Made by a program: the position numbers and the translations under genes | The notes under the pieces: model-generated | Told to the model about the DNA's origin: nothing | Databases searched by the model: none | What the model saw: the letters and a program-made list of their open reading frames with translations, nothing else | NCBI GenBank assembly: GCA_900766585.1 | Contig: CAAFVV010000030.1 | Location: 78,980 to 142,979 of the forward strand | Origin: Clostridia bacterium | GTDB taxonomy: Bacteria > Bacillota > Clostridia > Oscillospirales > Acutalibacteraceae | Direction: 5' to 3' | DNA: 64,000 nt | Shown here: positions 1-64,000 of the stretch, piece by piece | How the letters are laid out: every line of letters starts with the position of its first letter | How positions within the stretch are numbered: position 1 is the stretch's first letter

Positions 1-315
1 GATCGCAAACACGAGCAGCGCCGCGAGGAATTTGCCGACCACCACGCCGGTCAGGCCGGTCGGGGCAGTCAAAAGCGCCTGGTCGGTCTTCTGGCGCTTG
101 TCGTCGCTGAGCAGACGCATGCTCAGAATGGGCAGCACGAGCAGCAGCACGATCGTGAACAGGCCGTCAAACACATAGGACAGCGTGGTCTGGCCATAGT
201 AAAGGTTATATAAAAAGAAGAAATAACCGGAAAATGCAAACAGCACGGCAAATACAATATAGCCGACCGGAGAGGTGAAAAAGGAGCGGAACTCCCGTTT
301 GAATACAGCGCCCAC
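1..315 (-). CDS. ABC-2 type transporter permease (partial, runs off window edge)
   Basis: Reverse translation gives hydrophobic N-terminus IVGAVFKREFRSFFTSPVGYIVFAVLF.. typical of ABC-2 permeases. GTG start immediately after the upstream ATPase stop, preceded by AGGAGG. The 3' end lies outside the window. Confidence 0.55.
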   Translation of the reverse strand, partial: MGAVFKREFRSFFTSPVGYIVFAVLFAFSGYFFFLYNLYYGQTTLSYVFDGLFTIVLLLVLPILSMRLLSDDKRQKTDQALLTAPTGLTGVVVGKFLAALLVFAI

Positions 316-317
316 GA

Positions 318-1268
318 TCAGTTGCCTCCTTCCGCACGGTGCGTCAGTGTGATAAAGATGTCCTCAAGCGTCATCTGCATGGAGGTCATACCGAACAGCG
401 CCCAGCCGCGGTCGGCAAGACGCGTGAAGATCTCGCGGCGCACATCCGTGTCGGACTTGGGATAGACGGCGAAATCCACCGTCCCCTTTTCCTTTTCGCC
501 GAGCGAGGTCACCCGCTCAACGCCCGGGATCTTTTGCAGCAGCGCTTTGACTTCCGCCTCGGGTCCCGCCACGCGCAGCGAAAGGCTGCGGTCGTCGGAA
601 TACTGCGCCGACAGGTTGGCTGCCGTATCGTCGGCGACAATTTTTCCGCCGCTGATGATGACGATACGATCGCAGACCGCCTGGATTTCAGGCAGAATAT
701 GCGAGGACAGGATCACCGTGTGGTGCTTGCCGAGGCTCTTGATCAGCGAGCGGATCTCAATGATCTGGTTCGGGTCGAGACCGACAGTCGGCTCGTCGAG
801 GATCAGCACGGGCGGGTTGCCGATCAGCGCCTGCGCAAATCCGACACGCTGACGGTAACCTTTGGACAGGTTCTTGATCAGCCGGCCGTAGACATCCGTG
901 ATCTTCATGATCCGGCAGATCTCCGCAATATGCGGCTCGCGCGGCAGCGTGCACTTCTTCAGATCATACATGAAGTTCAGGTATTCACGCACCGTCATGT
1001 CCAGATACAGCGGCGGATGCTCCGGCAGATAGCCGATGCTCGCTTTCGCCTTCTGCGGCTCCTCTAGAATATCATAGCCGTTGATCTTCACCGTGCCCTC
1101 GCTGGCGGACAGATAGCCCGTCAGTATGTTCATGGTGGTGGATTTACCGGCGCCGTTGGGACCGAGGAAGCCGAGGATCTCGCCTTCCTCCACGCGGAAA
1201 CTGATGCGGTCCACAGCTAGGTGGCTTCCGTACCGTTTCGTCAGGTTTTGCACCTCAATCATGGTCAA
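318..1268 (-). CDS. ABC transporter ATP-binding protein (ABC-2/multidrug type)
   Basis: Walker A GPNGAGKST, ABC signature LSKGYRQRV, Walker B ILDEPTVGLD. TTG start; translationally coupled to the downstream permease. Confidence 0.9.
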   Translation of the reverse strand: MTMIEVQNLTKRYGSHLAVDRISFRVEEGEILGFLGPNGAGKSTTMNILTGYLSASEGTVKINGYDILEEPQKAKASIGYLPEHPPLYLDMTVREYLNFMYDLKKCTLPREPHIAEICRIMKITDVYGRLIKNLSKGYRQRVGFAQALIGNPPVLILDEPTVGLDPNQIIEIRSLIKSLGKHHTVILSSHILPEIQAVCDRIVIISGGKIVADDTAANLSAQYSDDRSLSLRVAGPEAEVKALLQKIPGVERVTSLGEKEKGTVDFAVYPKSDTDVRREIFTRLADRGWALFGMTSMQMTLEDIFITLTHRAEGGN

Positions 1269-1445
1269 TGCTCCTTCTGTCAGGGTGTGGCGGCACAGCC
1301 GCCGGAACGGTCATTGGGTTTATTGTAGCGGAATCTGCACGGCAAGTTGTAAACAGATTATAAAGAGTATGTGTGCATCGTGTGATTTTCCGCACAAGAA
1401 TAGGATAAGTATACCACATTTTACGGGTCAATGCAAGGGGGAACT

Positions 1446-1489
1446 GCTCAAAACCGCCCGTTTTCGCCTTTTGGGGCGAAAACGGGCGG
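1446..1489 (-). terminator. Rho-independent terminator (15-bp perfect stem) downstream of the 1508..2992 gene
   Basis: ccgcccgttttcgcc / ggcgaaaacgggcgg inverted repeat with a short U-run on the minus strand. Confidence 0.55.
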
Positions 1490-1507
1490 TCTGTCCGATG
1501 AGAATAC

Positions 1508-2992
1508 TCACCAGCTCATGCGGATCTGTTTTCCGTCCTTTGTCTCGTGCGTAAAGCCGTTGAGCCTGCCAAACGTCAGGTACAGTGTGTCCTTTTCGCT
1601 CTCCGTCTCCTGCACATAGGTGGTCACAATACCGAGAAAGCCGCTCTTTTTCGCTGTATCGAGATCCATATGTGCGCAGACAAAATCACGCGGCACAAGG
1701 GACAGGAGGGTATCCCACTGCTCTTTTTTCTCCGACGCCTGATAGACGGTCTCCTCGTGCTTTAACGTATCGTTGTTCCATACGGAGCAGGTCAGCGTTT
1801 TCTTTTCGGGGTCGAGAATATAGGTGGTGTCCTCCGTAAAGCTCTGATAATCCATGGAGTCAAAGCGGAAGCTGTGGCGGCCGTTATCGGATTCATACAG
1901 GATATCCGCCAGCTCCGTCCCCTCTTTTTTCAGTCCGTCCGCATTTTCGAAAATATGGATGTTGACCCGCCCGCCGCCGGCGTTCAGCAGTTTTTTCAGC
2001 GGATCGGTCTCCTCGACCCCCTCGGAAGTCGCAAAGCCGGTGAGATCGGGCAGGGAGAAGCTGCTGTCGGTATAAAACACCGCGGTGATCTCCGTATTGC
2101 GCCCGTCCGACCGGTCGAGCGCGCGCAGCCGCGACCCGTCGCCATACAGCGCCAGCGTCACGGTGTCGCCGGACAGGATACGGGTGTCATACTGCGCGTT
2201 TGTGCCGGTCTCGCCGTCCGCCGCCGCTTTCGTCAGCGTCTGCATAAGCGCGGGGTAACCGATTCCGTCCAGCAACGGTTTGTATTTCTCATAGGTATCC
2301 GTGCCCTGCGGATAGACTGTTTTTGCCTTGAGGTTGATCAGCGCAGGGGTCTTGTCGATCTCTGCAAGATAATATCGGCCGGAAAGTCCCGTCCCGGCAT
2401 CGTAGCCGTCAAAGTCGAACGAAAACAGCGTCTTGCCGTCCTCCTGCCAGCGGCAGACCTCCGCCGTACCGCCATGCGATCTCAGCAAATGCGGCAAAAA
2501 GCCGTCCTTTCCCCTGTCGGTGATGATCATCCGCATACTGCCGCCCTGCCGATCCGCCGCAAGGATGGCATCGGTCAGCGCGGATACCGTCTCAGCTGAC
2601 GGCGTTTCGATCGTGCAGGGCGCCGTCACCGCGCGGACATAATCGCTGTAAAAATAATACCGCACGCCGACCAAAGCGCCGAGCACGAGCAGGACGAGGA
2701 TGACCGCCGCCACCCGGAAATTCCGCTTGATCTCCGAAGCGGAATGCACTCTGACACGGCCATCGTCATACCGGTCAATGATGCTTCCGTCCGGTCCGGA
2801 TGTGGAGGTATACCGGTCCTTTGCCGCATCGCGCTGCTGTCCCTCCCTGTCCCCAAACATCTTTTTTTCGTATTCCTTGCGCTGCTTATCGTGTATACTC
2901 TGGCATCGCGTGCAGTATTCTACGTTCGGACTGCCCGTTGTCCCGCCGCACCGCTTGCAGTACCCATATCTACGCCGATCACTCTCTGTCAT
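1508..2992 (-). CDS. hypothetical membrane protein with N-terminal cytoplasmic zinc ribbon (CxxC..CxxC), single TM and large extracytoplasmic domain
   Basis: CKRCGG...CTRCQ motif. Hydrophobic segment AAVILVLLVLGALVGV. No recognisable catalytic motifs in the ~370-aa C-terminal domain. Confidence 0.5.
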   Translation of the reverse strand: MTESDRRRYGYCKRCGGTTGSPNVEYCTRCQSIHDKQRKEYEKKMFGDREGQQRDAAKDRYTSTSGPDGSIIDRYDDGRVRVHSASEIKRNFRVAAVILVLLVLGALVGVRYYFYSDYVRAVTAPCTIETPSAETVSALTDAILAADRQGGSMRMIITDRGKDGFLPHLLRSHGGTAEVCRWQEDGKTLFSFDFDGYDAGTGLSGRYYLAEIDKTPALINLKAKTVYPQGTDTYEKYKPLLDGIGYPALMQTLTKAAADGETGTNAQYDTRILSGDTVTLALYGDGSRLRALDRSDGRNTEITAVFYTDSSFSLPDLTGFATSEGVEETDPLKKLLNAGGGRVNIHIFENADGLKKEGTELADILYESDNGRHSFRFDSMDYQSFTEDTTYILDPEKKTLTCSVWNNDTLKHEETVYQASEKKEQWDTLLSLVPRDFVCAHMDLDTAKKSGFLGIVTTYVQETESEKDTLYLTFGRLNGFTHETKDGKQIRMSW

Positions 2993-3127
2993 AAACCGCC
3001 CTTCCCTTTCTTTAACTAAACGAAAAGTTATAATTTAGTATACCATATTTTTATCCGGCACGGCAATGCACATTTCGTACGATTCCCCCTGCGGTCTTTT
3101 GTGCAATCTATCCCAACAAAATAGCAG

Positions 3128-3156
3128 TTGCGAAAACAGGGGAAATGTTGTATAAT
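3128..3156 (+). promoter_or_regulatory. sigma-A type promoter (TTGCGA-17-TATAAT) upstream of nifS
   Basis: Hexamers seen directly in sequence about 30 nt upstream of the AAGGAG RBS of nifS. Confidence 0.45.
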
Positions 3157-3185
3157 AGACTCCGTATATAAGGAGTTGACTGCAC

Positions 3186-4331
3186 GTGAAGGGGTTTCCC
3201 TACCATTATTTAGACAACAGCGCCACCACCAATGTCTGCCGCGAAGCGGCGGACAAGGCGGCCTATATGATGACCGAATGCTTCGGCAACCCGTCCTCAC
3301 TCCATTCGCTCGGCTTCGCCGCCGAACGGGAGCTGTCCGCCGCCCGCCGCGCCGTCGCCGCCCTGATCGGCGCCGAGCCGGAAACCGTCACGTTTACGTC
3401 CGGCGGCACGGAGGCGAACAATCTGGCGCTGCTCGGCTGTGCCGAAGCGATGAGTCGGCGGGGGCGGCATATCGTCACGACGGCGGTGGAGCATTCCTCT
3501 GTGTCCGAGCCACTTACCGTCCTTGAAAAACAGGGGTTTACCGTTACGCGGCTCACCCCCGGTCAAAACGGACTTGTCAGTCCCGGGCAGGTCGCTGCGG
3601 TCTGCCGCCCCGATACAATACTGGTCAGCATCATGCTGGTCAACAATGAGACCGGGGCGCGCTTTCCGATCGAGGAGATCGTTCCCGTCGTGCGCCGGCT
3701 CTCCCCGTTTGCTAAATTCCATACCGATGCCGTTCAGGCAGCGGGAAAGCTCCCGATCCGTTTGGACAAGCTGGGAGTCGATCTGCTGTCACTGAGCGGT
3801 CACAAGCTCCATGCACCGAAGGGCAGCGGCGTGTTATACCGCCGTTCCGGCTGCCGCCTGATCCCGCGCCTTTACGGCGGCGGACAGGAGTACGGGCTGC
3901 GCTCCGGCACAGAGGCGGTTCCCGCCTTTGCCGCGCTCGGCGCCGCCGTCGGTGCGCTGCCCGACCCCGCTGAATTTGAAGCGGAGACAAAAGCGCTGTC
4001 CGACCGATTGATCGCCGGTCTCGGCCGTATTCCCGGTGTTTCACTGCACCGCCCGGAATCCGCCGTGCCGTATATTGTCAGTCTGTCTGTTCCCGGTCTG
4101 CGCAGCGAAACGCTGCTGCACTTTCTGGCGCAGCGTGATGTCTATGTGTCCAGCGGATCTGCCTGCTCGAAGGGCAGACGCAGTCCCGTGCTGACCGCGA
4201 TGGGAATGTCTGCCGACGAGATCGACTCAGCGCTGCGCGTCAGCCTGTCCCGCTATAACGATGAATCCGATATCGACGCCCTGCTTGAGGGACTTTCCGA
4301 GGCGACTGCCGCATTGGCGCGCCGCAAATAA
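3186..4331 (+). CDS. nifS: cysteine desulfurase (NifS/IscS family, class V aminotransferase)
   Basis: PLP-lysine motif SGHKLHAPKGSGVLY. C-terminal SGSACS active-site Cys loop. GTG start with AAGGAG RBS. Classic partner of thiI. Confidence 0.85.
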   Translation: MKGFPYHYLDNSATTNVCREAADKAAYMMTECFGNPSSLHSLGFAAERELSAARRAVAALIGAEPETVTFTSGGTEANNLALLGCAEAMSRRGRHIVTTAVEHSSVSEPLTVLEKQGFTVTRLTPGQNGLVSPGQVAAVCRPDTILVSIMLVNNETGARFPIEEIVPVVRRLSPFAKFHTDAVQAAGKLPIRLDKLGVDLLSLSGHKLHAPKGSGVLYRRSGCRLIPRLYGGGQEYGLRSGTEAVPAFAALGAAVGALPDPAEFEAETKALSDRLIAGLGRIPGVSLHRPESAVPYIVSLSVPGLRSETLLHFLAQRDVYVSSGSACSKGRRSPVLTAMGMSADEIDSALRVSLSRYNDESDIDALLEGLSEATAALARRK

Positions 4332-4353
4332 CCGACAAAGGAGGCCATCGAAC

Positions 4354-5937
4354 ATGAATGAACCCCGTGTAAATGACAAAAACGCCCGTCCCGCCGACGG
4401 CGATATGCGCGATCAGCTTGAGGTGCTTCGCCTGATGGAGCAGTATCGCAGTCAGGAAGAGCCGCAAAGTAAGCCGACGGTGCCGCTTGCTCCCCCCGAG
4501 GAGAAGCCGACTGCCGCCCCTGAAAAAAAGCCGCAGAAGAAAAAACGCTCGCTGCGGCAGATACTGACCGGCGCGCTGTATGCCGCCATTCCCGTCGCCG
4601 GGGATCCGCCGCGGGAGATCGTCCGCAAGATCGTGTTTCTGGTCGCTTTGCTGACACTGATCGGCTCCTGCGGCTACATTGTCAATGACATGGTCATTCA
4701 GCCGGGCATTTCCGCCAATACCTACGGCAGGCTCGACGATATCTATCACAACGGGGAGCCGCTTACGCCGGAGGAGGAAAACTACACCTATCCCGAGGGC
4801 ATCCGCGACGAATTCAAAAAGCTCTACTATGTCAATTCCGACATCAGCGGCTGGTTTACCTATGTCGCCACGACGTCAAATAAATGGCTGAACATCAGCT
4901 ATCCGGTCGTCCATACCGATAATAACGACACGTATCTTGACCACGATTTCTACGGCAAAAAGAGCAAAAACGGCGCGCTGTTTACCGACTACCGCTGTCT
5001 GACCGGTCCGGATGAATACAGCAAAAATACCATCATCTACGGGCACAATATGGGCAGCGGCCAGATGTTTTCGCGCCTGAATTACCTCATCAAAAACACC
5101 TACAATATGCGCTCCGCCGCCACGTTCCAATATAACACCATCTATGAAGAGCAGACATATAAGGTATTTGCCGTTATGGTCACCAACACGCGCGAACAGG
5201 AGGGGCCGATCTTCAATTATATGCGCACCGATTTCTCGTCGGATGAAGATTTTCTCCAGTTTGTCGCCGAGTGCCGCGCGCGCTCGATGTACAACTTTGC
5301 CGATGTGGATGTCAGAGCCGATGATGAGCTGGTCACGCTGTCGACCTGTGCGCCATACAGCAGGACACATGTGCATAACAGCCGCACCGTCGTGGTGGCG
5401 CGCAAGGTGCGCGAGGGCGAATCCGCCACCGTGAATACCGCCAAGATTACCGAGAATAAAAACTGCCTGTATCCGCTGAGCTACTATCAGGAGCAGAAGC
5501 TCGATCCGCACCCGTATTATACCGGCGAATATGTCATCACGCCGGAGGGCGGTCAGACAGTGACCACCGTGCCGACCGCGCCGACAACGCCGAATACACC
5601 GATCGGAAGCAGCTCTTCTGCGCAGACCGACCGGACGACTCCTGATACACCGTCGTCCTCCTCGGCGCTGACGCCCGGTACGCAGTCGACGACAGCTTCG
5701 TCGGGCGGACAGCCGTCACATACAACGAAGCTGTCGGGAACACAGCCCGCGACATCGGGCAATACCAAACCGAGCCACACGACCGCACCGCCGACGTCCC
5801 CCTCCGGCGATACAACGGCGCCGACCGCCGCGCCGACAACAAAGCCGGAGGAGACGAAACCCTCCGAGACGCAGCCGACAGAGCCGGAGACGCCGGAAAC
5901 GACCGCCGCCCCCGCTCTCGAAGCCTCCGGTGAATAA
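4354..5937 (+). CDS. class B sortase-like membrane protein with ~140-aa C-terminal Thr/Pro/Ser-rich low-complexity tail
   Basis: ATG at 4354 with AAAGGAGG RBS. Basic cytoplasmic N-terminus, then TM IVFLVALLTLIGSCGYIV. Catalytic triad elements IIYGHNMGSGQMF (His), LVTLSTCAPY (TLxTC Cys), RTVVVARKV (Arg). Tail TTVPTAPTTPNTPIGSSSSAQT.... Confidence 0.7.
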   Translation: MNEPRVNDKNARPADGDMRDQLEVLRLMEQYRSQEEPQSKPTVPLAPPEEKPTAAPEKKPQKKKRSLRQILTGALYAAIPVAGDPPREIVRKIVFLVALLTLIGSCGYIVNDMVIQPGISANTYGRLDDIYHNGEPLTPEEENYTYPEGIRDEFKKLYYVNSDISGWFTYVATTSNKWLNISYPVVHTDNNDTYLDHDFYGKKSKNGALFTDYRCLTGPDEYSKNTIIYGHNMGSGQMFSRLNYLIKNTYNMRSAATFQYNTIYEEQTYKVFAVMVTNTREQEGPIFNYMRTDFSSDEDFLQFVAECRARSMYNFADVDVRADDELVTLSTCAPYSRTHVHNSRTVVVARKVREGESATVNTAKITENKNCLYPLSYYQEQKLDPHPYYTGEYVITPEGGQTVTTVPTAPTTPNTPIGSSSSAQTDRTTPDTPSSSSALTPGTQSTTASSGGQPSHTTKLSGTQPATSGNTKPSHTTAPPTSPSGDTTAPTAAPTTKPEETKPSETQPTEPETPETTAAPALEASGE

Positions 5938-5976
5938 CCGCTCCGGCACATAATCATCAAGTAAAGAGGTCGTTCT

Positions 5977-7161
5977 ATGTACATTCCCGAGGAGATCCTT
6001 TTGATCAAAAACGGTGAGCTTGCCCTTAAAGGTCTGAATCGTCATACGTTTGAGGATACGCTGATCCGCAATCTGCGGTTTCGGCTGAAAGACGCCGGGC
6101 ACTTTATGATCCGCAAGGCGCAGTCCACCATTACCATTGAACCGCAGGACGAGCATGCCGATCTTGATCTTGCGTGTGAGCGGGTCAGCAAGGTATTCGG
6201 TATCGCCGCCTTTTCACGCGCTTATCGCGTCGATAAGACGATGGATGCCATTTTGGACGGTGCGGTACGGTATATGAAGGAACCGCTGTCCGCCGCCGCC
6301 ACATTCAAGGTGGAGGCCAAGCGCAGCGATAAGAGCTTTCCGCTGCGCTCCCCCGAGATCTGCGCCGAAACGGGCGCACGCCTGCTGGAGGCGTACCCCC
6401 ATCTGCGCGTGGATGTCCACGATCCGGATGTTCTGGTCATGGTTGAAGTGCGCGACTACGGTGCGTATATCCACACGATGCAGCTTCCCGGGGCGGGCGG
6501 CATGCCGGTCGGCACGGGCGGACAGGCGGCTGTGCTGATCTCCGGCGGGATCGACTCCCCCGTTGCCGCGTATATGATGGCCAAGCGCGGCATCCGTCTC
6601 ACAGCCGTCCACTTTGCCTCCCCGCCGTATACCAGTGAACGTGCCGAGCAAAAAGTCAAGGATTTGCTTGCCCGCGTGGCACAGTACGCCGGCCGCATGA
6701 GCCTTTGCATTGTTCCCTTTACCCATATTCAGGAGGAGATCCGCGAACACTGCCCCGAGGAGCTGTTCACGGTCATCATGCGCCGCTTTATGATGCGTAT
6801 CGCCTCCCGTGTTGCCCAAAGAGAGAATTGCGGTGCGCTGATCACCGGCGAGAGCGTCGGACAGGTGGCCAGTCAGACCATTCCCGCCATCGCCTGCACC
6901 GACGCGGCGGCTTCGCTGCCGGTGTTCCGTCCCCTGATCGGCATGGATAAGGAGGAGATCGTCACGATCTCGCGCAAAATCCGCACCTTTGATCTGTCGA
7001 TCCTCCCGTATGAGGATTGCTGCACGGTATTTACCCCCCGCCATCCCCGTCTGCGCCCCACCGAAGAGGCGCTGATCGAAGCCGAAAAGGCGCTCGACGT
7101 TTCCGCGCTGACGGAGGAGGCGCTTACACAGCTTCGCTTTTGCCTGATCAAACCGGAATAA
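5977..7161 (+). CDS. thiI: tRNA uracil 4-sulfurtransferase ThiI (short form, no rhodanese domain)
   Basis: THUMP-like N-terminus. PP-loop SGGIDSPVAAYMMAKRG. Typical ~390-aa clostridial ThiI next to nifS. Confidence 0.9.
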   Translation: MYIPEEILLIKNGELALKGLNRHTFEDTLIRNLRFRLKDAGHFMIRKAQSTITIEPQDEHADLDLACERVSKVFGIAAFSRAYRVDKTMDAILDGAVRYMKEPLSAAATFKVEAKRSDKSFPLRSPEICAETGARLLEAYPHLRVDVHDPDVLVMVEVRDYGAYIHTMQLPGAGGMPVGTGGQAAVLISGGIDSPVAAYMMAKRGIRLTAVHFASPPYTSERAEQKVKDLLARVAQYAGRMSLCIVPFTHIQEEIREHCPEELFTVIMRRFMMRIASRVAQRENCGALITGESVGQVASQTIPAIACTDAAASLPVFRPLIGMDKEEIVTISRKIRTFDLSILPYEDCCTVFTPRHPRLRPTEEALIEAEKALDVSALTEEALTQLRFCLIKPE

Positions 7162-7197
7162 ATTATCCGTGCCCCGTGTTTTGCCGGAGGTGATTTT

Positions 7198-10100
7198 TTG
7201 CTGCGTATCCTGCATATTTCCGTCGGCGGCGTTTCGCCGGACACAGCTGCGGTATGGGAAAGGGTGTTTTTGCCCTATGGTGAATCCGTCTCCGCGTCTC
7301 TTTCCGCAACGGACGAATCCTCTTTGCGCAAGCTGCTGTGTACCGACGCCAAGGGCTGTGATCTGGTGCTGCTGACCGGCGACGCTGCCTGCTGCCGCAA
7401 AGCGGTGCTGTCGCTGACCGGACCGGACGCCGTCATCCCTCTCGCCCTGACCCGCCGCATTGCCGGCTGGATGTTCCGGCAGCCCGGAAGGCTTTGGGTC
7501 TGGCTTCCCGACGGCGCCGAAAAGCAGATAGCACTGTTATCGGAATGCGTTCTGCCGCTGCTGCCCGAAAAGCATATGATCGTGCATACCGTCGGGATCT
7601 ACGGCCTCGCTCCCGAAGTAATTCAGGAAAGGCTGGCACCTTTTCTGTCCAGGACCTCTCCGGCGTGCTGTCTGTATCGGATAGATGCCGAGTGGCGGCT
7701 TCGTCTGGTTGCCCCCTGCGGTGAGGAAAGCGGGATGGAGTGTACACTCGCCGCAATCCGCAAGCAGCTCGGGGCCTATCTCTACGGGACAGACTGCCCC
7801 GACCTCTTCGGACGCGTGCAGGAATTACTGGGACTCAGAGCGCTCACCGCCGCCGTCACCGGTCTCCCGCCTATGGCCGGCCGTAAAAGTGGCGGTATCA
7901 ATTTTATTTCTGAGGATATCCCCGTCGAGCAGCCGGCAGAGCCTGGCGCTGACGCTGGAACCGACGGGCAAAACGAACCGGATCCGACCCCGTATGCGGC
8001 ACTGCGGGCTAAAGAAACCGGAAATGCCGCACTCGGTCTCTCCCTGCGGCAGGATACTTCCGCCTCGCGGCCGACCGTGCGCCTGTCTCTGACAGACGGA
8101 AGACGCCTTTGGAACAAAACGCTGACCGGCGACGATGCCGATACACTGACAGCCGAAGCGGAAAGTGCGCTCTGGGATTTGGCGCGCCGTTATCTGGAGG
8201 CGTTTCCTCTGGTCATGGCGGGCGGCGAACCGGTCGTACTCCCCGAAAAAGCGACCGATATCCCCGTTTCTCCGCTGGAAAAAGAGCAGCCGATACTTCT
8301 CCGCCCCGTGAAACGCACCTCCGAGCGCGCTTTTCGCGTTATCCTCGTCTGTATGCTGGCGGTCGTTTTGTGTCTGTCCGCCGGATTGTTCACCTATTTC
8401 CGGTTTTTCAACCGTACGCCGATCAACGCATTCCGTGATCTGGAGGCACTGTATCGGACCAATGTTTCAGCCAATGATTCAGACGAATATCCCAAGGATA
8501 TGCTGCCGCAGTTTTATTCGCTGTACAAGGAAAATGCGGATATTGCGGGGTGGATCCGGCTGGACAACAAAACGCAGAGCTATCCCGTGATGAACGGGCT
8601 GGGATCGGTTGACTACGGTTCCAGCGATTTTGCCGGGCAGCCCTCCTCCTATGGCGTCCCCTTTTTCTTTCCCGCAACGCCGCGGGCGGATAAAAACGAC
8701 TGCCTAATTATCTATGGAAACCACATGACGGATAACACCATGTTTTCCTGTCTTTTAAACTATTTGGACAACTCCTATGCGCGTTCTCACGCCCAAATAG
8801 AAATGACCACGGTATACCGCACAGGCACATGGCAGGTATTCGCGGCACTGACAGTGGATGAAAACGAGAGCGACCTGAATTTTACCCGCACGGCATTTAC
8901 CGGCGAGGCAGACCGATTGCAGTTTGTCCGCGAGCTGACAAGCCGGTCAAAGCTGACTATCACCTCAGAAGAGGTGGAAAACGAACATGAGCTTTTGCTG
9001 CTGACCACCACGCTCTCCTCCGATCCCAAGGATACCAGGCGTGTCGTTGTTGCCTTTTACCGTATAGACGGCACCAGCTCTTCCTCCACGGTCAATGTCA
9101 CGAAAAGCGCCGAGTCACAGCCCGATAACACCGTATCGGATATCCCCTCGTCTGATGACGCTTCTTCGAATGTTTCGCCGGATGTCTCCTCCGAGGACAG
9201 CCGCCCGCCCAAGCCGGATGAGGATACGTCTGAGGACGGCGGAACGGACTTTATCGAGCCGTCTGACGATGAGGACAGCCAGCCCCAGACCACAACCTCA
9301 AAGACCGCTGTTACCACGACGTCGACCAAGGCTGTAAAGCCGACCGCCTTTCCCTCCACATCGGCGGCGGAAACAGAGTCCGGCACGGCATCCGCAACAT
9401 CTGCTTCAAATACCGACACTCCGACCAGTGCGACGCTGTCCACTACGTCCGTTTCCGGCAAGACAACGACCTCCACGACCGCTAAGCCGTCGGATACTTA
9501 TGTGCCGATTCGCGAGGGTACAATCGACGAGAGCGAATACTATCCCCTGTTCCGGCTGAAAAACAGCGCCACCGAAAAGATCTTTACGCCGACGACACGG
9601 GAGGAGCTGACCCTCGGTCTGTTTTACATAGTGAAAATGGAGATGGGCTCCGCTTCGCTGATGAAAAAATCCACTGAAGCGCAAAAGGCACAGGCGGTCG
9701 CTTCCTACACCTTTGTTTTGTATTACTGTCAGAACAGCGGCAAGCCGTATGAATTCAAGTTTCCGACGTATGACCCCAACAATGCCAACGACCGCAAGAT
9801 CTATTCCGCGGTAGCGGCTGTGGCGGGAACCAAGATGATCTATCCGGAGAAGGCGCTCAAATCCCAAGCCATCAACGCCATGTACTGCGCCTCCTCTGCC
9901 GGCGTCACCTCGAGCTGCCATATGGTCTTTACGGCGAAGCTCCCCTATCTGGTCAGCGTGAAGAGCCAGTACGATACCGATGCCTATCTGAAATCGGTAA
10001 ACGGCAGCAGCATTACCGCCGAGTTTACCGTCAAGTACAGCAACCTGTTGTCGGCGATCGGTCAGTCTTTGGATCTGGCACAGTCGGAGATCTACGCCGA

Positions 10101-10467
10101 AAAGGGTGCGGTTCCGCTGTTCGCCAAAACATGGGACGGCGGTGAGAACGGCTATGTCTATCAGACAAATCTGTATTACTACAAAAACGGTAAAAAGACC
10201 TATATCACCGGCAAACAGATCCGCAACAGTGTCAACAAGCACACCTCTGCTTCCATGCGCTCCCACGCATTTACCGTTACCGCCTATGACAGCAAGACGG
10301 ATATCATGACCATTCAGACGCGCGGACACGGACACGGGCTGGGGCTTTCGCAATACGGCGCGGTGGGTTATGCCAACGAGGCAGGATGGACATATGACCG
10401 GATTCTTGCCCACTATTATTCGATCACGGAAACCACGCCCTATCAGCTCGTTGCCCCGAAATTTTAA
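7198..10467 (+). CDS. multidomain membrane protein: degenerate CinA-like N-domain + TM + pseudo-sortase B domain (Cys lost) + Ser/Thr/Asp-rich linker + SpoIID/LytB domain
   Basis: TTG start with GGAGG RBS. TM VILVCMLAVVLCLSAGLFTYF. Sortase-like ADIAGWIRLDNKTQSYPVMNG..IIYGNHMTD..ELLLLTTTLSSDPKDTRRVVVAFYRI, i.e. TLSTC replaced by TTLSS. C-terminal SpoIID motifs EAQKAQAVASYTFVLYY and TRGHGHGLGLSQYGAVGYANEAGWTYDRILAHYY. Confidence 0.7.
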   Translation: MLRILHISVGGVSPDTAAVWERVFLPYGESVSASLSATDESSLRKLLCTDAKGCDLVLLTGDAACCRKAVLSLTGPDAVIPLALTRRIAGWMFRQPGRLWVWLPDGAEKQIALLSECVLPLLPEKHMIVHTVGIYGLAPEVIQERLAPFLSRTSPACCLYRIDAEWRLRLVAPCGEESGMECTLAAIRKQLGAYLYGTDCPDLFGRVQELLGLRALTAAVTGLPPMAGRKSGGINFISEDIPVEQPAEPGADAGTDGQNEPDPTPYAALRAKETGNAALGLSLRQDTSASRPTVRLSLTDGRRLWNKTLTGDDADTLTAEAESALWDLARRYLEAFPLVMAGGEPVVLPEKATDIPVSPLEKEQPILLRPVKRTSERAFRVILVCMLAVVLCLSAGLFTYFRFFNRTPINAFRDLEALYRTNVSANDSDEYPKDMLPQFYSLYKENADIAGWIRLDNKTQSYPVMNGLGSVDYGSSDFAGQPSSYGVPFFFPATPRADKNDCLIIYGNHMTDNTMFSCLLNYLDNSYARSHAQIEMTTVYRTGTWQVFAALTVDENESDLNFTRTAFTGEADRLQFVRELTSRSKLTITSEEVENEHELLLLTTTLSSDPKDTRRVVVAFYRIDGTSSSSTVNVTKSAESQPDNTVSDIPSSDDASSNVSPDVSSEDSRPPKPDEDTSEDGGTDFIEPSDDEDSQPQTTTSKTAVTTTSTKAVKPTAFPSTSAAETESGTASATSASNTDTPTSATLSTTSVSGKTTTSTTAKPSDTYVPIREGTIDESEYYPLFRLKNSATEKIFTPTTREELTLGLFYIVKMEMGSASLMKKSTEAQKAQAVASYTFVLYYCQNSGKPYEFKFPTYDPNNANDRKIYSAVAAVAGTKMIYPEKALKSQAINAMYCASSAGVTSSCHMVFTAKLPYLVSVKSQYDTDAYLKSVNGSSITAEFTVKYSNLLSAIGQSLDLAQSEIYAEKGAVPLFAKTWDGGENGYVYQTNLYYYKNGKKTYITGKQIRNSVNKHTSASMRSHAFTVTAYDSKTDIMTIQTRGHGHGLGLSQYGAVGYANEAGWTYDRILAHYYSITETTPYQLVAPKF

Positions 10468-10504
10468 TGCAGTGCATCTGTAAAGCTGTATATCTTTACG
10501 CAGG

Positions 10505-10535
10505 AAAAGCCACCCGATTTTCTCGGGTGGCTTTT
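10505..10535 (+). terminator. Rho-independent terminator after the large sortase-like/SpoIID gene
   Basis: gccacccga-ttttc-tcgggtggc perfect 9-bp stem followed by TTTT. Confidence 0.55.
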
Positions 10536-10569
10536 CGGATGGACGATACCAGAGGATTTTCGCCGCGTC

Positions 10570-11133
10570 ATGACGGAATTCGCGGAATTTTCTCCGCATA
10601 TTGTCGCGTTGGATATCTCCCTGCCGTTTTTCGACGGCTACCACTGGTGCAGCGAGATCCGCAAGGTGTCCAAGGTGCCCATCCTATTTATCTCCTCCGC
10701 CGCTGATACTATGAATATGGTCATGGCAATGAATCTCGGCGCAGACGATTTTATCGCCAAGCCCTTTGATCAGAGCGTGCTGATGGCAAAAATACAGGCC
10801 ATGCTCCGCCGCACCTACGATTTTGCCTCTGCCGTACCGGTGATCGAGCACCGCGGCGCTCTGCTGAACACCGCGGAATACACACTGACCTACGGCGATG
10901 AAAAAATCCCCCTTTCCAAAAACGAATACCGTATTTTGTCGCTCCTGATGCAGAATAAAGGCAGCGTGATGAGCCGTGAACGCTTGATGCAGCAGCTTTG
11001 GGAGAGCGACAGCTTTGTGGACGAAAATACGCTGTCGGTCAATGTCAACCGGCTGCGCAAGCGGCTGGACAGCATCGGGCTGCACGATTTTATTACCACT
11101 AAATTCGGTGTCGGCTATCTTATTGAGGACTGA
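10570..11133 (+). CDS. OmpR/BceR-family response regulator, N-terminally truncated receiver domain (probable remnant or pseudogene)
   Basis: Begins just before the phosphoacceptor Asp (HIVALDISLP). Retains K-box region and intact winged-helix DNA-binding domain. About 50 N-terminal residues (acidic Mg pocket) are absent in every frame upstream; that space is occupied by the preceding gene's terminator. Confidence 0.6.
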   Translation: MTEFAEFSPHIVALDISLPFFDGYHWCSEIRKVSKVPILFISSAADTMNMVMAMNLGADDFIAKPFDQSVLMAKIQAMLRRTYDFASAVPVIEHRGALLNTAEYTLTYGDEKIPLSKNEYRILSLLMQNKGSVMSRERLMQQLWESDSFVDENTLSVNVNRLRKRLDSIGLHDFITTKFGVGYLIED

Positions 11134-11136
11134 TAT

Positions 11137-12123
11137 ATGAAACAATTGGCAACCTATATTAAGCAGAAATGGTGTGTTCTTGCGGTCTTTCTGCTGTTTT
11201 TCCTGATTTTTTGGCTCTCATTTACCCTTTATCACCTGCCTGTTGAGGCTGTGGTCTATCCTATGCTCCTCTGTCTCGTGTTGGGCTGCGGATTTTTAAT
11301 CGGCGGGTATCTCCGCGCGCGGAAACGGCACGCACTGCTCTGCCGTATCCGCACAATGGCGGATGCCGGGGAAGCGGAATTCCCCTCGGCGGATACTGCG
11401 GCAGAAGCGGATTACCGGCAGATCATCCGTCTGCTCTGCGAGGAGCAGCGCGTCTATCGCACCGAGCAGAGCAGGCGCTATGCCGACATGATCGACTACT
11501 TTACCGTTTGGGCACATCAGATCAAAACGCCGATCGCTTCCATGCGGCTGCATCTGCAAAATGAGGATTCCGCCCTGTCGCGCGCCCTGTCTGCCGATCT
11601 GTTCCGCGTGGAGCAATATGCGGAGATGGTGCTGACCTTCCTGCGGCTCGACAGCGCGAGCACCGACTATGTGTTCCGCGAATATGATCTGGATACTATT
11701 GTTCGGCAGGCAGTCAAAAAATTTGCCGGGGAATTTATTCGCCGCAAGCTGACACTTGTCTATGAACCGCTGCATGACACCGTGATCACCGATGAAAAAT
11801 GGCTCTCTTTTGTGATCGAACAGGTTCTGTCCAATGCGCTCAAATATACGAGAAGCGGAAGCATCACGATCACAGAGGAGCAGGGAAAGCGGCTGTGTAT
11901 CCGCGACACGGGGATCGGGATCGCGCCGGAGGATCTGCCGCGCATTTTCGAAAACGGGTTTACAGGCTATAACGGCCGTGCCGACCGGAGAGCGAGCGGC
12001 ATTGGTCTGTATCTGTGCAAGCGCATCTGCACGCAGCTTGGGCATACCATTACCGCCGAATCCGCCGTGGATGTCGGCACGACAATTACCATCGACCTGT
12101 TCAAATACCGCAGCGAGACGTGA
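11137..12123 (+). CDS. sensor histidine kinase, intramembrane-sensing BceS-like (2 TM, HisKA + HATPase_c)
   Basis: Two N-terminal TM helices with almost no extracellular loop. H-box HQIKTPIASMRLHL. N/G boxes SNALKYT, DTGIGI, GIGLYLCKRI. Confidence 0.85.
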   Translation: MKQLATYIKQKWCVLAVFLLFFLIFWLSFTLYHLPVEAVVYPMLLCLVLGCGFLIGGYLRARKRHALLCRIRTMADAGEAEFPSADTAAEADYRQIIRLLCEEQRVYRTEQSRRYADMIDYFTVWAHQIKTPIASMRLHLQNEDSALSRALSADLFRVEQYAEMVLTFLRLDSASTDYVFREYDLDTIVRQAVKKFAGEFIRRKLTLVYEPLHDTVITDEKWLSFVIEQVLSNALKYTRSGSITITEEQGKRLCIRDTGIGIAPEDLPRIFENGFTGYNGRADRRASGIGLYLCKRICTQLGHTITAESAVDVGTTITIDLFKYRSET

Positions 12124-12179
12124 GCTTCTTACAAAACTGTTAGATTTTCCGGGGGATTTGTAAGCCGATCCTATGGCGA

Positions 12180-12203
12180 TACAGATCCCCTTTTGGTATA
12201 CTA
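12180..12203 (+). promoter_or_regulatory. candidate extended -10 promoter (TGgTATACT) upstream of the bceA-like gene
   Basis: TGGTATACT about 30 nt upstream of the AAGGAGG RBS. Weak -35. Region where a BceR-type regulator would normally bind. Confidence 0.35.
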
Positions 12204-12234
12204 AGCGCAAGATCCACAAGGAGGTCACCTGAAA

Positions 12235-12999
12235 ATGAGTATGCTATCGGTAAACGGTGTACAGAAAATTTACACCACCCGTTTCGGCGGGAACCGCGTG
12301 GAGGCGCTGAAAAATGTGACATTTGACGTAGAGGCCGGAGAATACGTCGCCATCATGGGCGAGTCCGGCTCGGGCAAAACAACGCTTCTGAATATTTTAG
12401 CCGCGCTGGATAAGCCCACATCCGGCTCTGTTCTGTTAGACGGCAGCGATCTGTCCAAGATCAAGGAGGCACAGGCTGCCGCCTTCCGGCGGGATAATTT
12501 AGGCTTTGTCTTTCAGGATTTTAACCTTTTGGACACCTTTACGCTGGAGGACAATATCTACCTGCCGCTCGTGCTGGCGGGAAAGCCGTATGCGGAGATG
12601 CACCGGCGATTAGTCCCCATCGCCGATCAGCTCGAGATCAGCTCGCTGCTGAAAAAATACCCCTATGAGGTCTCGGGCGGTCAAAAACAGCGTGCGGCGG
12701 TCGCCCGGGCATTGATCACCGGTCCGAAACTGATCCTGGCAGACGAGCCGACCGGCGCGCTGGATTCCCGCTCTACCGATGAGCTTTTGCGCCTGTTTTC
12801 GGAGATCCACAAAACCGGTCAGACGATTCTGATGGTCACGCACTCCGTCAAAGCTGCAAGCCATGCGTCGCGTGTGCTGTTTATCAAGGACGGCGAGGTA
12901 TTTCACCAGATCTATCGCGGCGACAGCACCGATTCGCAGCTGTATCAGAAGATCACCGACACCCTGACCATGCTGACGACAGGCGGTGATACCGAATGA
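12235..12999 (+). CDS. ABC transporter ATP-binding protein, BceA-like (peptide antibiotic resistance)
   Basis: GESGSGKTTLLNIL Walker A. LSGGQKQRAAVARAL signature. ILADEPTGALD Walker B. Overlaps the downstream permease start (ATGA). Confidence 0.9.
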   Translation: MSMLSVNGVQKIYTTRFGGNRVEALKNVTFDVEAGEYVAIMGESGSGKTTLLNILAALDKPTSGSVLLDGSDLSKIKEAQAAAFRRDNLGFVFQDFNLLDTFTLEDNIYLPLVLAGKPYAEMHRRLVPIADQLEISSLLKKYPYEVSGGQKQRAAVARALITGPKLILADEPTGALDSRSTDELLRLFSEIHKTGQTILMVTHSVKAASHASRVLFIKDGEVFHQIYRGDSTDSQLYQKITDTLTMLTTGGDTE

Positions 13000-15029
13000 A
13001 GCTGAGTTTTTTCCCGAAGCTCGCGCTTGACGGCATCCGCAAAAACCGACGGCTGTTCCTCCCCTATATCCTCAGCGGCGCCGTGTTGGTCACCATGACC
13101 TATATTCTGTTTTTCCTCGCCTCTTCGGAGATGCTCGAGCATATGAAGGGCGGCGGCGTGCTCGGCTACATGCTGCCGATCGGCATTGTGGTCGTCAGCG
13201 TGTTTGCCGTGATCTTTATGTTTTACACCAACTCGTTCATTATCCGTCAGCGGTACCGCGAATTCGGTCTGTATAACGTGCTCGGCATGGATAAGCACAA
13301 TCTCGGACGCCTGATGCTGTGGGAAAACCTGATCGCCGCCTGCCTTGCCATCGGACCGGGGCTGCTCGCCGGCATTCTCCTCTCCAAATTTGCCGAGCTA
13401 GGTATGGTGAACCTGCTGCAGGAAACGGTCAACTATACGCTGTATATTGATTTCGGCTCGGTCGGCAGGACGGCGCTGCTGTTTCTCGGTATTTTTGCCC
13501 TTTTGCTGATCAATTCCGTGGTCAAGGTCAGAAAAAGCGATCCGCTTGAGCTGCTCCGCAGTGAAAATGTGGGCGAAAAGGCGCCGAAGGCGAATTGGAT
13601 CACGACCGGCCTCGGCATTATCCTGCTCGGCGCCGCCTACTATATCGCCCTGTCGATCAAGCACCCCTTAGAGGCACTTTTCTGGTTTATGATTGCGGTG
13701 ATCCTGGTCATCATCGCCACCTATCTGCTGTTTATATCCGGGTCTGTCGCACTTTGCCGTCTGCTGCAGAAAAACAAGGCGTATTACTATAAGCCCAACC
13801 ACTTTGTCTCTGTTTCGTCGATGACCTACCGCATGAAACGCAACGGCGCGGGACTTGCCTCCATCTGCGTGCTGATCACGATTGTTCTGGTCATGCTGTC
13901 CTCGACCATCAGCCTGTATTCCGGTGCCGAGGTAACGCTGAGGGAAAATTATCCGCAGGACATAGCGCTCGGCGTCACGCTTCCAGACATGGAGCATTTT
14001 AATGAAGGATCCTTTTCCGCCATGCGCCGCACCGTTTCCGATCTGGTCGACGACCAGATCGATGTCCACGAGTCGCACGCCATAGAGCTGGCGGGATTGC
14101 TGACCGGCGATCAGTTTTTGGCTGATCAGCAGGCGCATTCCACTCTGGATCTCTCCGTTTTGCAAAACCTGTGCTATCTGCATATCCTGTCACAGGATGA
14201 CTATACCCGTCTGACCGGGGAAACGCTCACGCTCGCCGGCGATGAGTGTCTGATCTCCTGCTACCGCACTTCATTTTCAGCCGACCGCATAGAGATAGAG
14301 GGATGTGCGGCGCTGAAAGTGAAGGGCGAAGCAGTGAAAATCCAGCTGCCGACTTATCTGATGCAGCAGATCGTTCCCTGCGTCACCTTAGTTGTGCGGG
14401 ACGCCGTCGCCCTGACAAAGCCGCTGCAAAACATGCAGAATAACGTCGGTGATTCGGTCTTAGAGCCGAAATGGTATTATAGCTTTGATGTATCCGGCGG
14501 AGCCGAGGCGGAAATGGCGGCGTATACGGCGATCAAGAAAAATATGGATAAGATCGTTATTCCCAACGAGAACGGCGGATATTCCTATCAATTAGGCTGC
14601 CGTGAAAGCGACCGACAGGGATTTTACGCGCTGTACGGTGCGCTGTTCTTCATCGGTATTCTTCTCAGCGTGGTTTTCATTTTTGCCGCCGTGCTGATCA
14701 TCTACTATAAACAAATTTCAGAGGGGTATGAGGATCAGAAGCGTTTTTCTGTCATGCAGAAGGTCGGCATGACCAAGGCGGAGATCCGCCGTTCCGTCAA
14801 TTCTCAGGTGCTGACCGTGTTTTTCCTCCCCCTTCTCCTTTCCGGCGTTCATCTCGCCTTTGCTTTCCCGATCATCTGGAAGTTGCTTCAGCTGTTCATG
14901 TTCCGCAATGTCCACTTTATGATCGGCGTCACCGCCGCTATCTTTGCGGTATTTGCGTTGATCTATGCGCTGGTGTATAAGGTGACGTCAAATGCCTACT
15001 GCGCCATTGTCAGCGGGAAAAAGGAATGA
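12996..15029 (+). CDS. ABC transporter permease, FtsX-family BceB-like (10 TM, large extracellular loop)
   Basis: 677 aa. N-terminal KLALDGIRKNRRLFLPYILS typical of BceB. Two FtsX-like 4-TM bundles flanking a ~200-aa loop. Confidence 0.85.
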   Translation: MKLSFFPKLALDGIRKNRRLFLPYILSGAVLVTMTYILFFLASSEMLEHMKGGGVLGYMLPIGIVVVSVFAVIFMFYTNSFIIRQRYREFGLYNVLGMDKHNLGRLMLWENLIAACLAIGPGLLAGILLSKFAELGMVNLLQETVNYTLYIDFGSVGRTALLFLGIFALLLINSVVKVRKSDPLELLRSENVGEKAPKANWITTGLGIILLGAAYYIALSIKHPLEALFWFMIAVILVIIATYLLFISGSVALCRLLQKNKAYYYKPNHFVSVSSMTYRMKRNGAGLASICVLITIVLVMLSSTISLYSGAEVTLRENYPQDIALGVTLPDMEHFNEGSFSAMRRTVSDLVDDQIDVHESHAIELAGLLTGDQFLADQQAHSTLDLSVLQNLCYLHILSQDDYTRLTGETLTLAGDECLISCYRTSFSADRIEIEGCAALKVKGEAVKIQLPTYLMQQIVPCVTLVVRDAVALTKPLQNMQNNVGDSVLEPKWYYSFDVSGGAEAEMAAYTAIKKNMDKIVIPNENGGYSYQLGCRESDRQGFYALYGALFFIGILLSVVFIFAAVLIIYYKQISEGYEDQKRFSVMQKVGMTKAEIRRSVNSQVLTVFFLPLLLSGVHLAFAFPIIWKLLQLFMFRNVHFMIGVTAAIFAVFALIYALVYKVTSNAYCAIVSGKKE

Positions 15030-15037
15030 CCTAAACC

Positions 15038-15071
15038 AAAAAACGGAGGGCAGCCGCCCTCCGTTTTTTTT
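15038..15071. terminator. bidirectional Rho-independent terminator between the convergent bceB-like and dnaJ genes
   Basis: A-run, cggagggc-agcc-gccctccg hairpin, then 8-nt T-run. Confidence 0.8.
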
Positions 15072-15078
15072 GCTGTGT

Positions 15079-16221
15079 TTATTCTCCGCCGAATGCGCGC
15101 TTGATCTTATCGCGGAATGACCGGCGCTTCTGATAGTTCCGGTCCTCTGTCGCCCCTTCAAACGCAGACAGCAGCTGCTTTTGCTCGGCAGACAGATTTT
15201 TCGGCACCTCAACCACCACGCGCACCAGCTCATCACCGCAGCCGCGGCTGTTGAGATACGGAAAGCCTTTGCCCTTGAGCGTCAGAATATCTCCGGGCTG
15301 TGTGCCCTCCTTGATTGTAAACTTCACATTGCCGTCCAGTGTCGGAATGGACACCTCGTCACCGAGCGCCACCTGGGCGAAGGTCAGCGGCAGATCAAAC
15401 CAGATGTTGAAGCCATCCCGCTCAAACAGCGGATGCGGACGCACCGACACCTGCACCTGCAGATCGCCGGCAGGACCGCCGTTGCTGCCTGCATTGCCGC
15501 GTCCGCGGATGGACAGCACCTGCCCGTCGTCGATACCAGCCGGAATATTGATGCCGACCTGCACGCTCCTGCGGACGTGCCCCGTGCCGCCGCAGCCCTT
15601 ACAGGGCGTCTCGATGATCTTCCCGCGTCCGCGGCAGCGGGAACAGACCACCTGGGTCTGTATCACACCAAATGGCGTTCTCTGCTGGCGGCGTTCCTGT
15701 CCCGTGCCGTTACAGACCGGGCAGATCTTGGGTGCCGTTCCCTTGGCGGCGCCGCTGCCGCCGCAATCGGGACAGCTGTCGACCAGCGTGACCGACACCT
15801 GTTTTTTGCACCCCTTGGCGGACTCTTCAAAGGAGATGACCACCGAGGCGGTCGCATCGCTTCCGCGACGGGGAGCATTCGGGTCGGAACGGCGTCCGCC
15901 GCCGCCGAAAAACGAGGAGAAAATGTCGCCGATATCGCCGAGGTCGATATCGTCAAAACCCCCGCCGCCATAGCCGCCCGCACCGAAGTTCGGGTCAACG
16001 CCGGCGTGACCATACTGGTCATAGCGTGCCTTCTTTTCGGGATTGGAAAGCACCTCATAGGCCTCGTTGACCTCTTTGAAGTGTATCTCCGCGTCTTTGT
16101 CACCCGGATTCAGATCCGGGTGATACTTTTTCGCCATCTGGCGGTATGCCTTTTTGATCTCATCCTCAGACGCTCCCTTTGAAACGCCCAGAACCTCATA
16201 AAAATCTCGTTTATCTGCCAT
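15079..16221 (-). CDS. dnaJ: molecular chaperone DnaJ
   Basis: J-domain with HPD (KKYHPDLNP). Gly-rich linker. Four CxxCxGxG zinc-finger repeats. Confidence 0.95.
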
Positions 16222-16297
16222 ACTGTGAGCCTCTCCACGCCAAACCCGGCTTGACGGGAACAGACCGTCTGCCTGTTCCCGTCAAACATCGGATGCT

Positions 16298-18115
16298 TTA
16301 TTTTACGTCGCCGTCATAGTAGCCGTCAGGTCCCGCCTGACCGGCATCTCCCTGCGGAGGAACAGCGCCGTCCTGCTGCGGTGCATTGGCTTGATAGATC
16401 TTCGCCGAGATCTCATAGAAAGCCTTCATCAGCTCTTCCTGCTGCGCCTTCATCGTGTCATAATCCTCGCCCTTGAGGGTCTCTTTCAAAGCGTCGATCT
16501 TGCTCTGGAGCGCCGCCTTGTCGCCGGCATCCAGCTTGTCTCCCAGCTCCTCGATGGACTTCTCGCACTGATAGACCGCCTGATCCGCCGCGTTGCGCGT
16601 GTCCACATTTTCGCGTTTTTTCTTATCCTCAGCGGCATACTGCTCGGCATCATGGACAGCCTTCTCCACATCCTCCTTGCTCATATTGCTGCTGGAGGTG
16701 ATGGTGATATGCTGCTCGTGACCGGTGCCGAGGTCTTTTGCACTGACGTTGACGATGCCGTTGGCGTCGATGTCAAACGTTACCTCAATCTGCGGCACAC
16801 CGCGGCGCGCCGGGGCAATGCCGTCCAGACGGAACAGTCCGAGTTCCTTGTTGTCGCGGGCAAACTCACGCTCGCCCTGCAGAACATGCACATCCACGGA
16901 CGGCTGATTGTCCGCGGCGGTGGAGAACACCTGGCTCTTTTTGGTCGGGATAGTCGTGTTGCGCTCGATGACCTTGGTCATGATACCGCCCATGGTCTCC
17001 ACGCCGAGCGACAGCGGCGTAACATCCAGCAGCAGCAGGCCCTTGACCTCGCCGCCGAGCACACCGCCCTGCAGTGCCGCGCCCATGGCGACACACTCGT
17101 CGGGGTTGATGCCCTTAAACGGCTCTTTGCCGAGGATCTTCTGCACAGCCTCCTGCACGGCGGGAATACGGGACGAACCGCCGACCATCAGCACCTTGTC
17201 GATCTGGGAAATGGACAGACCGCTGTCGGACAGCGCCTGACGCACCGGCCCCATGGTCGCCTCAACCAGATCGGCAGTCAGCTCGTTGAATTTGGCACGG
17301 GTCAGCGTCATATCGAGGTGCTTAGGGCCGGTCGCATCCGCCGTGATAAACGGCAGATTGATATTGCTGGTCGTCATACCGGACAGCTCGATCTTTGCCT
17401 TTTCCGCCGCCTCGCGCAGACGCTGCAGCGCCATTTTGTCGGCAGAAAGATCAACGCCGGTTTCCGCCTTGAAGCCCGCAATCATCCAGTCGACGATCTT
17501 CTGATCGAAGTCGTCGCCGCCGAGCCGGTTGTTGCCCGCCGTCGCCAGCACCTCCTGCACGCCGTCGCCCATCTCGATAATGGACACATCAAACGTACCG
17601 CCGCCAAGGTCATACACCATGATTTTCTGGTCGGCTTCCTTGTCGATGCCGTAAGCCAGAGCAGCCGCCGTCGGCTCATTGATGATACGCTTGACATCCA
17701 GACCGGCAATCTTGCCCGCGTCCTTGGTCGCCTGCCGCTGCGCATCGGTAAAATACGCCGGAACCGTAATGACCGCTTCCGTGACCGGCTCGCCCAGATA
17801 GGCTTCGGCATCCTGCTTCAGCTTTGCCAGGATCATGGCGGAAATCTCCTGCGGCGTATAGGATTTACCGTCAATCGTCACCTTATGCGCCGTACCCATC
17901 TGACGCTTGATAGACGAAATGGTGCGGTCGGGGTTAGAGACCGCCTGCTGTTTTGCCACGCGTCCGACGATACGCTCGCCGTCCTTTTTAAACGCCACAA
18001 CGGACGGCGTTGTACGCGCACCCTCCGCATTGGGGATAACAACGGCTTCGCCGCCCTCAATAACCGACACGCAGGAATTTGTGGTACCCAAGTCAATACC
18101 GATGATCTTTGCCAT
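16298..18115 (-). CDS. dnaK: molecular chaperone DnaK (Hsp70)
   Basis: [35 protein letters not shown]-like motifs. 605 aa. Confidence 0.97.
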
Positions 18116-18171
18116 ATCTATTACCTCCTATTGATTGTCAACCTTTATTTTCCAAAAAAGTGTTAGTCACT

Positions 18172-18732
18172 TTAATTGGCTACTTTGACCATGGCAGGAC
18201 GGAGAATTCGGTCGCCCATGCGGTATCCCTTCTGAAACACCGCCGTCACGGTCTCGGGATCGACACCGTCAGCGTCCTCCCGCATCACGGCGTTGTGCAC
18301 CTCGGGATCAAATGGCGCGCCATCCGCCTCAATTTCCTCAAGCCCCAGCTTTTGCAGTGCCTCACGGAGCTGCCGGATCGTCATATCAACGCCAGTCTTG
18401 TATTCCTCACCCGCCGGCGCATCCACGGCGCGCTCAAGATTATCGAGCGCGGGCAGCAGAGCCTTGACTGTTTCCGCACGGGTAAACGCGCCGATATCCT
18501 CTTTTTCCTTTTCGGTGCGGCGCTTATAGTTGGCATATTCCGCCAGGACACGTTTATAGGCATCCTGCTCTGCCTCAAGCTCTTTTTTCAGCTTTTCCAG
18601 CTTAGCGGCGTCCGCCGTGCGGCTGCGGGAAGTTTTTTTCTCCTTTGCCGCAGGGGCTGCCGGTTCGGATTCAGTCGCCGCCGGCTCGGCAGTTACTTCT
18701 TCCGCTGTTGCTTCTTTCTTTTTGTCCTCCAT
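18172..18732 (-). CDS. grpE: nucleotide exchange factor GrpE
   Basis: Acidic N-terminus, coiled coil, C-terminal GrpE fold. Position between hrcA and dnaK. Confidence 0.9.
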   Translation of the reverse strand: MEDKKKEATAEEVTAEPAATESEPAAPAAKEKKTSRSRTADAAKLEKLKKELEAEQDAYKRVLAEYANYKRRTEKEKEDIGAFTRAETVKALLPALDNLERAVDAPAGEEYKTGVDMTIRQLREALQKLGLEEIEADGAPFDPEVHNAVMREDADGVDPETVTAVFQKGYRMGDRILRPAMVKVAN

Positions 18733-18753
18733 CAGGGGTTCCTCCTGTTTTGT

Positions 18754-19776
18754 TTATTCCGTCAACTCTTCCAGAATCCTGCCCAGTGCCCCGGCAAAAT
18801 ATTCCACGCGCGGAATCAGTCGCGCATAGTCCATTCGCAGCGGTCCGATCAGCCCGATAGAGCCGACGCTTCCGCCGCCGCGGTAGCGGGTCACAATAAT
18901 GCCGGAACCGGTCAATTCAGGCCGCGGACTCTCTTCGCCCAATACCACGCGCAATCCGCCGGAATGGGCAGAAAGCATGCGGGAAAGCGAATCACGCTGC
19001 GCCAAAAACTGCAGTATGCCGTAAGCGTTTTCCTGCGTCAGATCGTCCCGCCGCAGCAGATTGAACTGACCGGCGAGGAGCAACTCAAAATGTGCTGCCT
19101 CCGCGGCAAGCTCCACAAAGGCGGAGACGAGCGGCAGACAGGCAAAGCCATATTCTCCCATGACCGCCATCACGCCCTGCGCGTCGGCGGCGCCGATCTG
19201 CGCAAGCGGCACGCCGCAAAACCGGCGCTGAAGCTCGTCAGAGAGACGAGCCATCCACTCCGCAGGCACCTCGCGGTCGGAACGGGCGACACAGCTGCGG
19301 ACAATGCCCGAGCCGGTCATCAGAATGATCGTGGTCACCTGCGGCGAAAGAGCCAGCAGCTCAATCCGCTGCACCGTGGCATTCTGCTCCCACGGTGTTG
19401 TCGATACGGCAGCACAGCGCGTCTCCTCCGCCAGAGCCTTAGACGCGGTGTCCACCAGTTTTTCCGGATCACGGGAGCACCCTTCCAGCATGCCGTCGAT
19501 CTCCCGGCGGCTCTTTTCATCCAGCCGGCGGCGCGGCATCAGGTGGTCAATATACACTCGAAATGCCGCCGCGGTCGGAACACGCCCCGCCGATGTATGC
19601 GGCTGAAACAGATACCCACGCGCAGAAAGCTCTGCCATATCGTTGCGGATGGTCGCCGAGGACACAGTATTGTCCAGTTGATCGACCACCGCTTTGGAGC
19701 CGATCGGCTCACCGGTGCGGATATATGTCTCGATCACCGCGCGCAGAACCTGCTGCCTGCGTTCCCCCAGCTCCAT
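18754..19776 (-). CDS. hrcA: heat-inducible transcriptional repressor HrcA
   Basis: N-terminal wHTH ELGERRQQVLRAVIETYIRTGEPIGSK. Start placed at the internal ATG with GAGGTG RBS, because the longer ORF would overlap CIRCE. Confidence 0.9.
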   Translation of the reverse strand: MELGERRQQVLRAVIETYIRTGEPIGSKAVVDQLDNTVSSATIRNDMAELSARGYLFQPHTSAGRVPTAAAFRVYIDHLMPRRRLDEKSRREIDGMLEGCSRDPEKLVDTASKALAEETRCAAVSTTPWEQNATVQRIELLALSPQVTTIILMTGSGIVRSCVARSDREVPAEWMARLSDELQRRFCGVPLAQIGAADAQGVMAVMGEYGFACLPLVSAFVELAAEAAHFELLLAGQFNLLRRDDLTQENAYGILQFLAQRDSLSRMLSAHSGGLRVVLGEESPRPELTGSGIIVTRYRGGGSVGSIGLIGPLRMDYARLIPRVEYFAGALGRILEELTE

Positions 19777-19807
19777 AGTTGTCACCTCTTTGTATTTCAC
19801 ATCTGGA

Positions 19808-19834
19808 TTAGCACTCAAATCGCCCGAGTGCTAA
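19808..19834 (-). promoter_or_regulatory. CIRCE operator (HrcA binding site), perfect consensus TTAGCACTC-N9-GAGTGCTAA
   Basis: Exact 9-bp inverted repeat with 9-nt spacer about 30 nt upstream of the hrcA start. Confidence 0.9.
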
Positions 19835-19842
19835 CGATGTAT

Positions 19843-19871
19843 ACTCTACCATTCCCTGCAGGTTTTGTCAA
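19843..19871 (-). promoter_or_regulatory. sigma-A promoter of the hrcA-grpE-dnaK-dnaJ operon (TTGACA-17-TAGAGT)
   Basis: Minus-strand hexamers immediately upstream of CIRCE. Confidence 0.5.
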
Positions 19872-20038
19872 GGGGTAAGTGTAAACACTTTGTGAATTCG
19901 ACGCCAATCCGCCGGGCTGTCTGCCCTTTTACCGTCACAGAAAGTGACAATCACACACGGCACACCGAGAAAAAAGCGGTACAGCGCCCATGCGCTGTAC
20001 CGCTTTGACAACAGGTACACTTGTCGGTATAGGGGATC

Positions 20039-20314
20039 TTACTTCGCAACAGCGTCCTTAAACGCGCGGCCGGCTTTGAAAGCGGGCTGAACGGAAGCAG
20101 GGATCTCAATGGAAGCACCGGTGGAAGGATTGCGGCCCTGACGAGCCTCACGACGGCGGGTCTCAAAGGTACCGAAACCGACGAGCGACACCTTATCTCC
20201 GTCAGCCAGAGCGGCGACAACCGTATCCAGAACGGCAGAAAGCGCTTTTTCGGCATCCTTCTTGGAAAGGCCGGACTTTTCGGCAACAGCAGTAACGAGT
20301 TCAACTTTGTTCAT
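20039..20314 (-). CDS. hup: DNA-binding protein HU
   Basis: 91 aa. [35 protein letters not shown] is diagnostic HU/IHF arm. Confidence 0.9.
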
Positions 20315-20511
20315 GATCAGATAACCTCCATCATTTTATAACCGACAGGCATATTGCCCGGGTTTGAAACGGTCATTTGTACGCGATCACGCATACAACG
20401 ACTTTATTTTACCCTATACTGCCGAATATTGCAAGAGTTTTTTTCAAAAAAGAGAAAAGAACGGGGAAAAAGCGGAGAAAATCAGCAATTTCCCTGCTGC
20501 TGCCGCATCGG

Positions 20512-20832
20512 TCAGGCGCAGCGGTATGCCGACTCACGCCCGCAGGGTACAGCAGAGCATATTGCCGCCCGTTTTCCGGCACGACGGCGCGCAGTGCGGC
20601 GATCCAGGCGCATCTTACGGATGCAGCATGCCGCCAACGACAGACGGGACAGCCACAGCAATGCGGCAGCAAGCGGAAACACTGTCTGAACCAGTCCGAA
20701 CGTAAACACTTCGATCGCGCAGACCGCCAGCGGCAGCAAAGCCATGCGGCGTGTGGAAGCCAGACAGCCCTTATTCCACATCCAGAGAAAAAGACCGCCC
20801 ATACCGAGAATCGTCATTACACTGCCAACCAT
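20512..20832 (-). CDS. hypothetical small membrane protein (2 predicted TM, Arg-rich tail). Coding status uncertain.
   Basis: Only hydrophobicity and ORF length support it. Overlapping plus-strand ORFs in a GC-rich region look like noise. Confidence 0.2.
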   Translation of the reverse strand: MVGSVMTILGMGGLFLWMWNKGCLASTRRMALLPLAVCAIEVFTFGLVQTVFPLAAALLWLSRLSLAACCIRKMRLDRRTARRRAGKRAAICSAVPCGRESAYRCA

Positions 20833-20952
20833 TCTTCGCACCTCCGCATTTACGAACACTTGTTCCGAACAAACGTTTTACGCTCTTAGTATACCATACA
20901 ATTTGAAAAATGCAAGAGGTTTTTCGAAAAAAATCGAACAAATTTTCTCTTT

Positions 20953-21801
20953 TCAGCCTTTTACCGCCCCGCCGGTCACGCCTTCGACATAAAACTTCTG
21001 CAATTGCAGGAAAAGCAGCGTAATTGGGATGGATACCAGCACCGCACCGGCGCAGAACACTGTAAAGTACCGATAAATGTTTTCGCGCGTGAGCATCTGA
21101 TACAGACCGAGCGCCACCGTGTAGTGCCGGTAATTGTCCTTCATGATCACACTGACGAAAATAAAGTCAATCCACGGGGAGATAAATCCTGTCAGCGCCG
21201 TGTACACCACGATCGGCTTGGACAGCGGGAGCAGTATCTTCCAGAAGATCTGGTTTTTGCTTGCGCCGTCTATAGTGGCGGCCTCGTCAAGTGAGCGGCT
21301 GACGGTATCAAAATACCCTTTTGCCACGAGGTATTGCAGGGAATTGGAGGCGGAATACACCAGAACAAGTCCCAAAAGCGACTGGTTCAGCCCCAGCGCG
21401 TTAAGCAGATGGTACACGGCAATCATGGTCATAAAGCCCGGGAACATGCCGATCACCATGCCCGCTTTCATCAGCCCGCGCCGCGCGGGAAAGCGCAGGC
21501 GGCTGAACGTATAGCTGATGCACAGCACGGAAAATGTGGACAGCAGACAGGTCAGCACCGCAACAAACAGCGTATTGCCGAACCAGCGCGGGTAGTCAAA
21601 CAGACTGCGGTCGGTAAACAGCCGCCGGTAATTGTCAAGCGTCCAGCTCTGTGGAAGCAGATACGGCGTATAGGCGCCCGGCTCCGCGCGAAACGAGGTC
21701 ATCGCGAGCCACAGAAGCGGAAGAAGCCAGATGATCCCCAGTGCCGCCAGCAGGATATACACGCCCGTATCGGCAAGCCGGCGGCGAGTGCGGTACTTCA
21801 C
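20953..21801 (-). CDS. carbohydrate ABC transporter permease (MalG-like)
   Basis: 6 TM. EAA motif region LDEAATIDGASKNQIFWKILLPLSKP. Confidence 0.85.
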   Translation of the reverse strand: MKYRTRRRLADTGVYILLAALGIIWLLPLLWLAMTSFRAEPGAYTPYLLPQSWTLDNYRRLFTDRSLFDYPRWFGNTLFVAVLTCLLSTFSVLCISYTFSRLRFPARRGLMKAGMVIGMFPGFMTMIAVYHLLNALGLNQSLLGLVLVYSASNSLQYLVAKGYFDTVSRSLDEAATIDGASKNQIFWKILLPLSKPIVVYTALTGFISPWIDFIFVSVIMKDNYRHYTVALGLYQMLTRENIYRYFTVFCAGAVLVSIPITLLFLQLQKFYVEGVTGGAVKG

Positions 21802-23273
21802 TGGAACTCCTCCTCTCTCTGTGCGGACGACGAACGGGCATAAACCGTCAGCGACATGACCGCCGACAGCAGAAATACCAGTATGCCGATAGCAGAAGCC
21901 AGATTGTAGTTCTGCTCGTTGACCGTCTGCTTATACAGCCATGTCACCAGAAGATCCGTTTTTCCCGCCTGATAATAATCGAGCGACAGCGGACCGCCGC
22001 CGGTCAGCAGGTAGATCAGGTTAAAATTATTGATATTGCCGACAAACTGCGTGATCAGATAGGGCGCCGTGACAAACAGCATGTACGGCATCGTAATGCG
22101 GAAAAACACGGCGGCGGGACCTGCGCCGTCAATGCGGGCGCTTTCGTAGAGATCCTCCGGAATATTCATCAGTATACCGGTACAGATCAGCAGCGTATAC
22201 GGAATCCCCACCCACATATTCACAACGATTACGGTCACGCGCGCCCATGCGGCATCCGTCAGAAACGGCAGCGCCTCCCCGATCAGCCCGAGGTTTTTCA
22301 GCAGCACATTGACCGCGCCCTGCTCGCTGAGCAGCTGCGACATGAGCAGCAGGCTGACAAACTGCGGAACGGCAATCGTCATGACAAACACCGTGCGCCA
22401 CATCCCCTTAAAGCGGATGCTTTTACGGTTGATCAGCATGGCGAGAAGGATTCCGAAAAGGTAGTTTGTGAATGTGGCGAAAAACGCCCAGACCAGCGTC
22501 CAGCCGAGCAGGCGGACAAATGTTGTGGAGATCAGCGCATTTCCGCCGAACAGGTCGATAAACGTGTCCAGTCCCGTCCAGGTGAACAGGTTGCCCGGCG
22601 GCTGATGATCCTTATCAAAATTGGTAAACGCCATCAGCACCATGAAGATCAGCGGAAGAATCGTGAACACAGTCAGCAGCGCTGTCGGCACGGCCAGCGT
22701 CAGCCGCTGAAAGTGGCTGTCCGTCAGCTCGTTCAGCTGCCGGCGGACAGTCGGTATCGCCTCTCCCCGCTCCCGCTTCTGCTGATTGGCAAATGCAGTG
22801 CGCACATTGGCGGCGTACAGCCACAGCATGAACAGCGTGAGCAGGACTGTCACGGTGCCGAACAGCAGAATACGCAGGGAATTATCCGGCTGGGTGTACA
22901 CCCATATCTGCTGCTCCTCATCCCACACCTCACCGCGCAGCGTTTCTCCGAGCGTCAGATACTGCCGCAGGAGCGTTCCGCCGGTCGTCACCATATAGGC
23001 AATATACCCGATCTCCGCTGCCACATGCAAAAGCCCCGTCAGCCACTGTCCGCGAAACAGGCACCCCGCGCCCATCAGAATAAACGACAGCCGCGTCAGC
23101 GCGTCGCCGTGCCGGAGCGCGTCAAAAAGCAGCCGGAACCATCGACCGATACCGCGCACTGCGTCGGCAATTCCTCTGCAAAATGCGCGAATCCCGCCCC
23201 ACAGGCTGCCGGGAATTCCGGCAAGACCGGCGCCGATCCGTTTGAAAACGGGAACGCGGGAAATTTCACTCAC
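21798..23273 (-). CDS. carbohydrate ABC transporter permease (MalF-like, extended N-terminus)
   Basis: EAA motif ESARIDGAGPAAVFFRITMPYM. 8 TM with long periplasmic loop. 4-nt overlap with the downstream permease. Confidence 0.85.
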   Translation of the reverse strand: MSEISRVPVFKRIGAGLAGIPGSLWGGIRAFCRGIADAVRGIGRWFRLLFDALRHGDALTRLSFILMGAGCLFRGQWLTGLLHVAAEIGYIAYMVTTGGTLLRQYLTLGETLRGEVWDEEQQIWVYTQPDNSLRILLFGTVTVLLTLFMLWLYAANVRTAFANQQKRERGEAIPTVRRQLNELTDSHFQRLTLAVPTALLTVFTILPLIFMVLMAFTNFDKDHQPPGNLFTWTGLDTFIDLFGGNALISTTFVRLLGWTLVWAFFATFTNYLFGILLAMLINRKSIRFKGMWRTVFVMTIAVPQFVSLLLMSQLLSEQGAVNVLLKNLGLIGEALPFLTDAAWARVTVIVVNMWVGIPYTLLICTGILMNIPEDLYESARIDGAGPAAVFFRITMPYMLFVTAPYLITQFVGNINNFNLIYLLTGGGPLSLDYYQAGKTDLLVTWLYKQTVNEQNYNLASAIGILVFLLSAVMSLTVYARSSSAQREEEFQ

Positions 23274-23292
23274 GGAAAGCGCCTCCTTCTAC

Positions 23293-24489
23293 TCAGCGGG
23301 TGATCTGCTCTACCATGGCATCGAGCTGCACCTGCAGGCTCTTGGAATAATCCTTTGTCTCCATCGCCAGGCCGAACGCCTCAACCGGACTCCAGAACGT
23401 GGACAGCACGTCCTTCTGCGAGCTGGCAAATTCGCCCTGTGCCGTCAGCGCAGCAAGCGCGGCGTTGGCTTTTACCTTCTCATTTTCCGCCGCCTTGCGG
23501 TTTGAGGGACCCATTGCGCGCTTTTCAAAGCGCAGAAGCTGGTTTTGCTCATTGGTCAGCCACTCCGCCAGCTCCATGGCATCCGCCGGATGCGCCGTCA
23601 GCGCGTTGACTCCCAGCAGCTTAAAGCCGCCGAAGCTGCCCATCTGCACCTGCTCATCTCCCAGTGTAAAGGTTGGCAGCTTTGCAGCTGCATAGCCGTC
23701 GCCGAGCTTCTCCTTCAGCGCATCGGCGTTCCATGTGCCGGAAACCGCGGCGCAGGCAGTGCTCCCCATCGAGCCGGTCACGATGTCGTTGCCGCCGGTC
23801 ATAAAGGCGGGGTGTGCCGTAAACTGCTGCACGGCTTTGGCTGCCTGCACGCCGCGGGCGTTGTTGAAATCACAGGTCTGCTTGCCGTTTGCATCCAGAC
23901 CGACCTTGCAGCCCGCACCAAGGAAAAACGACGAACAGTACCAGCCGTCGGATACGTCCATGATCACCTTGCGGCCCGCCTTCTGTGCCGCCGCCATCAG
24001 GCCGTCCAGCGTCTCCACGTCCTTAGCGCTCAGCACGCGGCTGTCATAATAGAGGAAATAGCCGTTGTCGGACGTCATCGGATAGGCATACAGCTTGTCG
24101 TCCACCGTCGCCGCCTCCACCGAAGCGGCGGTGTTTTCATTCTGCACGGTTTCCCGGTTGCGGGTGATTTCATACAGCGCCTTGGCATTGACAAAGGTGC
24201 GGATCTGATCGTTCGGGAAGGAAAAGATATCTGCCGCAGCATTCGGGTCCTCAAGCACCCGCTTCTGCGCATTATCCTCGCCGACCACGCCGAGCGTGAT
24301 CTCGTATTTTTTATCCGCGTGCGCTTTTTCAAAGCTGTCGATCATCTCGCCCAAAAGCACCTGATCCTCCTGCGCACCCCAGACACGCAGCGAGATCACA
24401 TCCTTTTTCGCGTCATCGGAGCAGGCGGTCAGTCCCGCCATCACCAGTGTCATTGCCGATGCCAGGGCAGCGGTTAACCATCGTTTCAT
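23293..24489 (-). CDS. extracellular solute-binding lipoprotein (maltodextrin-binding, MalE-like)
   Basis: Lipobox LVMAGLTACSDD. SBP family 1 length and composition. Adjacent to malFG-like permeases and glgP. Confidence 0.8.
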   Translation of the reverse strand: MKRWLTAALASAMTLVMAGLTACSDDAKKDVISLRVWGAQEDQVLLGEMIDSFEKAHADKKYEITLGVVGEDNAQKRVLEDPNAAADIFSFPNDQIRTFVNAKALYEITRNRETVQNENTAASVEAATVDDKLYAYPMTSDNGYFLYYDSRVLSAKDVETLDGLMAAAQKAGRKVIMDVSDGWYCSSFFLGAGCKVGLDANGKQTCDFNNARGVQAAKAVQQFTAHPAFMTGGNDIVTGSMGSTACAAVSGTWNADALKEKLGDGYAAAKLPTFTLGDEQVQMGSFGGFKLLGVNALTAHPADAMELAEWLTNEQNQLLRFEKRAMGPSNRKAAENEKVKANAALAALTAQGEFASSQKDVLSTFWSPVEAFGLAMETKDYSKSLQVQLDAMVEQITR

Positions 24490-24525
24490 TGTCTTTATCT
24501 CCTTTTTGTTATAAAATGCGGTTGT

Positions 24526-26856
24526 TCACTCCAGCGGCAGATGCCAGATATTTTCTGCGTATTCCCGCACGGTGCGGTCACTCGAAAAGCGCCCCGCATG
24601 AGCGAGATTGAGGATACATTTGCGGGCAAACGCGCTGCGGTCGCCGTATTCGCGGTTGGCGCGCAGCCGTGTCTGCACAAGGTCGGCAAAATCCCCCAGC
24701 ACATAGTAGGCATCCGGTCTGTGCCAGGAAGCACCCTTGAGCAGTGCGTCGTACAGCTCGGCGAATATGCCGGTGCCGCCATCCGAAAACGTACCGTCGA
24801 TCAGGCTGTCCACCACCCGGCGGATCCGCGGCTCCGCCTTGTACAGCGCAGCGGGGTCGTAATCCGCCTGCCGATGCAGCTCCTCCACCGTCGCCCCGAA
24901 GCGGTAGTTGTTCTCCTCGCCTGCCTCCTCGAATATCTCCACATTTGCGCCGTCCAGCGTGCCGATCGTCAGCGCGCCGTTGAGCATCATTTTCATATTG
25001 CCCGTTCCGGACGCCTCTGTTCCCGCTGTGGAGATCTGCACAGAGAAATCGGCGGCGGGAAACAGCTTTTCGGCATAGGACACATCATAATTGGTGACAA
25101 ACCGCACCTGAATTTTCTGACTGACAGCCGCATCGCGCCGAATAAGCTCGGAAAGCTCGTGGATATACTTGATGACGCCCTTTGCCCGCGCATAGCCGGG
25201 GGCGGCTTTTCCGCCAAACAGGAACACAGTCGGTGTAAAGTCCTTCAGCTTGCCATCACGCAGCGCGTAGTACAGATCCAGAATCGAAAAAGCGTTGAGC
25301 AGCTGCCGCTTGTATTCGTGCAGGCGTTTGGCCTGTACGTCGCAGATCCAGTCCGTCGGGATCGTTATCCCCTCACGCCGTTCCATATAAGCCGACAGCC
25401 GCTCCTTGCAGCGCTGCTTTGCCGCCAGAAACTCCCGCTGAAAGCCGGCGTCATCCGCAAGAGGGATCAGCTTTTCCAGCTCGGAAAGGTCAGTGATCCA
25501 CCCTTCGCCGATCCGCGAGGTGATCAGCGCGGACAGATCGGGGTTGGCAAGCCGCAGCCAGCGTCTCTGCGTGATGCCGTTGGTCATATTGTAAAACCGT
25601 TCCGGCCACAGCGCATACCACTGTGGGAAAAGCCGCTTTTTCAGCAGCTCGGTGTGCAGCCGCGCCACGCCGTTGACCGCATGGCTACAAAACAGCGCCA
25701 GGCGTGCCATATGCACTTTTCCGCTGTCCAGCACGGCAAAAGCCGCCTGTTCCTTTTTCGGCACGCCGTGCGCCGTCAGCTCACGTTCAAGCTCCGCCTG
25801 AATGGCGCTCATCGTCTTTTTCAGACAGGGCAAAAGCCGGAAAAACAGCGTTTCGTCCCATACCTCCATCGCTTCGGGCAAAACCGTGTGATTGGTATAG
25901 GCAAACACGCGGCGCGCCGTGTCGAGCGCATCCTCAAAGCGCATATGCCCCTCTTCCGTCAAAAGGCGGATCAGCTCGGGAATCGCCGCTGCGGGGTGGG
26001 TGTCGTTGAGTTGAATCGCCAGCCAGTCGGACAGGTCGCCATCCGGCTTATGCCGTCTGAAACGGCGCAGAAGATCCTGAAGTGACGCGGAGCAGAAAAA
26101 ATACTGCTGTTTGAGCCGCAGCTCGCGTCCCCGGTCGGTGCTGTCATTCGGATACAGCACCGCGCTGATGCACGCCGCCTCGTTTTGCGCCCTAAACGCC
26201 TCGTCATACTGCTGCTTATCATATTGGGCGAGATCAAACGGCACGGTCGCTTCCGCCTGCCAGAGTCGTAGCCGGTTGACGGTCTTTCCGCCGTAGCCGA
26301 TCACCGGCATATCGTAGGGCACCGCATACACCGTCTGCCCACCGAACCGCACGGTTACGCGATCCTCTTCCCGCCGCCGCGACCACGGGTCGCCCGCGGT
26401 CATCCAGTCGTCCGGCGTCTCACGCTGAAAGCCGTCCGTAAAATGCTGGCGAAACAGCCCGTAGCGATAGCGGATACCGTAGCCGTGCAGCGGAATTCCG
26501 AGCGTGGCGGCGGAATCCAGAAAGCATGCCGCAAGCCGCCCGAGACCGCCGTTGCCCAGTCCGTAGTCGCTCAATTCCTCCGCTTCGTTCAGTGAGCGCC
26601 CCTCCCGGGCGAGCCACTCCTCTGCCTCCTCCAAAAGCCCCATGTTGAGCAAATTGGCGTGCAGCAGACGACCGATTAGAAATTCGGCGGACAGGTAGAC
26701 GGCGCAGCGTTCCTCCGGCTCCTCGGATTCGGGCGGGAGACGGGACAAAAGCGCCGTGCTCAGCGCATTGCTCCAATCGACCGTGCCGGTTTCCGGCGGC
26801 GTTTTATGCGTTTGCTCCCAAAGCAGACGCGGCACCTGCTCCCAGAGTTCTTTCAT
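24526..26856 (-). CDS. glgP: glycogen/maltodextrin phosphorylase (GT35)
   Basis: GNGGLGRLAACFLDS. TNHTVLPEA. PLP site EASGTGNMKMMLNGALTIGTLDGANVE. Confidence 0.92.
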   Translation of the reverse strand: MKELWEQVPRLLWEQTHKTPPETGTVDWSNALSTALLSRLPPESEEPEERCAVYLSAEFLIGRLLHANLLNMGLLEEAEEWLAREGRSLNEAEELSDYGLGNGGLGRLAACFLDSAATLGIPLHGYGIRYRYGLFRQHFTDGFQRETPDDWMTAGDPWSRRREEDRVTVRFGGQTVYAVPYDMPVIGYGGKTVNRLRLWQAEATVPFDLAQYDKQQYDEAFRAQNEAACISAVLYPNDSTDRGRELRLKQQYFFCSASLQDLLRRFRRHKPDGDLSDWLAIQLNDTHPAAAIPELIRLLTEEGHMRFEDALDTARRVFAYTNHTVLPEAMEVWDETLFFRLLPCLKKTMSAIQAELERELTAHGVPKKEQAAFAVLDSGKVHMARLALFCSHAVNGVARLHTELLKKRLFPQWYALWPERFYNMTNGITQRRWLRLANPDLSALITSRIGEGWITDLSELEKLIPLADDAGFQREFLAAKQRCKERLSAYMERREGITIPTDWICDVQAKRLHEYKRQLLNAFSILDLYYALRDGKLKDFTPTVFLFGGKAAPGYARAKGVIKYIHELSELIRRDAAVSQKIQVRFVTNYDVSYAEKLFPAADFSVQISTAGTEASGTGNMKMMLNGALTIGTLDGANVEIFEEAGEENNYRFGATVEELHRQADYDPAALYKAEPRIRRVVDSLIDGTFSDGGTGIFAELYDALLKGASWHRPDAYYVLGDFADLVQTRLRANREYGDRSAFARKCILNLAHAGRFSSDRTVREYAENIWHLPLE

Positions 26857-26963
26857 ATCGTTTCCTCCTGCGTTTCAAACTGGCTTTATCTTTTCCGCGG
26901 GATTGCTTTTTATGCAAAAATACGGTATACTGTCTGCAAACGCCGCGATAAGGAGGTACGGTA

Positions 26964-27584
26964 TTGACGAAAGCTGTCGTTTTTTTCGGAAAAGCCCCGC
27001 TGTCCCCGGCGGATAAACAGGCACTTTTGCACCGTTTGCCGCCTGCCGTCTGCGGGCACATTACCGCCAAACCGGCACAGAATCGCTGCGGCTCTCTTTT
27101 GGCCTATACGGCGCTCTCGCTCCTTTTGCCGGAGCCGCAGCAGCTTGCGTCCGTCCGGTTTCCTGACGGCGGAAAGCCGCACTTTGCCGACTTGCGCGGG
27201 GAGTTTAACCTTTCCCACACCAACGGCGCCGTAGCGGCGGCGATTGCCGACAGCGCCGTCGGTATAGATGTGCAGGCGCTCTCCCCGCCGCGTTTTAGCG
27301 TCGTTCGGCGCTTTTTTGACGCCGATGAACAGGCGGCCCTGCAAAATGCCGCGCCGGCAGAGTGTCCGCGCCTGTTCACGCGGCTGTGGACAAAAAAGGA
27401 AGCCGCCGTCAAGCAAACGGGGCGCGGTCTCAGCGGGCTGAATGACCCTATAGACCCGCGCGCCGTGTTTTCCTTTGCCGAAGGGGACGGTTTTGTCGCC
27501 TGTGTCTGTGCCGCCGAAGCGGTCGAAATCGCGGCTTTCCCCGTCGGGCAGCTTATCGCCCGCGCTCTGGCAAAAAAGCATTGA
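26964..27584 (+). CDS. 4'-phosphopantetheinyl transferase (Sfp/EntD-type)
   Basis: GKPHF..FNLSHTNGAVAAAIA..VGIDVQ and WTKKEAAVKQTGRGL motifs. TTG start with AAGGAGG RBS. Confidence 0.6.
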   Translation: MTKAVVFFGKAPLSPADKQALLHRLPPAVCGHITAKPAQNRCGSLLAYTALSLLLPEPQQLASVRFPDGGKPHFADLRGEFNLSHTNGAVAAAIADSAVGIDVQALSPPRFSVVRRFFDADEQAALQNAAPAECPRLFTRLWTKKEAAVKQTGRGLSGLNDPIDPRAVFSFAEGDGFVACVCAAEAVEIAAFPVGQLIARALAKKH

Positions 27585-27609
27585 ATAATCGGTAAAGACA
27601 GAGTATAAT
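27581..27609 (+). promoter_or_regulatory. sigma-A promoter TTGAAT-17-TATAAT upstream of alr
   Basis: Near-consensus hexamers with exact 17-nt spacer. The -35 overlaps the PPTase stop codon. Confidence 0.55.
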
Positions 27610-27647
27610 AGAAAGCAACAGTTTACGATCAAGGAGCCTGTGGCTTT

Positions 27648-28841
27648 ATGCAATCTTTTTTGAAACGCACTTGGGCGGAGATCGACCTCGATGCCCTCAA
27701 GCACAATTTTCATGTGATCGCCGACCATGTCACCCCCGGCTGCCGCATTATGGCGGTCGTCAAGGCGGACGGCTACGGTCACGGTGCCGTCGCGGCTGCC
27801 AAGCTGCTGCGCAGCGAGGGCGCCTCGTGGTTTGCCGTTTCCAATCTCGAGGAAGCGGCGCAGCTGCGTCTGGCGGGGATTACGGAGCCGATCCTGATCC
27901 TCTCCTACACACCGCCCGCCGAAGCCGCACGGCTTGCCGCGCTCTCGGTCACGCAGGCGGTTATCGGACGCGAATACGGCGAGCTTTTAAACGCCGAAGC
28001 CGAAAAAGCAGGCGTAAAGCTGTCTGTACATATTAAGGTGGATACCGGTATGGCACGCGTCGGCTTTTTCTGCCGCAAGGGCAGCGAGGCACACGCCGCC
28101 GAGGACATTGCCGCCGTCTGTGCGCTGCCGCATCTCTCTGCCGAGGGAATCTTCACCCACTTTGCCTCTGCGGATGAGCCGGATGGCGCAGCCTACACCG
28201 AAGAGCAGTATGCTCTGTTTTGCACGGTTATCCATCTGCTCAAACAGCGCGGGATCACATTCGCCCTGCGGCACTGCTGCAACAGCGCCGCGCTGATGCG
28301 GTTTCCGCACATGCACCTTGACATGGTGCGCCCCGGCATTATCCTCTACGGACTCTCCCCTGACGTGAGCATGAACGGTCTGTGGCCGCTGCGTCCGGTC
28401 ATGGCGGTCAAATCGGTGCTGTCCATGATCAAGACCGTTCCTGCCGGTACAGCGGTCAGCTACGGCCGCACATTCACGTCGCAGAACAGCTGCACGGTAG
28501 CCACGGTGCCGATCGGCTACGCCGACGGACTGCCCCGCTGCTTTTCGGGGCATTGGCAAATGGAGATCGGCGGCGCACCCGCCCCGATCATCGGGCGGAT
28601 CTGCATGGATCAGTGCATGCTGGATATCAGCCGTCTGCCGAAGGCGCAGGTCGGCGATGAGGTCACGGTGCTCGGCGGCACCGGCGCCTGCTCTGCCGAT
28701 CGCTTTGCCGCCGCCTCCCAGACCATTTCCTATGAGATTGTCTGCGACATCGGCAAGCGCGTGCCTCGCCTGTTTCTGCAAAACGGACGTATCGTCGATC
28801 AGCTCAATTACCTGATCCCCGACAAGGAGACAGCACGATGA
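27648..28841 (+). CDS. alr: alanine racemase
   Basis: PLP-Lys motif AVVKADGYGHG. 397 aa. C-terminal beta domain. Confidence 0.92.
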   Translation: MQSFLKRTWAEIDLDALKHNFHVIADHVTPGCRIMAVVKADGYGHGAVAAAKLLRSEGASWFAVSNLEEAAQLRLAGITEPILILSYTPPAEAARLAALSVTQAVIGREYGELLNAEAEKAGVKLSVHIKVDTGMARVGFFCRKGSEAHAAEDIAAVCALPHLSAEGIFTHFASADEPDGAAYTEEQYALFCTVIHLLKQRGITFALRHCCNSAALMRFPHMHLDMVRPGIILYGLSPDVSMNGLWPLRPVMAVKSVLSMIKTVPAGTAVSYGRTFTSQNSCTVATVPIGYADGLPRCFSGHWQMEIGGAPAPIIGRICMDQCMLDISRLPKAQVGDEVTVLGGTGACSADRFAAASQTISYEIVCDIGKRVPRLFLQNGRIVDQLNYLIPDKETAR

Positions 28842-29311
28842 ATTTGTATATCAAGCAGCGCGTGTTCGCTCTGGCGGATACCTTTTCCGTCTGCGACGAG
28901 GCTCAGCGCGTCCTCTATACGGTCCGCGGAGAGTTTCTGTCTTTCGGAAAGAAGCTGCATATCTATGACAGCGCCGGGCAGGAATGCGGCTTTGTCAGCC
29001 AAAAGGTCTTTTCCTTTTTGCCGCGCTATCAGATCTTTCTGGGCGGCATGCTTGCGGCGGAGATGCGCAAGGAGTTTACCCTTTTCCGCCAGGAATACAC
29101 GGTGGACGGACCGGGGTTTGTGGTAGACGGCGATTTTCTTGCCCACGATTACACCGTAAGCCGCGGCAGTGAGACCGTCGCGCGCGTATCCAAGGTGTGG
29201 CTCACCTGGGGCGACACCTATGAGCTTGCCGTTTCTGATACGGTCAACCCGGTTTTGGCGCTCGCCATTATGCTGGTGATCGACGCCTGCAATGAACCGG
29301 GAAATACATAA
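28838..29311 (+). CDS. LURP-one-related (tubby C-terminal-like, DUF567/YxjI) family protein
   Basis: MNLYIKQRVFALADTFSVCDE..FGKKLHIYDSAGQE..FSFLPRYQIF matches the YxjI/LOR pattern. Start overlaps the alr stop (ATGA). Confidence 0.5.
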   Translation: MNLYIKQRVFALADTFSVCDEAQRVLYTVRGEFLSFGKKLHIYDSAGQECGFVSQKVFSFLPRYQIFLGGMLAAEMRKEFTLFRQEYTVDGPGFVVDGDFLAHDYTVSRGSETVARVSKVWLTWGDTYELAVSDTVNPVLALAIMLVIDACNEPGNT

Positions 29312-29415
29312 ACGCCGCCCACAGAATCGGCGGGCGGTGCAGAAAAACAGGCAGTAAACCGGGCGGTTCACTGCCTGTTTTTGCCGTCTATTCTGTTTTT
29401 GCTGCGTCGATCGGC

Positions 29416-29853
29416 TCAGCTTTCCTCTCTCTCCCCGGTCAGGCGGCGATGCGCCATATAATTTTCCAAAATCACCGTCGCCGCAACCGCGTCAATAACC
29501 GCCTTGCGTTTTTTGCCGCGCACGCCGGTCTCGTTCAGATAGCCGATCGCCGACACCGTTGTCAGCCGCTCGTCCCAAAGCTCTACGGGAACCGCCGTAA
29601 CCTCCCGCAAGCGGTCGGCAAACTCCTCCGCCCGCCGGGCGCTCTCTCCGCAGCTTCCGTCCATATTCCGCGGATGCCCGACGATGATCCGTTCAGCCTT
29701 TGCGCGCCCGGCCTCCTCCGCCACCCGTTTGGCCATTCGCTCCGGCTGATAATACTGCTCGATCGTGCAGACGGGAGAAGCCAACTGTTCTAAGGGGTCG
29801 GAAATCGCCACACCGGTGCGCGAAAGCCCCAGATCTATCGCCATGATCCGCAT
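29416..29853 (-). CDS. ruvX: Holliday junction resolvase-like protein YqgF/RuvX
   Basis: MRIMAIDLGLSRTGVAISD N-terminal RNase H-like motif. 145 aa. Confidence 0.85.
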   Translation of the reverse strand: MRIMAIDLGLSRTGVAISDPLEQLASPVCTIEQYYQPERMAKRVAEEAGRAKAERIIVGHPRNMDGSCGESARRAEEFADRLREVTAVPVELWDERLTTVSAIGYLNETGVRGKKRKAVIDAVAATVILENYMAHRRLTGEREES

Positions 29854-29995
29854 AATTTTCTCCTTTTTCTTATATCCTAATATGAGATACTTTCAGTATA
29901 CCAAAAATCACGCGCATCGTCATTTGGTAAAACGCATAAAAATCAGTGCTCATTCTTGTGCACGTTATCTATTGACGGTCACATGACTTGGAGGA

Positions 29996-30586
29996 ATGAG
30001 AATGAAGGTTATCCCCGGCACAAACCTGTCCCTGCCCGATGACAAGCGCTGGGAGGCATTTTCCGTATTGGAGCCGGTATTTGCGCTGTCCGGCGGCGGT
30101 CTGCTGCTCTCCCAGGTCACGGAGATGACCGGACTTTCCCCCTCCACGATCCAGAACTGGGTCAAGCGCGGCTGGGTGGAAAATCCCGTCAACAAGCGAT
30201 ATGACGAACACCGTGTGGCGCGGATCCTGATCATTCACCTGCTGCGCCCGACCATGCAGCTCGAAAAGATCGTCTGTCTGATGACCTATATCAACGGGCG
30301 TGTAGACGACCGCTCCGACGACATCATCCCCGACCCCGAGCTGTTTGATATGCTTTGCGGCGCAATACTTGCCCTGTCCGATGACGACAGCTTTTCCGCC
30401 GCGGGCATCCGCCAGCTCGTGGAACAGACGGTATCCGGCTATGTCGAGCCGTTTCCCGGCGCACGTCCCCGGTTGATGAAAGCCATTACACTGATGTTGA
30501 TGAACGTTGCCGCCGCTGAGCTGATGCAAAGAGCAGGACAGATGTACGATGAGCTTATCAGCACGAAAGGAGAGGAGAATTCATGA
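29996..30586 (+). CDS. hypothetical HTH protein (possibly DUF1836 family)
   Basis: LSQVTEMTGLSPSTIQNWVKRGWV MerR-like HTH near the N-terminus. Stop overlaps the downstream NfeD-like start (ATGA). Confidence 0.4.
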   Translation: MRMKVIPGTNLSLPDDKRWEAFSVLEPVFALSGGGLLLSQVTEMTGLSPSTIQNWVKRGWVENPVNKRYDEHRVARILIIHLLRPTMQLEKIVCLMTYINGRVDDRSDDIIPDPELFDMLCGAILALSDDDSFSAAGIRQLVEQTVSGYVEPFPGARPRLMKAITLMLMNVAAAELMQRAGQMYDELISTKGEENS

Positions 30587-31272
30587 GCGAATGGTGGAAT
30601 GCTCTGCCGGTATTGCAGCAGTTTTTCTATGTGCTTGCCATTCCCGCCACGGTTTTGCTGGTCATCCAGACCGTTATGCTGCTGATCGGAATGGGACACA
30701 GCGACAGCGATATGGATCACGACGGCGATACCGATCTCGACCATGACCTTGACCACGATCTCGATCATGATATAGATCATGGTCTTGACGGCGGTCACGA
30801 TGTCGGCGCCTGTGATGCGGATCACGATTTTGACCACGGCGATACCGACGACACCGCTGTGCATGACACGGGTCTGCGCCCGTTTTCCGTGCGCGGCATC
30901 GTGGCGTTCTTCGCCATCTGCGGCTGGACTGGCGTCGGCATGCTGGATCTCGGCCTGCCGCCGCTGATCGCCTGCCCGATCGCCTTTGTCGCCGGCGTGG
31001 CTGCCATGCTGCTGGTTGCCGGTGTGATGGCGCTGCTGACCCGGCTGCAGCAAAGCGGCAATCTCAATATGCAGAATGCCGTCGGCCTGTCCGGCGAGGT
31101 GTACATTCCCATTCCCGAGAGCGGAAAAGGAAAGATCACCCTGATCCAGCAGGAACGCTTCACGGAGGCCGACGCCGTCTGCCCGTCCGGCGCACTGCCA
31201 ACCGGGCAGGCTGTGACCGTGATCGGCATTGCCGAAAACAATACCCTTGTCGTTCAACCGAAATCAATATAA
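30583..31272 (+). CDS. NfeD-like membrane protein (OB-fold C-terminus) with internal Asp/His-rich repeat
   Basis: TM-loop-TM-TM topology. C-terminal beta-rich OB-like domain GEVYIPIPESGKGKITLI. Located immediately upstream of a flotillin gene, as in yuaF-floT. The loop carries DMDHDGDTDLDHDLDHDLDHDIDHGLDGGHD. Confidence 0.7.
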   Translation: MSEWWNALPVLQQFFYVLAIPATVLLVIQTVMLLIGMGHSDSDMDHDGDTDLDHDLDHDLDHDIDHGLDGGHDVGACDADHDFDHGDTDDTAVHDTGLRPFSVRGIVAFFAICGWTGVGMLDLGLPPLIACPIAFVAGVAAMLLVAGVMALLTRLQQSGNLNMQNAVGLSGEVYIPIPESGKGKITLIQQERFTEADAVCPSGALPTGQAVTVIGIAENNTLVVQPKSI

Positions 31273-31285
31273 AGGAGTGTTTTGT

Positions 31286-32716
31286 ATGTCTATCCATCCC
31301 CTGATTGCGGCCGGTATTCCGGAGAGCGTGCTGATCGGCGTCATTGTTGTCGTCGTCCTGCTGTTCAGTCTGCTGCTGGTCGCCCTCTCCCGCTATCGCC
31401 GCTGCCCGTCCGACAAGATCATGGTCATCTACGGTAAGGTCGGTCAGAACAAGGACGGCTCCGCCCGTTCCGCCCGCTGCATCCACGGCGGCGCGGCAAT
31501 GGTCTGGCCCGTCATTCAGGCGTATGAGTACCTCGATCTAACGCCTCTGTCCATCAGCGTCGATCTGAAGAGCGCCCTTTCCCGCCAGAACATCCGTATC
31601 GACGTGCCTGCCCGTTTCACGGTCGGTATTTCCACCGAACCGGGCACCATGCAGAACGCCGCCGAGCGTCTGCTCGGACTGAAGCTCTCGGAGATCCAGG
31701 AGCTGTCTAAGGATATCATCTTCGGTCAGATGCGTCTGATCATCGCTACGATGGACATCGAGGAGATCAACACCGACCGTGATAAATTCCTTGCTGCTGT
31801 CTCCGCCTGCGTCGAAAGTGAGCTGCGCAAGATCGGTCTGCGGCTGATCAACGTGAACGTCACGGATATTTCCGATGAATCCGGCTATATCGAGGCGCTC
31901 GGTAAAGAGGCTGCCGCAAAAGCCATCAACGAGGCGCGTATCTCCGTGGCAGAGCAAAATCGTGAGGGTTCCATCGGTGAAGCCAACGCTGTGCGCGATC
32001 AGCGTATCTCCGTGGCGGCTGCGAACGCCTCCGCCGTGGACGGTGAAAACACCTCCAAGGCCAATGTCGCCAAATCCGACGCTACCCGCCGTGAGCAGGA
32101 AGCCGAGGCTCTGCGCCGCGCCGTAACGGCCGAGAAGCTCGCTGAAGCCAAAGCGCGCGAGGATTCCTATGTGGCCGAGCAGGCTGCCGAAAAGGCGCGT
32201 GCCGCCCGCGAGCTTGCCACCCAGCAAGCCGATATCATCGTCAAGGCGCAGATTGAAAAAGAGAAGCGCGTGCTGGAAGCCGAAGCCGAAGCCGAAAAGG
32301 CACGCCGGCTGGCACAGGGTGAAGCGGACGCTATCTTCGCCAAAATGGCTGCGCAGGCACGCGGTATGCAGGAGCTGCTCAGCAAGCAGGCTGCCGGTTT
32401 TGAGAGCGTGGTCAAGGCGGCAGGCGGCAGCCCCGATGCGGCGGTGCAGCTGATGCTGACCGACAAGATCGAGGAGCTGACCCGCATCCAGGTCGATGCC
32501 ATCAAGAACCTCAACATCGACAAGGTGACGGTCTGGGACAGCATGTCCGGCAAGGACGGCCGTTCCACAACGGCGGATTTTCTCTCCGGCATGATGAAGG
32601 CCGTGCCTCCGCTCAATGAGACGCTGAAAATGGCCGGCATCCAGATGCCCGCTTACCTCGGCAAAGAGATCGGGCAGGAGCCGACTGCCGCCGCAGCCGA
32701 GAAGGCCGCGGAATAA
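31286..32716 (+). CDS. floT: flotillin-like protein (SPFH/band-7 domain, FloT/YuaG-like)
   Basis: N-terminal TM. SPFH domain. Long Ala/Glu-rich coiled-coil flotillin repeats (AEALRRAVTAEKLAEAKARE...). Start at the ATG with AAAGGAG RBS. Confidence 0.8.
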   Translation: MSIHPLIAAGIPESVLIGVIVVVVLLFSLLLVALSRYRRCPSDKIMVIYGKVGQNKDGSARSARCIHGGAAMVWPVIQAYEYLDLTPLSISVDLKSALSRQNIRIDVPARFTVGISTEPGTMQNAAERLLGLKLSEIQELSKDIIFGQMRLIIATMDIEEINTDRDKFLAAVSACVESELRKIGLRLINVNVTDISDESGYIEALGKEAAAKAINEARISVAEQNREGSIGEANAVRDQRISVAAANASAVDGENTSKANVAKSDATRREQEAEALRRAVTAEKLAEAKAREDSYVAEQAAEKARAARELATQQADIIVKAQIEKEKRVLEAEAEAEKARRLAQGEADAIFAKMAAQARGMQELLSKQAAGFESVVKAAGGSPDAAVQLMLTDKIEELTRIQVDAIKNLNIDKVTVWDSMSGKDGRSTTADFLSGMMKAVPPLNETLKMAGIQMPAYLGKEIGQEPTAAAAEKAAE

Positions 32717-32845
32717 TCTCCGCCTGCTCTCCCCTATTCTCTCCCCCGATAATTATCCGGATACCGGAACGGCGCCGCACGGCTGCCGGACCGGTATCCG
32801 GTTTTTTCTGCCGTTTTTCAAGAGACGGCAGTGCCTTTATTGAAG

Positions 32846-32885
32846 AAAAAATCGCCCCGCCAAAAACAGCGAGGCGATCTTGTTT
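32846..32885. terminator. putative bidirectional terminator between the convergent floT-like and PBP1A genes
   Basis: A-run, atcgcc...ggcgat hairpin (6-bp stem, large loop), then T-rich. Weak. Confidence 0.3.
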
Positions 32886-32899
32886 GGCTGCCGATACCG

Positions 32900-35197
32900 T
32901 TAATTCTGATGCGCGGCAGATGACGTTGAGCCAGTCGTGCCGGAGCCGGAGGTGAACGTTGAAAACGGCGTTATCGTCGTGCTCAGGGGACTGCCGGCTG
33001 TCGACTGTGCACTGCCGGACGTTGCCGAGGATGCCGTTCCCGACCCGTGAAGTGTGCAGGGATCCGGCATGAAATTCTCTTTATACACTCCGACATATGT
33101 GCTGGTGCAGCCCTTTGTCGCGATCATGCCGGTCTTGCGGCAATACTTGGTCTCCACAATTCCCTCAGGGCGGTCAAACGCTGCCTTGGTCTTGTTTTTG
33201 TGCAGTGCCACCATCGCCTTATTCATCAGCGGACGGGCGTATTTCTGACTGGATTTTAGGTTCTTGTTGTAGTCGTAACCAAACCAGCTGGCACCGACAT
33301 AATATTTCGTACCGGCACAGAAATACACATCGCGGTCACCGTTGGCGGTACCGGACGTTGTACCGGTCTTGGCGAAGATCTCCCATCCGGTCCAGTAACG
33401 GCGAATATCGCGGCCTGAACCGGCAGAACCGGTCACAACCTCCTGCAGCAGGCGGTTAACGATATACGCGGAATCCGCCGAAATGGCCTGAAGAGATTTC
33501 GGCTTCTTTTCGAGCAGCATCTCATCGCCGCGGGTCACAGAATAATACGACCACGGCTCATTGTACACGCCGCCGTTGCCGAAAATCTGGTAGCCCGCGC
33601 ACATCTCCTTGACGGTCACGCCCTCGGTCAGTGCGCCGAGCGCCAACGGCGCCATATCCATATCCGTCAGCACGCGCCCGTCCTCGGTGCGGTAGGTTTT
33701 ATACATGTGTGAAAAGCCGAGCGTGCCGGTCATAAAGTCAAAGCTGTTTTTCGGCGTCAGCGTCTGCAAAAGGCGCGCAGGCACGGTATTGAGCGAGTCC
33801 TGAATCGCATAGTTGAGCAGAACATCGCCGTTATCGCGCAGACTGGCACGATAGTTAGTCGGCCAGCGTCTGCCGTTGGGCAGGGTGATATAGCAGTCGC
33901 GCACAAGCGAGGAATAGTGTACCAGATTGTATTGCAGCGACAGCGCATATACCGATAACGGCTTGATCGCCGAGCCGGGCTGACGGGTCGTCTGAGTCGA
34001 GCGGTTCTGGATGCGGCTTGCGGTCTTGAGACCGCGACCGCCGATGGTCACAGCGATGCGTCCGTCATAATTCATGATGACAAGACCCGTCTGCGGATCC
34101 TCCGCATCCCCGCTGATCTTTTTCGGATAGTTGCTCTCATCCGCATAGATTTTCTCCACAGCCTCCTGCTCGGAGCGGATCTCGGCGGAATAGATGTTCA
34201 GACCGCCGTAAAATACCAGACTCTGCGCATAATTGTAGGAATAGCCGTAGGTCTCCATGAGGTCGTTGATGACATCCTCGATCACCATATCGGTGTAGTA
34301 ATCGTAGACTGTACCGACGCTGGTGCGGCGCCGAAGCACATATTCCTCGCCGAGCGCCTGCTTGTATTCGTCCTCCGTGATAAACCCGCAGTCATACATT
34401 TTGGTCAGCACGAGCCGCTGACGGCGGCGCGCTGCCTCTGGGCGCTCATAGGGGTCATACAGCGACGGGTTATTGGTCACGCCCGCCATCAGCGCACATT
34501 CCGCCAGTGTGCAGTCACGCAGATCCTTATTGAAATACACATTGGCCGCGTAGCCAACACCGACAATATTCTCCGACATCGGCATGACGTTCAAATAGGC
34601 CTCAATGATATCGTCTTTCGTATAGGAAGTGCCTTTTTCCAGCTCAAGGGACTGCAGAATTTCCGTGATCTTTGTCTCAATGCGGCGTTTTTCGGGCGAG
34701 TTATTCTCATTGAGGATCTTGATCAGCTGCTGCGTAATTGTCGAGCCGCCGAACCGGCGGTTCGAGAGCTTCAGATAATTCAGCATTTCATTGACAAACG
34801 CGGAAACAGTGCGTTTCCAGTCCACGCCGTTATGCTCCAGAAAGCGCTCGTCCTCAATGGCGATAATCGCGTATTTCATGTAGACCGGCATATCCTCAAG
34901 CGAAGTCCAGATCTGATTTGCGCCCTGCAGCTTCAAATCCTCGACCCATTCGCCGGTCTTTTCATCCTTAATATAGATGTAGCTGCTTCCCTCCGCGCTG
35001 GCCTGATTAAGGTTCGGGAGATTCTTTGTGCCGTCAAAGTTCACGGACACGTAAATAGCCATCACGGAAACAACCAAACTGACGGCGATCACGCCCACCA
35101 GCATAAGTGTCAATACGATCTTGGCGATCGCGCCGAGCGTTTTTCGCACGACAGCAACCGACGGGCGGTGAAACCACTTCTTGCGGTCAGTTCCCAT
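32900..35197 (-). CDS. class A penicillin-binding protein (PBP1A: glycosyltransferase GT51 + transpeptidase) with Ser/Thr/Gly-rich C-terminal tail
   Basis: N-terminal TM. GT51 motifs ITQQLIK, EDERF. TPase SAIKPL (SxxK), KTGT. C-terminal SGSAQSTAGSPLSTTITPFSTFTSGSGTTGSTSS. Confidence 0.9.
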   Translation of the reverse strand: MGTDRKKWFHRPSVAVVRKTLGAIAKIVLTLMLVGVIAVSLVVSVMAIYVSVNFDGTKNLPNLNQASAEGSSYIYIKDEKTGEWVEDLKLQGANQIWTSLEDMPVYMKYAIIAIEDERFLEHNGVDWKRTVSAFVNEMLNYLKLSNRRFGGSTITQQLIKILNENNSPEKRRIETKITEILQSLELEKGTSYTKDDIIEAYLNVMPMSENIVGVGYAANVYFNKDLRDCTLAECALMAGVTNNPSLYDPYERPEAARRRQRLVLTKMYDCGFITEDEYKQALGEEYVLRRRTSVGTVYDYYTDMVIEDVINDLMETYGYSYNYAQSLVFYGGLNIYSAEIRSEQEAVEKIYADESNYPKKISGDAEDPQTGLVIMNYDGRIAVTIGGRGLKTASRIQNRSTQTTRQPGSAIKPLSVYALSLQYNLVHYSSLVRDCYITLPNGRRWPTNYRASLRDNGDVLLNYAIQDSLNTVPARLLQTLTPKNSFDFMTGTLGFSHMYKTYRTEDGRVLTDMDMAPLALGALTEGVTVKEMCAGYQIFGNGGVYNEPWSYYSVTRGDEMLLEKKPKSLQAISADSAYIVNRLLQEVVTGSAGSGRDIRRYWTGWEIFAKTGTTSGTANGDRDVYFCAGTKYYVGASWFGYDYNKNLKSSQKYARPLMNKAMVALHKNKTKAAFDRPEGIVETKYCRKTGMIATKGCTSTYVGVYKENFMPDPCTLHGSGTASSATSGSAQSTAGSPLSTTITPFSTFTSGSGTTGSTSSAAHQN

Positions 35198-35425
35198 ACG
35201 TCACTGATCCTCCTTATCCGTAAAGCCCGATTTTACGGGCTATATTTCTGCTTATACGATATGTATTTTACCTCATTTGGAGCAAAAAGTCAAATCAAAC
35301 CGCATAACTTTTTAGCTTGCAGGGAAAAACACGCTGTTACAGCTCAGTCAAACGGCGGTTTTTGTCGTTTTTCATCTGAAAACGCCCCATAATACCTGTT
35401 TTGAAAACTGTAAAGCGATTCACCT

Positions 35426-37186
35426 TTACACAGCGTCGAAAAACAATGCGTCAAACTGCGCCGTCGACTGCCGCCGCTCCTCTTCTTCGTCAAACGGCGC
35501 CCACGCCTTTTCGGGAGCTGCCATCAGCTCGCGCATACCGGCACAGATTCCGTCAGGCGTCTGATCGACCGTGATCTGCCCGCCGGGAACAGAGACGGAG
35601 GACGCGGCGGGATAATCAGACAAAACGATCGGCAGCCCCAAAATACGCGCCTCGATAACCGCCAGTCCCATCGCCTCATAGTGTGACACGAACACAAACG
35701 CATCGAAATGCTTCAAATAGGCAAACGGATTTTTCAGATCACCGGTAAACGTCACCTTATCGGCGACCGCAAGCTCTGCGGCCAATACGCGGAGCTTGTC
35801 CTCCCACTCCCCGCTGCCGATCAGCGTAAGGCGCACACGGTCGTTTTCCCTTGCCAAACGGGCAAAGGCACGGATCAGGGCATCCTGATTTTTTTCCGGT
35901 GAGAGCCGCCCCATCGTCACAAAGGAAAAACAGGCGGGATCCGGCATGGCGGCGCGAAGAGAGATACTGTTTGCGTCTCCGTCGCCGTAATACATCTTAC
36001 CGTCCCGCACAAAGGTGCAATCGGCAGCCGCCTTTTGCCGGATGGCATCGGCATCGATCAAATTATTGCAGAAAACAAAGCGGCCCTCCTGCCCGGGTAA
36101 AGCAAAATTACGGCGATTCTGCGCATAGACTGCCGCGGAAGCCGATACCACCCGGTCAAACCGCGGATACAGCTGCGTCACCACGGAGAGACCGGCGCAG
36201 AAATACCGGTAGCGGCGCTGTTTCCCCTTATCGCGGTTGGTCATATCCCGCCGGATATCGTTGTGCTGCCAGATCAGGCGGCGGGCGCACGGGATCTGCA
36301 GAAAAAGCAGCGGATAATAGGCGCCGTAGCCGGAATAATCGACCAGGGCGTCAAACTGTGCCAGACCGACCCGCCGCTTCGCCTCTCTTGCCAAAAACGC
36401 CCGCAGCGGCAGATAGGCGCGGCTGTCGGGATCGCCGCCGCGGCGCGACAGCTGCCACCAGCAAAGCCATTCCCTCAGCGTTGCCGCACGGGAACCGGAC
36501 GAGGGCAGGATACGCACCCATTCCGGCAGTGAGGACAGCATGTTCCTTGCGGCGGCGGATACACTCTCCGGCAGCAAAAGCGTGACGTCATACCGTGCGG
36601 GGTCAAGAGAGCGCAAGCGGTATATAAGCGAGGTGGTCACACCGTTCACAGCAAGCGAACCGCCATAGATCAGCAGCCGCCGGGGCGCCATGACGCTCCG
36701 CTCCGGCGCCGAATCCGGGGCTGCTCCGCACAGCGCCTGTACGCGCATATCTTCGGCAGACCCGTCGGGTAATACGACGATCCTGCCGGAAAAGATCGGA
36801 CCGACACGTTTTTGCAGCGCGGGCAGGTGCGTTTTTGCAACGACAAGCACCGCCGCCGACAAAAGCTGCGGCAGCGAAAACGCCGTGCCGCCGTCTGTCA
36901 GCATCAGCCGCAGCGATTGTCCCTCCCGTACGGAATACCAGGCGGGAAGCGGCACGGCAGAGCAGATCATTGCCGCCCGGGCCAGCTCGCGCGGCGTAAA
37001 TGCCGCCGTGTGGACATCCGCCCCCGTCTGCCGCCACGCATCGGCATAGACAGGCGGCAAATGCCGGTCGAGCAATACGCGGTTTGATTTCAGCGGTGTG
37101 CGCAGACAAAGCCGCGCATACCGGCAGGATGAAGAAAAGGGAGACAGGCGTCTCCCCATTCGTTCGATCCGACGGAATAAAGACAT
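35426..37186 (-). CDS. two-domain glycosyltransferase (C-terminal GT1/GT4 family domain)
   Basis: C-terminal E-x7-E-like motif region FVSHYEAMGLAVIEARILGLPIV. N-terminal ~300 aa of unknown function. Confidence 0.55.
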   Translation of the reverse strand: MSLFRRIERMGRRLSPFSSSCRYARLCLRTPLKSNRVLLDRHLPPVYADAWRQTGADVHTAAFTPRELARAAMICSAVPLPAWYSVREGQSLRLMLTDGGTAFSLPQLLSAAVLVVAKTHLPALQKRVGPIFSGRIVVLPDGSAEDMRVQALCGAAPDSAPERSVMAPRRLLIYGGSLAVNGVTTSLIYRLRSLDPARYDVTLLLPESVSAAARNMLSSLPEWVRILPSSGSRAATLREWLCWWQLSRRGGDPDSRAYLPLRAFLAREAKRRVGLAQFDALVDYSGYGAYYPLLFLQIPCARRLIWQHNDIRRDMTNRDKGKQRRYRYFCAGLSVVTQLYPRFDRVVSASAAVYAQNRRNFALPGQEGRFVFCNNLIDADAIRQKAAADCTFVRDGKMYYGDGDANSISLRAAMPDPACFSFVTMGRLSPEKNQDALIRAFARLARENDRVRLTLIGSGEWEDKLRVLAAELAVADKVTFTGDLKNPFAYLKHFDAFVFVSHYEAMGLAVIEARILGLPIVLSDYPAASSVSVPGGQITVDQTPDGICAGMRELMAAPEKAWAPFDEEEERRQSTAQFDALFFDAV

Positions 37187-37227
37187 CCCGCTCCCTCCGT
37201 TTTTCTCCGGCGGCAGTTAAGTGCCGC

Positions 37228-37689
37228 TCAGCGATTTTGTTCCTTCAGCGCCCGGTCGGCTTCGCGCTTCATATCCTTGCGCGCCGCATCATCCCGCTTG
37301 TCATAGAGCTTTTTGCCGCGGCACAAACCCACCTGCAATTTAATACGGCTTCCCTTGAAATAAAGCGACAGCGGGATCAGCGTGTACCCCTGCTGCTTCA
37401 TTTGTCCGAACAGGCGCAGGATATCGCGTTTGTGCACCAGCAGACGGCGCACACGCATGGGGTCACGGTTGAAGATATTTCCCTGCTCATACGGGCTGAT
37501 ATGCATCCCCTTGACAAACATTTCGCCGTCGTCAACAGAACACCAGGCATCCTTCAGGTTAACTGAACCGGCGCGCACTGACTTAACCTCTGTACCGACC
37601 AGCTCAATGCCGGCTTCAAAGGATTCCTCCACAAAATAATCGTGATATGCTTTTTTATTGGTAACGATCGTCTTGAGCGATTCAGCCAA
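37228..37689 (-). CDS. smpB: SsrA-binding protein SmpB
   Basis: [37 protein letters not shown] diagnostic. Confidence 0.92.
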
Positions 37690-37707
37690 CGCCGACCCCT
37701 CCTTTGC

Positions 37708-38307
37708 TCACAGCTCACTGCGCCCCTCAAGCGAACGGCGCAGCGTCACATCATCGGTATATTCCAGATCTCCGCCCACGGGGATTCCGTAAGCCAGACG
37801 TGTGATTTTCACCTCAAAGGGACGCAGCAGCTTCGCCAGATACATGGCGGTCGCCTCTCCCTCCACAGTGGGGTTGGTCGCCATGATGATCTCGCGCACC
37901 TCAGTCTCCGCCACGCGCACAAGCAGCTGTTTAACCCGCAGCTGCTCCGGGCCGATCCCTTTCATCGGCGAGAGCGTCCCGTGCAGCACATGATAGGTAC
38001 CGCGGTACTCGCCCGTGCGCTCAAACGCCGCCACGTCGCTCGGATCCTCTACCACACAGATCACGCCGCGATCCCGGTCCGCGCTGCGGCAGACCGGACA
38101 AAGCTCGCCGTCCGTCAGATTGTGGCAGACGGCACACTCGTGAATCTTCTCCCGCGCTTCAAAAATGGCATCGGGCAGCGCCTTTGCCTCCTCATCCGGG
38201 AGGGAGAGCAGATAATACGCCAGCCGCTGTGCGGACTTATGCCCGATGCCGGGCAGCCGTTCAAGCTGTTCGGTCAGATGCGCCAGCGGCGCAACGGTAT
38301 ACCCCAT
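37708..38307 (-). CDS. recR: recombination protein RecR
   Basis: HhH. C4 zinc finger CAVCHNLTDGELCPVC. Toprim domain. Confidence 0.92.
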   Translation of the reverse strand: MGYTVAPLAHLTEQLERLPGIGHKSAQRLAYYLLSLPDEEAKALPDAIFEAREKIHECAVCHNLTDGELCPVCRSADRDRGVICVVEDPSDVAAFERTGEYRGTYHVLHGTLSPMKGIGPEQLRVKQLLVRVAETEVREIIMATNPTVEGEATAMYLAKLLRPFEVKITRLAYGIPVGGDLEYTDDVTLRRSLEGRSEL

Positions 38308-38310
38308 AGG

Positions 38311-38658
38311 TCAGAACAGGCCGGGCATGGACATGCCGCCCGTCAGCTTGTTCATCTCGGTCTGTGAGGTCTCCGCCGCCTGGCGGATCGCCTCGTTCAC
38401 GGCGGCGCGCACCAGATCGGCGAGCATTTCGACATCATCGGGATCCACAACGTCCTGGCGGATCTCGAGTTTAGTCAGCTCATGGGTGCCGTTCACGGTT
38501 GCCGTAACCGCGCCGCCGCCGGCGTTGGCGGTATATTCGCGGGCATTTAGATCCTCCTGCAGCGCCGCCATGTCCTCCTGCATCTTCTGCGCCTGACGGA
38601 TCATGGACTGCATATTGCCGGGACCTTTTCCCATCCCCTGCGGTAATCTGGCTTTCAT
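38311..38658 (-). CDS. ybaB: nucleoid-associated protein YbaB/EbfC
   Basis: 115 aa. GNMQSMIRQAQKMQEDM. Conserved dnaX-ybaB-recR order. Confidence 0.9.
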   Translation of the reverse strand: MKARLPQGMGKGPGNMQSMIRQAQKMQEDMAALQEDLNAREYTANAGGGAVTATVNGTHELTKLEIRQDVVDPDDVEMLADLVRAAVNEAIRQAAETSQTEMNKLTGGMSMPGLF

Positions 38659-38681
38659 TATAGCTTCCTGCCTTTCGGTAT

Positions 38682-40319
38682 TTATTTCACTTCGAGAGAG
38701 ATTCCCTTTTGTCTGCTGTCACGGATAAAGGCGGCGAGCGGATCATCCCCCGTCGGTACCGCCGCGCCGCTGCGCGGCAAACCGACACGGTAGCTTTGTC
38801 CGGTCACGGAACGGATTGCGGTCTGGAGCGCGCGTTTGTTGTCTGCCGTCTGCACCAGCTCACGGAACAGCGCCGCATTCGGCGTGTCGATCAGCAGCTT
38901 GTTTTCCGCCGAACGACACAGGGCACGGGAGCCTGCCAGCACACCGAACAGCGGTGGACAAGTGTCGCGCAGCTTTTCGAGTACATCCGCCCACGCGGCA
39001 AACGGCTCCTCCACGCTCCCCTCCTGCACGGGAAGGGGCGGCACCTCCTGCGGAATCGGTTCCTCATTTCCCGCCGGCTCCTCCGCCCGCTCCGGCGGCA
39101 CAGCCGGTGCAGCGGCAGGCGAAGAAGCCGGTGCAGATGCCGCTGCCATTGCCGTCGGTGCGGCGGGAAGCCCGGCGCGGAAAGCGTCCTCAAGCGCCGC
39201 GACCCGGCGCAGCAGACTCTCCGCCCCCGTGTCCAGAGCGGGCGTACACAGACGGATCAGCGCCATCTCCATCTCCACCCGGCGCGAAACGCCGCTGCGG
39301 ATGCGGTCCAGCGTCGACTGCAGCGCAGTCAGCGTGTGCAGTATCGCCGTCAAATCCCACTGCGCCGCTTCCTGTGTAAGCCGTTTGATCTCCGCCGGAG
39401 CGGCAACGATCAGCTCCTCGGGCTTCGGAACGCATTTCACGATCATCAGGCTGCGGAAAAAGTCGATCAGCTCGGTACAGAGCCGCTCCATATCCTTAGA
39501 CGCGTTGTGAAGCCGGTCGATCCATTCGAGTGCGTCCGCACTGCTTTGCCCGCGGATCGCCTGCGCGAGCGCATAAAGCGGGTCACGCCCTGCCATGCCG
39601 GTCGCCTCGGATACCACATCGGCGTCGACCGCGCGGGAGCGGGACAGGCACTGATCGAGAAGCGACAGCGCATCGCGCAGCGCGCCGTCGGCAAGCCGCG
39701 CCAGCAAAAGCGCCGCCTCGTCCGTCAGGGTAAACTGCTCCTCTTTGGCGATGACCTGCATGCGGGCGGCGATATCCTCAGGCGGGATCCGCCCGAAATC
39801 GAAGCGCTGACAGCGGGACAGGATCGTCGCGGGCAGCTTGTGTACCTCGGTCGTCGCCAGAATAAAGATCACATAGGCAGGCGGTTCCTCAAGCGTTTTC
39901 AGCAGAGCGTTGAACGCGCTCGGCGACAGCTCGTGCACCTCGTCAATGATATACACGCGGTACTTGGCGGAAACGGGGGTAAAGCCCACTTCCTCGCGCA
40001 GCTCACGGATGCTGTCCACGCCGTTGTTGGCGGCGGCGTCGATCTCGGTCACGTCCACGGCGGCGCCGCTGTCCACGGCGCGGCACATCTCGCAGGTGTT
40101 GCACGGCTCGCCGTCAATCGGCGACAGGCAGTTGACGGCTTTTGCCAGGATTTTCGCACAGGTCGTTTTACCGGTGCCGCGCGACCCGGTAAACAGATAG
40201 GCGTGCGCCAAATGCCCGGTTTTCAACTCATTTTTCAGCGCCGCCGTCACCGTCGGCTGACCGTAGACCTCCTCAAATGTGCGGGGACGCCATTTACGGT
40301 ATAACACCTGATATGCCAT
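38682..40319 (-). CDS. dnaX: DNA polymerase III subunit gamma/tau
   Basis: MAYQVLYRKWRP..GSRGTGKTTCAKILAKAVNC. Start at the internal ATG with GGAGGG RBS. Pro/Ala-rich linker. Confidence 0.9.
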   Translation of the reverse strand: MAYQVLYRKWRPRTFEEVYGQPTVTAALKNELKTGHLAHAYLFTGSRGTGKTTCAKILAKAVNCLSPIDGEPCNTCEMCRAVDSGAAVDVTEIDAAANNGVDSIRELREEVGFTPVSAKYRVYIIDEVHELSPSAFNALLKTLEEPPAYVIFILATTEVHKLPATILSRCQRFDFGRIPPEDIAARMQVIAKEEQFTLTDEAALLLARLADGALRDALSLLDQCLSRSRAVDADVVSEATGMAGRDPLYALAQAIRGQSSADALEWIDRLHNASKDMERLCTELIDFFRSLMIVKCVPKPEELIVAAPAEIKRLTQEAAQWDLTAILHTLTALQSTLDRIRSGVSRRVEMEMALIRLCTPALDTGAESLLRRVAALEDAFRAGLPAAPTAMAAASAPASSPAAAPAVPPERAEEPAGNEEPIPQEVPPLPVQEGSVEEPFAAWADVLEKLRDTCPPLFGVLAGSRALCRSAENKLLIDTPNAALFRELVQTADNKRALQTAIRSVTGQSYRVGLPRSGAAVPTGDDPLAAFIRDSRQKGISLEVK

Positions 40320-40340
40320 TTCGTCCCTCCTGCTTCTGTC

Positions 40341-40511
40341 AAAAAAGCACCCTGTTCCTTCGGGCATACGGGCGGACAGGCACACCTGCGGCACACGGGA
40401 AACATCTGCTTAATGCTGCTCGGTTCCCCGCCTGACATGGTTCACAGCGTCCCGTCGCACAGGACCCACCCGCCCGTATGCCCCAAAGCACAGGGTGTTT
40501 CATACGGTACT
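40341..40511 (-). ncRNA. ffs: signal recognition particle RNA (small SRP RNA, ffs/scRNA)
   Basis: Minus-strand extended hairpin ggggcauacgggcgg...ccgcccguaugcccc. Apical helix-8 motif GUCAGGcggGGAAccGAGCAGC matches the SRP domain IV consensus. U-run terminator. Own TTGACT-17-TATACT promoter at 40518..40546. Canonical position upstream of dnaX. Confidence 0.7.
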
Positions 40512-40629
40512 CTGTCTAGTATACACGATTTTTCCTTTAAAGTCAACTGTTCGGCGCGGTTTTTCCGATTTTCTCTCATATACACCCCCGTTTTTCCGTA
40601 TGATGGCAGTAAAAAAGGGGGAAGATCAC

Positions 40630-41508
40630 ATGATCAGGCTGATATTTTTTTCCCGCAGGACTGCTCTACGGGCGGCAATTCTTGCTGCCGCCCTGCTTCT
40701 CCTGCTCATTTCCGTTCCGATCGTGACAGCAGTCGTCGGACCCGCCAAGCCGGATACCTCCGTTACGCTCCCGGTCATCATGTATCACGGTCTGCACCCG
40801 CAAAAATCACGCCAGAACCGCTATGTGATCGCTCCCGAACGCTTTGCCGCGGATCTTGACTGGCTCAGAGAAAACGGCTACACGACCGTCACGGTCGCGG
40901 ACGTGATCGACTATGTGCACAAGCGCCGCGCACTGCCCGCAAAGCCGATCATGCTCACCTTCGACGACGGGTATCTAAACAACCACGTCTACGGCACACC
41001 GCTGCTGAAGGAAGCCGGGTGCCGCGCCGTATTTTCGCCGATCTGCGCGGAGACCGTGCGCTACTCGTCGCTGCCCGACCGCGACCCTGCCTATGCACAG
41101 GTGCAGTGGGACGACCTGCGTGACATGGTGGCGTCGGGGTGCTGGGAGATCCAGAATCACACCTACGCCATGCACGCGCTGCATCCGCGGCGCGGGTCGG
41201 CACGCCGCGCAGACGAGACGGCATCGGCGTATAAAACGGCGCTGACCGAGGATGTAGAGCGCGCGCAGGCTCTGTTTTTGCAGGAGCTGGGATTTTCCCC
41301 CACCGCCTTTTTCTACCCGTTCGGCGCCATCGGTGAGGGAGAGCCGGAGCTTTTGCGCGAAATGGGCTTTCAGGCACTGTTCACCTGTACCGAGCAGAAA
41401 AATCAGCTGACGGAGGACCCGGAGTGCCTGTATGCGCTCGGACGGTATCTGCGCCCGCCCGATCAGTCATCCGCGCAATTCTTCACCAAAACGGTGGGAC
41501 TGGCATAA
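40630..41508 (+). CDS. polysaccharide deacetylase (NodB-homology domain, PdaA-like)
   Basis: Signal/TM. VIMYHGL and LTFDDGY catalytic motif regions. Start at the ATG with AAGGGGGAAG RBS. Confidence 0.75.
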   Translation: MIRLIFFSRRTALRAAILAAALLLLLISVPIVTAVVGPAKPDTSVTLPVIMYHGLHPQKSRQNRYVIAPERFAADLDWLRENGYTTVTVADVIDYVHKRRALPAKPIMLTFDDGYLNNHVYGTPLLKEAGCRAVFSPICAETVRYSSLPDRDPAYAQVQWDDLRDMVASGCWEIQNHTYAMHALHPRRGSARRADETASAYKTALTEDVERAQALFLQELGFSPTAFFYPFGAIGEGEPELLREMGFQALFTCTEQKNQLTEDPECLYALGRYLRPPDQSSAQFFTKTVGLA

Positions 41509-41534
41509 GCTGTCTGTAAAAGGAGCTGATAGCT

Positions 41535-42272
41535 ATGCCCACACTGTACCTCAGCCCCTCTACACAGGAGGGGAATCCCGTCGTCATCGGCGGGACAGAG
41601 GAAGAATATATGAACCGCATCGCCGATGCCATGGAGCCGTATCTGGTGTCCAACGGCATTGTATTCCGCCGCAACAACCGCAACGAAAGTCTCGGGCAGG
41701 CGATCCGGGATTCCAATGCCGGCAATTACGACTTACATTTTGCCCTGCATTCCAATGCCGCACCGCCGACAAACTCCGGCAATGTCAAGGGCGCTGATTT
41801 TTACTATTACGCCCCCAGCACAAAAGGGCGCGAGGCGGCGACGATACTCGCGGAAAATTACAAGCGGATCTATCCCTATCCCGAACTTTCACGCCCCATC
41901 GCCACCACCTCGCTCGTTGAGGTGCGCACCACACGCGCCCCCGCCGTTTTGGCGGAACTTGCCTATCACGACAATGTCGAGGAGGCGACCTGGCTGCGGG
42001 ATAACCCCGAGGCGATCGCCCGCAATCTGGTCATCGGACTGACGGAATATTTTCAGATCCCGTTTGTCGAGGCACAGACACCGGTGCCGGGAATCGTGCG
42101 GCTGCGCTCCGGCACACTGAATCTGCGCGCACTGCCCAATACGCAGGCCGAGATCATCGCGTCGATCCCGAACGGCGCCGAGATCACGGTGCTGGGGCAG
42201 TGGGGCAACTGGTATGTCGCGCGCTACGGCGACAATGTCGGCTACGCCCACTCTGCTTATATTGCCATATAA
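41535..42272 (+). CDS. N-acetylmuramoyl-L-alanine amidase (Amidase_3, CwlD-like) with C-terminal bacterial SH3 domain
   Basis: LHFALHSNAAP ... VLAELAYHDNVEEATWL (Zn ligands H/E/H pattern). C-terminal GIVRLRSGTLNLRALP..WYVARYGDNVGYAHSAYI SH3b. Confidence 0.6.
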   Translation: MPTLYLSPSTQEGNPVVIGGTEEEYMNRIADAMEPYLVSNGIVFRRNNRNESLGQAIRDSNAGNYDLHFALHSNAAPPTNSGNVKGADFYYYAPSTKGREAATILAENYKRIYPYPELSRPIATTSLVEVRTTRAPAVLAELAYHDNVEEATWLRDNPEAIARNLVIGLTEYFQIPFVEAQTPVPGIVRLRSGTLNLRALPNTQAEIIASIPNGAEITVLGQWGNWYVARYGDNVGYAHSAYIAI

Positions 42273-42331
42273 AAGCCGGCGCCCGCAGTTCCTGATACGG
42301 ACTGCGGGCGCCGGTATAATACCCGAAAGAT

Positions 42332-43240
42332 TCATTCCGCTGTCCCGGAGGCGGAACGCAGAGACGCCATATAGGCGCGCGGAGAATGACCGGTATACTC
42401 CTTGAACAGGCGTGAAAAATACAGGGGATCACGGTAACCGCACCGAAGCGCAATACTCTGCACCTCCGTTTCCCCCTGTTCCATCAGCGTACAGGCATTG
42501 CGGATCCGCACCGTGTTCAGATAGCGGGAAAACCCGATCTTATAGGTGTGTTTAAACACGGTGGATACATATTTCGGATGATAGCCGCAGGCTTGCCCGA
42601 CCGATTCCAGTGATATTTCGGGCTTGAAAAAGAACTGATCAATATGCTGCTTGATCAGCAGAGCGGCGCCGTCGCCGGACGGGCGGACAGGCCCTGACAG
42701 CAGACGGCGCTCGCCCAACGCGGAAAAGCTGTATAAAAGCGTGCTTTCCACCCGCAGAGCCGCCGCCACGCCGTCTGCCTCAAGATTGCGGCACCACAGA
42801 TCGAACAGCCCGAAAAAGCCGGAAAAAACGCAGTCCGTTCCCGTGATATGCATCGTTTCCATCACGGCGTTGGCGCGGCTGCCCAAAAAGCTGATATACA
42901 TATACTGAAAGCCGTCGTCGGAGCAGATCGCCGCCGGAACGGACGGCAGCGTAAAAAATAGATCCCCCTCGACAAGCGGGGCCTCCCGTCCGGTAAGGCA
43001 GAGCCGCCCCGTACCGTGCAGCACCAGATGCATCCGGTAAACAGAGGGGATCTTCAGCTCACGGCTTGTCTGCGGCAGCGTCTCCAGCACGCAGTTGAAC
43101 AGTTCGAGATCCCCTACGTTTTGGTTATGCGTAAAAAAACGGCACACATTTTTGCTCAAAAAAATCCGCCTCCCTGTCTCCTGCTCCCAGTTTTCTATTG
43201 TACTAGGGCGACAGAAATCTGTCAACATCCACCTTACCAT
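42332..43240 (-). CDS. AraC-family transcriptional regulator (cupin sensor + dual HTH)
   Basis: C-terminal HTH_AraC: CGYHPKYVSTVFKHTYKIGFSRYLNTVRI ... GYRDPLYFSRLFKEYTGHSP. Confidence 0.8.
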   Translation of the reverse strand: MVRWMLTDFCRPSTIENWEQETGRRIFLSKNVCRFFTHNQNVGDLELFNCVLETLPQTSRELKIPSVYRMHLVLHGTGRLCLTGREAPLVEGDLFFTLPSVPAAICSDDGFQYMYISFLGSRANAVMETMHITGTDCVFSGFFGLFDLWCRNLEADGVAAALRVESTLLYSFSALGERRLLSGPVRPSGDGAALLIKQHIDQFFFKPEISLESVGQACGYHPKYVSTVFKHTYKIGFSRYLNTVRIRNACTLMEQGETEVQSIALRCGYRDPLYFSRLFKEYTGHSPRAYMASLRSASGTAE

Positions 43241-43340
43241 TATCCCTATTTTTGTGGATTTGCTCCATTTTCCCTATTTTGGAATTGTGGTATACTACGT
43301 TTGCAAAGCTCCCGTTTCGGGCAAGGAAAGGATGGGCAAT

Positions 43341-44579
43341 ATGAAAAAAATACGAATCGGTGTGGTCGGTGTCGGCCGCGGCAACAGCATGATGGACTAC
43401 TGTGCACAGTCGGACAACGCCGAGCTGGTGGCGATCTGCGACAACTGGGCAGAGGGGCTTGCGGCACAGAAGGAAAAGCACAAGGACGAGGCTATCACCT
43501 TTTATTCCGATTACGATGAATTCCTGCAGCACGATATGGATGGCGTTGTTCTCGCCAATTTTGCCAATGAGCACGCACCGTTTGCCATCCGCGCCATGCG
43601 GGCAGGCAAGCATGTGTTTTCCGAGGTCTTGCCGGTGCAGACGATGAAAGAGGCGGTTGAGCTTGTCGAGGCAGTCGAGGAGACCGGTATGATCTACGCC
43701 TACGGCGAAAACTACTGCTATATGCCCGCCCCCTACGAGATGCGGCGCCTCTATCGCGAGGGAAAGCTCGGCGAGCTGGAATACGCCGAGGGCGAGTATA
43801 TCCACAACTGCGAGCCTAACTGGGCATGCCTGACCCGCGGCGAGGAGACGCACTGGCGCAACACCATGTACTCAACGTTTTACTGCACACACTCCTTCGG
43901 TCCTATCCGGCACATTACCGGTCTGCGCCCCGTTTCCGTCATCGGCTTTGAGGGAACACAGACAGCGCGGAATCTGCGCGTCGGGTCAAAATCCGGGCAG
44001 TTCGGCATCGAGATGGTGACGCTGGAAAACGGCGCTATCGTCAAGAGCATTCACGGCGGACTGTACCGCAATTCCATCTGGTATACGCTTTACGGTGCAA
44101 AGGGGCGTGCGGAATCCGCGCGCGAGGATACCGGCCTCGGTGATGTGTCCCGCATCTACGTCTATGCGGATGAATTTGACGGACAGTACGCGGATATCCG
44201 CGCGGAAAGCTACGAGCCGGAGCAGACAAAGCTCGAAGCCGCACACGCCTTCGGCCACGGCGGATCGGATTATTTCACGATGAATCACTTTGTCCGCAGG
44301 CTGCTCGGGGATGAAACGGCGGATATTATCGACGTCTATGAGGCGCTTGATATGTTTCTGCCCGGTCTCTTTGCCTATCGCTCCATTCTGGCAGGCGGGA
44401 AACCGATGGCTATCCCCGATCTGCGGAATAAAGCCGTACGCGACGCCTATCGCAGCGACACCGCCTGCACGGATCCTGATGCAGCGGGAGAGCAATTGCT
44501 GCCCACCTCCGTGCGCGGTACGCCGAAAATCGAAGCAGATGTCTACGCCCGCATGAAGCGGATCTGGGAGGAGCGATAA
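43341..44579 (+). CDS. Gfo/Idh/MocA-family NAD(P)-dependent oxidoreductase
   Basis: N-terminal Rossmann KIRIGVVGVGRG. 412 aa. Divergent from the AraC regulator. Confidence 0.75.
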   Translation: MKKIRIGVVGVGRGNSMMDYCAQSDNAELVAICDNWAEGLAAQKEKHKDEAITFYSDYDEFLQHDMDGVVLANFANEHAPFAIRAMRAGKHVFSEVLPVQTMKEAVELVEAVEETGMIYAYGENYCYMPAPYEMRRLYREGKLGELEYAEGEYIHNCEPNWACLTRGEETHWRNTMYSTFYCTHSFGPIRHITGLRPVSVIGFEGTQTARNLRVGSKSGQFGIEMVTLENGAIVKSIHGGLYRNSIWYTLYGAKGRAESAREDTGLGDVSRIYVYADEFDGQYADIRAESYEPEQTKLEAAHAFGHGGSDYFTMNHFVRRLLGDETADIIDVYEALDMFLPGLFAYRSILAGGKPMAIPDLRNKAVRDAYRSDTACTDPDAAGEQLLPTSVRGTPKIEADVYARMKRIWEER

Positions 44580-44600
44580 ACAAACACAGCGTGACCGCGC

Positions 44601-44629
44601 TTGACTTTTCGGCGAACAGATGCTATACT
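44601..44629 (+). promoter_or_regulatory. sigma-A promoter TTGACT-17-TATACT driving rnpB
   Basis: Hexamers 7 nt upstream of the RNase P RNA P1 helix. Confidence 0.5.
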
Positions 44630-44633
44630 AACC

Positions 44634-44972
44634 CTGCGAGTGAGCCGGACAGCCGCGTGCGCCCTTGCGGCGTATGAGGAAAGTCCGAGCATCACAGGGC
44701 GGGATAACGGCTAACGGCCGCCGGGGGCGACCCTAGGGAAAGTGCAACAGAGATATACCGCCGCTTTATGCGGTAAGGGTGGAAAGGCGAGGTAAGAGCT
44801 CACCGGCGCGCAGGAGACTGCGCGGCCCTGCAAACCCTATCCGATGCAACGCCGACTGGAGCGATACATTGGCCCGATGTGCTCCGAAAGGCGGCTTGAG
44901 CCGTCTGGCAACAGACGGTCGAGACAGATGGTTGTCCAAGACAGAACTCGGCTTACAGACTCACTCGCTTTA
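44634..44972 (+). ncRNA. rnpB: RNase P RNA (bacterial, M1 RNA)
   Basis: P1 pairing gcgagugag / cucacucgc. Universally conserved GGAAAGUCCGAGC (P4). GGGUGGAAAGGCGAGGUAAGAGCUCACC. 3' ACAGAACUCGGCUUACAG. Confidence 0.88.
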
Positions 44973-44981
44973 TTTAACGGC

Positions 44982-45022
44982 AAAACCGCCCCACAGCTTA
45001 ACTGACTGCGGGGCGGTTTTTT
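44982..45022. terminator. bidirectional Rho-independent terminator between rnpB and the convergent GH78 gene
   Basis: aaaaccgcccc-(loop)-ggggcgguuuuuu. Confidence 0.6.
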
Positions 45023-45033
45023 GGTATCCTTTT

Positions 45034-47049
45034 TTACGCAAACAGTGCCTCGCGGTCAATATCCGCCAAAAAGACGACAGCATCGCTCAGCGTCAGATGG
45101 AACAGCGAGGTATTGCACTTGGTGTCCTTTCCCCACCCCTCAAACGTGGTGGTTCCGCCCTCGCGCAGAATGCGCAGCCACGCCCCCTCGTCACAAAGGC
45201 AGTCGTGTACCATATCCTCACGCCCGTGCCGCACCAATCCGCACAAAAGCGGGAACGAGCCGAACATGGATACCGCCGTGATCCCCCGCTCGGCGATCCA
45301 GGCAATGATGCGGTCAGCGCATGCCTCGTCAGGACAGAGCCGGAAAGCAAACGCCAGCACGTTGCCGATATAGCTTGTATGCACTGTTTTGCGGCTGTCT
45401 CTGAACAGATGGCGCTTTTTATCGTAAAACGCCGCCGTAAAGGCATCGACCAGCGGTTTTTCGTCACGGTAGGGCGCAAGCTCCAGCGCCTGCGCCATGC
45501 GGTTGGCGCAGCGCACGCCCTCGATATAGTAGGCGTTGATCGCGACATGTGCCTCATGGCAGACCTGCCCCTCGCGAATATCCACATCATAGCCGTCGCG
45601 GAAATTTTCGGGCCACTCGACTACACACCACTTATCCAGCTCGCAGAGCAGCCTGTCCCTTTCATATTGCACGCGATAATGGTTCAAAAGGCGGCAGACG
45701 CCGGGGTAATTCTGCGCGAGATAGGCACGGTCACCGGTCAGCCGGTAATGCCACAGGATCAGCGAGATCAGCATCAGCGGGTATTCGGCGATCTCCTGCA
45801 TCATGGAGCAGTCAAGGCAGGTCACCATGCCGGGATCAATAAATGTGGAGGCAAAGGCATCGTCGATCAGCTTGCGCACGATAGAATCATCGCCGGTCAG
45901 CAGCATATTGGCAAGCGCCGTATAGCACCCGTCCCCGACATAGAAGCCCTTTTCCCGCTCCATGCAGTCCTGAATGACCTCCTGCACGCCGTAATGCTGC
46001 GAGCGCACGCAAAGCTCCCAGATGCGGCGCAGCGGCTCCTCCCCGACATAGGCAGGCAGCATATGCGCGGAAAGAGAAAACGGGTAGTGGCGTGCGGACA
46101 GCTCGACGCTTTGGATCACGCAGCCCTCCGGCAGCAAAAGCTCAGCATAGCGGAAGGATTTATAGTCAAACCAGTCAAGCGTATCCGCATTTCCCGAGAG
46201 GAGCCACGGCTCCTCATATACGCAGTTGGCACGCAGGCGATAGCGCACCGTGCCGTCAGCGTTCAGCTCCTGCCCGCACCGCACGGTCACGCAGCTGCCC
46301 GCCTGTCCGATCGCGCTTACCTGCAGATAGCCGACATAGGTGCTGCCGAAATCCAAAAACAGGGTATCTCCGCGCCGCTCGGTTTTAACCGGTTTTACGG
46401 TATCAAACACCAGCGCCGCCGTCGGCTGCGGCACAACGCGGTAGTCCGTATGTGCGCGGCGGCAGGCAGGCGTCCAGCCGCTGTCGTCAAAGGACGGCGC
46501 GAAAAAATCGACCTCGGGCGCGGCAGAATCGTAGGACTCCATAAACTGCGTCGCATATCCGACGGTGCCGCACTCGGCATAGGCGGTATGGCGGTGCGTC
46601 AAAAACCGCTCGTCGCTCCCCCACACCGTTTCACCGTCCAGCACAAGGTCACAAAGCAGACCGTGGCGGTTGTCACCGCTGACCCAGACGCGGTTGATCA
46701 GCCCCTGATAAAGCGTATGTACCGCCAGTACATTTTCGCCGGTATGCAGCTGACCGGTAATATCCACAACAAGATAGCCGAGCCGATCGGGATACGCCGG
46801 TGCGGGTCCCTGAGAGACAAAGCCACCGTTGACATAGGCCTTGTAGTAGTCGTCCGCCGTAATGTACAGCAGCGCCGACTGCGGCAGGCGGTTGAGCGTA
46901 AAATGCCGCCGAAACAGAATATGGCGGTCACGATGCTCGTCGCAGGGCAGATCCACTCGCTGAAGCTGGCGGTGAAACACCTGCCGCGGCGCAAGCTCTG
47001 CAAATTCCTCGTTTGTGATCCACACGCCGGAAAAAACATGGTCTTTCAT
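45034..47049 (-). CDS. glycoside hydrolase family 78-like (alpha-L-rhamnosidase-like)
   Basis: N-domain pattern LLYITADDYYKAYVNGGFVSQGP..YLVVDITGQLHTGENVLAV resembles Bac_rhamnosid_N, followed by a six-hairpin glycosidase-like region. Start at the internal ATG with GAAGGAG RBS. Confidence 0.5.
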   Translation of the reverse strand: MKDHVFSGVWITNEEFAELAPRQVFHRQLQRVDLPCDEHRDRHILFRRHFTLNRLPQSALLYITADDYYKAYVNGGFVSQGPAPAYPDRLGYLVVDITGQLHTGENVLAVHTLYQGLINRVWVSGDNRHGLLCDLVLDGETVWGSDERFLTHRHTAYAECGTVGYATQFMESYDSAAPEVDFFAPSFDDSGWTPACRRAHTDYRVVPQPTAALVFDTVKPVKTERRGDTLFLDFGSTYVGYLQVSAIGQAGSCVTVRCGQELNADGTVRYRLRANCVYEEPWLLSGNADTLDWFDYKSFRYAELLLPEGCVIQSVELSARHYPFSLSAHMLPAYVGEEPLRRIWELCVRSQHYGVQEVIQDCMEREKGFYVGDGCYTALANMLLTGDDSIVRKLIDDAFASTFIDPGMVTCLDCSMMQEIAEYPLMLISLILWHYRLTGDRAYLAQNYPGVCRLLNHYRVQYERDRLLCELDKWCVVEWPENFRDGYDVDIREGQVCHEAHVAINAYYIEGVRCANRMAQALELAPYRDEKPLVDAFTAAFYDKKRHLFRDSRKTVHTSYIGNVLAFAFRLCPDEACADRIIAWIAERGITAVSMFGSFPLLCGLVRHGREDMVHDCLCDEGAWLRILREGGTTTFEGWGKDTKCNTSLFHLTLSDAVVFLADIDREALFA

Positions 47050-47054
47050 ACAGC

Positions 47055-47570
47055 TTATACTCCTTCTGTATACCGTCTGATCTCTTGATATGCCTCGGTC
47101 AGACGGGAAAATGAACAGCGGGCATTGGCGGGACTGGTGCTCGGCAGCAAAATGGCTGGCTGCTGCGTTTTCGGTGCGCATAGCTTTGTGTAAAGTTGAT
47201 AAGCTTTACAACCTGTGGTAAATATCGCCCGCACTGCCGTTTGGCTCAGCAGCACGTCGATCGGATTCGGCACGGGGTCGAGAATGGTGCTGTCCGCAGC
47301 CCCCGCGATGCGGCAGCTTTTCAGCACATCCCATAGCGCTATGTCATGCCGATTCAGAAAAGCGCGGCGCGCTTCCTCTGTCTCCGGTGTGCCCTCTCCG
47401 TACACTGCCGCCATCACACGCCAGAAGCGGTTTTGGGGATGGGCATAGTAAAAGCCCGCCTGTCTTGACCGCGGAGACGGCATTGTGCCGAGAATCAGCA
47501 CACGGCTTTGGGGGGTATAGACCGGCGGGAGCAGGTGGATAACGGTTTCGGCTGCTGACAATGCGCTCAC
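47055..47570 (-). CDS. uracil-DNA glycosylase superfamily protein (DNA-deoxyinosine/hypoxanthine glycosylase-like)
   Basis: RVLILGTMPSPRSRQAGFYYAHPQNRFW motif. 171 aa. GTG start. Confidence 0.6.
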   Translation of the reverse strand: MSALSAAETVIHLLPPVYTPQSRVLILGTMPSPRSRQAGFYYAHPQNRFWRVMAAVYGEGTPETEEARRAFLNRHDIALWDVLKSCRIAGAADSTILDPVPNPIDVLLSQTAVRAIFTTGCKAYQLYTKLCAPKTQQPAILLPSTSPANARCSFSRLTEAYQEIRRYTEGV

Positions 47571-47680
47571 CTCTTTTTTCAGTATAGCATACTTTATTCT
47601 TCTTCACAACCGTTTTTTCGTTTTTGGCATAGACGGTCGGACAAATGCGTATAGTGTTATCGATCAAAAAGGAAAGGTGT

Positions 47681-48580
47681 GACGCCAAAGTGAAGACACT
47701 CCCACCGGATGCCAATGATTTCGCCCGCATGATCGAGCGGTACAATCGGGAGATGCAGCAATATGTCGCCATCAACCCGCGGCCGGAGCCTGCCCCGCCT
47801 GACGGATCGCCGGGCGAACAAGCGGTTTTTGCCGAAGCGCCGGCAGAGGAGCTGCGGCAGGCGGCAGCGGGGGCAGCAGCCGCCGCCCCCGCTGCCGATC
47901 AGCCGCCGGCGGAAGATCAGGCAGAAGACCCGATTGCTCCTGCCGCAGAGACAGCTGCAGAACCGGAGGAGGCACCGGCCCCTGCCAGCGCGGACACAGC
48001 CGCGGACATACATATAGATACGGATATAGGGACGGATACGGCTTCTTTGGCTGCCGCCACTCCCTCTTCGCCGGAGGAGTCCATGCTTCCTCGCAGCCGG
48101 GAGATTCCCTATCCGTCTACCGAGGACATTGCGCCGCTGATTCAAACGCGGGACGACAGCGACAAGCCGGAAAAGCCTGCCGAGCCGTACCCGCGCAATG
48201 CCGTCGGATTCCTGATCGTACAGACTTTTTCGGCGCGCGGTGTACTGCCGGTCGAGGGAGCAACCGTTACGGTCAGCGGAACGGAAAATGACAAAACCGT
48301 ACTCTATCACACCGTTTTCAGCGACATCAGCGGCCTGTCTCCGCTGATGTCGCTGCCTGCCGTCAGCGCCCAGCTCTCGATGAAGCCGGGCGCGTATCAG
48401 CCGTATACCGTCTATACCGTGCGGGTGCAGAAGGCCGGTTATTATCCGGTAGAAAACACCAGAGTCACGATCTACGAGGGCGTCGTTGCCCGGCAGCCGG
48501 TCAATCTGGTGCCGCTTCCCGAAAACCAGCGCGAGGGAAAACCGCAGATCTTTCCCGAAAGCGGGCCGGCTGATCTATGA
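47681..48580 (+). CDS. hypothetical protein: Ala/Pro/Glu-rich low-complexity N-half, beta-rich C-terminal domain
   Basis: ORF with GTG/ATG start options after AAAGGAAAGG. No motif recognised. Immediately upstream of the SpoIID-like/PG-binding gene. Confidence 0.4.
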   Translation, partial: DAKVKTLPPDANDFARMIERYNREMQQYVAINPRPEPAPPDGSPGEQAVFAEAPAEELRQAAAGAAAAAPAADQPPAEDQAEDPIAPAAETAAEPEEAPAPASADTAADIHIDTDIGTDTASLAAATPSSPEESMLPRSREIPYPSTEDIAPLIQTRDDSDKPEKPAEPYPRNAVGFLIVQTFSARGVLPVEGATVTVSGTENDKTVLYHTVFSDISGLSPLMSLPAVSAQLSMKPGAYQPYTVYTVRVQKAGYYPVENTRVTIYEGVVARQPVNLVPLPENQREGKPQIFPESGPADL

Positions 48581-48602
48581 GCAAAAAAGGAGATGACTGT
48601 AT

Positions 48603-50009
48603 ATGCCCCTGAGCGGTTTACCGTATATTCCGGAGACCATCACGGTCCATCTGGGACCGCCGAACAGCAGCGCCCGCAATGTAACCGTCCCGTTTATCGA
48701 CTATATCAAAAACGTTGCTTCGAGTGAGATCTATCCCACCTGGCCGGAAAATGCGCTGCGCGCCAATATATACGCCCAGATTACGTTTGCCTTAAACCGC
48801 ATTTACACCGAGTGGTACCGCAGCCGCGGTTACGATTTTGATATCACCAATTCCACTGCCTATGATCAGGCGTATGTGCCAAACCGCGATATCTACGACA
48901 ATATTTCCGCCCTTGCGGATGAGCTGTTCAACACCTATGTACGCAAGCAAGGCACGGTTGAGCCGTATTTTACCCAGTACTGCAACGGCACCACTGTCAC
49001 CTGTAATGGGCTGTCGCAATGGGGCACGGTTGCGCTGGCAGAGAGCGGCGCTACGCCCTATGAGATCCTCACCAACTATTACGGCGACGATATTGATCTG
49101 GTGCGGGACGCTCCGGTGCGCCCGCTGGATCAGTCCTATCCCGGCACCCCGTTTCGCATCGGCTCAAGCGGGCGCGATGTACTGCTGCTTCAGATCCGGC
49201 TGAACCGCATTTCCGCCGACTATCCCGCCATTCCGAAAATTTTTCCTCTCGACGGCGTATTCGACGCAGAGACCGACGCCGCTGTACGGGAATTTCAGCG
49301 CATTTTCAATTTGAGCGAGGACGGCGTTGTCGGTCCGGCGACATGGTATCAGATCAACGCCATTTATACGGCGGTCAAACGGCTTGCCGAGCTTAACTCC
49401 GAGGGACTGACCTTTGACGAGCTGGGGCAGCAGTTTCCCGGCCCGCTTCGCTACGGCGATACCGGCACCCCGGTGCGCATCGTGCAATACTATCTTGCGG
49501 TGATCGGGCAATTTTACGACACCGTCAACTCCCCTGCCATCAACGGTACCTTTGATGAGGCCACCCAGGACGCCGTGCGCGCATTTCAGGCAGCCAGCGG
49601 GCTGACCGTTGACGGCATCGTCGGCGACCAGACGTGGAACGCCATCCTCGACGCCTATTACGGCATACTTGACAGCATTGACAACCTCACGCTTCCGGTC
49701 AAGCTGTTTCCCGGCACACTTTTGGTGCAGGGCTCCCGCGGCGAGTATGTCTCTGTTCTGCAGGAATACCTCTCCTATATCGCCGACACCTTTTCCGAAA
49801 TCCCCAAAGTGCCGGTCACCGGTGTGTTCGGCACCCTGACCGACCGCGCCGTCCGCGCGTTTCAGGAGCTGTTCGGTCTGACACCGGACGGTAGGGTCGG
49901 TCTGCTGACGTGGAACAGCATTGCGGGCGTGTATGACGATCTGCAAAACGGCTACCGCAAGCAGGAGGGGCAATATCCGGGTTATGCGCTCGGCGCCTCG
50001 GAAGCGTAA
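48603..50009 (+). CDS. SpoIID/LytB-family domain protein with three peptidoglycan-binding (PG_binding_1) repeats (SleC-like architecture)
   Basis: N-domain YIKNVASSEIYPTWPENALRANIYAQITFALNRI and NGLSQWGTVALAESGATPYEILTNYYG match SpoIID signature regions. Three repeats of the LQ..L...Y....DG.FG..T..AV..FQ type. Confidence 0.6.
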   Translation: MPLSGLPYIPETITVHLGPPNSSARNVTVPFIDYIKNVASSEIYPTWPENALRANIYAQITFALNRIYTEWYRSRGYDFDITNSTAYDQAYVPNRDIYDNISALADELFNTYVRKQGTVEPYFTQYCNGTTVTCNGLSQWGTVALAESGATPYEILTNYYGDDIDLVRDAPVRPLDQSYPGTPFRIGSSGRDVLLLQIRLNRISADYPAIPKIFPLDGVFDAETDAAVREFQRIFNLSEDGVVGPATWYQINAIYTAVKRLAELNSEGLTFDELGQQFPGPLRYGDTGTPVRIVQYYLAVIGQFYDTVNSPAINGTFDEATQDAVRAFQAASGLTVDGIVGDQTWNAILDAYYGILDSIDNLTLPVKLFPGTLLVQGSRGEYVSVLQEYLSYIADTFSEIPKVPVTGVFGTLTDRAVRAFQELFGLTPDGRVGLLTWNSIAGVYDDLQNGYRKQEGQYPGYALGASEA

Positions 50010-50023
50010 AGGAGGAACGGATA

Positions 50024-50557
50024 ATGTATCCGAATAACGATATTCAGCATGACCAAAAACTGTATATCCGCGAGCTGCAGTCCGCCATTCGCCGGCTGTC
50101 CCGCAGCCATGCCGCCATCCCGGCACTGAATCCCGACGGCATTTACGGCAGCGAAACCGCCCATGCGGTCTCGCTTTATCAAAAGCGGTTCGGGCTGCCG
50201 GTCACAAAGGAGGCGGATGCTGTGACATGGGAAAGCCTGTTTACGGAGCTGCGGCGGCTGGAGGCATCAGATCCGAGCACCGACCCGTTTCCGCCGGCTT
50301 TTCTGCCGCTTGCCTATGCCGACAAGGGAGCGGGCGTTGCCCAGCTCAACGAATGGCTGCACCATTTGTCCCACGCCTTTGACAATGTTCCCGCCGTACT
50401 GCCGGGCGACGAATTCGGCGCGGACACAACCCGCGCCGTCTCGCGCATGCAGCAGATTCTGCGGCTGCCGATCAACGGCATCGTCAATTTCCCGACGTGG
50501 CACGGCATTTCCGCCACGGCGGAGCAGCTGATCCGCTTCACCGGTAACGACCGGTAA
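50024..50557 (+). CDS. peptidoglycan-binding domain (PG_binding_1 x2) protein
   Basis: Two repeats: LQSAIRRLS...PDGIYGSETAHAVSLYQKRFGL and LNEWLHHLS...GDEFGADTTRAVSRMQQILRL. Confidence 0.5.
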   Translation: MYPNNDIQHDQKLYIRELQSAIRRLSRSHAAIPALNPDGIYGSETAHAVSLYQKRFGLPVTKEADAVTWESLFTELRRLEASDPSTDPFPPAFLPLAYADKGAGVAQLNEWLHHLSHAFDNVPAVLPGDEFGADTTRAVSRMQQILRLPINGIVNFPTWHGISATAEQLIRFTGNDR

Positions 50558-50636
50558 AAAAGCGCCCAAACAACCTCCGTCACGCAAAAGCAGGGCGGGC
50601 TGAACGAAATTTCCGTCAGCCCGCCCTGTTTGATTA

Positions 50637-50888
50637 TCAGGATTCATCCGGCAGAATCGTGTATAGTAGCGCCGCGTCATCCTTGAGCGCCGTTTCCCGC
50701 ACATCGGCAACACGCACACGCACCTCACGCGCGCCGAGCGTGATGGCGATCACATCGCCGACCTTCACCTCATAAGAAGCGCGCGCCGGGCTGCCGTTTA
50801 CACTCACGCGCCCGGCGTCGCAGGCCTCATTGGCGACCGTGCGCCGCTTGATCAGACGGGACACCTTTAAATATTTATCCAAACGCAT
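50637..50888 (-). CDS. RNA-binding S4 domain protein (YabO/Hsp15-like)
   Basis: MRLDKYLKVSRLIKRRTVANEACDAGRVSVNG is the S4 fold signature. 83 aa. Confidence 0.7.
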   Translation of the reverse strand: MRLDKYLKVSRLIKRRTVANEACDAGRVSVNGSPARASYEVKVGDVIAITLGAREVRVRVADVRETALKDDAALLYTILPDES

Positions 50889-50923
50889 TTGTCATCGTTC
50901 CTTTTTTACTCTCTTTTGCGACC

Positions 50924-51019
50924 TCAGTCGCCGGAGGGATCGGATTCTTTCTTTATGCCGAACAACTGCCGTAAAATACCTCTCAAAAACCGGGGACTGC
51001 GTACAACGACCACTTTCAT
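50924..51019 (-). CDS. small ORF (31 aa, MKVVVVRSPRFLRGILRQLFGIKKESDPSGD) with strong RBS. Unverified.
   Basis: AAGGAGGAG RBS 9 nt upstream of the ATG. No homolog recognised. Confidence 0.25.
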   Translation of the reverse strand: MKVVVVRSPRFLRGILRQLFGIKKESDPSGD

Positions 51020-51043
51020 AGCTGTCAGCTCCTCCTTACCGTG

Positions 51044-51196
51044 ATTTAGAGCAAGTGATGCCAAGCAGCACGAAAGCCGCCGCGACAACGATCAGTACAA
51101 ATCGGGTCGGGCAGAGCAGAGCCAGCAGCATACCGGCGCCGAACGCCGTCAACCCCGCACCGCTTTTTCCGCATTTTCCGAACATGATCCCACCGC
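51044..51196 (-). CDS. small hydrophobic ORF (~50 aa, MFGKCGKSGAGLTAFGAGMLLALLCPTRFVLIVVAAAFVLLGI). Unverified.
   Basis: Single TM-like segment. Sits between the S4-domain gene and rsgA. No RBS check done. Confidence 0.2.
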
Positions 51197-51265
51197 CTTA
51201 CCGGATTCGGTCACGGTTTCCGTGCCTGTTATCAGCCTATGCGGCAAGGCGGCGGTCGGTGCGGA

Positions 51266-52168
51266 TTATTTTTTATAGCGGTCGCAGGCAGCGATCTCCC
51301 GATAAAGCGACACATAGCTTTGATACCGCGACGGAGCGATATCGCCCCGCGCTGCAGCCTGCCGCACGGCACAGTCCTTTTCGGCGACGTGCGCGCAGCC
51401 GGCAAACCGGCATTTTCCGAGATAAGGAGAAAATTCCGGAAACAGATTTTCGATCTCGTCGGCTTCCATCCGGCCGACGCGGTCGAGGTCGATAAACGAG
51501 AAGCCGGGGGTATCTGCCAGATATCCGCCGCCCTCCATCGGGTAGAGCCGCACGGCGCGGGTCGTATGACGGCCGCGCCCCAGCTTCCGGCTGATCTCCC
51601 CCGTTTCCAGTGCCAGTTCCGGCATCAGACGGTTGAGCAGACTGGATTTCCCCACGCCGGAATTACCTGTAAAGGCACACACCTTGCCACGCAGGAAACG
51701 GCGCAGCCCGCACAGATCGGAAGAGAGCGCGGAAACGGAAAACACCGGCAGACCCGTGCTTTGATAGATCTCCGTCAGCTCCCGCGTATCGGCGAGATCT
51801 GTCTTATTCACCACCACGGCGGGAGCAATGCCGTGATAGAGCGCCAGAGCGATCATGCGGTCGATCACCGGCAGATTCGGCGACGGATCGACCGGCGAAA
51901 TCACCACAACCAGACAGTCGAGATTCGCTACCGGGGGCCGAACCAGCACGTTTTTGCGCGGTTCGACCGTTTCGATCGTTCCAATCCCCTCACTCTGCAC
52001 AGACAGTCCGACATGATCGCCGGGCGTCGGCGTGATCCCTTCGCGGCGAAATATCCCGCGCGGACGGCAGATGTACAGACCATCGGCGGTTTCTACGGTG
52101 TAGCTACCGCCGATGCCCTGCAAAACAAGCCCGTAAACGTCCACGCGCGCAGAGGCGGACTCACTCAT
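51266..52168 (-). CDS. rsgA: ribosome small subunit-dependent GTPase A (RsgA/YloQ/CpgA)
   Basis: Circularly permuted GTPase: VVNKTDL (G4) precedes GNSGVGKSSLLNRL (G1). C-terminal zinc-finger Cys cluster CRFAGCAHVAEKDC. Confidence 0.87.
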   Translation of the reverse strand: MSESASARVDVYGLVLQGIGGSYTVETADGLYICRPRGIFRREGITPTPGDHVGLSVQSEGIGTIETVEPRKNVLVRPPVANLDCLVVVISPVDPSPNLPVIDRMIALALYHGIAPAVVVNKTDLADTRELTEIYQSTGLPVFSVSALSSDLCGLRRFLRGKVCAFTGNSGVGKSSLLNRLMPELALETGEISRKLGRGRHTTRAVRLYPMEGGGYLADTPGFSFIDLDRVGRMEADEIENLFPEFSPYLGKCRFAGCAHVAEKDCAVRQAAARGDIAPSRYQSYVSLYREIAACDRYKK

Positions 52169-54278
52169 GGAAGTGACCCGAGTTTTCCGGCTCCGATGCC
52201 GACGTATCCGGCTGCGAAGTCGGATCTGTGGACGGCTCTGTGGACTCGCTAGGTTTTCCCCACTTCGGCGGATACTGATTATCCAGCACAGCGCGTCCGT
52301 TTATGCCGTCCATCGTGTATTCGAGATACGGCTGATAGGAGGCGTTCGTCCCCGAACGACGGATATGGATAACGACGGAATAACTTGCCTTCCTCTCGGT
52401 AAAGCTCAGCTTGATGCTGCGCAGCTGATTGGGAAGAAGTCCCTGCAGATCGGTGGAATACATCGCCTGTTTGGCTTCGCGTCCATCGATATACACCTTG
52501 AGATCCACGGCAACCGACACATCCGGCAGCGGAACGGTCACATTCTGAATGTCGCTGAAGCCTGACGCTACGGTCAGGACGACCTCCTCGCCGGGCGTCA
52601 GCAGCGTGTTTTTTGCCGGCTTCTGCTCGATCACCGTGCCGGTCACATACCCGGCCTTGTTCACGACGATGATATTTTCCTCTTTGACAACAAAGTTGTC
52701 CGCCGCCAGCATCCGGATAGCATCCGCCTGCGAAATATTGGTCACATCCGGCACCTTCACCGGCTCCACCGGCTGAGGGCCGTTGCTGACATACATATAG
52801 ATCGTCGTACCCTTTTTGCAGGATTCGGGGAAGGCGGGGTCAATGCGGATCACACATTCCTCTTTCACCGTATCGCTGGACTGACGCACTTCTTTGATCG
52901 TGAACCCGGCGTTGTTCAGCCGGTTGTAAACCGTTGTGCGGTCCTCACCCTCGGACACAGCCGGCACCTGGATCATATTCGGGCCCTTGCTGACCGTGAG
53001 CTTGATCCGGCATTTCACCTTGACCAGGTGTTCCGGTGCGACATCCTGATCAATGATCGTCCCCGCTTCGGAATCGTCAAACTGCGTGATGGAATCCAAA
53101 AATTCATATCGGCGCAGATAGTCGGGATTGCTGATGACCTCATCGTAGTTCATGCCGACAAAATTATCCGCTCTGAACTCCTCGGCGCTCTCGCCGGGCT
53201 TGATCACCTTCATCAGAAAGACCGCGCCGACAAACAGCAGGCACACGAGCAGCACAGCGCCCGCCACCGCGGCAAGAACCGGCAAGAAGGTGTTTTTCTT
53301 CTCGTCCTCGTCGTCATCCTCGCTCTCCTCTTCGTCTTCTTCCTTTTCCCCGCGCACTTTGGAGATCGCATCCACAAAGCGCGTCGGCGTCTCGTCGACG
53401 AAGTATTTATATTCGAAATGGATGCTCGGATTCCGCTTGAATTCGTCAATGTCGTTGAGCATTTCCGCCGCGGACTGATACCGCTCGGACGGCTCCTTCT
53501 GCATCGCTTTCAGCGTGATCTCCTCAAGCCCCTCGGGAATATCGGGGTTGATATCCCGCGGACGCGTCGGCTGCGACTGAAGCTGCATAATCGCTACGGA
53601 GACGGCATTGTCCGCATCAAAGGGCACGCGTCCGGTTAGCATCTCATACAGCATCACACCGACGGAATAAATATCCGCCTTTTCATCGGTCAGCTCGCCG
53701 CGCGCCTGCTCCGGGCTGATATAGTGCACGGAGCCGATGGCTTTATCCTCCGAAGTGGCGCGCAGATCCTGACGGGAAAACCGCGCGATACCGAAATCCG
53801 TCACCTTGATGGTGCCGTCGGACAGCAGCATGATATTCTGCGGCTTGATATCGCGGTGGACAATGCCCTTGTCATGGGCATGCTGCAGCGCGCGCAGAAT
53901 TTGCACGGTAAAGTGCACCGCCTCTTTCCAACGGATATCCTTCTGCTGATCCATATACTCCTTCAGTGTGATCCCATCAATATATTCCATCACAATATAC
54001 TGCAGATTCTCGCCGAGGCTGACATCATACACCTTTACGATGTTCGGGTGCGAAAGAATGGCGATTGCCTTTGATTCGTTGCGGAAACGGCGGACAAATT
54101 CCTCATTGTTGAGAAATTCCTCCTTGAGGATCTTCACCGCAACAATGCGGTCGTCGATCGTGTCATAGGCCTTATATACATAAGCCATGCCGCCGACGCC
54201 GATAATTTCGCGGATCTCATATCTTCCGTCCAGGCGTTTTCCGATATACTTATCCACACTCATCACTCCTGTCTGCAT
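52161..54278 (-). CDS. prkC: Ser/Thr protein kinase PrkC (Hanks kinase + TM + PASTA repeats)
   Basis: GGMAYVYKAYD..VAVK. HRDIKPQNIML. DFGIA. Three C-terminal PASTA-like repeats. Confidence 0.9.
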   Translation of the reverse strand: MQTGVMSVDKYIGKRLDGRYEIREIIGVGGMAYVYKAYDTIDDRIVAVKILKEEFLNNEEFVRRFRNESKAIAILSHPNIVKVYDVSLGENLQYIVMEYIDGITLKEYMDQQKDIRWKEAVHFTVQILRALQHAHDKGIVHRDIKPQNIMLLSDGTIKVTDFGIARFSRQDLRATSEDKAIGSVHYISPEQARGELTDEKADIYSVGVMLYEMLTGRVPFDADNAVSVAIMQLQSQPTRPRDINPDIPEGLEEITLKAMQKEPSERYQSAAEMLNDIDEFKRNPSIHFEYKYFVDETPTRFVDAISKVRGEKEEDEEESEDDDEDEKKNTFLPVLAAVAGAVLLVCLLFVGAVFLMKVIKPGESAEEFRADNFVGMNYDEVISNPDYLRRYEFLDSITQFDDSEAGTIIDQDVAPEHLVKVKCRIKLTVSKGPNMIQVPAVSEGEDRTTVYNRLNNAGFTIKEVRQSSDTVKEECVIRIDPAFPESCKKGTTIYMYVSNGPQPVEPVKVPDVTNISQADAIRMLAADNFVVKEENIIVVNKAGYVTGTVIEQKPAKNTLLTPGEEVVLTVASGFSDIQNVTVPLPDVSVAVDLKVYIDGREAKQAMYSTDLQGLLPNQLRSIKLSFTERKASYSVVIHIRRSGTNASYQPYLEYTMDGINGRAVLDNQYPPKWGKPSESTEPSTDPTSQPDTSASEPENSGHFHE

Positions 54279-55009
54279 TACTCAAGCACGGCAACCACCG
54301 TGACATTGTCCGCGCCGCCGTGGGAAATAGCTGCTTGCACAAGTGTCTCCGGAAGCTGCACAAAAGGGGTCGTTTCAATCAAATGCTGTATTTCATCGGT
54401 CTCGACCATATTGGTCAGACCGTCGGAACAAAGGAGCAAAAGCTCACCCGGCTCTGAAAACGGCACGGTGTCGAGATCCATCTGAACGGATTCGTCTACG
54501 CCGAGCGCACGGGTGATAATATGTTTGCGGGGATCGGATCGCGCCTGCTCCGGCGTCATTTTCCCCTGATCCACCATATCCTGCACATAGGAGTGATCCG
54601 AAGTCAGTTGACAAAGCGTGCCGTCGCGGTAGAGATACGCCCGGCTGTCGCCGACATGGACCACATGCGCTTCGCCGCCGTGGATCACGGCGGCGACCAG
54701 AGTGGTGCCCATACCGCGAAGGGAGACATCCGCCGCCCCGCGGTCAAATATTTCGATATTGGCTGCCGCCACGGCGCTTTCCAGCACATTTTCCAGAGAA
54801 GCCGCCGTCATATCCTGCCGAAAGGAAGAGAGAATGCGTTCCGCGATCAGCGAAACGGCAATACGGCTTGCCACCGCGCCGCCGTTGGCGCCGCCCATGC
54901 CGTCACAGACCAGAGCAAAGCCCTCGTTCTCCGCAATCAGTTTATAGGCAAAATCATCCTGATTTTCTTCGCGTACCGAGCCTATATCGCTCGCTCCGAG
55001 AATATTCAT
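54278..55009 (-). CDS. prpC: PP2C-family Ser/Thr phosphatase (PrpC/Stp)
   Basis: SDIGSVREENQD...LVCDGMGG metal-binding motifs. 243 aa. Overlaps prkC. Confidence 0.9.
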   Translation of the reverse strand: MNILGASDIGSVREENQDDFAYKLIAENEGFALVCDGMGGANGGAVASRIAVSLIAERILSSFRQDMTAASLENVLESAVAAANIEIFDRGAADVSLRGMGTTLVAAVIHGGEAHVVHVGDSRAYLYRDGTLCQLTSDHSYVQDMVDQGKMTPEQARSDPRKHIITRALGVDESVQMDLDTVPFSEPGELLLLCSDGLTNMVETDEIQHLIETTPFVQLPETLVQAAISHGGADNVTVVAVLE

Positions 55010-56061
55010 CCCGTTTTGCCTCCCTTCCCCTCTTCTTGATCCGCCTGCCGCCGCAGCTGTCCGCAGGATGCCTGTATATCCGCTCCGAGCGTGCGCCGCA
55101 CGGTCGCGGTGATGCCGCGCCCCTCCAGTATACGCTGAAAGGCCGCCAGACGCTCTCTTGTGCTGCGGTGGTGGGATTTTCCCTTTACCTCATTGGCAGG
55201 AATCAGGTTGACGTGACAGAGCATACCGCTCAGCTTTTCTGCCAGCTCATACGCACAGGCGTCACTGTCATTTACGCCGCGGATCATCGCATATTCAAAC
55301 GAGATCCGGCGTCCCGTATGCGCCGCATAGTCGCGGCAGGCCGCCAGAAGCTCGTCCACCGGGAAACGCCGGTTGACGGGCATCAGCCGGTCACGCAGCG
55401 CATCATTCGGCGCGTGGAGAGAAACCGACAGCGTCAGTGCATAATTTTTCTCCTGCAAAAGCCGGATTCTGTCCACAAGCCCGCAGGTGGACAGCGACAC
55501 ATGACGCATCCCGATATGCACGCCGTCCTCGGTGCCGAGCATATCGAGAAAGCGCGTTACCTGCTCAAAATTATCGAGCGGCTCGCCCATCCCCATCAGC
55601 ACGATAGAGGACACGCGAATCCCGCGGTCGGCCTGTGCCGTCTCAATCTGGGCAAGCATCTCGGAGGCGGTCAGATTGCGGACAAAGCCTCCCATGCCGG
55701 TGGCGCAGAACACGCAGCCCATCTTGCAGCCGACCTGTGTGGACAGGCACATCGACCAGCCATGGTGATACTGCATCAAAACGGCTTCGACCGTTTCGCC
55801 GTCCGACAGGGAAAACAGGTATTTGACCGTGCCGTCGATCGCGGAAACCAGCCGGCGGCTGATCGAGACCCCCGGCGCCGTATACCGCTCCGCCAGCTGC
55901 GCTCTGAGCTTTTCGGGCAGATCCGTCATCTTTGACAGATCGGTCACGCCGCTGTCCAGCCAGCGGGAAAGCTGGCGCGCCCGAAACGGCGGCCAGCCGA
56001 GCTCCGTGACCACAGCTTCCCGCTGTGCCGGCGCCATAGAGCGGATATCCTCTTTCTCCAA
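55006..56061 (-). CDS. rlmN: 23S rRNA (adenine2503-C2)-methyltransferase RlmN (radical SAM)
   Basis: CKMGCVFCATG radical-SAM cluster motif. 351 aa. Confidence 0.9.
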   Translation of the reverse strand: MEKEDIRSMAPAQREAVVTELGWPPFRARQLSRWLDSGVTDLSKMTDLPEKLRAQLAERYTAPGVSISRRLVSAIDGTVKYLFSLSDGETVEAVLMQYHHGWSMCLSTQVGCKMGCVFCATGMGGFVRNLTASEMLAQIETAQADRGIRVSSIVLMGMGEPLDNFEQVTRFLDMLGTEDGVHIGMRHVSLSTCGLVDRIRLLQEKNYALTLSVSLHAPNDALRDRLMPVNRRFPVDELLAACRDYAAHTGRRISFEYAMIRGVNDSDACAYELAEKLSGMLCHVNLIPANEVKGKSHHRSTRERLAAFQRILEGRGITATVRRTLGADIQASCGQLRRQADQEEGKGGKTG

Positions 56062-56070
56062 GAACTCACC

Positions 56071-57417
56071 TCAAACCTGCCGGACAAATCCGGCGATAAA
56101 AAAGCCGTCCGACCCGTGCAGATACGGAAACAGTGTCAGCCGCCACGACAGCGGCGTCCCCGCTGCCGCAAAGCAGGCGGAAAGCGGCAGTGTGCGCGGC
56201 GCAAATGCGGGGTGCTCTCTCAAAAAGCGCTCGACCACCTGCTCGTTCTCCGCCGGATTCAGCGTGCAGGTCGAATACTGCAGATAGCCGCCCTTTGCCG
56301 TCATTTTCGACGACTCCTCGAGGATGCGGTACTGAAGCGCCGGAAGCTCGGCAAACTGTTCCGGCGATTTATAGCGGATCTCGGGCTTGCGCCGGATCAC
56401 GCCGAGACCGGAGCAGGGCACATCGCAGAGCACACGGTCAAACCGTCCCTCCCGCTCGGGCGGACACGGGGCCGACGCATCGCGCTGCTCGACCTGCACG
56501 GTTTTGGCACCGAAAAGCCGCACACGGCGGCGCAGCTCCCCACACTTTGCCGCATAGCAGTCCCCGGCGAGGATCTCTCCCTCTCCGCGCAGATATTGCG
56601 ACAGAGTGAGCGATTTACCGCCCGGTGCGGCACAGACATCGGCGATACGCATCCTTGGTGCCGCTTCCAAAGCGGCGCAGCAAAGCTGCGACGCCTTATC
56701 CTGATAATAATAGCAGTTTTCTTCCGCTTTTTCAAGAGGATTTCGCTCTGAGACCCCCAAAAGTTGTAAACAATTTTCCAAATCTGCGCATTTTTCCGCG
56801 GAAATCCCCTGCAAAGCCAGCTTTTCGATCAGCGCATCGGCGGTTGTCAGCGCCGTATTCACCCGCACATACGCGGGCGGTGCGCCGTTGAGGCTTTGCA
56901 CCAGCGCATACGCAGCCGCCTTTCCGTAGGCGTTTTCCCAAAACCGGATCCACTCCGCAGGGCAGGACTCTTTTATCGCCAGCTCCTCCGCCGTTTCGGT
57001 ATCCAGCGCGGCAAGCAGCTCCTCCTGCCGCCGCAGCACACCGCGCAACACGCCGTTGACAAAGCCGGCGGCTGACGGCTGACCGAAGCGGCGGGTCATC
57101 GACACTGCCTCATTGACGGCAGCGGATGCCGGGATCCTGTCCATATACAGAAGCTGGCAGACCGCGGTCTGCGCAATCGCCGTCACCGCCGGATGCCAGC
57201 GGCTTTGCGGGCGCGAGGCGCAGCGGGAAAGCAGATAGTCGATCGTCAGCCGGTGCTCGACCGTGCCGTAGATAATCGCGGTTGCGAGCGCACGCTCCCG
57301 CGGCGGCAGATCGCACGAGGTAAGCAGGGAGTTCACCACGATATTCGAATAAGCACCGCCCTCGTTTAACCGGCGGACGGTTGCAACGGCAGCCTCCCGC
57401 CCATTGCGCGGCGTCAA
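56071..57417 (-). CDS. rsmB: 16S rRNA (cytosine967-C5)-methyltransferase RsmB (Sun)
   Basis: NusB-like N-domain. SAM MTase DVPCSGLGVIRRKPEIRY with catalytic Cys pair. Confidence 0.85.
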   Translation of the reverse strand: MTPRNGREAAVATVRRLNEGGAYSNIVVNSLLTSCDLPPRERALATAIIYGTVEHRLTIDYLLSRCASRPQSRWHPAVTAIAQTAVCQLLYMDRIPASAAVNEAVSMTRRFGQPSAAGFVNGVLRGVLRRQEELLAALDTETAEELAIKESCPAEWIRFWENAYGKAAAYALVQSLNGAPPAYVRVNTALTTADALIEKLALQGISAEKCADLENCLQLLGVSERNPLEKAEENCYYYQDKASQLCCAALEAAPRMRIADVCAAPGGKSLTLSQYLRGEGEILAGDCYAAKCGELRRRVRLFGAKTVQVEQRDASAPCPPEREGRFDRVLCDVPCSGLGVIRRKPEIRYKSPEQFAELPALQYRILEESSKMTAKGGYLQYSTCTLNPAENEQVVERFLREHPAFAPRTLPLSACFAAAGTPLSWRLTLFPYLHGSDGFFIAGFVRQV

Positions 57418-58109
57418 CGCCGTCCCTTTCGGTTGTTTCCCGCCACGATCAGCAGCAGGCGCAGGAAGCTCATCAGCGACAAAAACAGCGCCGCCACATA
57501 GGTCATCGCCGCAGCGGACAGCACCCGGCGCACGCCATCCAGTTCTTCCTGCGTGAAACGTCCGCAGGCGCTAAGCTCCGCCAGTGTACGGCGGCTGGCG
57601 TTAAATTCCACCGGGAGCGTGATCAGCTGAAACAGCACGGCGAAGCCAAAGCACCCGATGCCGACATAGGCAAGCGGGTAAAAGCTGAAGATCAGTCCGA
57701 GTACGACCAGATAAGTGGAGATTGTAGACGCAAAATTGGTGACCGGGACGATCGCCATGCGGATGCGCGCCGGCGCGTAGTTGTCGACGTATTGCAGCGC
57801 GTGACCCGTTTCATGCGCCGCCACGCCGACGGCGGACACCGTCGCCGTATCCAGAACCGTCTCCGACAGGTGGATCGTCTGATCCGACGGATTATAATAA
57901 TCGGTCATGGAACCGGACACGGGCAGGATGGGCAAATTCAGTCCCCGCGCGGACTGGATCAGACGCGAGGCCTCCGCGCCGGTCATCGAGCTGCGCACGC
58001 CGCTGTACCGGCGAAACACCCGTTTCACATGCACCTGTGCAATCAACGTGAGAATGATCGCCGGAACGACAAGCAACAGATACCAGTAGTCCATCATAAA
58101 AAGGGGCAT
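57414..58109 (-). CDS. putative zinc metallopeptidase (YugP-like, Zn_peptidase_2)
   Basis: HExxH motif VAAHETGHALQ. Hydrophobic N-terminus. Start at the internal ATG with GGAGGT RBS. Confidence 0.7.
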   Translation of the reverse strand: MPLFMMDYWYLLLVVPAIILTLIAQVHVKRVFRRYSGVRSSMTGAEASRLIQSARGLNLPILPVSGSMTDYYNPSDQTIHLSETVLDTATVSAVGVAAHETGHALQYVDNYAPARIRMAIVPVTNFASTISTYLVVLGLIFSFYPLAYVGIGCFGFAVLFQLITLPVEFNASRRTLAELSACGRFTQEELDGVRRVLSAAAMTYVAALFLSLMSFLRLLLIVAGNNRKGRR

Positions 58110-58128
58110 AGCGTTACCTCCGTTTAAC

Positions 58129-59052
58129 TTATTCCAGACGGCTGCCGATCTCGGCGGGATGCCCGCGCAGGAAATCGGCGGCAGCCATGCGGCGCGCTCC
58201 CTCCGCCTGTACCTCCTGCAGCAGCAGCGTGTGCCCGTCGCCGCAGGCGACCGCAAACGGTGACAGCGACACCACCGTACCCGCTGCCGCGCCGGTCTCT
58301 CCGCCGACGGCGCTAACATGAACCTTCAGCGTTTTCCCGCTGAAGCGGCAGGTCGCGCCCGGCCACGGAGACAGACCGCGCACCTGATCGTGCAGGACCT
58401 TCGCCGGGCGTGTCCAGTCAAGCGGACTGCAGCTGCGGTCCAACATCGGGGCGAGGGTCGCCTCGGCGGAATTTTGCGGTGTGCGCACCGCCGTATGCGC
58501 TTCAAGCGCCGCAAGCGTCTGCAAAAGCAGCGCGGCACCGTCCGCCGCCAACTCGTCAAACAGCTCGCCGGACGTCTCGTCCTCCCGCACCGCGCGGGAG
58601 GACTGCATCAGGATATCTCCCGTATCCAATCCTTCATCCATCTGCATCGTCGTCACGCCCGCTTCGCGATCGCCGGACAGGATCGTCCACTGGATCGGCG
58701 CCGCGCCGCGGTGACGCGGCAGGAGCGAGGCGTGCACATTGACACAGCCGAGCGGAGGAAGCTCCAGGATATCTTTGGGCAAAATGCGTCCGTAGGCGAC
58801 AACAACGATCACATCGGGATTTTCCCGTGCGATCCGCTCCCTCGCCTCCCCGTCGCGCAGCGTGCGCGGCTGGTAGACCGGAATGTTGTGTGTAATGGCA
58901 CATGCCTTTACATCAGAAATTGACATCTGCTGCCCGCGTCCCTTGGGCTTATCCTCCCGCGTGACCACGAGACTGACCGTATGACCGGCGCCAATAAGGC
59001 CTTCCAGAGAAGAAACGGCAAAGTCGGGCGTACCCATAAATACGATCCGCAT
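58129..59052 (-). CDS. fmt: methionyl-tRNA formyltransferase
   Basis: MRIVFMGTPDFAV. SLLPRHRGAAPIQW formyltransferase motif. Confidence 0.92.
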   Translation of the reverse strand: MRIVFMGTPDFAVSSLEGLIGAGHTVSLVVTREDKPKGRGQQMSISDVKACAITHNIPVYQPRTLRDGEARERIARENPDVIVVVAYGRILPKDILELPPLGCVNVHASLLPRHRGAAPIQWTILSGDREAGVTTMQMDEGLDTGDILMQSSRAVREDETSGELFDELAADGAALLLQTLAALEAHTAVRTPQNSAEATLAPMLDRSCSPLDWTRPAKVLHDQVRGLSPWPGATCRFSGKTLKVHVSAVGGETGAAAGTVVSLSPFAVACGDGHTLLLQEVQAEGARRMAAADFLRGHPAEIGSRLE

Positions 59053-59064
59053 AGTTTTTCCCCT

Positions 59065-59532
59065 TTACAGCTCTTCCGGATCGACCTTGCGGATCCCGTG
59101 ACTTGTGAACAAGATACCGTTGAGATGGTCGTTCTCATGACAGATGCAGCGCGCCTTGAGATCCGTTCCGGTCACGTAGAAGTATTTCCCGTTGCGGTCC
59201 TGTGCTTTCAGCTTGACCTTTTTCGGGCGCTCGGTAATCCACCACTCGCCGGGCAGGGACAGGCAGCCCTCCATCTCCTCCTGGGTGCCCTTACTGTCCA
59301 CGATCTCCGGATTGATCGCCTCGATCAGCTCGCCGTCGAGATCCATGATAAACACCCGGCGCAGCACGCCGACCTGCGGTGCCGCCAATCCGACGCCGTC
59401 AGCCAGATGCAGTGTTTCCGCCATGTCGTCGAGAAGCTGCCACAGCCGCTCGTTAAATTCCGTTACGGGACGGCAGGTCTTTTCCAGAATCGGATCGCCT
59501 GCTTTGACAATATTCCGAATCGCCATATCCAT
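59065..59532 (-). CDS. def: peptide deformylase
   Basis: GVGLAAPQVG, EGCLS, HENDHLNG motifs. Confidence 0.93.
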   Translation of the reverse strand: MDMAIRNIVKAGDPILEKTCRPVTEFNERLWQLLDDMAETLHLADGVGLAAPQVGVLRRVFIMDLDGELIEAINPEIVDSKGTQEEMEGCLSLPGEWWITERPKKVKLKAQDRNGKYFYVTGTDLKARCICHENDHLNGILFTSHGIRKVDPEEL

Positions 59533-59538
59533 TCTCCT

Positions 59539-62004
59539 TTACAATGACCCTGCCGGGTCAATATCGGCAAATATACGGACGTCGCGCTTCTGCGCCTCAC
59601 GCCCGAGATCCGTCAAAAGCTCCGCCAGCAGCCGCCGCAGCTGCGTGCAGTTGACGGTTTTGACCAAGAGCTTATAGCGGTATTTTCCCGCTACACGGCT
59701 GACGACAGCCGGCATGGGATCGAGCGCGATCATCGGCAGACCGGCATAGGGTCCGGTCACAAGCCCGTGCAGTTTTTTCAGGCAGGCATACGCCGTATCA
59801 CGCACCGCCGCCTCCTCCCGACCGACAAAGCCGAATTGGCACAGATCGGCAAAAGGCGGGTATTTCATCAGACGCCGCGCCTGGATCTCGGTATCGAAAA
59901 AGCCGTCATAATCCTGCCTTGCGGCAAACTGAATGATATAATGCTCCGGTGAATAGGTCTGGATGACGGCTTTTCCGTCGCCGTCCCGCCGTCCGGCACG
60001 GCCGATGACCTGAGTCAGCAGGGAAAACGTTGTTTCAAAGCAGCGGAAATCCGCGCCGAAAAGTGACTGATCGGCAGAAAGCACGCCGACTAAAGCCACG
60101 CGCGGAAAATCCAGTCCCTTTGCCACCATCTGCGTGCCGAGCAGGATATCGTACTCCCCGCGCCGGAACGCTTCAAAGCTGTTTTCATAGGCGAGTCGCG
60201 ACAGTGTGGTGTCGGCGTCCATGCGCAGCACCGATGCGCCCGGAAACCGCGCTGTCAGCTCCTCCTCCACCCGCTGTGTACCGAGACCGGAAAAACGGAG
60301 CTTATCCGAACCGCACTCCGGGCAGCGGGATGCCACAGGCTCGGTATGTCCGCAGTAGTGGCACATTAGCTGCCGGTTGGCGCGGTGATAGGTCAGTGAG
60401 ATACTGCACGACGGGCAGGTCATCACATGACCGCAGCTGCGGCAGGAGATAAAGGTATTATACCCGCGCCGGTTCAAAAGTAACACAGCCTGTTTTCCGG
60501 CGGAGAGACAATCCGCAAGCGCGGTCTCCAGCTTTTGCCCGATGATCGCATCCGGCGACAGCTCCTCGCGCATATCGGCAATGTCCACCTCGGGCAGTCT
60601 GGCGCTGCCGTAACGGGATCGCAGCGTATACAGCGTATACCGCCCGCTTTTGGCAAGGTAGTAGCTCTCCACCGACGGCGTCGCAGAGGTCATCAGCAGC
60701 ATGGCATTGTGCCGTGCGCAGCGAAAGCGGGCAATATCGCGGGTGTGATAGCGCGGACTGGACTCGGATTTGTAGGTATGCTCCTGCTCCTCGTCCACAA
60801 CGATCAGTCCGAGCGAGGAAAACGGTGCAAAGACCGCCGATCGGGTGCCGATCACCACAGACGCCTCTCCCCGCTTGATCCGCTTCCATTCATCGACGCG
60901 CTCACCGATGGCAAGCGCGCTGTGCTGCACCGCCACACGGCGGCCGTAGCGTGAAAGAAACAGCTGCAGCATCTGCGGCGTCAGCGAGATCTCAGGCACC
61001 AGCACCAGCACCTGCCGCCCATCCGCCAGCACACGGTCGATCAGGTTCATGTACACGCTCGTTTTTCCGCTGCCGGTCACACCGTAAAGCAGAGCCGCCG
61101 AAGCCTTGCCGGAGCGGTACTGGCTGCAAAGCCCCGCAAACGCTTGCTGCTGCTCGACGCTGAGCTTGACGGGAGTCAGCGGCGGCAGCGGCGCATCCGC
61201 GTTTGCCGAGCGCAGCCGCTCGTGCTCATACAGCTCCGCCAGCCCCTTTTTGGCCAATGTCTGCACCACGGCAGGGGTCACGGAGGCAAAATAGCACAGC
61301 TCCTTCACCGAAGCGGAGCCGCAGTCGCACAGGAGCTTCAGCACCGCGCGCTGCTTATCCGTGCAGCGCGCTTCAGCCATCACATCCGGCAGTTCAGCCG
61401 GATCAAACGCCGGGCGCACCATTTTCACGGTGGCATCACCCACCATGCGCGCCGCCACGTCCGTGCGCACAAGCCATCCGCGCGACACAAGCGCTTCCGG
61501 CAGCGGAGAATCCGGCGACAGCCCGTTATCCCGCAGCAGCCGTTCCTGCTCGACATCGCCGCCTGCGCGGGAGACATAGTCAAGCAGACAGCGTTCGGCG
61601 GCGGGCAGATGAGTCAGCAGCTCTCCGGACGGCGCCTGATGCCCGAGCCGATAGGTCGGGCGCAGCTTCATGTACAGTCCGGTGGGCAGCATCGTGCGCA
61701 CCGCTTCAAAAAGCGTGCAAAACGTGCGCTCGCGCAGCCAGTTTGCCAGCTCCAGCATTTCCGCATCGAGCAGCGGCTCCGCGTCCAGCACTGCCGCAAT
61801 CGGCTTCAGCTTCGGCAGCTGTGCCGCGTCGGTCAGACGCAGGACAATCCCCTGCGTTTTGCGGTTTCCGCCGCCAAACGGCACCAGAACGCGGCAGCCC
61901 GGCGAAACGGACGAAAGCGATTCCGGCACGATATAGCTGTAGGGCTTGTCAAAATGAAAAGAGGCCTGTTCCACGGCGACCTCTGCAATTTTCGGCAGCA
62001 ACAC
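59539..62004 (-). CDS. priA: primosomal protein N' (PriA helicase)
   Basis: Walker A GVTGSGKT. DEEQ box. Cys4/Cys4 zinc-binding insertion CRSCGHVMTCPSC..CHYCGH..CPECGS. Confidence 0.92.
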   Translation of the reverse strand: MLLPKIAEVAVEQASFHFDKPYSYIVPESLSSVSPGCRVLVPFGGGNRKTQGIVLRLTDAAQLPKLKPIAAVLDAEPLLDAEMLELANWLRERTFCTLFEAVRTMLPTGLYMKLRPTYRLGHQAPSGELLTHLPAAERCLLDYVSRAGGDVEQERLLRDNGLSPDSPLPEALVSRGWLVRTDVAARMVGDATVKMVRPAFDPAELPDVMAEARCTDKQRAVLKLLCDCGSASVKELCYFASVTPAVVQTLAKKGLAELYEHERLRSANADAPLPPLTPVKLSVEQQQAFAGLCSQYRSGKASAALLYGVTGSGKTSVYMNLIDRVLADGRQVLVLVPEISLTPQMLQLFLSRYGRRVAVQHSALAIGERVDEWKRIKRGEASVVIGTRSAVFAPFSSLGLIVVDEEQEHTYKSESSPRYHTRDIARFRCARHNAMLLMTSATPSVESYYLAKSGRYTLYTLRSRYGSARLPEVDIADMREELSPDAIIGQKLETALADCLSAGKQAVLLLNRRGYNTFISCRSCGHVMTCPSCSISLTYHRANRQLMCHYCGHTEPVASRCPECGSDKLRFSGLGTQRVEEELTARFPGASVLRMDADTTLSRLAYENSFEAFRRGEYDILLGTQMVAKGLDFPRVALVGVLSADQSLFGADFRCFETTFSLLTQVIGRAGRRDGDGKAVIQTYSPEHYIIQFAARQDYDGFFDTEIQARRLMKYPPFADLCQFGFVGREEAAVRDTAYACLKKLHGLVTGPYAGLPMIALDPMPAVVSRVAGKYRYKLLVKTVNCTQLRRLLAELLTDLGREAQKRDVRIFADIDPAGSL

Positions 62005-62037
62005 CGCTTCACCGCCTCCTCTCTGACCGCAGAGCGT

Positions 62038-62241
62038 TTATTCGGCGTCCTTTTCCTCACTCAGCACATAATCGCCCCGCTTGAAGTCCGCAATCGCGAG
62101 GCTGACCGGCTTTTCGATCAGGATCTCTCCGTTATTTTCGGCGTCCACAGCGATCTCACGTGCGCGCTTGGCGACGCCAATCACCACGGCATAGCGGCTG
62201 TGGTCTCCTTTGAGCTGTTCAATATCTGTCGGTCTGAGCAT
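62038..62241 (-). CDS. rpoZ: DNA-directed RNA polymerase subunit omega
   Basis: 67 aa. DSRYAVVIGVAKRAREI-type motif. Confidence 0.85.
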   Translation of the reverse strand: MLRPTDIEQLKGDHSRYAVVIGVAKRAREIAVDAENNGEILIEKPVSLAIADFKRGDYVLSEEKDAE

Positions 62242-62845
62242 GATTGATTTCCTCCCATAAATTGGTTTCCAAACGTGAAAAGCGGAGAGATTCCGCTGTC
62301 AGAATGGCTTCTATTCTGTCCACGGCAAGCTCGATCTCGTCATTCATGACGAGGTACTGATACCGCGATGCACAGGCAAGCTCCCGCTTTGCCGCCGCAA
62401 GACGGCCCTGAATAGCGGATTCCTCCTCGGTGCCGCGCCCGCGCAGGCGGTGCTCCAGCTCCTCCATGGACGGAATCCCGATAAAGACAGAGACGACGTC
62501 CGGCCGCTTTTGCATCACCTTTTCGGCGCCCTTGACCTCGATCTCCAGCACGACGTTTTTGCCCTCTCTGAGCCAGCGGTCGATCGCCGGGGCGGGCGTA
62601 CCATAGTAGTTGCCGTTGTACTCGGCATACTCGAGCAGCTCATCCCTTGCGATCATTTCCTCAAATTCCGCACGGGTGCGGAAAAAATAGGATACACCGT
62701 CCTGCTCACCGGGACGTGGCGCGCGCGTCGTCGCCGAAACGGAAACGACTGTATCCGCCCGCCTCTGCAGAAGGCGTCCCAGGATCGTTCCCTTTCCGCT
62801 GCCGGACGGACCGGACAGCACGATCAGCATGCCGGTCTTATTCAT
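62219..62845 (-). CDS. gmk: guanylate kinase
   Basis: [16 protein letters not shown]-loop. [18 protein letters not shown]. Start chosen at MNKTGML by alignment to typical Gmk N-termini. Confidence 0.88.
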
Positions 62846-63104
62846 CTTCCTCGTCATCCTCTCCGTCATCCCGGTCAATGACCCGATTCGCCACGGTTTC
62901 CGGCTGCACGGCGGACAAAACGACATGGTCGCTGTCCATGATCAGCACGGCGCGGGTACGGCGTCCGTAGGTGGCGTCGATCAGACTGCCGCGGTCGCGG
63001 GCATCCTGAATGATACGCTTGATCGGCGCGGACTCGGGGCTGACGATTGCAATCATACGCGATGCAGAGATCATATTGCCGAATCCGATGTTGATGAGCT
63101 TCAT
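62838..63104 (-). CDS. remA: extracellular matrix/biofilm regulator RemA (DUF370, YlzA)
   Basis: [71 protein letters not shown], near identical in pattern to B. subtilis RemA. Acidic tail. Confidence 0.87.
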
Positions 63105-63117
63105 GACCGTTTCCTCC

Positions 63118-63996
63118 TCACTCGATGTTCTGGATCTGTTCGCGGATCTTTTCGATCTCCGCTTTTATATCCACCACGCGCCGCGTGATCTCCAGATCAC
63201 ACGCCTTTGACCCGATCGTATTGGTCTCGCGGTTGATCTCCTGGATCAGGAAATCCAGCTTGCGCCCGACCGGCTCGCTGCTGTCCATCATCCTGCCAAG
63301 CTGCTCCAAATGGCTGCGCAGACGCACCGTCTCCTCTGCCACGGCAATCTTATCGGCATAGACCGCTGCCTCGGTCAGCAGCCGCTGTTCATCCACGGCG
63401 GCGCCGTCCAAAAGCTCACGCATGCGCGCCTCCACCTTGGCCATATGCTCTTTCACCGTCTGCGGAGAGCGCTCCTCGACAAAGGCGACCCCCTCAAGGA
63501 TATCCTTTGCGCGGGACAGCACATCGTCGCGCATTTTGGCCCCCTCGCGCTCCCGCATCGCCACCAGACGGTTAAGCGCTTCATCCGTCACGCCGCGCAC
63601 GATCTCCCACACCGCGTCCTCGTCCACCGGCTCCTGCTCAACAGTCAGCACATCGGGCAGCTTCGACAGTGATTCCGCCGTCAGCCCGAGCGGCAGATTG
63701 AGCTGTGCCGACAGCTCGCGCAGCGCCTGCGCATATTGCTGAGCCATCGCGGAGTTGACCACGACCCTGCCGGTAGCGAGCTGCGGCGTGTCGATCCACA
63801 GCGCCAGATCCACTTTACCGCGGGAGAGGCGCGTCTGCAGATGCGCCTTGAGCTTTTCATCCAGATACCCGTAAGCCCGCGGCAAACGGGACGTATATTC
63901 ATAATAACGGTGGTTGACCGTGCGGATCTCCACGGTGACGTGCAAGCCGCCCGCCGTATTTTCCGCCCGTCCGAACCCTGTCATGCTGCGCACCAT
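63118..63996 (-). CDS. yloC: YicC/YloC-family stress-induced protein (endoribonuclease YicC-like)
   Basis: [20 protein letters not shown]-terminal signature. C-terminal DUF1732 coiled region. Conserved position upstream of remA-gmk. Confidence 0.85.
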
Positions 63997-64000
63997 ACTT

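Follow-up and report, generated by a model that had tools for sequence, protein, structure and literature searches.

What does a class B sortase do when its gene sits among housekeeping genes, between nifS and thiI, with a second, sortase-like gene beyond thiI? In the 64-kb stretch of DNA analysed here (the window), the sortase gene, hereafter copy A, occupies positions 4354..5937 on the + strand and encodes a class B sortase of 527 aa that carries an N-terminal extension as well as a Thr/Pro/Ser (T/P/S) tail; public gene callers also call the same 527-aa product. Its ATG at 4354 lies 23 nt past the nifS stop (4331) and 8 nt downstream of a ribosome-binding site read directly from the sequence (AAAGGAGG; 4338..4345, +), and its stop codon (5935-5937) is followed by the thiI start at 5977. 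The first gene of the cluster encodes a NifS/IscS-type cysteine desulfurase (3186..4331, +; Aminotran_5 245.9 bits, TIGR03402 347.6 bits) and thiI encodes a tRNA 4-thiouridine sulfurtransferase (5977..7161, +; TIGR00342 365.7 bits). The fourth gene, copy B, is a CinA/SpoIID chimera, and a two-component system and an ABC transporter are further neighbours in the window.

Upstream of nifS, a sigma-70-like promoter candidate, TTGCGA-17-TATAAT (3128..3156, +), identified only by its match to the consensus at 10 of 12 positions, likely marks the start of a nifS-srt-thiI-BIG transcription unit. No convincing terminator was seen between the four cluster genes, from nifS to copy B. A single operon, in which copy A would be co-transcribed with the housekeeping genes, is consistent with the ribosome-binding site, with the spacing of 22-39 nt between copy A and its neighbours nifS and thiI, and with the apparent absence of an internal terminator. 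The GC content of the sortase core (0.50-0.53) is lower than that of nifS (0.64). Since the arrangement is kept across 71 loci at 35-50% protein identity, we rule out a recent horizontal insertion of the sortase and attribute the dip to the composition of an extracellular domain.

The original prediction had described copy A as an apparently active class B sortase, a claim staked on the presence of a sortase fold, and the AF2 model and Foldseek search show that fold. The catalytic domain covers aa ~140-352 (4771..5409, +), with matches in Pfam, NCBIfam, the PDB and Foldseek. Pfam Sortase (PF04203, MEROPS C60) matches aa 179-352 with 50.5 bits against a gathering cut-off of 26.6. The best-scoring NCBIfam model is the srtB equivalog TIGR03064, at 134.7 bits; this is below its trusted cut-off of 153.75, so copy A is better regarded as belonging to a divergent subfamily than as a strict srtB equivalog. 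The model for the LPKTxAVK-specific class B sortase (NF040525) gave 45.6 bits, short of its cut-off of 200. All 15 sequence matches in the PDB are to sortase B/SrtB-family proteins (three were deposited under generic names), the best with E = 6.7e-28. The AF2 model has pLDDT >90 over most of aa 80-390, and with it Foldseek returned E = 3e-20 and target TM-scores of 0.86-0.90 against the SrtB structures of B. anthracis, S. aureus and C. perfringens. Ranks 1-19 were all class B (target TM-score 0.73-0.90), while class A and C structures reached only ~0.5.

Within this fold, the three catalytic motifs named beforehand are all in place: YGHNM holds His231 (nt 5044-5046), the LSTC of TLSTC holds Cys332 (nt 5347-5349) and NSRTVVVARKV holds Arg344 (nt 5383-5385). 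These residues, like the class-B S-T-C motif, do not vary among 40 orthologs, and the triad is intact in all 82 copy-A sequences. Compared with L006, a relative 94-97% identical that we used for codon comparison, the core differs by 48 synonymous and 3 non-synonymous changes; judged by codon differences, the core is under strong purifying selection. We infer from the sequence that copy A is enzymatically active.

An N-terminal membrane anchor in N-in/C-out orientation had also been proposed. This agrees with the one transmembrane (TM) helix at aa 93-111 (4630..4686, +; hydropathy 2.17), the single hydrophobic helix in copy A, which lies within a continuous AF2 helix (86-133) and has a K/R-rich stretch on its N-terminal side. 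Copy A is accordingly modelled as a type II membrane protein with one TM helix, N-in/C-out, a topology that is predicted from sequence. The preceding region, aa 1-92 (4354..4629, +), is predicted to be cytoplasmic and comprises a helix at 16-34, a lysine-rich patch and a juxtamembrane motif. The description of this region as a basic extension holds in part: the extension is there, but it is only mildly basic (18 K/R vs 14 D/E), with a single lysine-rich patch EKKPQKKKRSLRQ. In the AF2 model, where pLDDT is at least 80 from aa 61, helices are found at 67-78 and 86-133. The juxtamembrane motif, IPxxGDxxxEIVRK, spans aa 79-92 (nt 4588-4629), and among the 40 orthologs its residues P80, D84, R91 and K92 vary little or not at all.

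On balance, we favour a reading in which copy A is a catalytically competent, membrane-anchored class B sortase that anchors proteins encoded elsewhere in the genome to peptidoglycan. Sortases act by an established cysteine transpeptidase mechanism. Here, the single N-terminal helix would sit in the membrane and place the catalytic domain outside the cell, where Cys332, helped by His231 and Arg344, would cut secreted proteins at their sorting motif while a C-terminal hydrophobic/basic signal keeps these proteins in the membrane. The acyl-enzyme would then be resolved by the amine of a lipid II stem peptide, leaving the protein covalently joined to peptidoglycan.

As the original prediction had it, the window itself offers no substrate: two independent scans of the 64 kb, combining regular expressions with hydropathy in all six frames, returned no open reading frame that ends in a sorting signal. 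Class B sortases often have a cognate substrate encoded nearby, with a non-LPXTG signal such as NPQTN, NPKTG or (S/P)PXTG. When the criteria were relaxed and 1.34 Mb was scanned, made up of the window and related loci, three matches came up, of which two resemble sorting signals: a 278-aa protein at locus L087 that ends in NPPQTGD, a hydrophobic stretch and RHKR, and an 858-aa GLUG/Listeria-Bacteroides-repeat protein at locus L026 that ends in QVDTGN, a hydrophobic stretch and KRKH. This scarcity speaks against the favoured reading, but as weak evidence, since the related loci sample the same neighbourhood. C. difficile SrtB reportedly recognises (S/P)PXTG and NVQTG, and the PPQTG and QVDTG signals resemble these motifs. 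The substrates of copy A would come from elsewhere in the genome and would probably carry (S/P)PxTG- or xVxTG-type signals, as in C. difficile SrtB. The ruminococcal scaffoldins Sca2, Sca5 and ScaE bear sortase signals (PMC4611034, PMC5814915).

Relatives of copy A occur in ~580 species-level genomes, all of uncultured Oscillospirales-type Clostridia, and the gene order nifS - sortase - thiI is found in 71 of 82 distinct loci. An active sortase and a dead paralog share a putative operon in at least 70 species of gut Clostridia. Outgroups have nifS and thiI adjacent, in the orders nifS-thiI-cinA-srtB and nifS-thiI-cinA::srtB; these orders are older than nifS - sortase - thiI, which bears out the proposal that the sortase was inserted between nifS and thiI. 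At least 8 loci hold copy A without copy B beside thiI, and the single-copy lineages (L084, L086 and L087) have only an active sortase at the locus, with no pseudo-sortase. Together, these single-copy lineages and solitary copies of A argue that catalysis is the ancestral, self-sufficient function. An ancestral srtB downstream of nifS-thiI-cinA may have been duplicated anciently, with copy A as the active member that relocated between nifS and thiI and stayed catalytic, and with copy B losing His and Cys and becoming a usually CinA-fused, mostly SpoIID-bearing protein. The nifS-sortase-thiI-copy B arrangement is an ancient module conserved across the clade rather than a local oddity. The pairing of an active sortase with a dead paralog appears to be undescribed: in the literature searched we found no description of the copy A family or of the A/B pair, and nothing relevant on pseudo-sortases or inactive sortase domains.

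Copy B is a chimera of 1089 aa (7198..10467, +). A degenerate CinA-like cytoplasmic region (aa 1-380, +) is followed by a TM segment (aa 381-399; 8338..8394, +), a pseudo-sortase (aa ~410-620; 8425..9057, +) and a SpoIID/LytB domain (aa 811-1078; 9628..10431, +), with a Ser/Thr-rich linker between the last two. The proposed paralogy with copy A is evident from BLASTP (31% identity over 250 aa, E = 1e-21). So is the contrast between the two members of the pair that flanks thiI, one with its active site intact and the other dead: in copy B the His position is taken by Asn508 and the Cys position by Thr605, and of the triad only the arginine (Arg614) is retained. Both His and Cys are missing from copy B in 60 of 60 crown-group sequences, with Arg mostly kept, and yet the protein is strongly conserved, scoring 110-190 bits against the copy-A profile, a pattern that indicates selection for a non-catalytic role. 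Fusion to CinA is the usual state of copy B, and most loci have the SpoIID domain as well. We considered the copy-B linker as a possible sortase substrate and ruled it out, for it contains no conserved motif (no column conserved at 85% or above over aa ~652-774).

Another way to view copy A is as one half of an obligate module, working only together with copy B in peptidoglycan remodelling such as engulfment, sporulation or cell separation, which we hold to be possible but unlikely. The dead domain of copy B would bind, scaffold or regulate by holding on to copy A itself, to lipid II or to a sorting signal, its SpoIID domain would open the wall locally, and the target of the sortase would be either the partner or the wall rather than surface proteins at large. 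Such cooperation would suit the adjacency of copies A and B in most loci and the conservation of copy B despite its lost residues. It would also suit the tree, in which A and B are each monophyletic, consistent with one ancient duplication after which the two copies took on separate tasks. In the outgroup L081 a SpoIID-bearing membrane protein without a sortase domain adjoins the sortases, and sister lineages have active sortases fused to CinA. However, the linker of copy B has no conserved motif able to serve as a cleavage site, and neither the solitary copies of A nor the single-copy lineages, from which the pseudo-sortase is absent, conform to a strict dependence on copy B. The SpoIID part, moreover, reaches a score of just 72.8 where the true SpoIID equivalog stands at 234.75.

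A stronger version seems more doubtful still: that copies A and B form a physical complex of enzyme and pseudo-enzyme, coupling anchoring or acyl transfer on lipid II to SpoIID-type remodelling of glycan strands, and linked to the cytoplasm by the membrane-tethered CinA and the IPxxGDxxxEIVRK motif. Besides the TIGR03064 score below its trusted cut-off, two features count against the favoured reading: the near-constant presence of the conserved pseudo-sortase and the CinA fusions of active sisters, both unexpected for an ordinary housekeeping sortase. They hint at a more specialised role for copy A.

That copy A polymerises pilins, like the class B sortases of S. pyogenes (Spy0129) and the S. 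pneumoniae type II pilus, we judge very improbable. Two pilus class B enzymes, 3psq and 4y4q, are indeed among the Foldseek matches, but with target TM-scores of 0.73-0.81 and 20-26% identity they are poorer matches than the anchoring SrtBs. The genes of pilus sortases normally lie within pilin operons, and neither pilin nor Cna-B-type neighbours were found in the window or in 80+ related loci.

The remaining features of copy A lie beyond its catalytic domain. Residues 353-397 (45 aa; 5410..5544, +) form a subfamily-specific extension that is conserved in orthologs: among 40 of them, N368, P374, Y378 and Y389 are invariant and W377 and H386 are present in at least 90%. The extension is modelled with pLDDT ~96-97 up to aa 390 and has no counterpart in the solved SrtB chains, which stop near copy A residue 352. 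It is followed by a disordered acidic T/P/S tail of 130 aa (398-527; 5545..5934, +), recognised by its composition and low pLDDT (<50 over aa 407-527). T+P+S make up 57% of the tail and 20% of the remainder of the protein (binomial p ~8e-21), and there are 12 acidic, 5 basic and just 6 large hydrophobic residues. The tail had been put forward as a genuine part of the protein, and it is read in the same frame as the sortase domain, with no frameshift. Its composition, not its sequence, is kept in most orthologs, and relative to L006 it shows 25 synonymous and 18 non-synonymous differences and one in-frame 3-codon indel. The tail region is low-complexity and GC-rich, with long shadow ORFs on the opposite strand. 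Tandem repeats can be ruled out as its source, as no significant DNA tandem repeat was found in it apart from two trivial 9-nt arrays. Nor is the copy A tail a likely substrate of its own sortase: the conserved HPYYT(D/G) does not fit P-x-T-G spacing, and Asp usually follows the Thr. The length of the tail would be sufficient for it to reach across the wall, and it may carry glycans, in line with the mucin-like or O-glycosylated stalk suggested in the original prediction.

The low complexity, GC-richness and shadow ORFs of the tail, and its evolution being faster than that of the core, are what an annotation artefact or decaying gene might offer (a separate or untranslated tail, or a functionless hitch-hiking remnant), but we give this practically no credence and rule out a separate tail ORF, given the one uninterrupted frame, an architecture shared by dozens of orthologs, some with identity as low as 40%, a sole L006 indel that is in frame, synonymous changes that outnumber non-synonymous ones even in the tail, and a triad without exception in 82 sequences.

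We conclude that copy A is most likely a constitutively co-transcribed sorting transpeptidase whose substrates would be encoded elsewhere in the genome. Ruminococci, Acutalibacteraceae and numerous uncultured Clostridia of the gut all belong to the Oscillospirales, which rank with the most abundant bacteria in human and animal guts. To our knowledge, their surface display, including that of cellulosome and amylosome scaffoldins with sortase signals, relies on uncharacterised sortases. Copy A is a candidate for the conserved sortase of this clade of ~580 species-level genomes, with subfamily-specific features now defined, and it almost always travels with a dead, CinA/SpoIID-fused paralog at the nifS-thiI locus. 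If the pair does cooperate, it would provide a first case of a pseudo-sortase and would give a handle on how anchoring is coordinated with wall remodelling; a physical A/B complex would further make copy B the first pseudo-sortase regulator, in a wall-remodelling machine specific to Oscillospirales. If the two do not cooperate, copy A would still be the obvious place to start for anyone wishing to study or block surface display in Oscillospirales.

Compared with the solved SrtBs of B. anthracis (1rz2/2oqw), S. aureus (1ng5/4lfd), C. perfringens (5b23), C. difficile (4ux7/5gyj) and L. monocytogenes (5jcv), copy A has the fold in common (target TM-score 0.77-0.90, 29-32% identity), together with the His-Cys-Arg triad, the (T/M)LSTC motif, the N-terminal anchor and the class-B helices. 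Beyond these it has the conserved 45-aa extension and the 130-aa T/P/S tail. Known SrtB enzymes have only a few cytoplasmic residues, whereas copy A has ~92, with an invariant juxtamembrane motif, and unlike them it is not beside a substrate gene such as IsdC. The C. difficile enzyme (CD2718) is a single housekeeping class B sortase for general anchoring, with substrates scattered over the genome; it differs from copy A in lacking a long tail, a pseudo-sortase partner and any CinA or SpoIID linkage, and we know of no nifS-thiI operon context for it.

For copy B, dead paralogs kept under selection near active wall enzymes are familiar from the LytM-type factors EnvC/NlpD and from SpoIIQ. The likeness is one of analogy only, since fold and chemistry differ, and we know of no sortase-like domain with a regulatory role. 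The CinA::sortase fusions of sister Clostridia (P0106/L086; MoCF_biosynth + CinA_KH + CinA + Sortase) belong to the same sortase subfamily as copy A and share its post-sortase segment, followed by an S/T/P-rich tail of ~100-120 aa. They are positioned after nifS-thiI and have an active triad. In the pair described here, by contrast, it is the copy without CinA that is catalytic, and its gene has been relocated to a site upstream of thiI, while the CinA-fused copy is dead and bears SpoIID.

The sortase gene lying between nifS and thiI (copy A) runs on the forward strand from an ATG at 4354 to a stop at 5935-5937. ORF analysis of the window shows that its frame, taken from stop to stop, opens at 4195 and that the earliest ATG in it, at 4261, overlaps the 3' end of nifS; the ATG at 4354 has AAAGGAGG 8 nt upstream and the nifS stop about 23 nt upstream. 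Public gene callers return an identical 527-aa product, and frame, ribosome-binding site (RBS) and gene callers together confirm the extent originally predicted, 4354-5937. The gaps to nifS and thiI are 22-39 nt, with thiI starting 39 nt past the copy A stop from an RBS of its own. Given this tight packing, the RBS that copy A itself carries, a promoter-like site (a consensus match only) at 3128-3156 on the forward strand, and the lack of any convincing terminator seen within the cluster formed by nifS, copy A, thiI and the 1089-aa chimera that follows (copy B, 7198-10467, forward strand), the arrangement appears to fit co-transcription of copy A with housekeeping genes.

Copy A matches Pfam Sortase at 50.5 bits (cut-off 26.6), and alignment places the three catalytic motifs of the original prediction at His231, Cys332 and Arg344. 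A single hydrophobic helix, residues 93-111, is predicted to span the membrane. The predicted cytoplasmic residues 1-92, which had been described as basic, do contain one Lys-rich patch but are overall only mildly basic, since they hold 18 K/R against 14 D/E. We modelled the protein with AlphaFold2 from a 40-sequence alignment, obtaining pLDDT of at least 86 (mostly >90) over about residues 71-390 and below 50 over 407-527. The model has a sortase fold: a Foldseek search of the PDB ranked class B sortases in all of positions 1-19 (E down to 3e-20), including those of B. anthracis, S. aureus, C. perfringens, C. difficile and L. monocytogenes, with target TM-scores mostly 0.77-0.90, compared with about 0.5 for class A and C sortases. 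The predicted fold, together with the triad, the motif and the membrane anchor, places copy A among the class B sortases. Its top NCBIfam model, the class B equivalog TIGR03064, scores 134.7 bits, below the trusted cut-off of 153.75; because of this shortfall and because no cognate substrate is encoded nearby, we assign it not to the SrtB equivalog but to a divergent subfamily of class B.

A large protein collection yielded 261 homologs at E <=1e-5, the few named ones all from uncultured Clostridia (Clostridiales, Clostridia, Bacillota/Firmicutes, Acutalibacteraceae), and when one genome per species was scanned by pattern and tblastn, 580 genomes proved to encode a relative; the best 80 are MAGs labelled Ruminococcaceae, Oscillospiraceae, Acutalibacteraceae, Eubacteriales, Clostridia, Candidatus Avimonas or Ethanoligenens. 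In an alignment of 120 homologs plus the downstream paralog, His is present in 119/121 sequences, Cys in 116/121 and Arg in 117/121. Among 40 aligned orthologs, conservation extends to a juxtamembrane cytoplasmic motif, IPxxGDxxxEIVRK, in which P80, D84, R91 and K92 are invariant or nearly so, and to a 45-residue segment past the last sortase strand (pLDDT about 96-97), in which N368, P374, Y378 and Y389 are invariant and W377 and H386 occur in at least 90%.

The tail that follows (residues 398-527) is 57% Thr+Pro+Ser against 20% elsewhere in the protein (p about 8e-21), acidic and nearly free of hydrophobic residues; no significant DNA tandem repeat was found in the region encoding it. Across the 40 orthologs composition is kept (40-59% T/P/S, acidic end) and sequence is not; one short-form subclade (337-360 aa) has no tail, and another carries a Big_3 domain ahead of it. 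The closest relative, from an 'uncultured Eubacteriales' MAG of Hadza gut origin (locus L006), differs from copy A by 48 synonymous and 3 non-synonymous codons in the core, pointing to strong purifying selection there, and by 25 synonymous and 18 non-synonymous codons plus one in-frame three-codon indel in the tail. We therefore read the tail as translated under weaker constraint than the core; it is real and in frame, as originally proposed, and a frameshift splitting it off is ruled out by the codon pattern and the in-frame indel. In the ortholog tails (e.g. proteins P0001-P0064), which cannot otherwise be aligned, the closing residues are frequently small or acidic and preceded by a Pro (...PAAE, ...PPAE, ...EPAA, ...GGE, ...TAAG), perhaps a weak signature of the C-terminus or perhaps a reflection of composition alone.

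Searching the six-frame translation of the window with a family-derived profile turned up just two sortase domains, those of copies A and B. They align with 31% identity over 250 residues (E = 1e-21), bearing out their proposed paralogy. We assigned the sortase domains of all fetched related loci to either copy by profile score. His, Cys and Arg are all present in 82/82 sequences scoring as copy A (from the window and 79 loci; the set includes three of loci L001-L005 that duplicate others and were dropped from later analyses), while both His and Cys are lost in 60/60 copies 3' of thiI in the crown group. By these residues the active/dead pairing first proposed for the window extends across the clade. 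Copy B has N, K, Q, S or R for His and P, D, N, S, T, G, A, E or Q for Cys, with Arg mostly retained, yet its dead domains reach 110-190 bits against the copy A profile. In a rough neighbour-joining tree without support values, the 79 copy A and the 57 copy B sequences form one clade each, and the single-copy active forms a third group.

Locating the window's proteins by tblastn in 85 fetched loci (82 distinct) gave the order nifS - sortase - thiI in 71 of 82; a further 7 are cut by contig ends yet agree with it, and 3 show nifS - thiI - ... - sortase. On these counts 'inserted' was an apt description, and the insertion is ancient. Four outgroup loci with other gene orders likely reveal the history of the cluster. 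An Ethanoligenens MAG (L084) has separate nifS, thiI, cinA (436 aa) and srtB (273 aa, triad intact, tail absent), in L086 nifS and thiI are joined by one CinA::TM::active-sortase fusion whose triad is intact by sequence, and L087 has nifS, thiI and a 900-aa triad-intact sortase with other extensions. In L081 (4599-13391), nifS, thiI and an unfused cinA stand with a tandem pair of sortases, of which the first has the full triad and the second has Lys replacing Arg but already the copy A juxtamembrane motif (LPGKKDGPLEIFRK). A 762-aa TM-S/T-linker-SpoIID protein lacking a sortase domain and any Pfam-detectable CinA follows them; we interpret the architecture of this locus as an intermediate one. 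GC falls to 0.50-0.53 at 4750-5250 and 8250-10500, against 0.60-0.65 in nifS and thiI. These stretches code for the domains outside the cell (sortase, pseudo-sortase and SpoIID), and with a cluster this old the dip probably stems from amino-acid composition and not from a recent transfer.

Copy B usually comprises full CinA, TM, pseudo-sortase, S/T linker and SpoIID/LytB (about 1150-1260 aa). In about a dozen loci SpoIID is missing and CinA is reduced to its PncC half, and eight loci lack the copy B sortase domain 3' of thiI, four of them retaining only a CinA remnant. The window's CinA-like cytoplasmic part (residues 1-380; 7198-8337, forward strand) leaves a weak CinA_KH match (17.3 bits) as its sole Pfam trace, and went undetected here and in L006 with the Ethanoligenens CinA as query; orthologs such as that of L001 retain full MoCF_biosynth (127 bits), CinA_KH (100 bits) and CinA (174 bits). 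The CinA part has thus degenerated in the window's own lineage, leaving copy B with two dead or decayed enzyme domains and a SpoIID domain. Directly 3' of it, on the forward strand (10570-15029), lie a response regulator, a histidine kinase, an ABC ATPase and a 677-aa FtsX-type permease, and the response regulator recurs there in a number of related loci, L006, L012, L025 and L028 among them. Elsewhere, a second SpoIID-related gene (48603-50009, forward strand, 468 aa) joins an N-terminal SpoIID segment to three PG_binding_1 repeats. Divergent from nifS runs a 494-aa ORF (1508-2992, reverse strand) that has N-terminal CxxC...CxxC, a single TM and an extensive C-terminal part. It matches no Pfam or NCBIfam model and is not conserved 5' of nifS in related loci.

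Of the readings considered, the one with most support makes copy A a functional sorting transpeptidase, given its intact and invariant active site, SrtB fold, strong purifying selection on the core and extracytoplasmic topology, and given that lineages without the duplication keep an active enzyme alone at the same position. In the main rival, copies A and B would form one enzyme/pseudo-enzyme module dedicated to remodelling the wall. In its favour are the sortase domain that is conserved and well preserved although dead, the joining of that domain to SpoIID and the recurrence of CinA fusions; against it, the copy B linker shows no conserved motif, some loci have copy A without an adjacent copy B, and single-copy lineages exist. 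A pilus polymerase would call for pilin context, which is absent from the window and the related loci, and an artefact or decaying gene is excluded by the comparative data.

As a sorting transpeptidase, copy A would process sorting-signal proteins, whose motif type we likewise infer, and its tail might act as a wall-spanning or glycosylated spacer. The window is a core chromosomal region (dnaK/dnaJ, class A PBP, PASTA kinase, priA, dnaX, alr, glgP), and scans of its 64 kb for C-terminal sorting signals found no such protein, as originally noted. Sortase signals are carried by ruminococcal scaffoldins (PMC4611034, PMC5814915). Plausible signals end two proteins of related loci: a 278-aa candidate substrate in L087 (15345-16181, forward strand, about 5 kb from the sortase; NPPQTGD-hydrophobic-RHKR) and an 858-aa candidate with GLUG/Listeria-Bacteroides repeats in L026 (9056-11632, reverse strand; QVDTGN-hydrophobic-KRKH). 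Both resemble the motifs reportedly sorted by C. difficile SrtB, (S/P)PXTG and NVQTG. Solved SrtB chains stop short of the post-sortase segment of copy A. Judged against the literature, this extension, the conserved cytoplasmic motif, the T/P/S tail at the C-terminus, the deeply rooted linkage to nifS-thiI-cinA and the clade-wide active/dead pair all appear new relative to described sortases.

Follow-up and report, generated by a model that had tools for sequence, protein, structure and literature searches.

Gene organization and domain architecture

The window, by which we mean the whole 64,000-nt stretch of clostridial DNA that was analyzed, carries a gene encoding a 1089-aa bitopic membrane protein, located downstream of iscS, a class B sortase gene and thiI. 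The features of the locus are as follows.

3186..4331, + strand: cysteine desulfurase gene (iscS/nifS-like), first gene of the conserved cluster (NCBIfam NifS/IscS; synteny)
4261..5937, + strand: stand-alone membrane-anchored class B sortase with a Ser/Thr/Pro-rich tail (Pfam Sortase, E = 2.4e-13; TIGR03064, E = 3.5e-39)
5977..7161, + strand: thiI, tRNA 4-thiouridine synthase (Pfam ThiI, E = 1.3e-68); a 36-nt gap separates it from the next gene
7198..10467, + strand: fusion gene, CinA-like / TM / pseudo-sortase B / linker / SpoIID-LytB
7198..8232, + strand: predicted cytoplasmic CinA-derived region, aa 1–345, with MoCF-like, KH and PncC-like parts (Pfam, AF2, Foldseek, relatives)
8185..8226, + strand: juxtamembrane motif RRYLEAFPLVMAGG, aa 330–343 (36-sequence alignment A4)
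8332..8400, + strand: single TM helix, aa 379–401, predicted N-in/C-out (hydrophobic run FRVILVCMLAVVLCLSAGLFTYF; AF2 helix 374–403)
8470..9063, + strand: predicted extracellular class B sortase fold, catalytic dyad lost (TIGR03064, PDB SrtB, Foldseek)
9073..9519, + strand: disordered Ser/Thr/Asp/Glu/Pro-rich spacer of 149 aa, aa 626–774 (composition, pLDDT)
9232–9267, + strand: clade-specific motif EDGGTDFIEPSD within the spacer, aa 679–690
9520..10464, + strand: SpoIID/LytB domain, a predicted lytic transglycosylase, aa 775–1089 (TIGR02669, AF2, Foldseek, alignment)

The reading frame is uninterrupted across 7198..10467 and opens with a TTG start codon, with a ribosome-binding site (GGAGGTG) 7 nt upstream. 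A first-pass annotation had read four modules in the translation, and domain searches detect them; all of the peptide strings that it quoted were located in the 1089-aa product. Full-length homologues share 35–99% identity with this product, and the same architecture is found at ∼40 loci in species-level genomes of the Oscillospirales. The membrane protein is real, and it is conserved among gut Clostridia.

Identity between the window protein and one relative from its own clade (P0003) varies by domain, being 84% for SpoIID, 68% for the dead sortase, 55–65% for the CinA-like region and 41% for the linker. These values indicate that the folded parts are all under constraint, the enzyme head most of all. 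The full-length AF2 model has low overall confidence (pLDDT 58, 9 sequences) and is uninformative on interdomain contacts.

An intact SpoIID/LytB domain

The C-terminal domain matches TIGR02669 over aa 811–1078 with E = 2e-30 and a score (106.6 bits) above the cutoff of 83.3. It is modeled by AF2 with a pLDDT of 97.6, and its only significant matches among PDB folds are two SpoIID structures, 5i1t (E = 1.8e-14) and 4rwr (E = 6e-12). The SpoIID signatures listed in the first-pass annotation are all present (EAQKAQAVA, aa 827–835; GHGHGLGLSQYGA, aa 1043–1055; ILAHYY, aa 1069–1074), and the GHGxGxSQxGA motif is likewise intact. All 74 ungapped sequences of the SpoIID family, annotated SpoIID included, have Glu in the column of E815, and E815 aligns to the Glu of the GEM motif in canonical SpoIID. 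The corresponding catalytic Glu of B. subtilis SpoIID is E88. In C. difficile SpoIID, E101 is the catalytic, essential residue (PMC6221140). The domain is thus predicted to act as a lytic transglycosylase. Its closest relatives include dockerin-bearing surface or secreted proteins.

A class B sortase without its catalytic dyad

The module just outside the membrane matches TIGR03064 (E = 5.8e-26; 91.3 bits, under the equivalog cutoff of 153.75) and S. aureus SrtB in the PDB (phmmer, E = 1e-22), with YGHH aligned to YGNH and LSTC to TTT. Foldseek confirms the SrtB fold, a sortase β-barrel with the class B helices (E = 3e-15, TM 0.67–0.83). The catalytic His is replaced by Asn508 (YGNHM, aa 506–510) and the catalytic Cys by Thr605 (LLLLTTTLSSD, aa 599–609). 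The active-site Arg is kept as R615 (RRVVVAFYRI, aa 614–623), aligned to R233 of S. aureus SrtB, and is kept in most relatives as well. The alignments therefore bear out the earlier reading that the catalytic Cys and His are gone and the Arg retained, although two details of that reading need correction. The module is not literally "cysteine-less," as C502 and C518 are present (neither of them conserved in relatives) and only the catalytic Cys, at the position of T605, is missing. Nor is the His "displaced": the position of H509 is occupied by N, I, S, G or V in relatives, and because H509 is not conserved, the catalytic His has been lost rather than shifted.

Catalytic residues are replaced in all 32 full-length relatives, with His changed to Asn or Ser and Cys to Thr, Pro, Asp or Ala. 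Asn occupies the former His position in 28 of the 32. This conserved Asn, along with the mostly kept Arg, hints that the old active-site region does more than serve as a pedestal.

CinA-derived region, membrane anchor and linker

In the N-terminal region of the window protein, Pfam gives only a weak match to CinA_KH (PF18146, E = 0.005, 17.3 bits versus a cutoff of 27) and no match to MoCF_biosynth or to the PncC/CinA domain (PF02464). The motifs GGLGPTxDD, TAESCTAG, YSxEIK and GITGxAGP are missing from it and present in most relatives. Foldseek matched the region, modeled with a pLDDT of ∼75–85, to CinA of T. thermophilus (4cta, E = 1.6e-13, ∼419 columns) and of S. mutans (6mr3, E = 1e-9). 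Pfam E-values in relatives are 1.9e-36 for MoCF, 2.8e-26 for KH and 3.4e-49 for CinA; the PF02464 values are 2e-48 for P0008 and 3.4e-49 for L022. Given these structural matches and the relatives with complete MoCF, KH and CinA domains, the N-terminus is of CinA ancestry. The "weak CinA similarity" noted earlier was correct as to ancestry but incomplete, in that the region is the decayed remnant of a CinA that is intact in most relatives.

The juxtamembrane motif is near-invariant throughout the family, members with intact CinA included; invariant columns in A4 (36 sequences) are R330, R331, Y332, E334, P337, V339, A341, G342 and G343. The N-terminal flank of the TM helix, read directly off the sequence, is K/R-rich and positively charged, and we infer an N-in, type II topology.

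The linker consists of 42% S+T, 16% D+E and 9% P, with a pLDDT of ∼25 throughout, EDGGTDFIEPSD included. Linkers in relatives measure 90–470 aa and differ widely in length and type, the types being S/T-rich, P/T-rich, Ala/Glu/Ser/Arg-rich repeats and repeated folded-looking segments. Such variety across the family makes this region look like a spacer.

A conserved iscS–srtB–thiI–fusion cluster

The position of the fusion gene downstream of iscS/thiI holds in ∼35 loci, and thiI neighbors the fusion gene at every locus with enough flank. A promoter-like site lies at 3128–3156. Intergenic gaps are short, and no terminator-like site was found between thiI and the fusion gene, suggesting that iscS, srtB, thiI and the fusion gene are co-transcribed as an operon.

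The stand-alone sortase, a paralogue of the dead module, retains YGHNM, TLSTC and the Arg. Genes of this kind are found between iscS and thiI in ∼28 loci, and the H/C/R triad is intact in 24 of the 24 stand-alone sortase neighbors that could be read. In P0230 and P0247, two relatives with a dead sortase module, neither the iscS–thiI interval nor the flanks seen contain a sortase gene, and so a compensating neighbor is not universal. The spore-germination gene ypeB lies two genes from the fusion gene in several other lineages. It does not adjoin the cluster in the window or in loci L001–L042.

The fusion family in the Oscillospirales

Clustered at 50% identity, the family falls into hundreds of groups, found in gut MAGs of humans, ruminants and poultry; examples are MCI8442061.1 (Provencibacterium sp.), MBQ7302112.1, MBQ2676077.1 and MBR5486271.1. 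The window protein shares its domain order, single TM helix, RRYLEAxPxVMAGG motif and location downstream of iscS/thiI (alignments A1 and A4). All three domains occur in at least 56 of the best 148 cluster representatives. Among these 56 three-domain proteins, the H/C/R triad is intact in 27 and dead in 28.

Members form a graded series: most have both the MoCF and the PncC motifs, an intermediate clade has PncC only, and the clade of the window protein has neither. Three gene arrangements were seen: a single active fusion (P0173, P0183, P0243); a CinA–SrtB(active) gene followed by a separate TM–deadSrtB–SpoIID gene (L086); and the arrangement of the window, in which an active SrtB has a gene of its own between iscS and thiI. 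Wherever a locus has two sortase modules, the one joined to SpoIID is dead. In a rough NJ tree, one clade holds most of the dead modules. Replacements at the Cys position across the family include T, P, D, A, S, N, G, E, Q and K.

The first-pass annotation had spoken of a pseudo-sortase scaffold. A scaffold built for that purpose does not fit the family: as about half of the typed three-domain relatives have an intact triad, the dead sortase is a derived, degenerate state. With CinA intact in most relatives too, the window protein counts as degenerate in two of its modules. That annotation had also called the architecture undescribed. In the literature searched, we found no description of a CinA–sortase–SpoIID fusion, but many such proteins are deposited in sequence databases, where they carry generic names: "SpoIID/LytB domain-containing protein," "class B sortase," "competence/damage-inducible protein A" and "nicotinamide-nucleotide amidohydrolase family protein."

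Proposed function and alternatives

On balance, we lean toward the view that this doubly degenerate representative of the CinA–TM–SrtB–spacer–SpoIID family works as a peptidoglycan lytic transglycosylase with a membrane tether and a long reach. The SpoIID/LytB head, the sole module that still has its catalytic residue, would cut the glycan strands of peptidoglycan. At the membrane surface, the dead sortase, a compact domain, would form a pedestal together with the TM helix, and from this pedestal the disordered Ser/Thr-rich stalk of ∼150 residues would let the head reach into the wall. Sortase chemistry may come from the intact stand-alone SrtB, whose gene lies two genes upstream of the fusion gene in what looks like one operon.

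An adaptor or regulator, as envisioned in the first-pass annotation, is a less probable reading, though one to be taken seriously. Here the dead sortase groove would bind lipid II, a peptidoglycan stem peptide or a protein with a sorting signal and thereby target or gate the SpoIID/LytB domain. The sortase fold and its fold-determining motifs are indeed conserved, with the Arg mostly kept and Asn fixed at the His position; the dead module stays joined to SpoIID in three gene arrangements, and its concentration mostly in one NJ clade suggests long persistence after inactivation. However, the replacements at the Cys position are too varied for a redesigned binding site, and the active triad kept by about half of the three-domain relatives means that the architecture does not in itself imply binding without catalysis. 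Nor does AF2 show any docking of the conserved linker motif, given its pLDDT of ∼25. A bolder version, which we regard as doubtful, is that CinA acts in a transmembrane cell-envelope process and that the dead sortase has been repurposed as a module recognizing peptidoglycan or lipid II and targeting or gating the lytic transglycosylase. The part concerning CinA draws on a "Rosetta-stone" clue, namely the recurrent fusion of CinA in the cytoplasm to a sortase and a SpoIID/LytB domain on the outside, found beside iscS–thiI throughout an order of Clostridia.

Improbable, too, is that the fusion is an unusual form of SpoIID and performs for the organism what that lytic transglycosylase does in sporulation, in the engulfment step. 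The fold, the catalytic Glu, the clostridial hosts and the proximity of ypeB in several other lineages are all consistent with this idea. But while the generic domain model is passed, the SpoIID equivalog model TIGR02870 is not (72.8 bits versus a cutoff of 234.75), and the solved SpoIIDs are only ∼25% identical to the domain. The protein also departs from the simple SpoIID layout, an N-terminal anchor plus the domain in ∼340 aa, having 1089 aa and three extra modules, and known SpoIIDs have no stalk of 150–470 aa. Location among the closely spaced genes of an iscS–thiI cluster suggests housekeeping co-expression, ypeB is not beside the cluster in the window or in L001–L042, and the nearest relatives of the domain include secreted dockerin-bearing proteins. 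The sporulation framing of the first-pass annotation is, on the evidence of TIGR02870, the apparent iscS/thiI operon and the dockerin-bearing relatives, unsupported. Very improbable, finally, is an assembly or sequencing chimera or a decaying pseudogene. Degeneracy in two of the three enzyme modules, and a low-complexity linker prone to misassembly, might suggest one; yet the identical 1089-aa product is predicted from three contigs, its cluster draws on NCBI, ENA and Logan assemblies, the frame is unbroken, the architecture appears in many species at 35–88% identity, and the folded parts are far better conserved than the linker. Recurrence of the same fusion in dozens of independent genomes, spread over the ∼40 species-level Oscillospirales genomes, effectively refutes an assembly artifact.

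Taken as a long-reach lytic transglycosylase, the window protein bears on how Gram-positive anaerobes place wall-cleaving enzymes away from the membrane. The family joins three well-known domain families across the membrane, a fusion of which the literature searched gave no description although it is widespread in gut Oscillospirales; it is hidden by the current practice of naming proteins for their best-scoring domain. The series from fully active members, through those with dead CinA-MoCF motifs, to those in which both CinA and sortase are dead may help in asking what each module is needed for and in studying how pseudoenzyme domains persist. As CinA's role is still poorly understood, the fusion also provides a lead on it that can be tested.

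Comparison with known systems

The SpoIID/LytB domain has the same fold as SpoIID (B. subtilis; C. difficile, 5I1T/5TXU; B. anthracis, 4RWR) and as TIGR02669/PF08486 proteins generally. It shares with SpoIID the catalytic Glu, AxKAQAVAxxTY and GxGHGxGxSQxGA, along with an extracytoplasmic, membrane-tethered placement. It differs in having a 4-residue insertion after the catalytic Glu, in lacking the Zn-binding Cys/His cluster of the C. difficile protein, and in being carried at the tip of a 150-aa stalk, with two further domains preceding it.

The sortase module resembles class B sortases (MEROPS C60B; S. aureus SrtB, 1NG5/4LFD; C. difficile SrtB; B. anthracis SrtB) in its fold, its N-terminal helix, the helix of the β6/β7 region, the conserved Arg and its placement just outside an N-terminal TM anchor; identity to S. 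aureus SrtB is ∼30%. Unlike these enzymes, it is fused to other domains on both sides and has Asn in place of His130 and Thr in place of Cys223, and therefore cannot be a cysteine transpeptidase.

CinA combines the PncC NMN deamidase with the COG1058 ADP-ribose pyrophosphatase. The CinA-derived region has the colinear MoCF-like, KH and PncC-like fold of CinA (T. thermophilus, 4CT8/4CTA; S. mutans, 6MR3), but without GGLGPTxDD and ESCTAG/YSxEIK, with the PncC region partly deleted or disordered (aa 225–260), and with a membrane tether and the family-specific juxtamembrane motif. In Provencibacterium-type members CinA and the sortase triad are both intact, and the cluster contains no sortase gene besides the fusion. 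In the clade of the window protein, by contrast, the catalytic motifs of CinA and of the sortase are gone, and a separate SrtB gene has been inserted between iscS and thiI.

Degenerate LytM-domain proteins (EnvC, NlpD, B. subtilis SpoIIQ) are non-catalytic partners of wall hydrolases. They offer a functional analogy only, in that a dead wall-enzyme fold is kept in a protein of peptidoglycan hydrolysis; the folds are unrelated, and a regulatory or scaffolding role, established by experiment for the LytM proteins, would be a prediction for the dead sortase.

Architecture of the fusion protein

The fusion gene (7198..10467, +) comprises an uninterrupted reading frame of 1089 codons, uses TTG as its start codon, with GGAGGTG ahead of it, and lies 36 nt beyond the thiI stop codon. 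The peptide strings quoted in the first-pass annotation, which read this ORF as a four-module chimera, were all located at the expected positions in its translation. Among the NCBIfam models, SpoIID_LytB (TIGR02669) matched aa 811–1078 with E=2e-30 (106.6 bits, versus a cutoff of 83.3), and sortase_srtB (TIGR03064) matched aa 386–618 with E=5.8e-26, under its equivalog cutoff. Pfam alone gave weak scores for all three domains. The top PDB-sequence match was S. aureus SrtB for the sortase part (E=1e-22) and C. difficile SpoIID for the SpoIID part (E=4e-10 with the whole protein, 2e-12 with the domain alone).

An AF2 model of aa 770–1089 alone, built from 77 sequences, had a pLDDT of 97.6, and its only significant PDB neighbours were SpoIID 5i1t (E=1.8e-14) and 4rwr. 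The full-length AF2 model, built from 9 sequences, averaged a pLDDT of 58 and is of low reliability beyond its CinA-like and sortase parts; its confident regions were aa 1–220, 260–335 and, in the sortase, 440–625, with a helix predicted at aa 374–403 and a pLDDT of ~25 across the linker (aa 638–777). Foldseek matched the sortase part to class-B sortases (E down to 3e-15, TM 0.67–0.83) and, independently, the N-terminal part to CinA of T. thermophilus (E=1.6e-13) and S. mutans (E=1e-9). Together with the domain models, these results bear out the four-module reading and show that the resemblance to CinA, earlier called weak, reflects genuine ancestry.

An assembly artefact can be rejected, because the identical 1089-aa product is present on three contigs and the architecture is common to ~42 Oscillospirales MAG loci, recovered in a scan of species-representative genomes. 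The source MAGs, from the gut of humans, goats, yaks, buffaloes and chickens, carry the labels Acutalibacteraceae, Oscillospiraceae, Ruminococcaceae or 'Clostridia', and the ORFs at these loci span 1095–1251 aa. Assemblies from NCBI, ENA and Logan contain close variants of the product, and eight full-length homologues, 35–99% identical, all have the same architecture.

Loss of the sortase catalytic residues and constraint along the protein

Alignment to S. aureus SrtB placed YGHH opposite YGNH and LSTC opposite TTT, with the Arg matched. Hence, in the fusion protein, the sortase catalytic His is replaced by N508 and the catalytic Cys by T605, while R615 is retained. A one-position displacement of the His had been proposed; relatives carry N, I, S, G or V at that position, so the residue after N508 is not a conserved His and the proposal fails. 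The module had also been described as cysteine-less. The catalytic Cys is indeed gone, but C502 and C518 are present, neither of them conserved in relatives. Both the His and the Cys are absent in 32/32 full-length ORFs from the genome scan.

Identity to the close relative P0003 is 84% in the SpoIID domain, 68% in the dead sortase, 55–65% in the CinA-like part and 41% in the linker. These per-domain values indicate, at the level of sequence, that the folded relics are maintained, with the tightest constraint on the enzyme head. A juxtamembrane motif, RRYLEAxPxVMAGG (aa 330–343, nt 8185..8226), is near-invariant in 36 aligned members, including those with an intact CinA; to our knowledge, this motif is not part of canonical CinA.

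Within the fast-evolving Ser/Thr linker, the motif EDGGTDFIEPSD (pattern EDGGT[DE]FIEPSD, aa 679–690, nt 9232..9267) is conserved, specifically in the window clade (P0001–P0007) and not family-wide. Linkers of other clades contain different short acidic-hydrophobic motifs (EGDELVGETT, SSDIVPDIELP, DPGEVTIPP). Domain docking by the linker motif was considered as a general mechanism and rejected, as the motif is clade-specific and brings no rise in AF2 pLDDT. Across the family, linkers of 90–470 aa consist of S/T-rich or P/T-rich tracts, of Ala/Glu/Ser/Arg-rich repeats, or of serially repeated folded-looking segments. This variety fits a spacer in which length and flexibility weigh more than sequence.

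Genomic neighbourhood

The genes preceding the fusion are as follows.

1508..2992 (−), 494-aa ORF divergent from iscS, at the position held by ypeB elsewhere, with no Pfam/NCBIfam match
3186..4331, iscS-like cysteine desulfurase, first in the order iscS–srtB–thiI–fusion
4261..5937 (+), stand-alone membrane-anchored class-B SrtB with intact YGHNM, TLSTC and Arg
5977..7161, thiI, between the stand-alone SrtB and the fusion

Gaps in the iscS–srtB–thiI–fusion cluster are short, and a promoter-like site lies upstream of iscS. The same order was found in ~28 loci, and the stand-alone SrtB was catalytically intact in 24/24 readable loci. The window's copy of this sortase has an unusual Ser/Thr/Pro-rich C-terminal tail of ~170 aa. 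In related lineages iscS and thiI are adjacent, without the sortase insertion; three relatives (P0173 from Provencibacterium, P0183 and P0243) combine an intact fused sortase with the order iscS–thiI–fusion and lack a sortase gene in between. At locus L086, TM–dead SrtB–linker–SpoIID forms a separate 687-aa gene (9174..11237, +) immediately after a CinA–TM–active SrtB gene, a variant of the system produced by either gene fission or gene fusion. From this and the other gene arrangements it follows that, in every case with two sortase modules, SpoIID is joined to the dead one.

Compensation of the dead fused sortase by an adjacent stand-alone enzyme is nevertheless not universal. Relatives P0230 and P0247 carry a dead fused sortase and have no sortase gene nearby within the available flanks, which rules out a general rule. 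We therefore claim compensation for the window's lineage only, of which it is typical (~28 loci of the wider clade).

Four unrelated contigs from lineages outside the window clade share the spore-germination gene ypeB, divergently oriented, upstream of iscS–thiI–fusion (L082 3751..5106, L084 1965..3224, L085 2113..3444, L087 2473..3828). The ORF at 1508..2992 was rejected as YpeB, having neither similarity to YpeB nor a family match. Other window ORFs were also noted.

10570..15029 (+), response regulator, histidine kinase, ABC ATPase and FtsX-type permease, directly downstream of the fusion
48603..50009 (+), second SpoIID-family protein, in which a short SpoIID-like region at the N-terminus precedes three PG_binding_1 repeats
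18109..19878 (+), 44779..47088 (+), 47645..48580 (+) and 26910..27782 (−), long ORFs without a Pfam/NCBIfam match

The downstream set resembles a BceRS/BceAB-type module for envelope stress or peptide antibiotics and is not kept beside the fusion at most other loci. The second SpoIID-family protein matches PF08486 (E=8.8e-6) and, weakly, TIGR02669 and TIGR02870; its repeats are of the kind found in SleB, and its similarity to the fusion's SpoIID domain is marginal. Among the familyless ORFs, some could be chance frames on the strand opposite a real gene. No clear sporulation marker was seen among the screened window genes. A scan of all window ORFs found no C-terminal sortase sorting signals, and the idea of self-cleavage or a sorting signal was dropped on that ground.

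A family with graded decay of CinA and sortase

When the family profile was run in an exhaustive HMMER search (E<=1e-30), it returned 579 cluster representatives (50% identity), of which the best 148 were typed with locally built HMMs.

Domain content and sortase triad (H/C/R) among the best 148 of 579 representatives
CinA + sortase + SpoIID, 56: intact 27; His kept, Cys lost 1; dead 28
CinA + sortase only, 71: intact 40; His kept, Cys lost 5; dead 26 (many fragments)
Sortase + SpoIID without CinA, 10: intact 1; His kept, Cys lost 0; dead 9
Remaining 11: SpoIID only 10; CinA only 1

Since many typed representatives have an intact triad, the pseudo-sortase is a derived state, and the ground plan of the family is CinA–TM–active SrtB–spacer–SpoIID/LytB. 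In a rough NJ tree, which has no support values and may suffer from long-branch effects, most dead modules form one clade beside the stand-alone sortases; a few are nested among active sortases, which suggests additional independent losses.

The N-terminus forms a graded series. The consensus of 36 full-length members begins with a complete canonical CinA, and motif typing showed that most members retain GGLGPTxDD (MoCF) together with TAESCTAG, YSxEIK and GITGxAGP (PncC), that one clade has the PncC motifs only, and that the window clade has lost all of them. Pfam scores confirm this series: locus L022 matches MoCF (1.9e-36), CinA_KH (2.8e-26) and CinA (3.4e-49), and relative P0008 matches CinA_KH and CinA only.

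Outside the fusion, this SpoIID subfamily has its closest relatives in proteins of ~415–470 aa with an N-terminal type-I dockerin (P0040, P0041, P0046, P0047, P0049 and P0050; loci L025, L032 and L033). Apparently, these put a peptidoglycan-type lytic domain on display at cohesin scaffolds.

Function of the fusion protein

The best-supported reading is that the fusion protein would be a membrane-tethered SpoIID/LytB-type lytic transglycosylase. The TM helix and dead sortase would form its pedestal, the stalk would set the reach of the catalytic head into the wall, and the upstream SrtB paralogue would supply sortase chemistry in trans. We infer the topology, enzymatic activity, co-transcription and division of labour with the upstream sortase. 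It had been proposed that the dead sortase could be a substrate-binding, non-catalytic adaptor that positions the attached SpoIID. In favour of such a role, Asn is fixed at the former His position, the Arg is mostly retained and SpoIID is consistently found together with the dead module; however, the residues at the Cys position vary and relatives with an active triad exist, both of which argue against a redesigned binding site, and we regard an adaptor as the less likely reading.

Nor do we favour a dedicated sporulation (engulfment) SpoIID. The domain scores under the cutoff of the SpoIID equivalog model, the gene sits among housekeeping genes, and the closest domain relatives include secreted proteins with a dockerin in place of the membrane module. 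Moreover, ypeB, a cluster neighbour in some other lineages, is absent at the window locus.

Comparison with known systems

The searchable literature yielded nothing relevant on pseudo-sortases, on a sortase fused to SpoIID or on CinA fused to either of them, and public names of family members are generic and inconsistent. The component domains are all known; their combination is abundant in databases yet unnamed. Its main interest lies not in the dead sortase itself but in the covalent joining, across the order, of CinA in the cytoplasm to wall enzymes outside the cell, and also in the natural series of decay states. In the SpoIID domain, E815 occupies an alignment position at which 74/74 ungapped SpoIID-family sequences have Glu, and it corresponds to the GEM-motif Glu of proteins annotated SpoIID; its counterpart in C. 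difficile SpoIID, E101, is essential (PMC6221140). Whereas the C. difficile enzyme has a Zn-binding Cys/His cluster, the SpoIID domain of the fusion is built without it.

What the first reader, a model, noticed from the sequence alone, without database searches (positions are those of the whole stretch)
10467..11133. BceRS-BceAB-type module whose response regulator has lost its N-terminal ~50 residues
The downstream genes are a textbook intramembrane-sensing HK (11137..12123), a BceA-like ATPase and a 10-TM BceB-like permease. The OmpR-family regulator begins only ~14 residues before the phosphoacceptor Asp (HIVALDISLP). It lacks the beta1-alpha1 acidic pocket and shows no RR-like sequence in any upstream frame. 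Instead the terminator hairpin of the preceding 1089-aa gene occupies that space. This looks like a deletion or insertion scar that orphaned the kinase and ABC transporter from phosphorylation-dependent control. The bceA-like gene retains only an extended -10 promoter (12180..12203).
Basis: seen in the sequence. Interest (0 to 1): 0.6.

Follow-up and report, generated by a model that had tools for sequence, protein, structure and literature searches.

The report
Strain-specific deletion truncating a BceR-like regulator
One strain of an uncultured gut-type Clostridia bacterium has lost 108 bases covering the ribosome-binding site, start codon and first 31 codons of the regulator that switches on a peptide-antibiotic resistance pump; sister strains carry the intact gene, so this is an ordinary, recent loss-of-function mutation.

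Summary
The OmpR-family regulator ORF (10570..11133, 187 aa) matches only positions 39-111 of the Pfam receiver profile. It lacks beta1-alpha1-beta2 and the acidic Mg2+ pocket but keeps the phospho-acceptor Asp.

The cause is now exact. Three independent metagenome contigs of the same species (97.4-99.8% DNA identity, same gene order) carry a 224-aa regulator. Relative to them the window lacks exactly 108 bp between 10551 and 10552: AAGGAGGAAAATCGC, the ATG and codons 2-31. L084 and L085 are identical to the window across the ~250 nt spanning the junction (L001 shows a few substitutions).

The terminator hairpin upstream is native, not inserted. The kinase and ATPase proteins are identical to those of intact strains, and no other gene in 21 kb is disrupted. 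The bceA-like promoter is not decayed. It has the family-typical regulator box plus a conserved hairpin and a -10 element.

Most likely the regulator is null, because no usable Shine-Dalgarno remains and two core strands are gone. The pump would then be uninducible in this strain. A phosphorylation-independent truncated activator cannot be excluded but has no support.

The finding is ordinary: a recent strain-level pseudogenisation in a well-known module type. Low interest.

The parts
7198..10467 (+). Upstream 1089-aa gene. It is context only and has the same neighbour and orientation in intact strains.
   Evidence: ORF list. The same 1089-aa gene precedes the 224-aa regulator in L084 and L085.
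10504..10536 (+). Native terminator-like hairpin of the upstream gene: GC-rich core GCCACCCGA/TCGGGTGGC, loop TTTTC, then TTTT. It is present in both deleted and intact alleles.
   Evidence: RNA fold shows a 14-bp stem, with region z = -3.4. Alignments with L084, L085 and L001.
10551..10552 (+). Deletion junction. 108 bp present in conspecific strains is missing between these two bases: AAGGAGGAAAATCGC + ATG + codons 2-31.
   Evidence: blastn and MAFFT against L001, L084 and L085. L084 and L085 are identical to the window across the aligned ~250 nt around the junction.
10552..10569 (+). Remnant codons 32-37 (EDFRRV) of the regulator, now upstream of the first start codon. GAGGA at 10552-10556 is the only Shine-Dalgarno-like motif, and its GAGG core lies 14 nt from the ATG.
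   Evidence: Translation, alignment A1, SD scan.
10570..11133 (+). Truncated BceR/NsrR-like OmpR-family regulator ORF, 187 aa, starting at Met38 of the 224-aa protein. It has half of alpha2, beta3 with Asp52, alpha3 to alpha5, and a complete winged-helix domain.
   Evidence: Pfam, homologue alignment, PDB match to NsrR 5DCL with E 1.5e-53 for the intact allele.
11137..12123 (+). BceS-like intramembrane-sensing histidine kinase, intact. The protein is identical to that of strains with the intact regulator.
   Evidence: Pfam HATPase_c, BceS 8G3A E 2.4e-31 over residues 10-320, exact-protein matches on 7 contigs, 0 SNPs versus L084.
12129..12164 (+). Regulator binding region of the bceA-like promoter: main box TTACAAAACTGTTAG (12129-12143) and second half-site TTTGTAAG (12157-12164).
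   Evidence: Fits the core of the published Bce-type consensus AnnTTACnAnnnnGTnAG (PMC10858260). Found in relaxed form in 57 of 66 upstream regions, 40 in the strict form.
12151..12191 (+). Conserved hairpin followed by a T-run, between the regulator box and the -10. Probably the terminator of the regulator-kinase transcript embedded in the promoter.
   Evidence: RNAalifold on 37 species: 8 of 15 pairs show compensatory changes. 93.7% of cells are paired versus 58% or less when slid, and 46 compensatory cells versus 13.6 in shuffles.
12194..12202 (+). Extended -10 (TGgTATACT) of the bceA-like promoter, with no -35, as in related species.
   Evidence: Sequence. TATAAT-like hexamer conserved at this position across species.
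12235..12999 (+). BceA-like ABC ATPase, intact. The protein is identical to that of strains with the intact regulator.
   Evidence: Pfam ABC_tran E 3.6e-36, exact-protein matches on 6 contigs.
12996..15029 (+). BceB/PsdB-like permease, 677 aa, with two FtsX regions. Intact.
   Evidence: Pfam FtsX in two stretches, PsdB 9UGG E 5.5e-38 and BceB 7TCG E 1e-31. A 677-aa gene in L084 as well.

Best explanation
The window carries a recent, strain-specific 108-bp deletion at the 5' end of the response-regulator gene of a Bce-type (BceRS-BceAB-like) peptide-antibiotic sensing and detoxification module.

What is shown: the deletion removes the Shine-Dalgarno sequence, the start codon and codons 2-31. 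These codons encode beta1, alpha1 and beta2, including the Glu8/Asp9 acidic pocket that binds Mg2+ for phosphotransfer. The junction lies at an imperfect 5-bp repeat (AAGGA in the old SD, GAGGA at codons 32-33), which points to an illegitimate or slippage-type deletion.

What is inferred: the remaining ORF starts at Met38 and has no adequately placed ribosome-binding site. Any product would lack two of the five core strands, so the regulator is effectively null. The BceS-like kinase may still be made from its own GAGG motif, though it has lost translational coupling, and it has no phosphorylatable partner. The bceAB-like operon sits behind an activator-dependent promoter (regulator box, no -35) and a terminator-like hairpin that blocks read-through. 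It can therefore no longer be induced, and this strain should be more sensitive to the cognate peptide antibiotic than its sisters.

The deletion, its extent and the intactness of everything else are shown. The loss of expression and of induction are inferred.
For: - Receiver profile covered only from position 39.
- Every close homologue but three among the 120 best hits is at least 221 aa, nearly all 224-225, and starts MYRLLIVEDD.
- Conspecific contigs L001 (97.4% identity), L084/L082 (98.6-99.1% over 21 kb, identical gene order thiI-1089aa-RR-HK-ABC-permease-dnaJ-dnaK) and L085 (98.5-99.8%) all contain the extra 108 bp. L084 and L085 are identical to the window across the aligned region around the junction.
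- In the 90%-identity cluster the listed 224-aa members sit on about 36 contigs, against 2 contigs for the 187-aa form.
- Over 21 kb, window versus L084 shows 220 SNPs. The only other indels are three 1-bp intergenic ones and 9-bp and 3-bp in-frame ones in dnaJ, so no other gene is broken and the assembly looks clean.
- The remnant regulator has 2 SNPs and the kinase 0, so the event is recent.
- SD: the intact allele has AGGAGG (6/6) at spacing 8. The truncated ORF has at best a 4/6 match, with its GAGG core 14 nt from the ATG. In about 70 related loci, good SDs sit 4-9 nt (RR) or 7-11 nt (ABC) from the start.
- In NsrR, the closest solved homologue, the acidic pocket is Glu12/Asp13 and the phosphorylation site is Asp55 (PMC4773095). 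These align to Glu8/Asp9 (deleted) and Asp52 (kept).
- The bceA promoter has the Bce-type box and no -35. A covarying hairpin plus T-run lies between the kinase gene and the -10.
Against: - No expression or phenotype data exist.
- The remnant ORF is still open and undecayed, and a GAGGA motif was left 13 nt upstream of Met38, so weak translation cannot be excluded.
- PhoB's isolated DNA-binding domain can activate transcription without phosphorylation (PMC3264566), so a truncated regulator need not be null in principle.
- Only 64 kb of the genome is visible. A paralogous BceR-like regulator elsewhere could cross-activate the promoter, and such cross-regulation is documented in Lacticaseibacillus (PMC10858260).
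- Reads could not be inspected, so a minority-variant or assembly origin is not formally excluded.
Confidence: 0.78

Rival explanations
1. The truncated regulator is translated from Met38 and acts as a phosphorylation-independent, possibly constitutive, activator of the bceAB-like operon. Loss of the inhibitory N-terminal part of the receiver would free the winged-helix domain. The deletion would then be adaptive, giving constitutive resistance.
For: - The ORF from Met38 is intact, with only 2 SNPs relative to the intact allele.
- GAGGA lies 13 nt upstream of the ATG.
- The PhoB DNA-binding domain alone activates transcription (PMC3264566).
- A second, independent truncation in a relative with 81% identity (L087) has its breakpoint within 3 nt of this one. 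Its Met38 ATG overlaps the stop of the upstream ORF (ATGA), an arrangement typical of translational coupling.
Against: - The SD match is only 4/6, with its GAGG core 14 nt from the ATG, outside the range used by about 70 related loci.
- The product would keep about 80 residues of a receiver lacking beta1 and beta2, which is likely misfolded rather than cleanly removed.
- KdpE and OmpR DNA-binding domains alone do not activate (PMC3264566).
- OmpR-family activators normally need receiver-mediated dimerisation to bind two half-sites.
- The allele is seen on only 2 contigs, against about 36 for the intact form, with no sign of spread.
- The chance that two breakpoints fall within 3 nt in a 111-nt target is roughly 6%, which is not compelling.
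Confidence: 0.08
2. The deletion is not fixed in a real strain. It is an assembly artefact or a minority variant captured by the assembler, and the organism actually has the intact 224-aa regulator.
For: - The source appears to be a metagenome-derived genome. All close relatives are MAG or metagenome contigs, named at best 'Clostridia bacterium'.
- The 187-aa form is on record for only 2 contigs, possibly the same assembly deposited in NCBI and ENA.
Against: - No repeat of k-mer length flanks the deletion that could collapse in assembly. The junction has only a 4-of-5-base similarity.
- The surrounding 21 kb shows no frameshifts or other disruptive indels relative to a sister strain.
- A clean 108-bp loss with sequence identical to the sister strains around it is what a genuine deletion looks like.
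Confidence: 0.07
3. The regulator is null, but the module is still controlled. A paralogous BceR-like regulator encoded outside the window accepts phosphate from this kinase or its own, and activates the conserved box at 12129-12143.
For: - Cross-regulation between paralogous Bce-type regulators with near-identical boxes is documented (PMC10858260).
- The kinase, transporter and promoter box remain perfectly intact.
Against: - No second regulator or kinase of this type lies in the 64-kb window.
- The intactness of the other parts is equally explained by the deletion being very recent.
Confidence: 0.07

Closest known systems
BceRS-BceAB of Bacillus subtilis, with the related PsdRSAB and NsrRK modules (Bce-type peptide-antibiotic sensing and detoxification modules)
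   Same: - Four-gene layout: regulator, kinase, ATPase, permease.
- The kinase has two TM helices and a loop of about 6 residues, and its best solved match is BceS (8G3A).
- The permease has two FtsX regions and best matches PsdB and BceB.
- The intact allele of the regulator best matches NsrR (5DCL).
- The transporter promoter carries the Bce-type box TTACnAnnnnGTnAG.
   Different: - In this strain the regulator gene has lost its SD, start codon and first 31 codons.
- The promoter also contains a covarying hairpin plus T-run between the box and the -10. I did not find this described in the papers I read.
- The host is an uncultured Clostridia lineage rather than Bacilli.
Engineered receiver-less OmpR/PhoB-family regulators (PhoB, OmpR and KdpE DNA-binding domains expressed alone)
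   Same: The winged-helix output domain is retained while phosphorylation control is lost.
   Different: Those constructs remove the whole receiver cleanly. Here only beta1-alpha1-beta2 and half of alpha2 are gone, leaving a fragment of about 80 residues that probably cannot fold. Outcomes for the clean constructs also differ: PhoB is active, OmpR and KdpE are inactive (PMC3264566).
Atypical or pseudo-receiver response regulators (for example ChxR; PMC3960148, PMC12632262)
   Same: OmpR-family regulators that cannot use canonical Asp phosphorylation.
   Different: Pseudo-receivers keep the complete (beta-alpha)5 fold and are conserved across lineages. This one lacks two strands and is a single-strain allele whose sister strains have a canonical receiver.

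Membership tests
Bce-type module (BceRS-BceAB-like) | BceB-type permease with two FtsX regions and a large extracellular domain, next to a BceA-type ATPase | tested here: met
   Pfam FtsX in two stretches and ABC_tran E 3.6e-36. Best PDB matches are PsdB 9UGG (5.5e-38) and BceB 7TCG (1e-31). The number of TM helices was not counted.
Bce-type module (BceRS-BceAB-like) | Intramembrane-sensing histidine kinase: two N-terminal TM helices, a minimal extracellular loop and no sensor domain | tested here: met
   The sequence shows two hydrophobic helices (about residues 12-31 and 39-58) separated by about 6 residues. Best PDB match is BceS 8G3A over residues 10-320, E 2.4e-31. HATPase_c is present.
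Bce-type module (BceRS-BceAB-like) | Cognate OmpR-family regulator with a complete, phosphorylatable receiver | tested here: not met
   In the window the receiver profile is covered only from position 39, and the acidic pocket (Glu8/Asp9) is deleted. The feature is met in the conspecific loci L001, L084 and L085.
Bce-type module (BceRS-BceAB-like) | Bce-type regulator box upstream of the transporter operon | tested here: met
   TTACAAAACTGTTAG at 12129-12143 fits the core TTACnAnnnnGTnAG of the consensus AnnTTACnAnnnnGTnAG quoted in PMC10858260; the leading A of that consensus is not matched. The box is found in relaxed form in 57 of 66 upstream regions, 40 in the strict form.
Bce-type module (BceRS-BceAB-like) | Induction by, and resistance to, a peptide antibiotic through transporter-dependent sensing | not testable with these tools
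   Requires culture or heterologous expression.
Functional OmpR/PhoB-family response regulator | Complete (beta-alpha)5 receiver with an acidic pocket, phospho-acceptor Asp and conserved Lys | tested here: not met
   beta1-alpha1-beta2 and the acidic pocket are absent. Asp52 and the rest are retained (residue roles from PMC4773095).
Functional OmpR/PhoB-family response regulator | C-terminal winged-helix DNA-binding domain | tested here: met
   Trans_reg_C E 2e-23, profile positions 2-76 of 77.
Pseudo-receiver or atypical response regulator | Full receiver fold retained, catalytic residues replaced, and the form conserved among relatives | tested here: not met
   The fold is truncated rather than substituted. 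Sister strains and about 70 related species have canonical full-length receivers.

The most novel reading that the evidence does not exclude
N-terminal truncation of BceR-like regulators at codons 31-32 is a recurrent, selected event. The Met38-initiated fragment, translated by leaky initiation here and by ATGA-coupled translation in L087, would bind the conserved box without phosphorylation and make the BceAB-like pump constitutive. That would be a natural one-step route to peptide-antibiotic resistance in gut Clostridia.
Probability: 0.06. Interest if true: 0.55.

Novelty: new member of a known kind. Interest (0 to 1): 0.15.

Why it matters
The value is mostly practical. It shows that a truncated regulator in this genome is a genuine, datable strain-level lesion (108 bp, exact breakpoints) and not a new regulator architecture. 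Annotators should mark it as a pseudogene or disrupted gene.

If the strain could be cultured, it and its intact sisters would form a natural isogenic-like pair for testing what the Bce-type module does in gut Clostridia.

The side observation may be of more general use to people studying Bce-type modules. The transporter promoter in this large family combines a regulator box with a covarying terminator-like hairpin.

Tried and rejected
- **Hidden N-terminus.** I looked for it in other frames and elsewhere in the window. No frame has it, and the 108 bp gives only chance matches of 10-17 nt. The best match lies inside priA.
- **Insertion or terminator displacement.** Rejected, because the hairpin and its flanks are identical in intact alleles.
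- **Identifying the species.** A ThiI search gave only 'Clostridia/Clostridiales bacterium' names.
- **Independent copies of the deletion allele.** The exact-protein look-up was not on record. Two JGI metagenome scans, one with the left flank and one with the coding flank, found nothing. The species seems absent from that collection.
- **Promoter for the regulator-kinase operon.** The consensus scan found none in 10300-11100. There are only 16 nt between the hairpin and the old SD, so transcription probably comes from read-through or a weak site upstream. This is unresolved but is the same in intact strains.
- **AlphaFold on the truncated protein.** Considered but not run. With a homologue alignment it would reproduce the native partial fold regardless of stability and would not discriminate between the hypotheses.
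- An exact GAGGA/GAGGA slip would delete 105 bp, not 108. The observed junction has no exact microhomology, only AAGGA versus GAGGA.
Full report
**What is in the window.** The region holds four co-directional genes:
- a regulator ORF (10570..11133, 187 aa);
- a histidine kinase (11137..12123, 328 aa);
- an ABC ATPase (12235..12999, 254 aa);
- a 677-aa permease (12996..15029).

Pfam finds a complete Trans_reg_C domain in the regulator. The Response_reg match covers only profile positions 39-111 of 111, starting at residue 5. The kinase has HATPase_c, the ATPase has ABC_tran, and the permease has two FtsX stretches.

Against solved structures, the kinase is closest to BceS (8G3A, E 2.4e-31, residues 10-320). 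The permease is closest to PsdB (9UGG, 5.5e-38) and BceB (7TCG, 1e-31). The full-length form of the regulator is closest to the lantibiotic-resistance regulator NsrR (5DCL, 1.5e-53).

**The truncation is real.** Translating all three frames upstream of 10570 shows regulator-like sequence only back to EDFRRV (10552-10569). Before that the frame runs through the hairpin to the stop of the preceding gene. No ATG, GTG or TTG start exists upstream of 10570 in that frame. Homologues are 224-225 aa and start MYRLLIVEDD. The ORF begins at Met38 of the full-length protein, and the phospho-acceptor Asp52 (HIVALD) is its residue 15.

**What happened.** The nearest homologue, P0001 (98% identity, 224 aa), lies on an ENA metagenome contig (L001). 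That contig matches the window at 97.4% DNA identity on both sides of a gap: L001 1-1736 aligns to window 8822-10556, and 1840-3190 aligns to 10552-11902.

Exact-sequence look-ups with the window's own kinase and ATPase proteins found them on other contigs. These are L084/L082 (a 141-kb ENA contig) and L085 (Logan). There they follow a 224-aa regulator in the same gene order: thiI, 1089-aa gene, regulator, kinase, ATPase, permease, dnaJ, dnaK. These contigs are 98.5-99.8% identical to the window.

The four-way alignment is unambiguous. Intact alleles read ...GGACGATACCA[AAGGAGGAAAATCGC ATG TAC ... TGT GTC]GAGGATTTTCGCC..., and the window lacks exactly the 108 bracketed bases. L084 and L085 are identical to the window across the aligned region on both sides of the junction.

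The lost segment comprises the Shine-Dalgarno sequence, its 8-nt spacer, the ATG and codons 2-31. The junction has no exact microhomology. It does sit at an imperfect repeat, AAGGA on the left and GAGGA on the right, which is consistent with slippage or illegitimate recombination. The 108 bp is not found elsewhere in the window.

- The hairpin at 10504-10536 (14-bp stem) is present at the same distance from the upstream stop codon in all intact alleles. It was not moved or inserted.
- The loss is 37 residues, not about 50.
- The bceA-like promoter is not a decayed remnant (see the promoter section below).

**Is it an artefact?** Reads are not available. However, the 21 kb shared with L084 differs by 220 substitutions. 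Apart from the 108-bp gap, the only indels are three 1-bp intergenic ones and 9-bp and 3-bp in-frame ones in the Gly-rich part of dnaJ. There are no frameshifts, and no repeat long enough to mislead an assembler flanks the junction. I regard a genuine deletion as about 90% likely.

The allele is rare. In the 90%-identity protein cluster, the listed 224-aa members account for about 36 contigs and the 187-aa form for 2. Across about 75 species-level loci recovered with the kinase, the adjacent regulator is full length in all but a few. L060 has a frameshift and L058 has no regulator.

The remnant regulator shows 2 substitutions relative to L084 and the kinase none, so the event is recent and no secondary decay has occurred.

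**Consequences (inferred).** In NsrR the acidic pocket is Glu12/Asp13, the phosphorylation site is Asp55 and the conserved lysine is Lys104 (PMC4773095). In the alignment the first three correspond to Glu8/Asp9 (deleted) and Asp52 (retained). Any product would lack beta1, alpha1, beta2 and half of alpha2. That removes two of the five strands of the central sheet and the metal site needed for phosphotransfer.

Translation is also compromised. The intact allele has AGGAGG 8 nt from the ATG. The truncated ORF has at best a 4/6 match, with its GAGG core 14 nt away. Good SDs in about 70 related loci lie 4-9 nt (regulator) or 7-11 nt (ATPase) from the start.

My best explanation (confidence about 0.78) is that the regulator is null. 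The kinase has its own GAGG 8 nt upstream of its ATG, but it has lost translational coupling and has no partner. The transporter operon can no longer be induced.

**The target promoter.** The 111-bp kinase-ATPase spacer contains, in order:
- TTACAAAACTGTTAG (12129-12143), which fits the core of the published Bce-type consensus AnnTTACnAnnnnGTnAG (PMC10858260);
- a second half-site TTTGTAAG (12157-12164);
- a hairpin (12151-12161 paired with 12181-12191);
- a T-run;
- an extended -10, TGgTATACT (12194-12202);
- an AAGGAGG SD.

This layout recurs in the related species. The relaxed form of the box is found in 57 of 66 upstream regions and the strict TTACnAnnnnGTnAG form in 40. The hairpin covaries. 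Eight of 15 pairs show compensatory changes in 37 species, 93.7% of cells are paired against 58% or less when the partner is slid, and there are 46 compensatory cells against 13.6 in shuffles.

Frequent G-U pairs on the + strand argue for an RNA structure. It is most simply a terminator for the regulator-kinase transcript embedded in the activator-dependent promoter. That arrangement would prevent read-through from rescuing transporter expression in the deletion strain.

**Alternatives.** The most interesting rival is that the Met38 fragment is made and activates without phosphorylation. The isolated PhoB DNA-binding domain does this, but those of OmpR and KdpE do not (PMC3264566).

One curiosity favours this rival slightly. 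A homologue with 81% identity on contig L087 is also truncated, with its breakpoint at codon 31, within 3 nt of this one. It is fused behind an unrelated 98-aa ORF whose stop overlaps the Met38 ATG (ATGA). With a 111-nt target, the chance of such proximity is roughly 6%, and each allele is a singleton, so I give this reading under 10%.

Other disrupted relatives exist, such as L088 with a TGA at codon 3. This fits ordinary sporadic loss.

Cross-regulation by a paralogue outside the window cannot be examined. The window itself has no second regulator or kinase of this type.

**Comparison and verdict.** The locus is a Bce-type module in an uncultured Clostridia lineage. ThiI relatives are named only 'Clostridia/Clostridiales bacterium'. 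This strain fails one defining feature, a complete cognate regulator, because of a 108-bp deletion that its sister strains lack.

It is not a new regulator architecture, a pseudo-receiver or an insertion scar. It is a recent, probably inactivating strain polymorphism of a kind expected in any large set of genomes. Interest is low (0.15). The conserved box-plus-hairpin promoter noticed on the way is the more reusable result.

Noticed in passing
window 12129-12202; same region in L004-L081: The bceA-like promoter of this module family has a fixed layout across dozens of species: a Bce-type box, a second half-site, a covarying hairpin followed by a T-run exactly where a -35 would be, then an extended -10. 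G-U pairs on the sense strand suggest an RNA terminator for the regulator-kinase transcript embedded inside the activator-dependent promoter.
   Followed up: yes
L087:7040-7100 (ENA ERZ27302833 k141_1242246): A regulator with 81% identity is independently truncated at codon 31, within 3 nt of the window's breakpoint. It is joined to the 3' end of an unrelated 98-aa membrane-like ORF whose stop overlaps the Met38 ATG (ATGA). This could be coincidence or a preferred breakpoint.
   Followed up: partly
L088:477-490; L060:1603-2270: Other sporadic lesions occur in the same regulator family. L088 has a TGA nonsense codon at codon 3 (NCBI GCA_965322345.1 contig), and L060 has a frameshift that splits the regulator into two reading frames.
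   Followed up: partly
window 10513-10527 versus L001:1696-1709: The loop of the terminator hairpin after the 1089-aa gene is reverse-complemented between strains (GATTTTCTC in the window, L084 and L085; GAGAAAAATC in L001). The stem is unchanged, so this is a small hairpin-loop inversion.
   Followed up: no
window 7198-10467: The 1089-aa upstream protein has no significant Pfam domain, only sub-threshold Sortase (residues 487-618) and CinA_KH (131-197) hits. It has a long Ser/Thr/Asp/Pro-rich low-complexity stretch, and to my eye its C-terminal part (GHGHGLGLSQYGA) resembles SpoIID/LytB. It is conserved at 1089 aa in sister strains.
   Followed up: no
window 15926-15960 (dnaJ, minus strand): Sister strains differ by in-frame 9-bp and 3-bp indels in the Gly-rich region of DnaJ. 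Apart from the 108-bp deletion, these are the only coding indels in 21 kb.
   Followed up: no
window 10465-10572: The stop codon of the 1089-aa gene and the regulator remnant are in the same reading frame, with no further stop between them. Stop-codon read-through would therefore fuse the two. This is probably meaningless.
   Followed up: no
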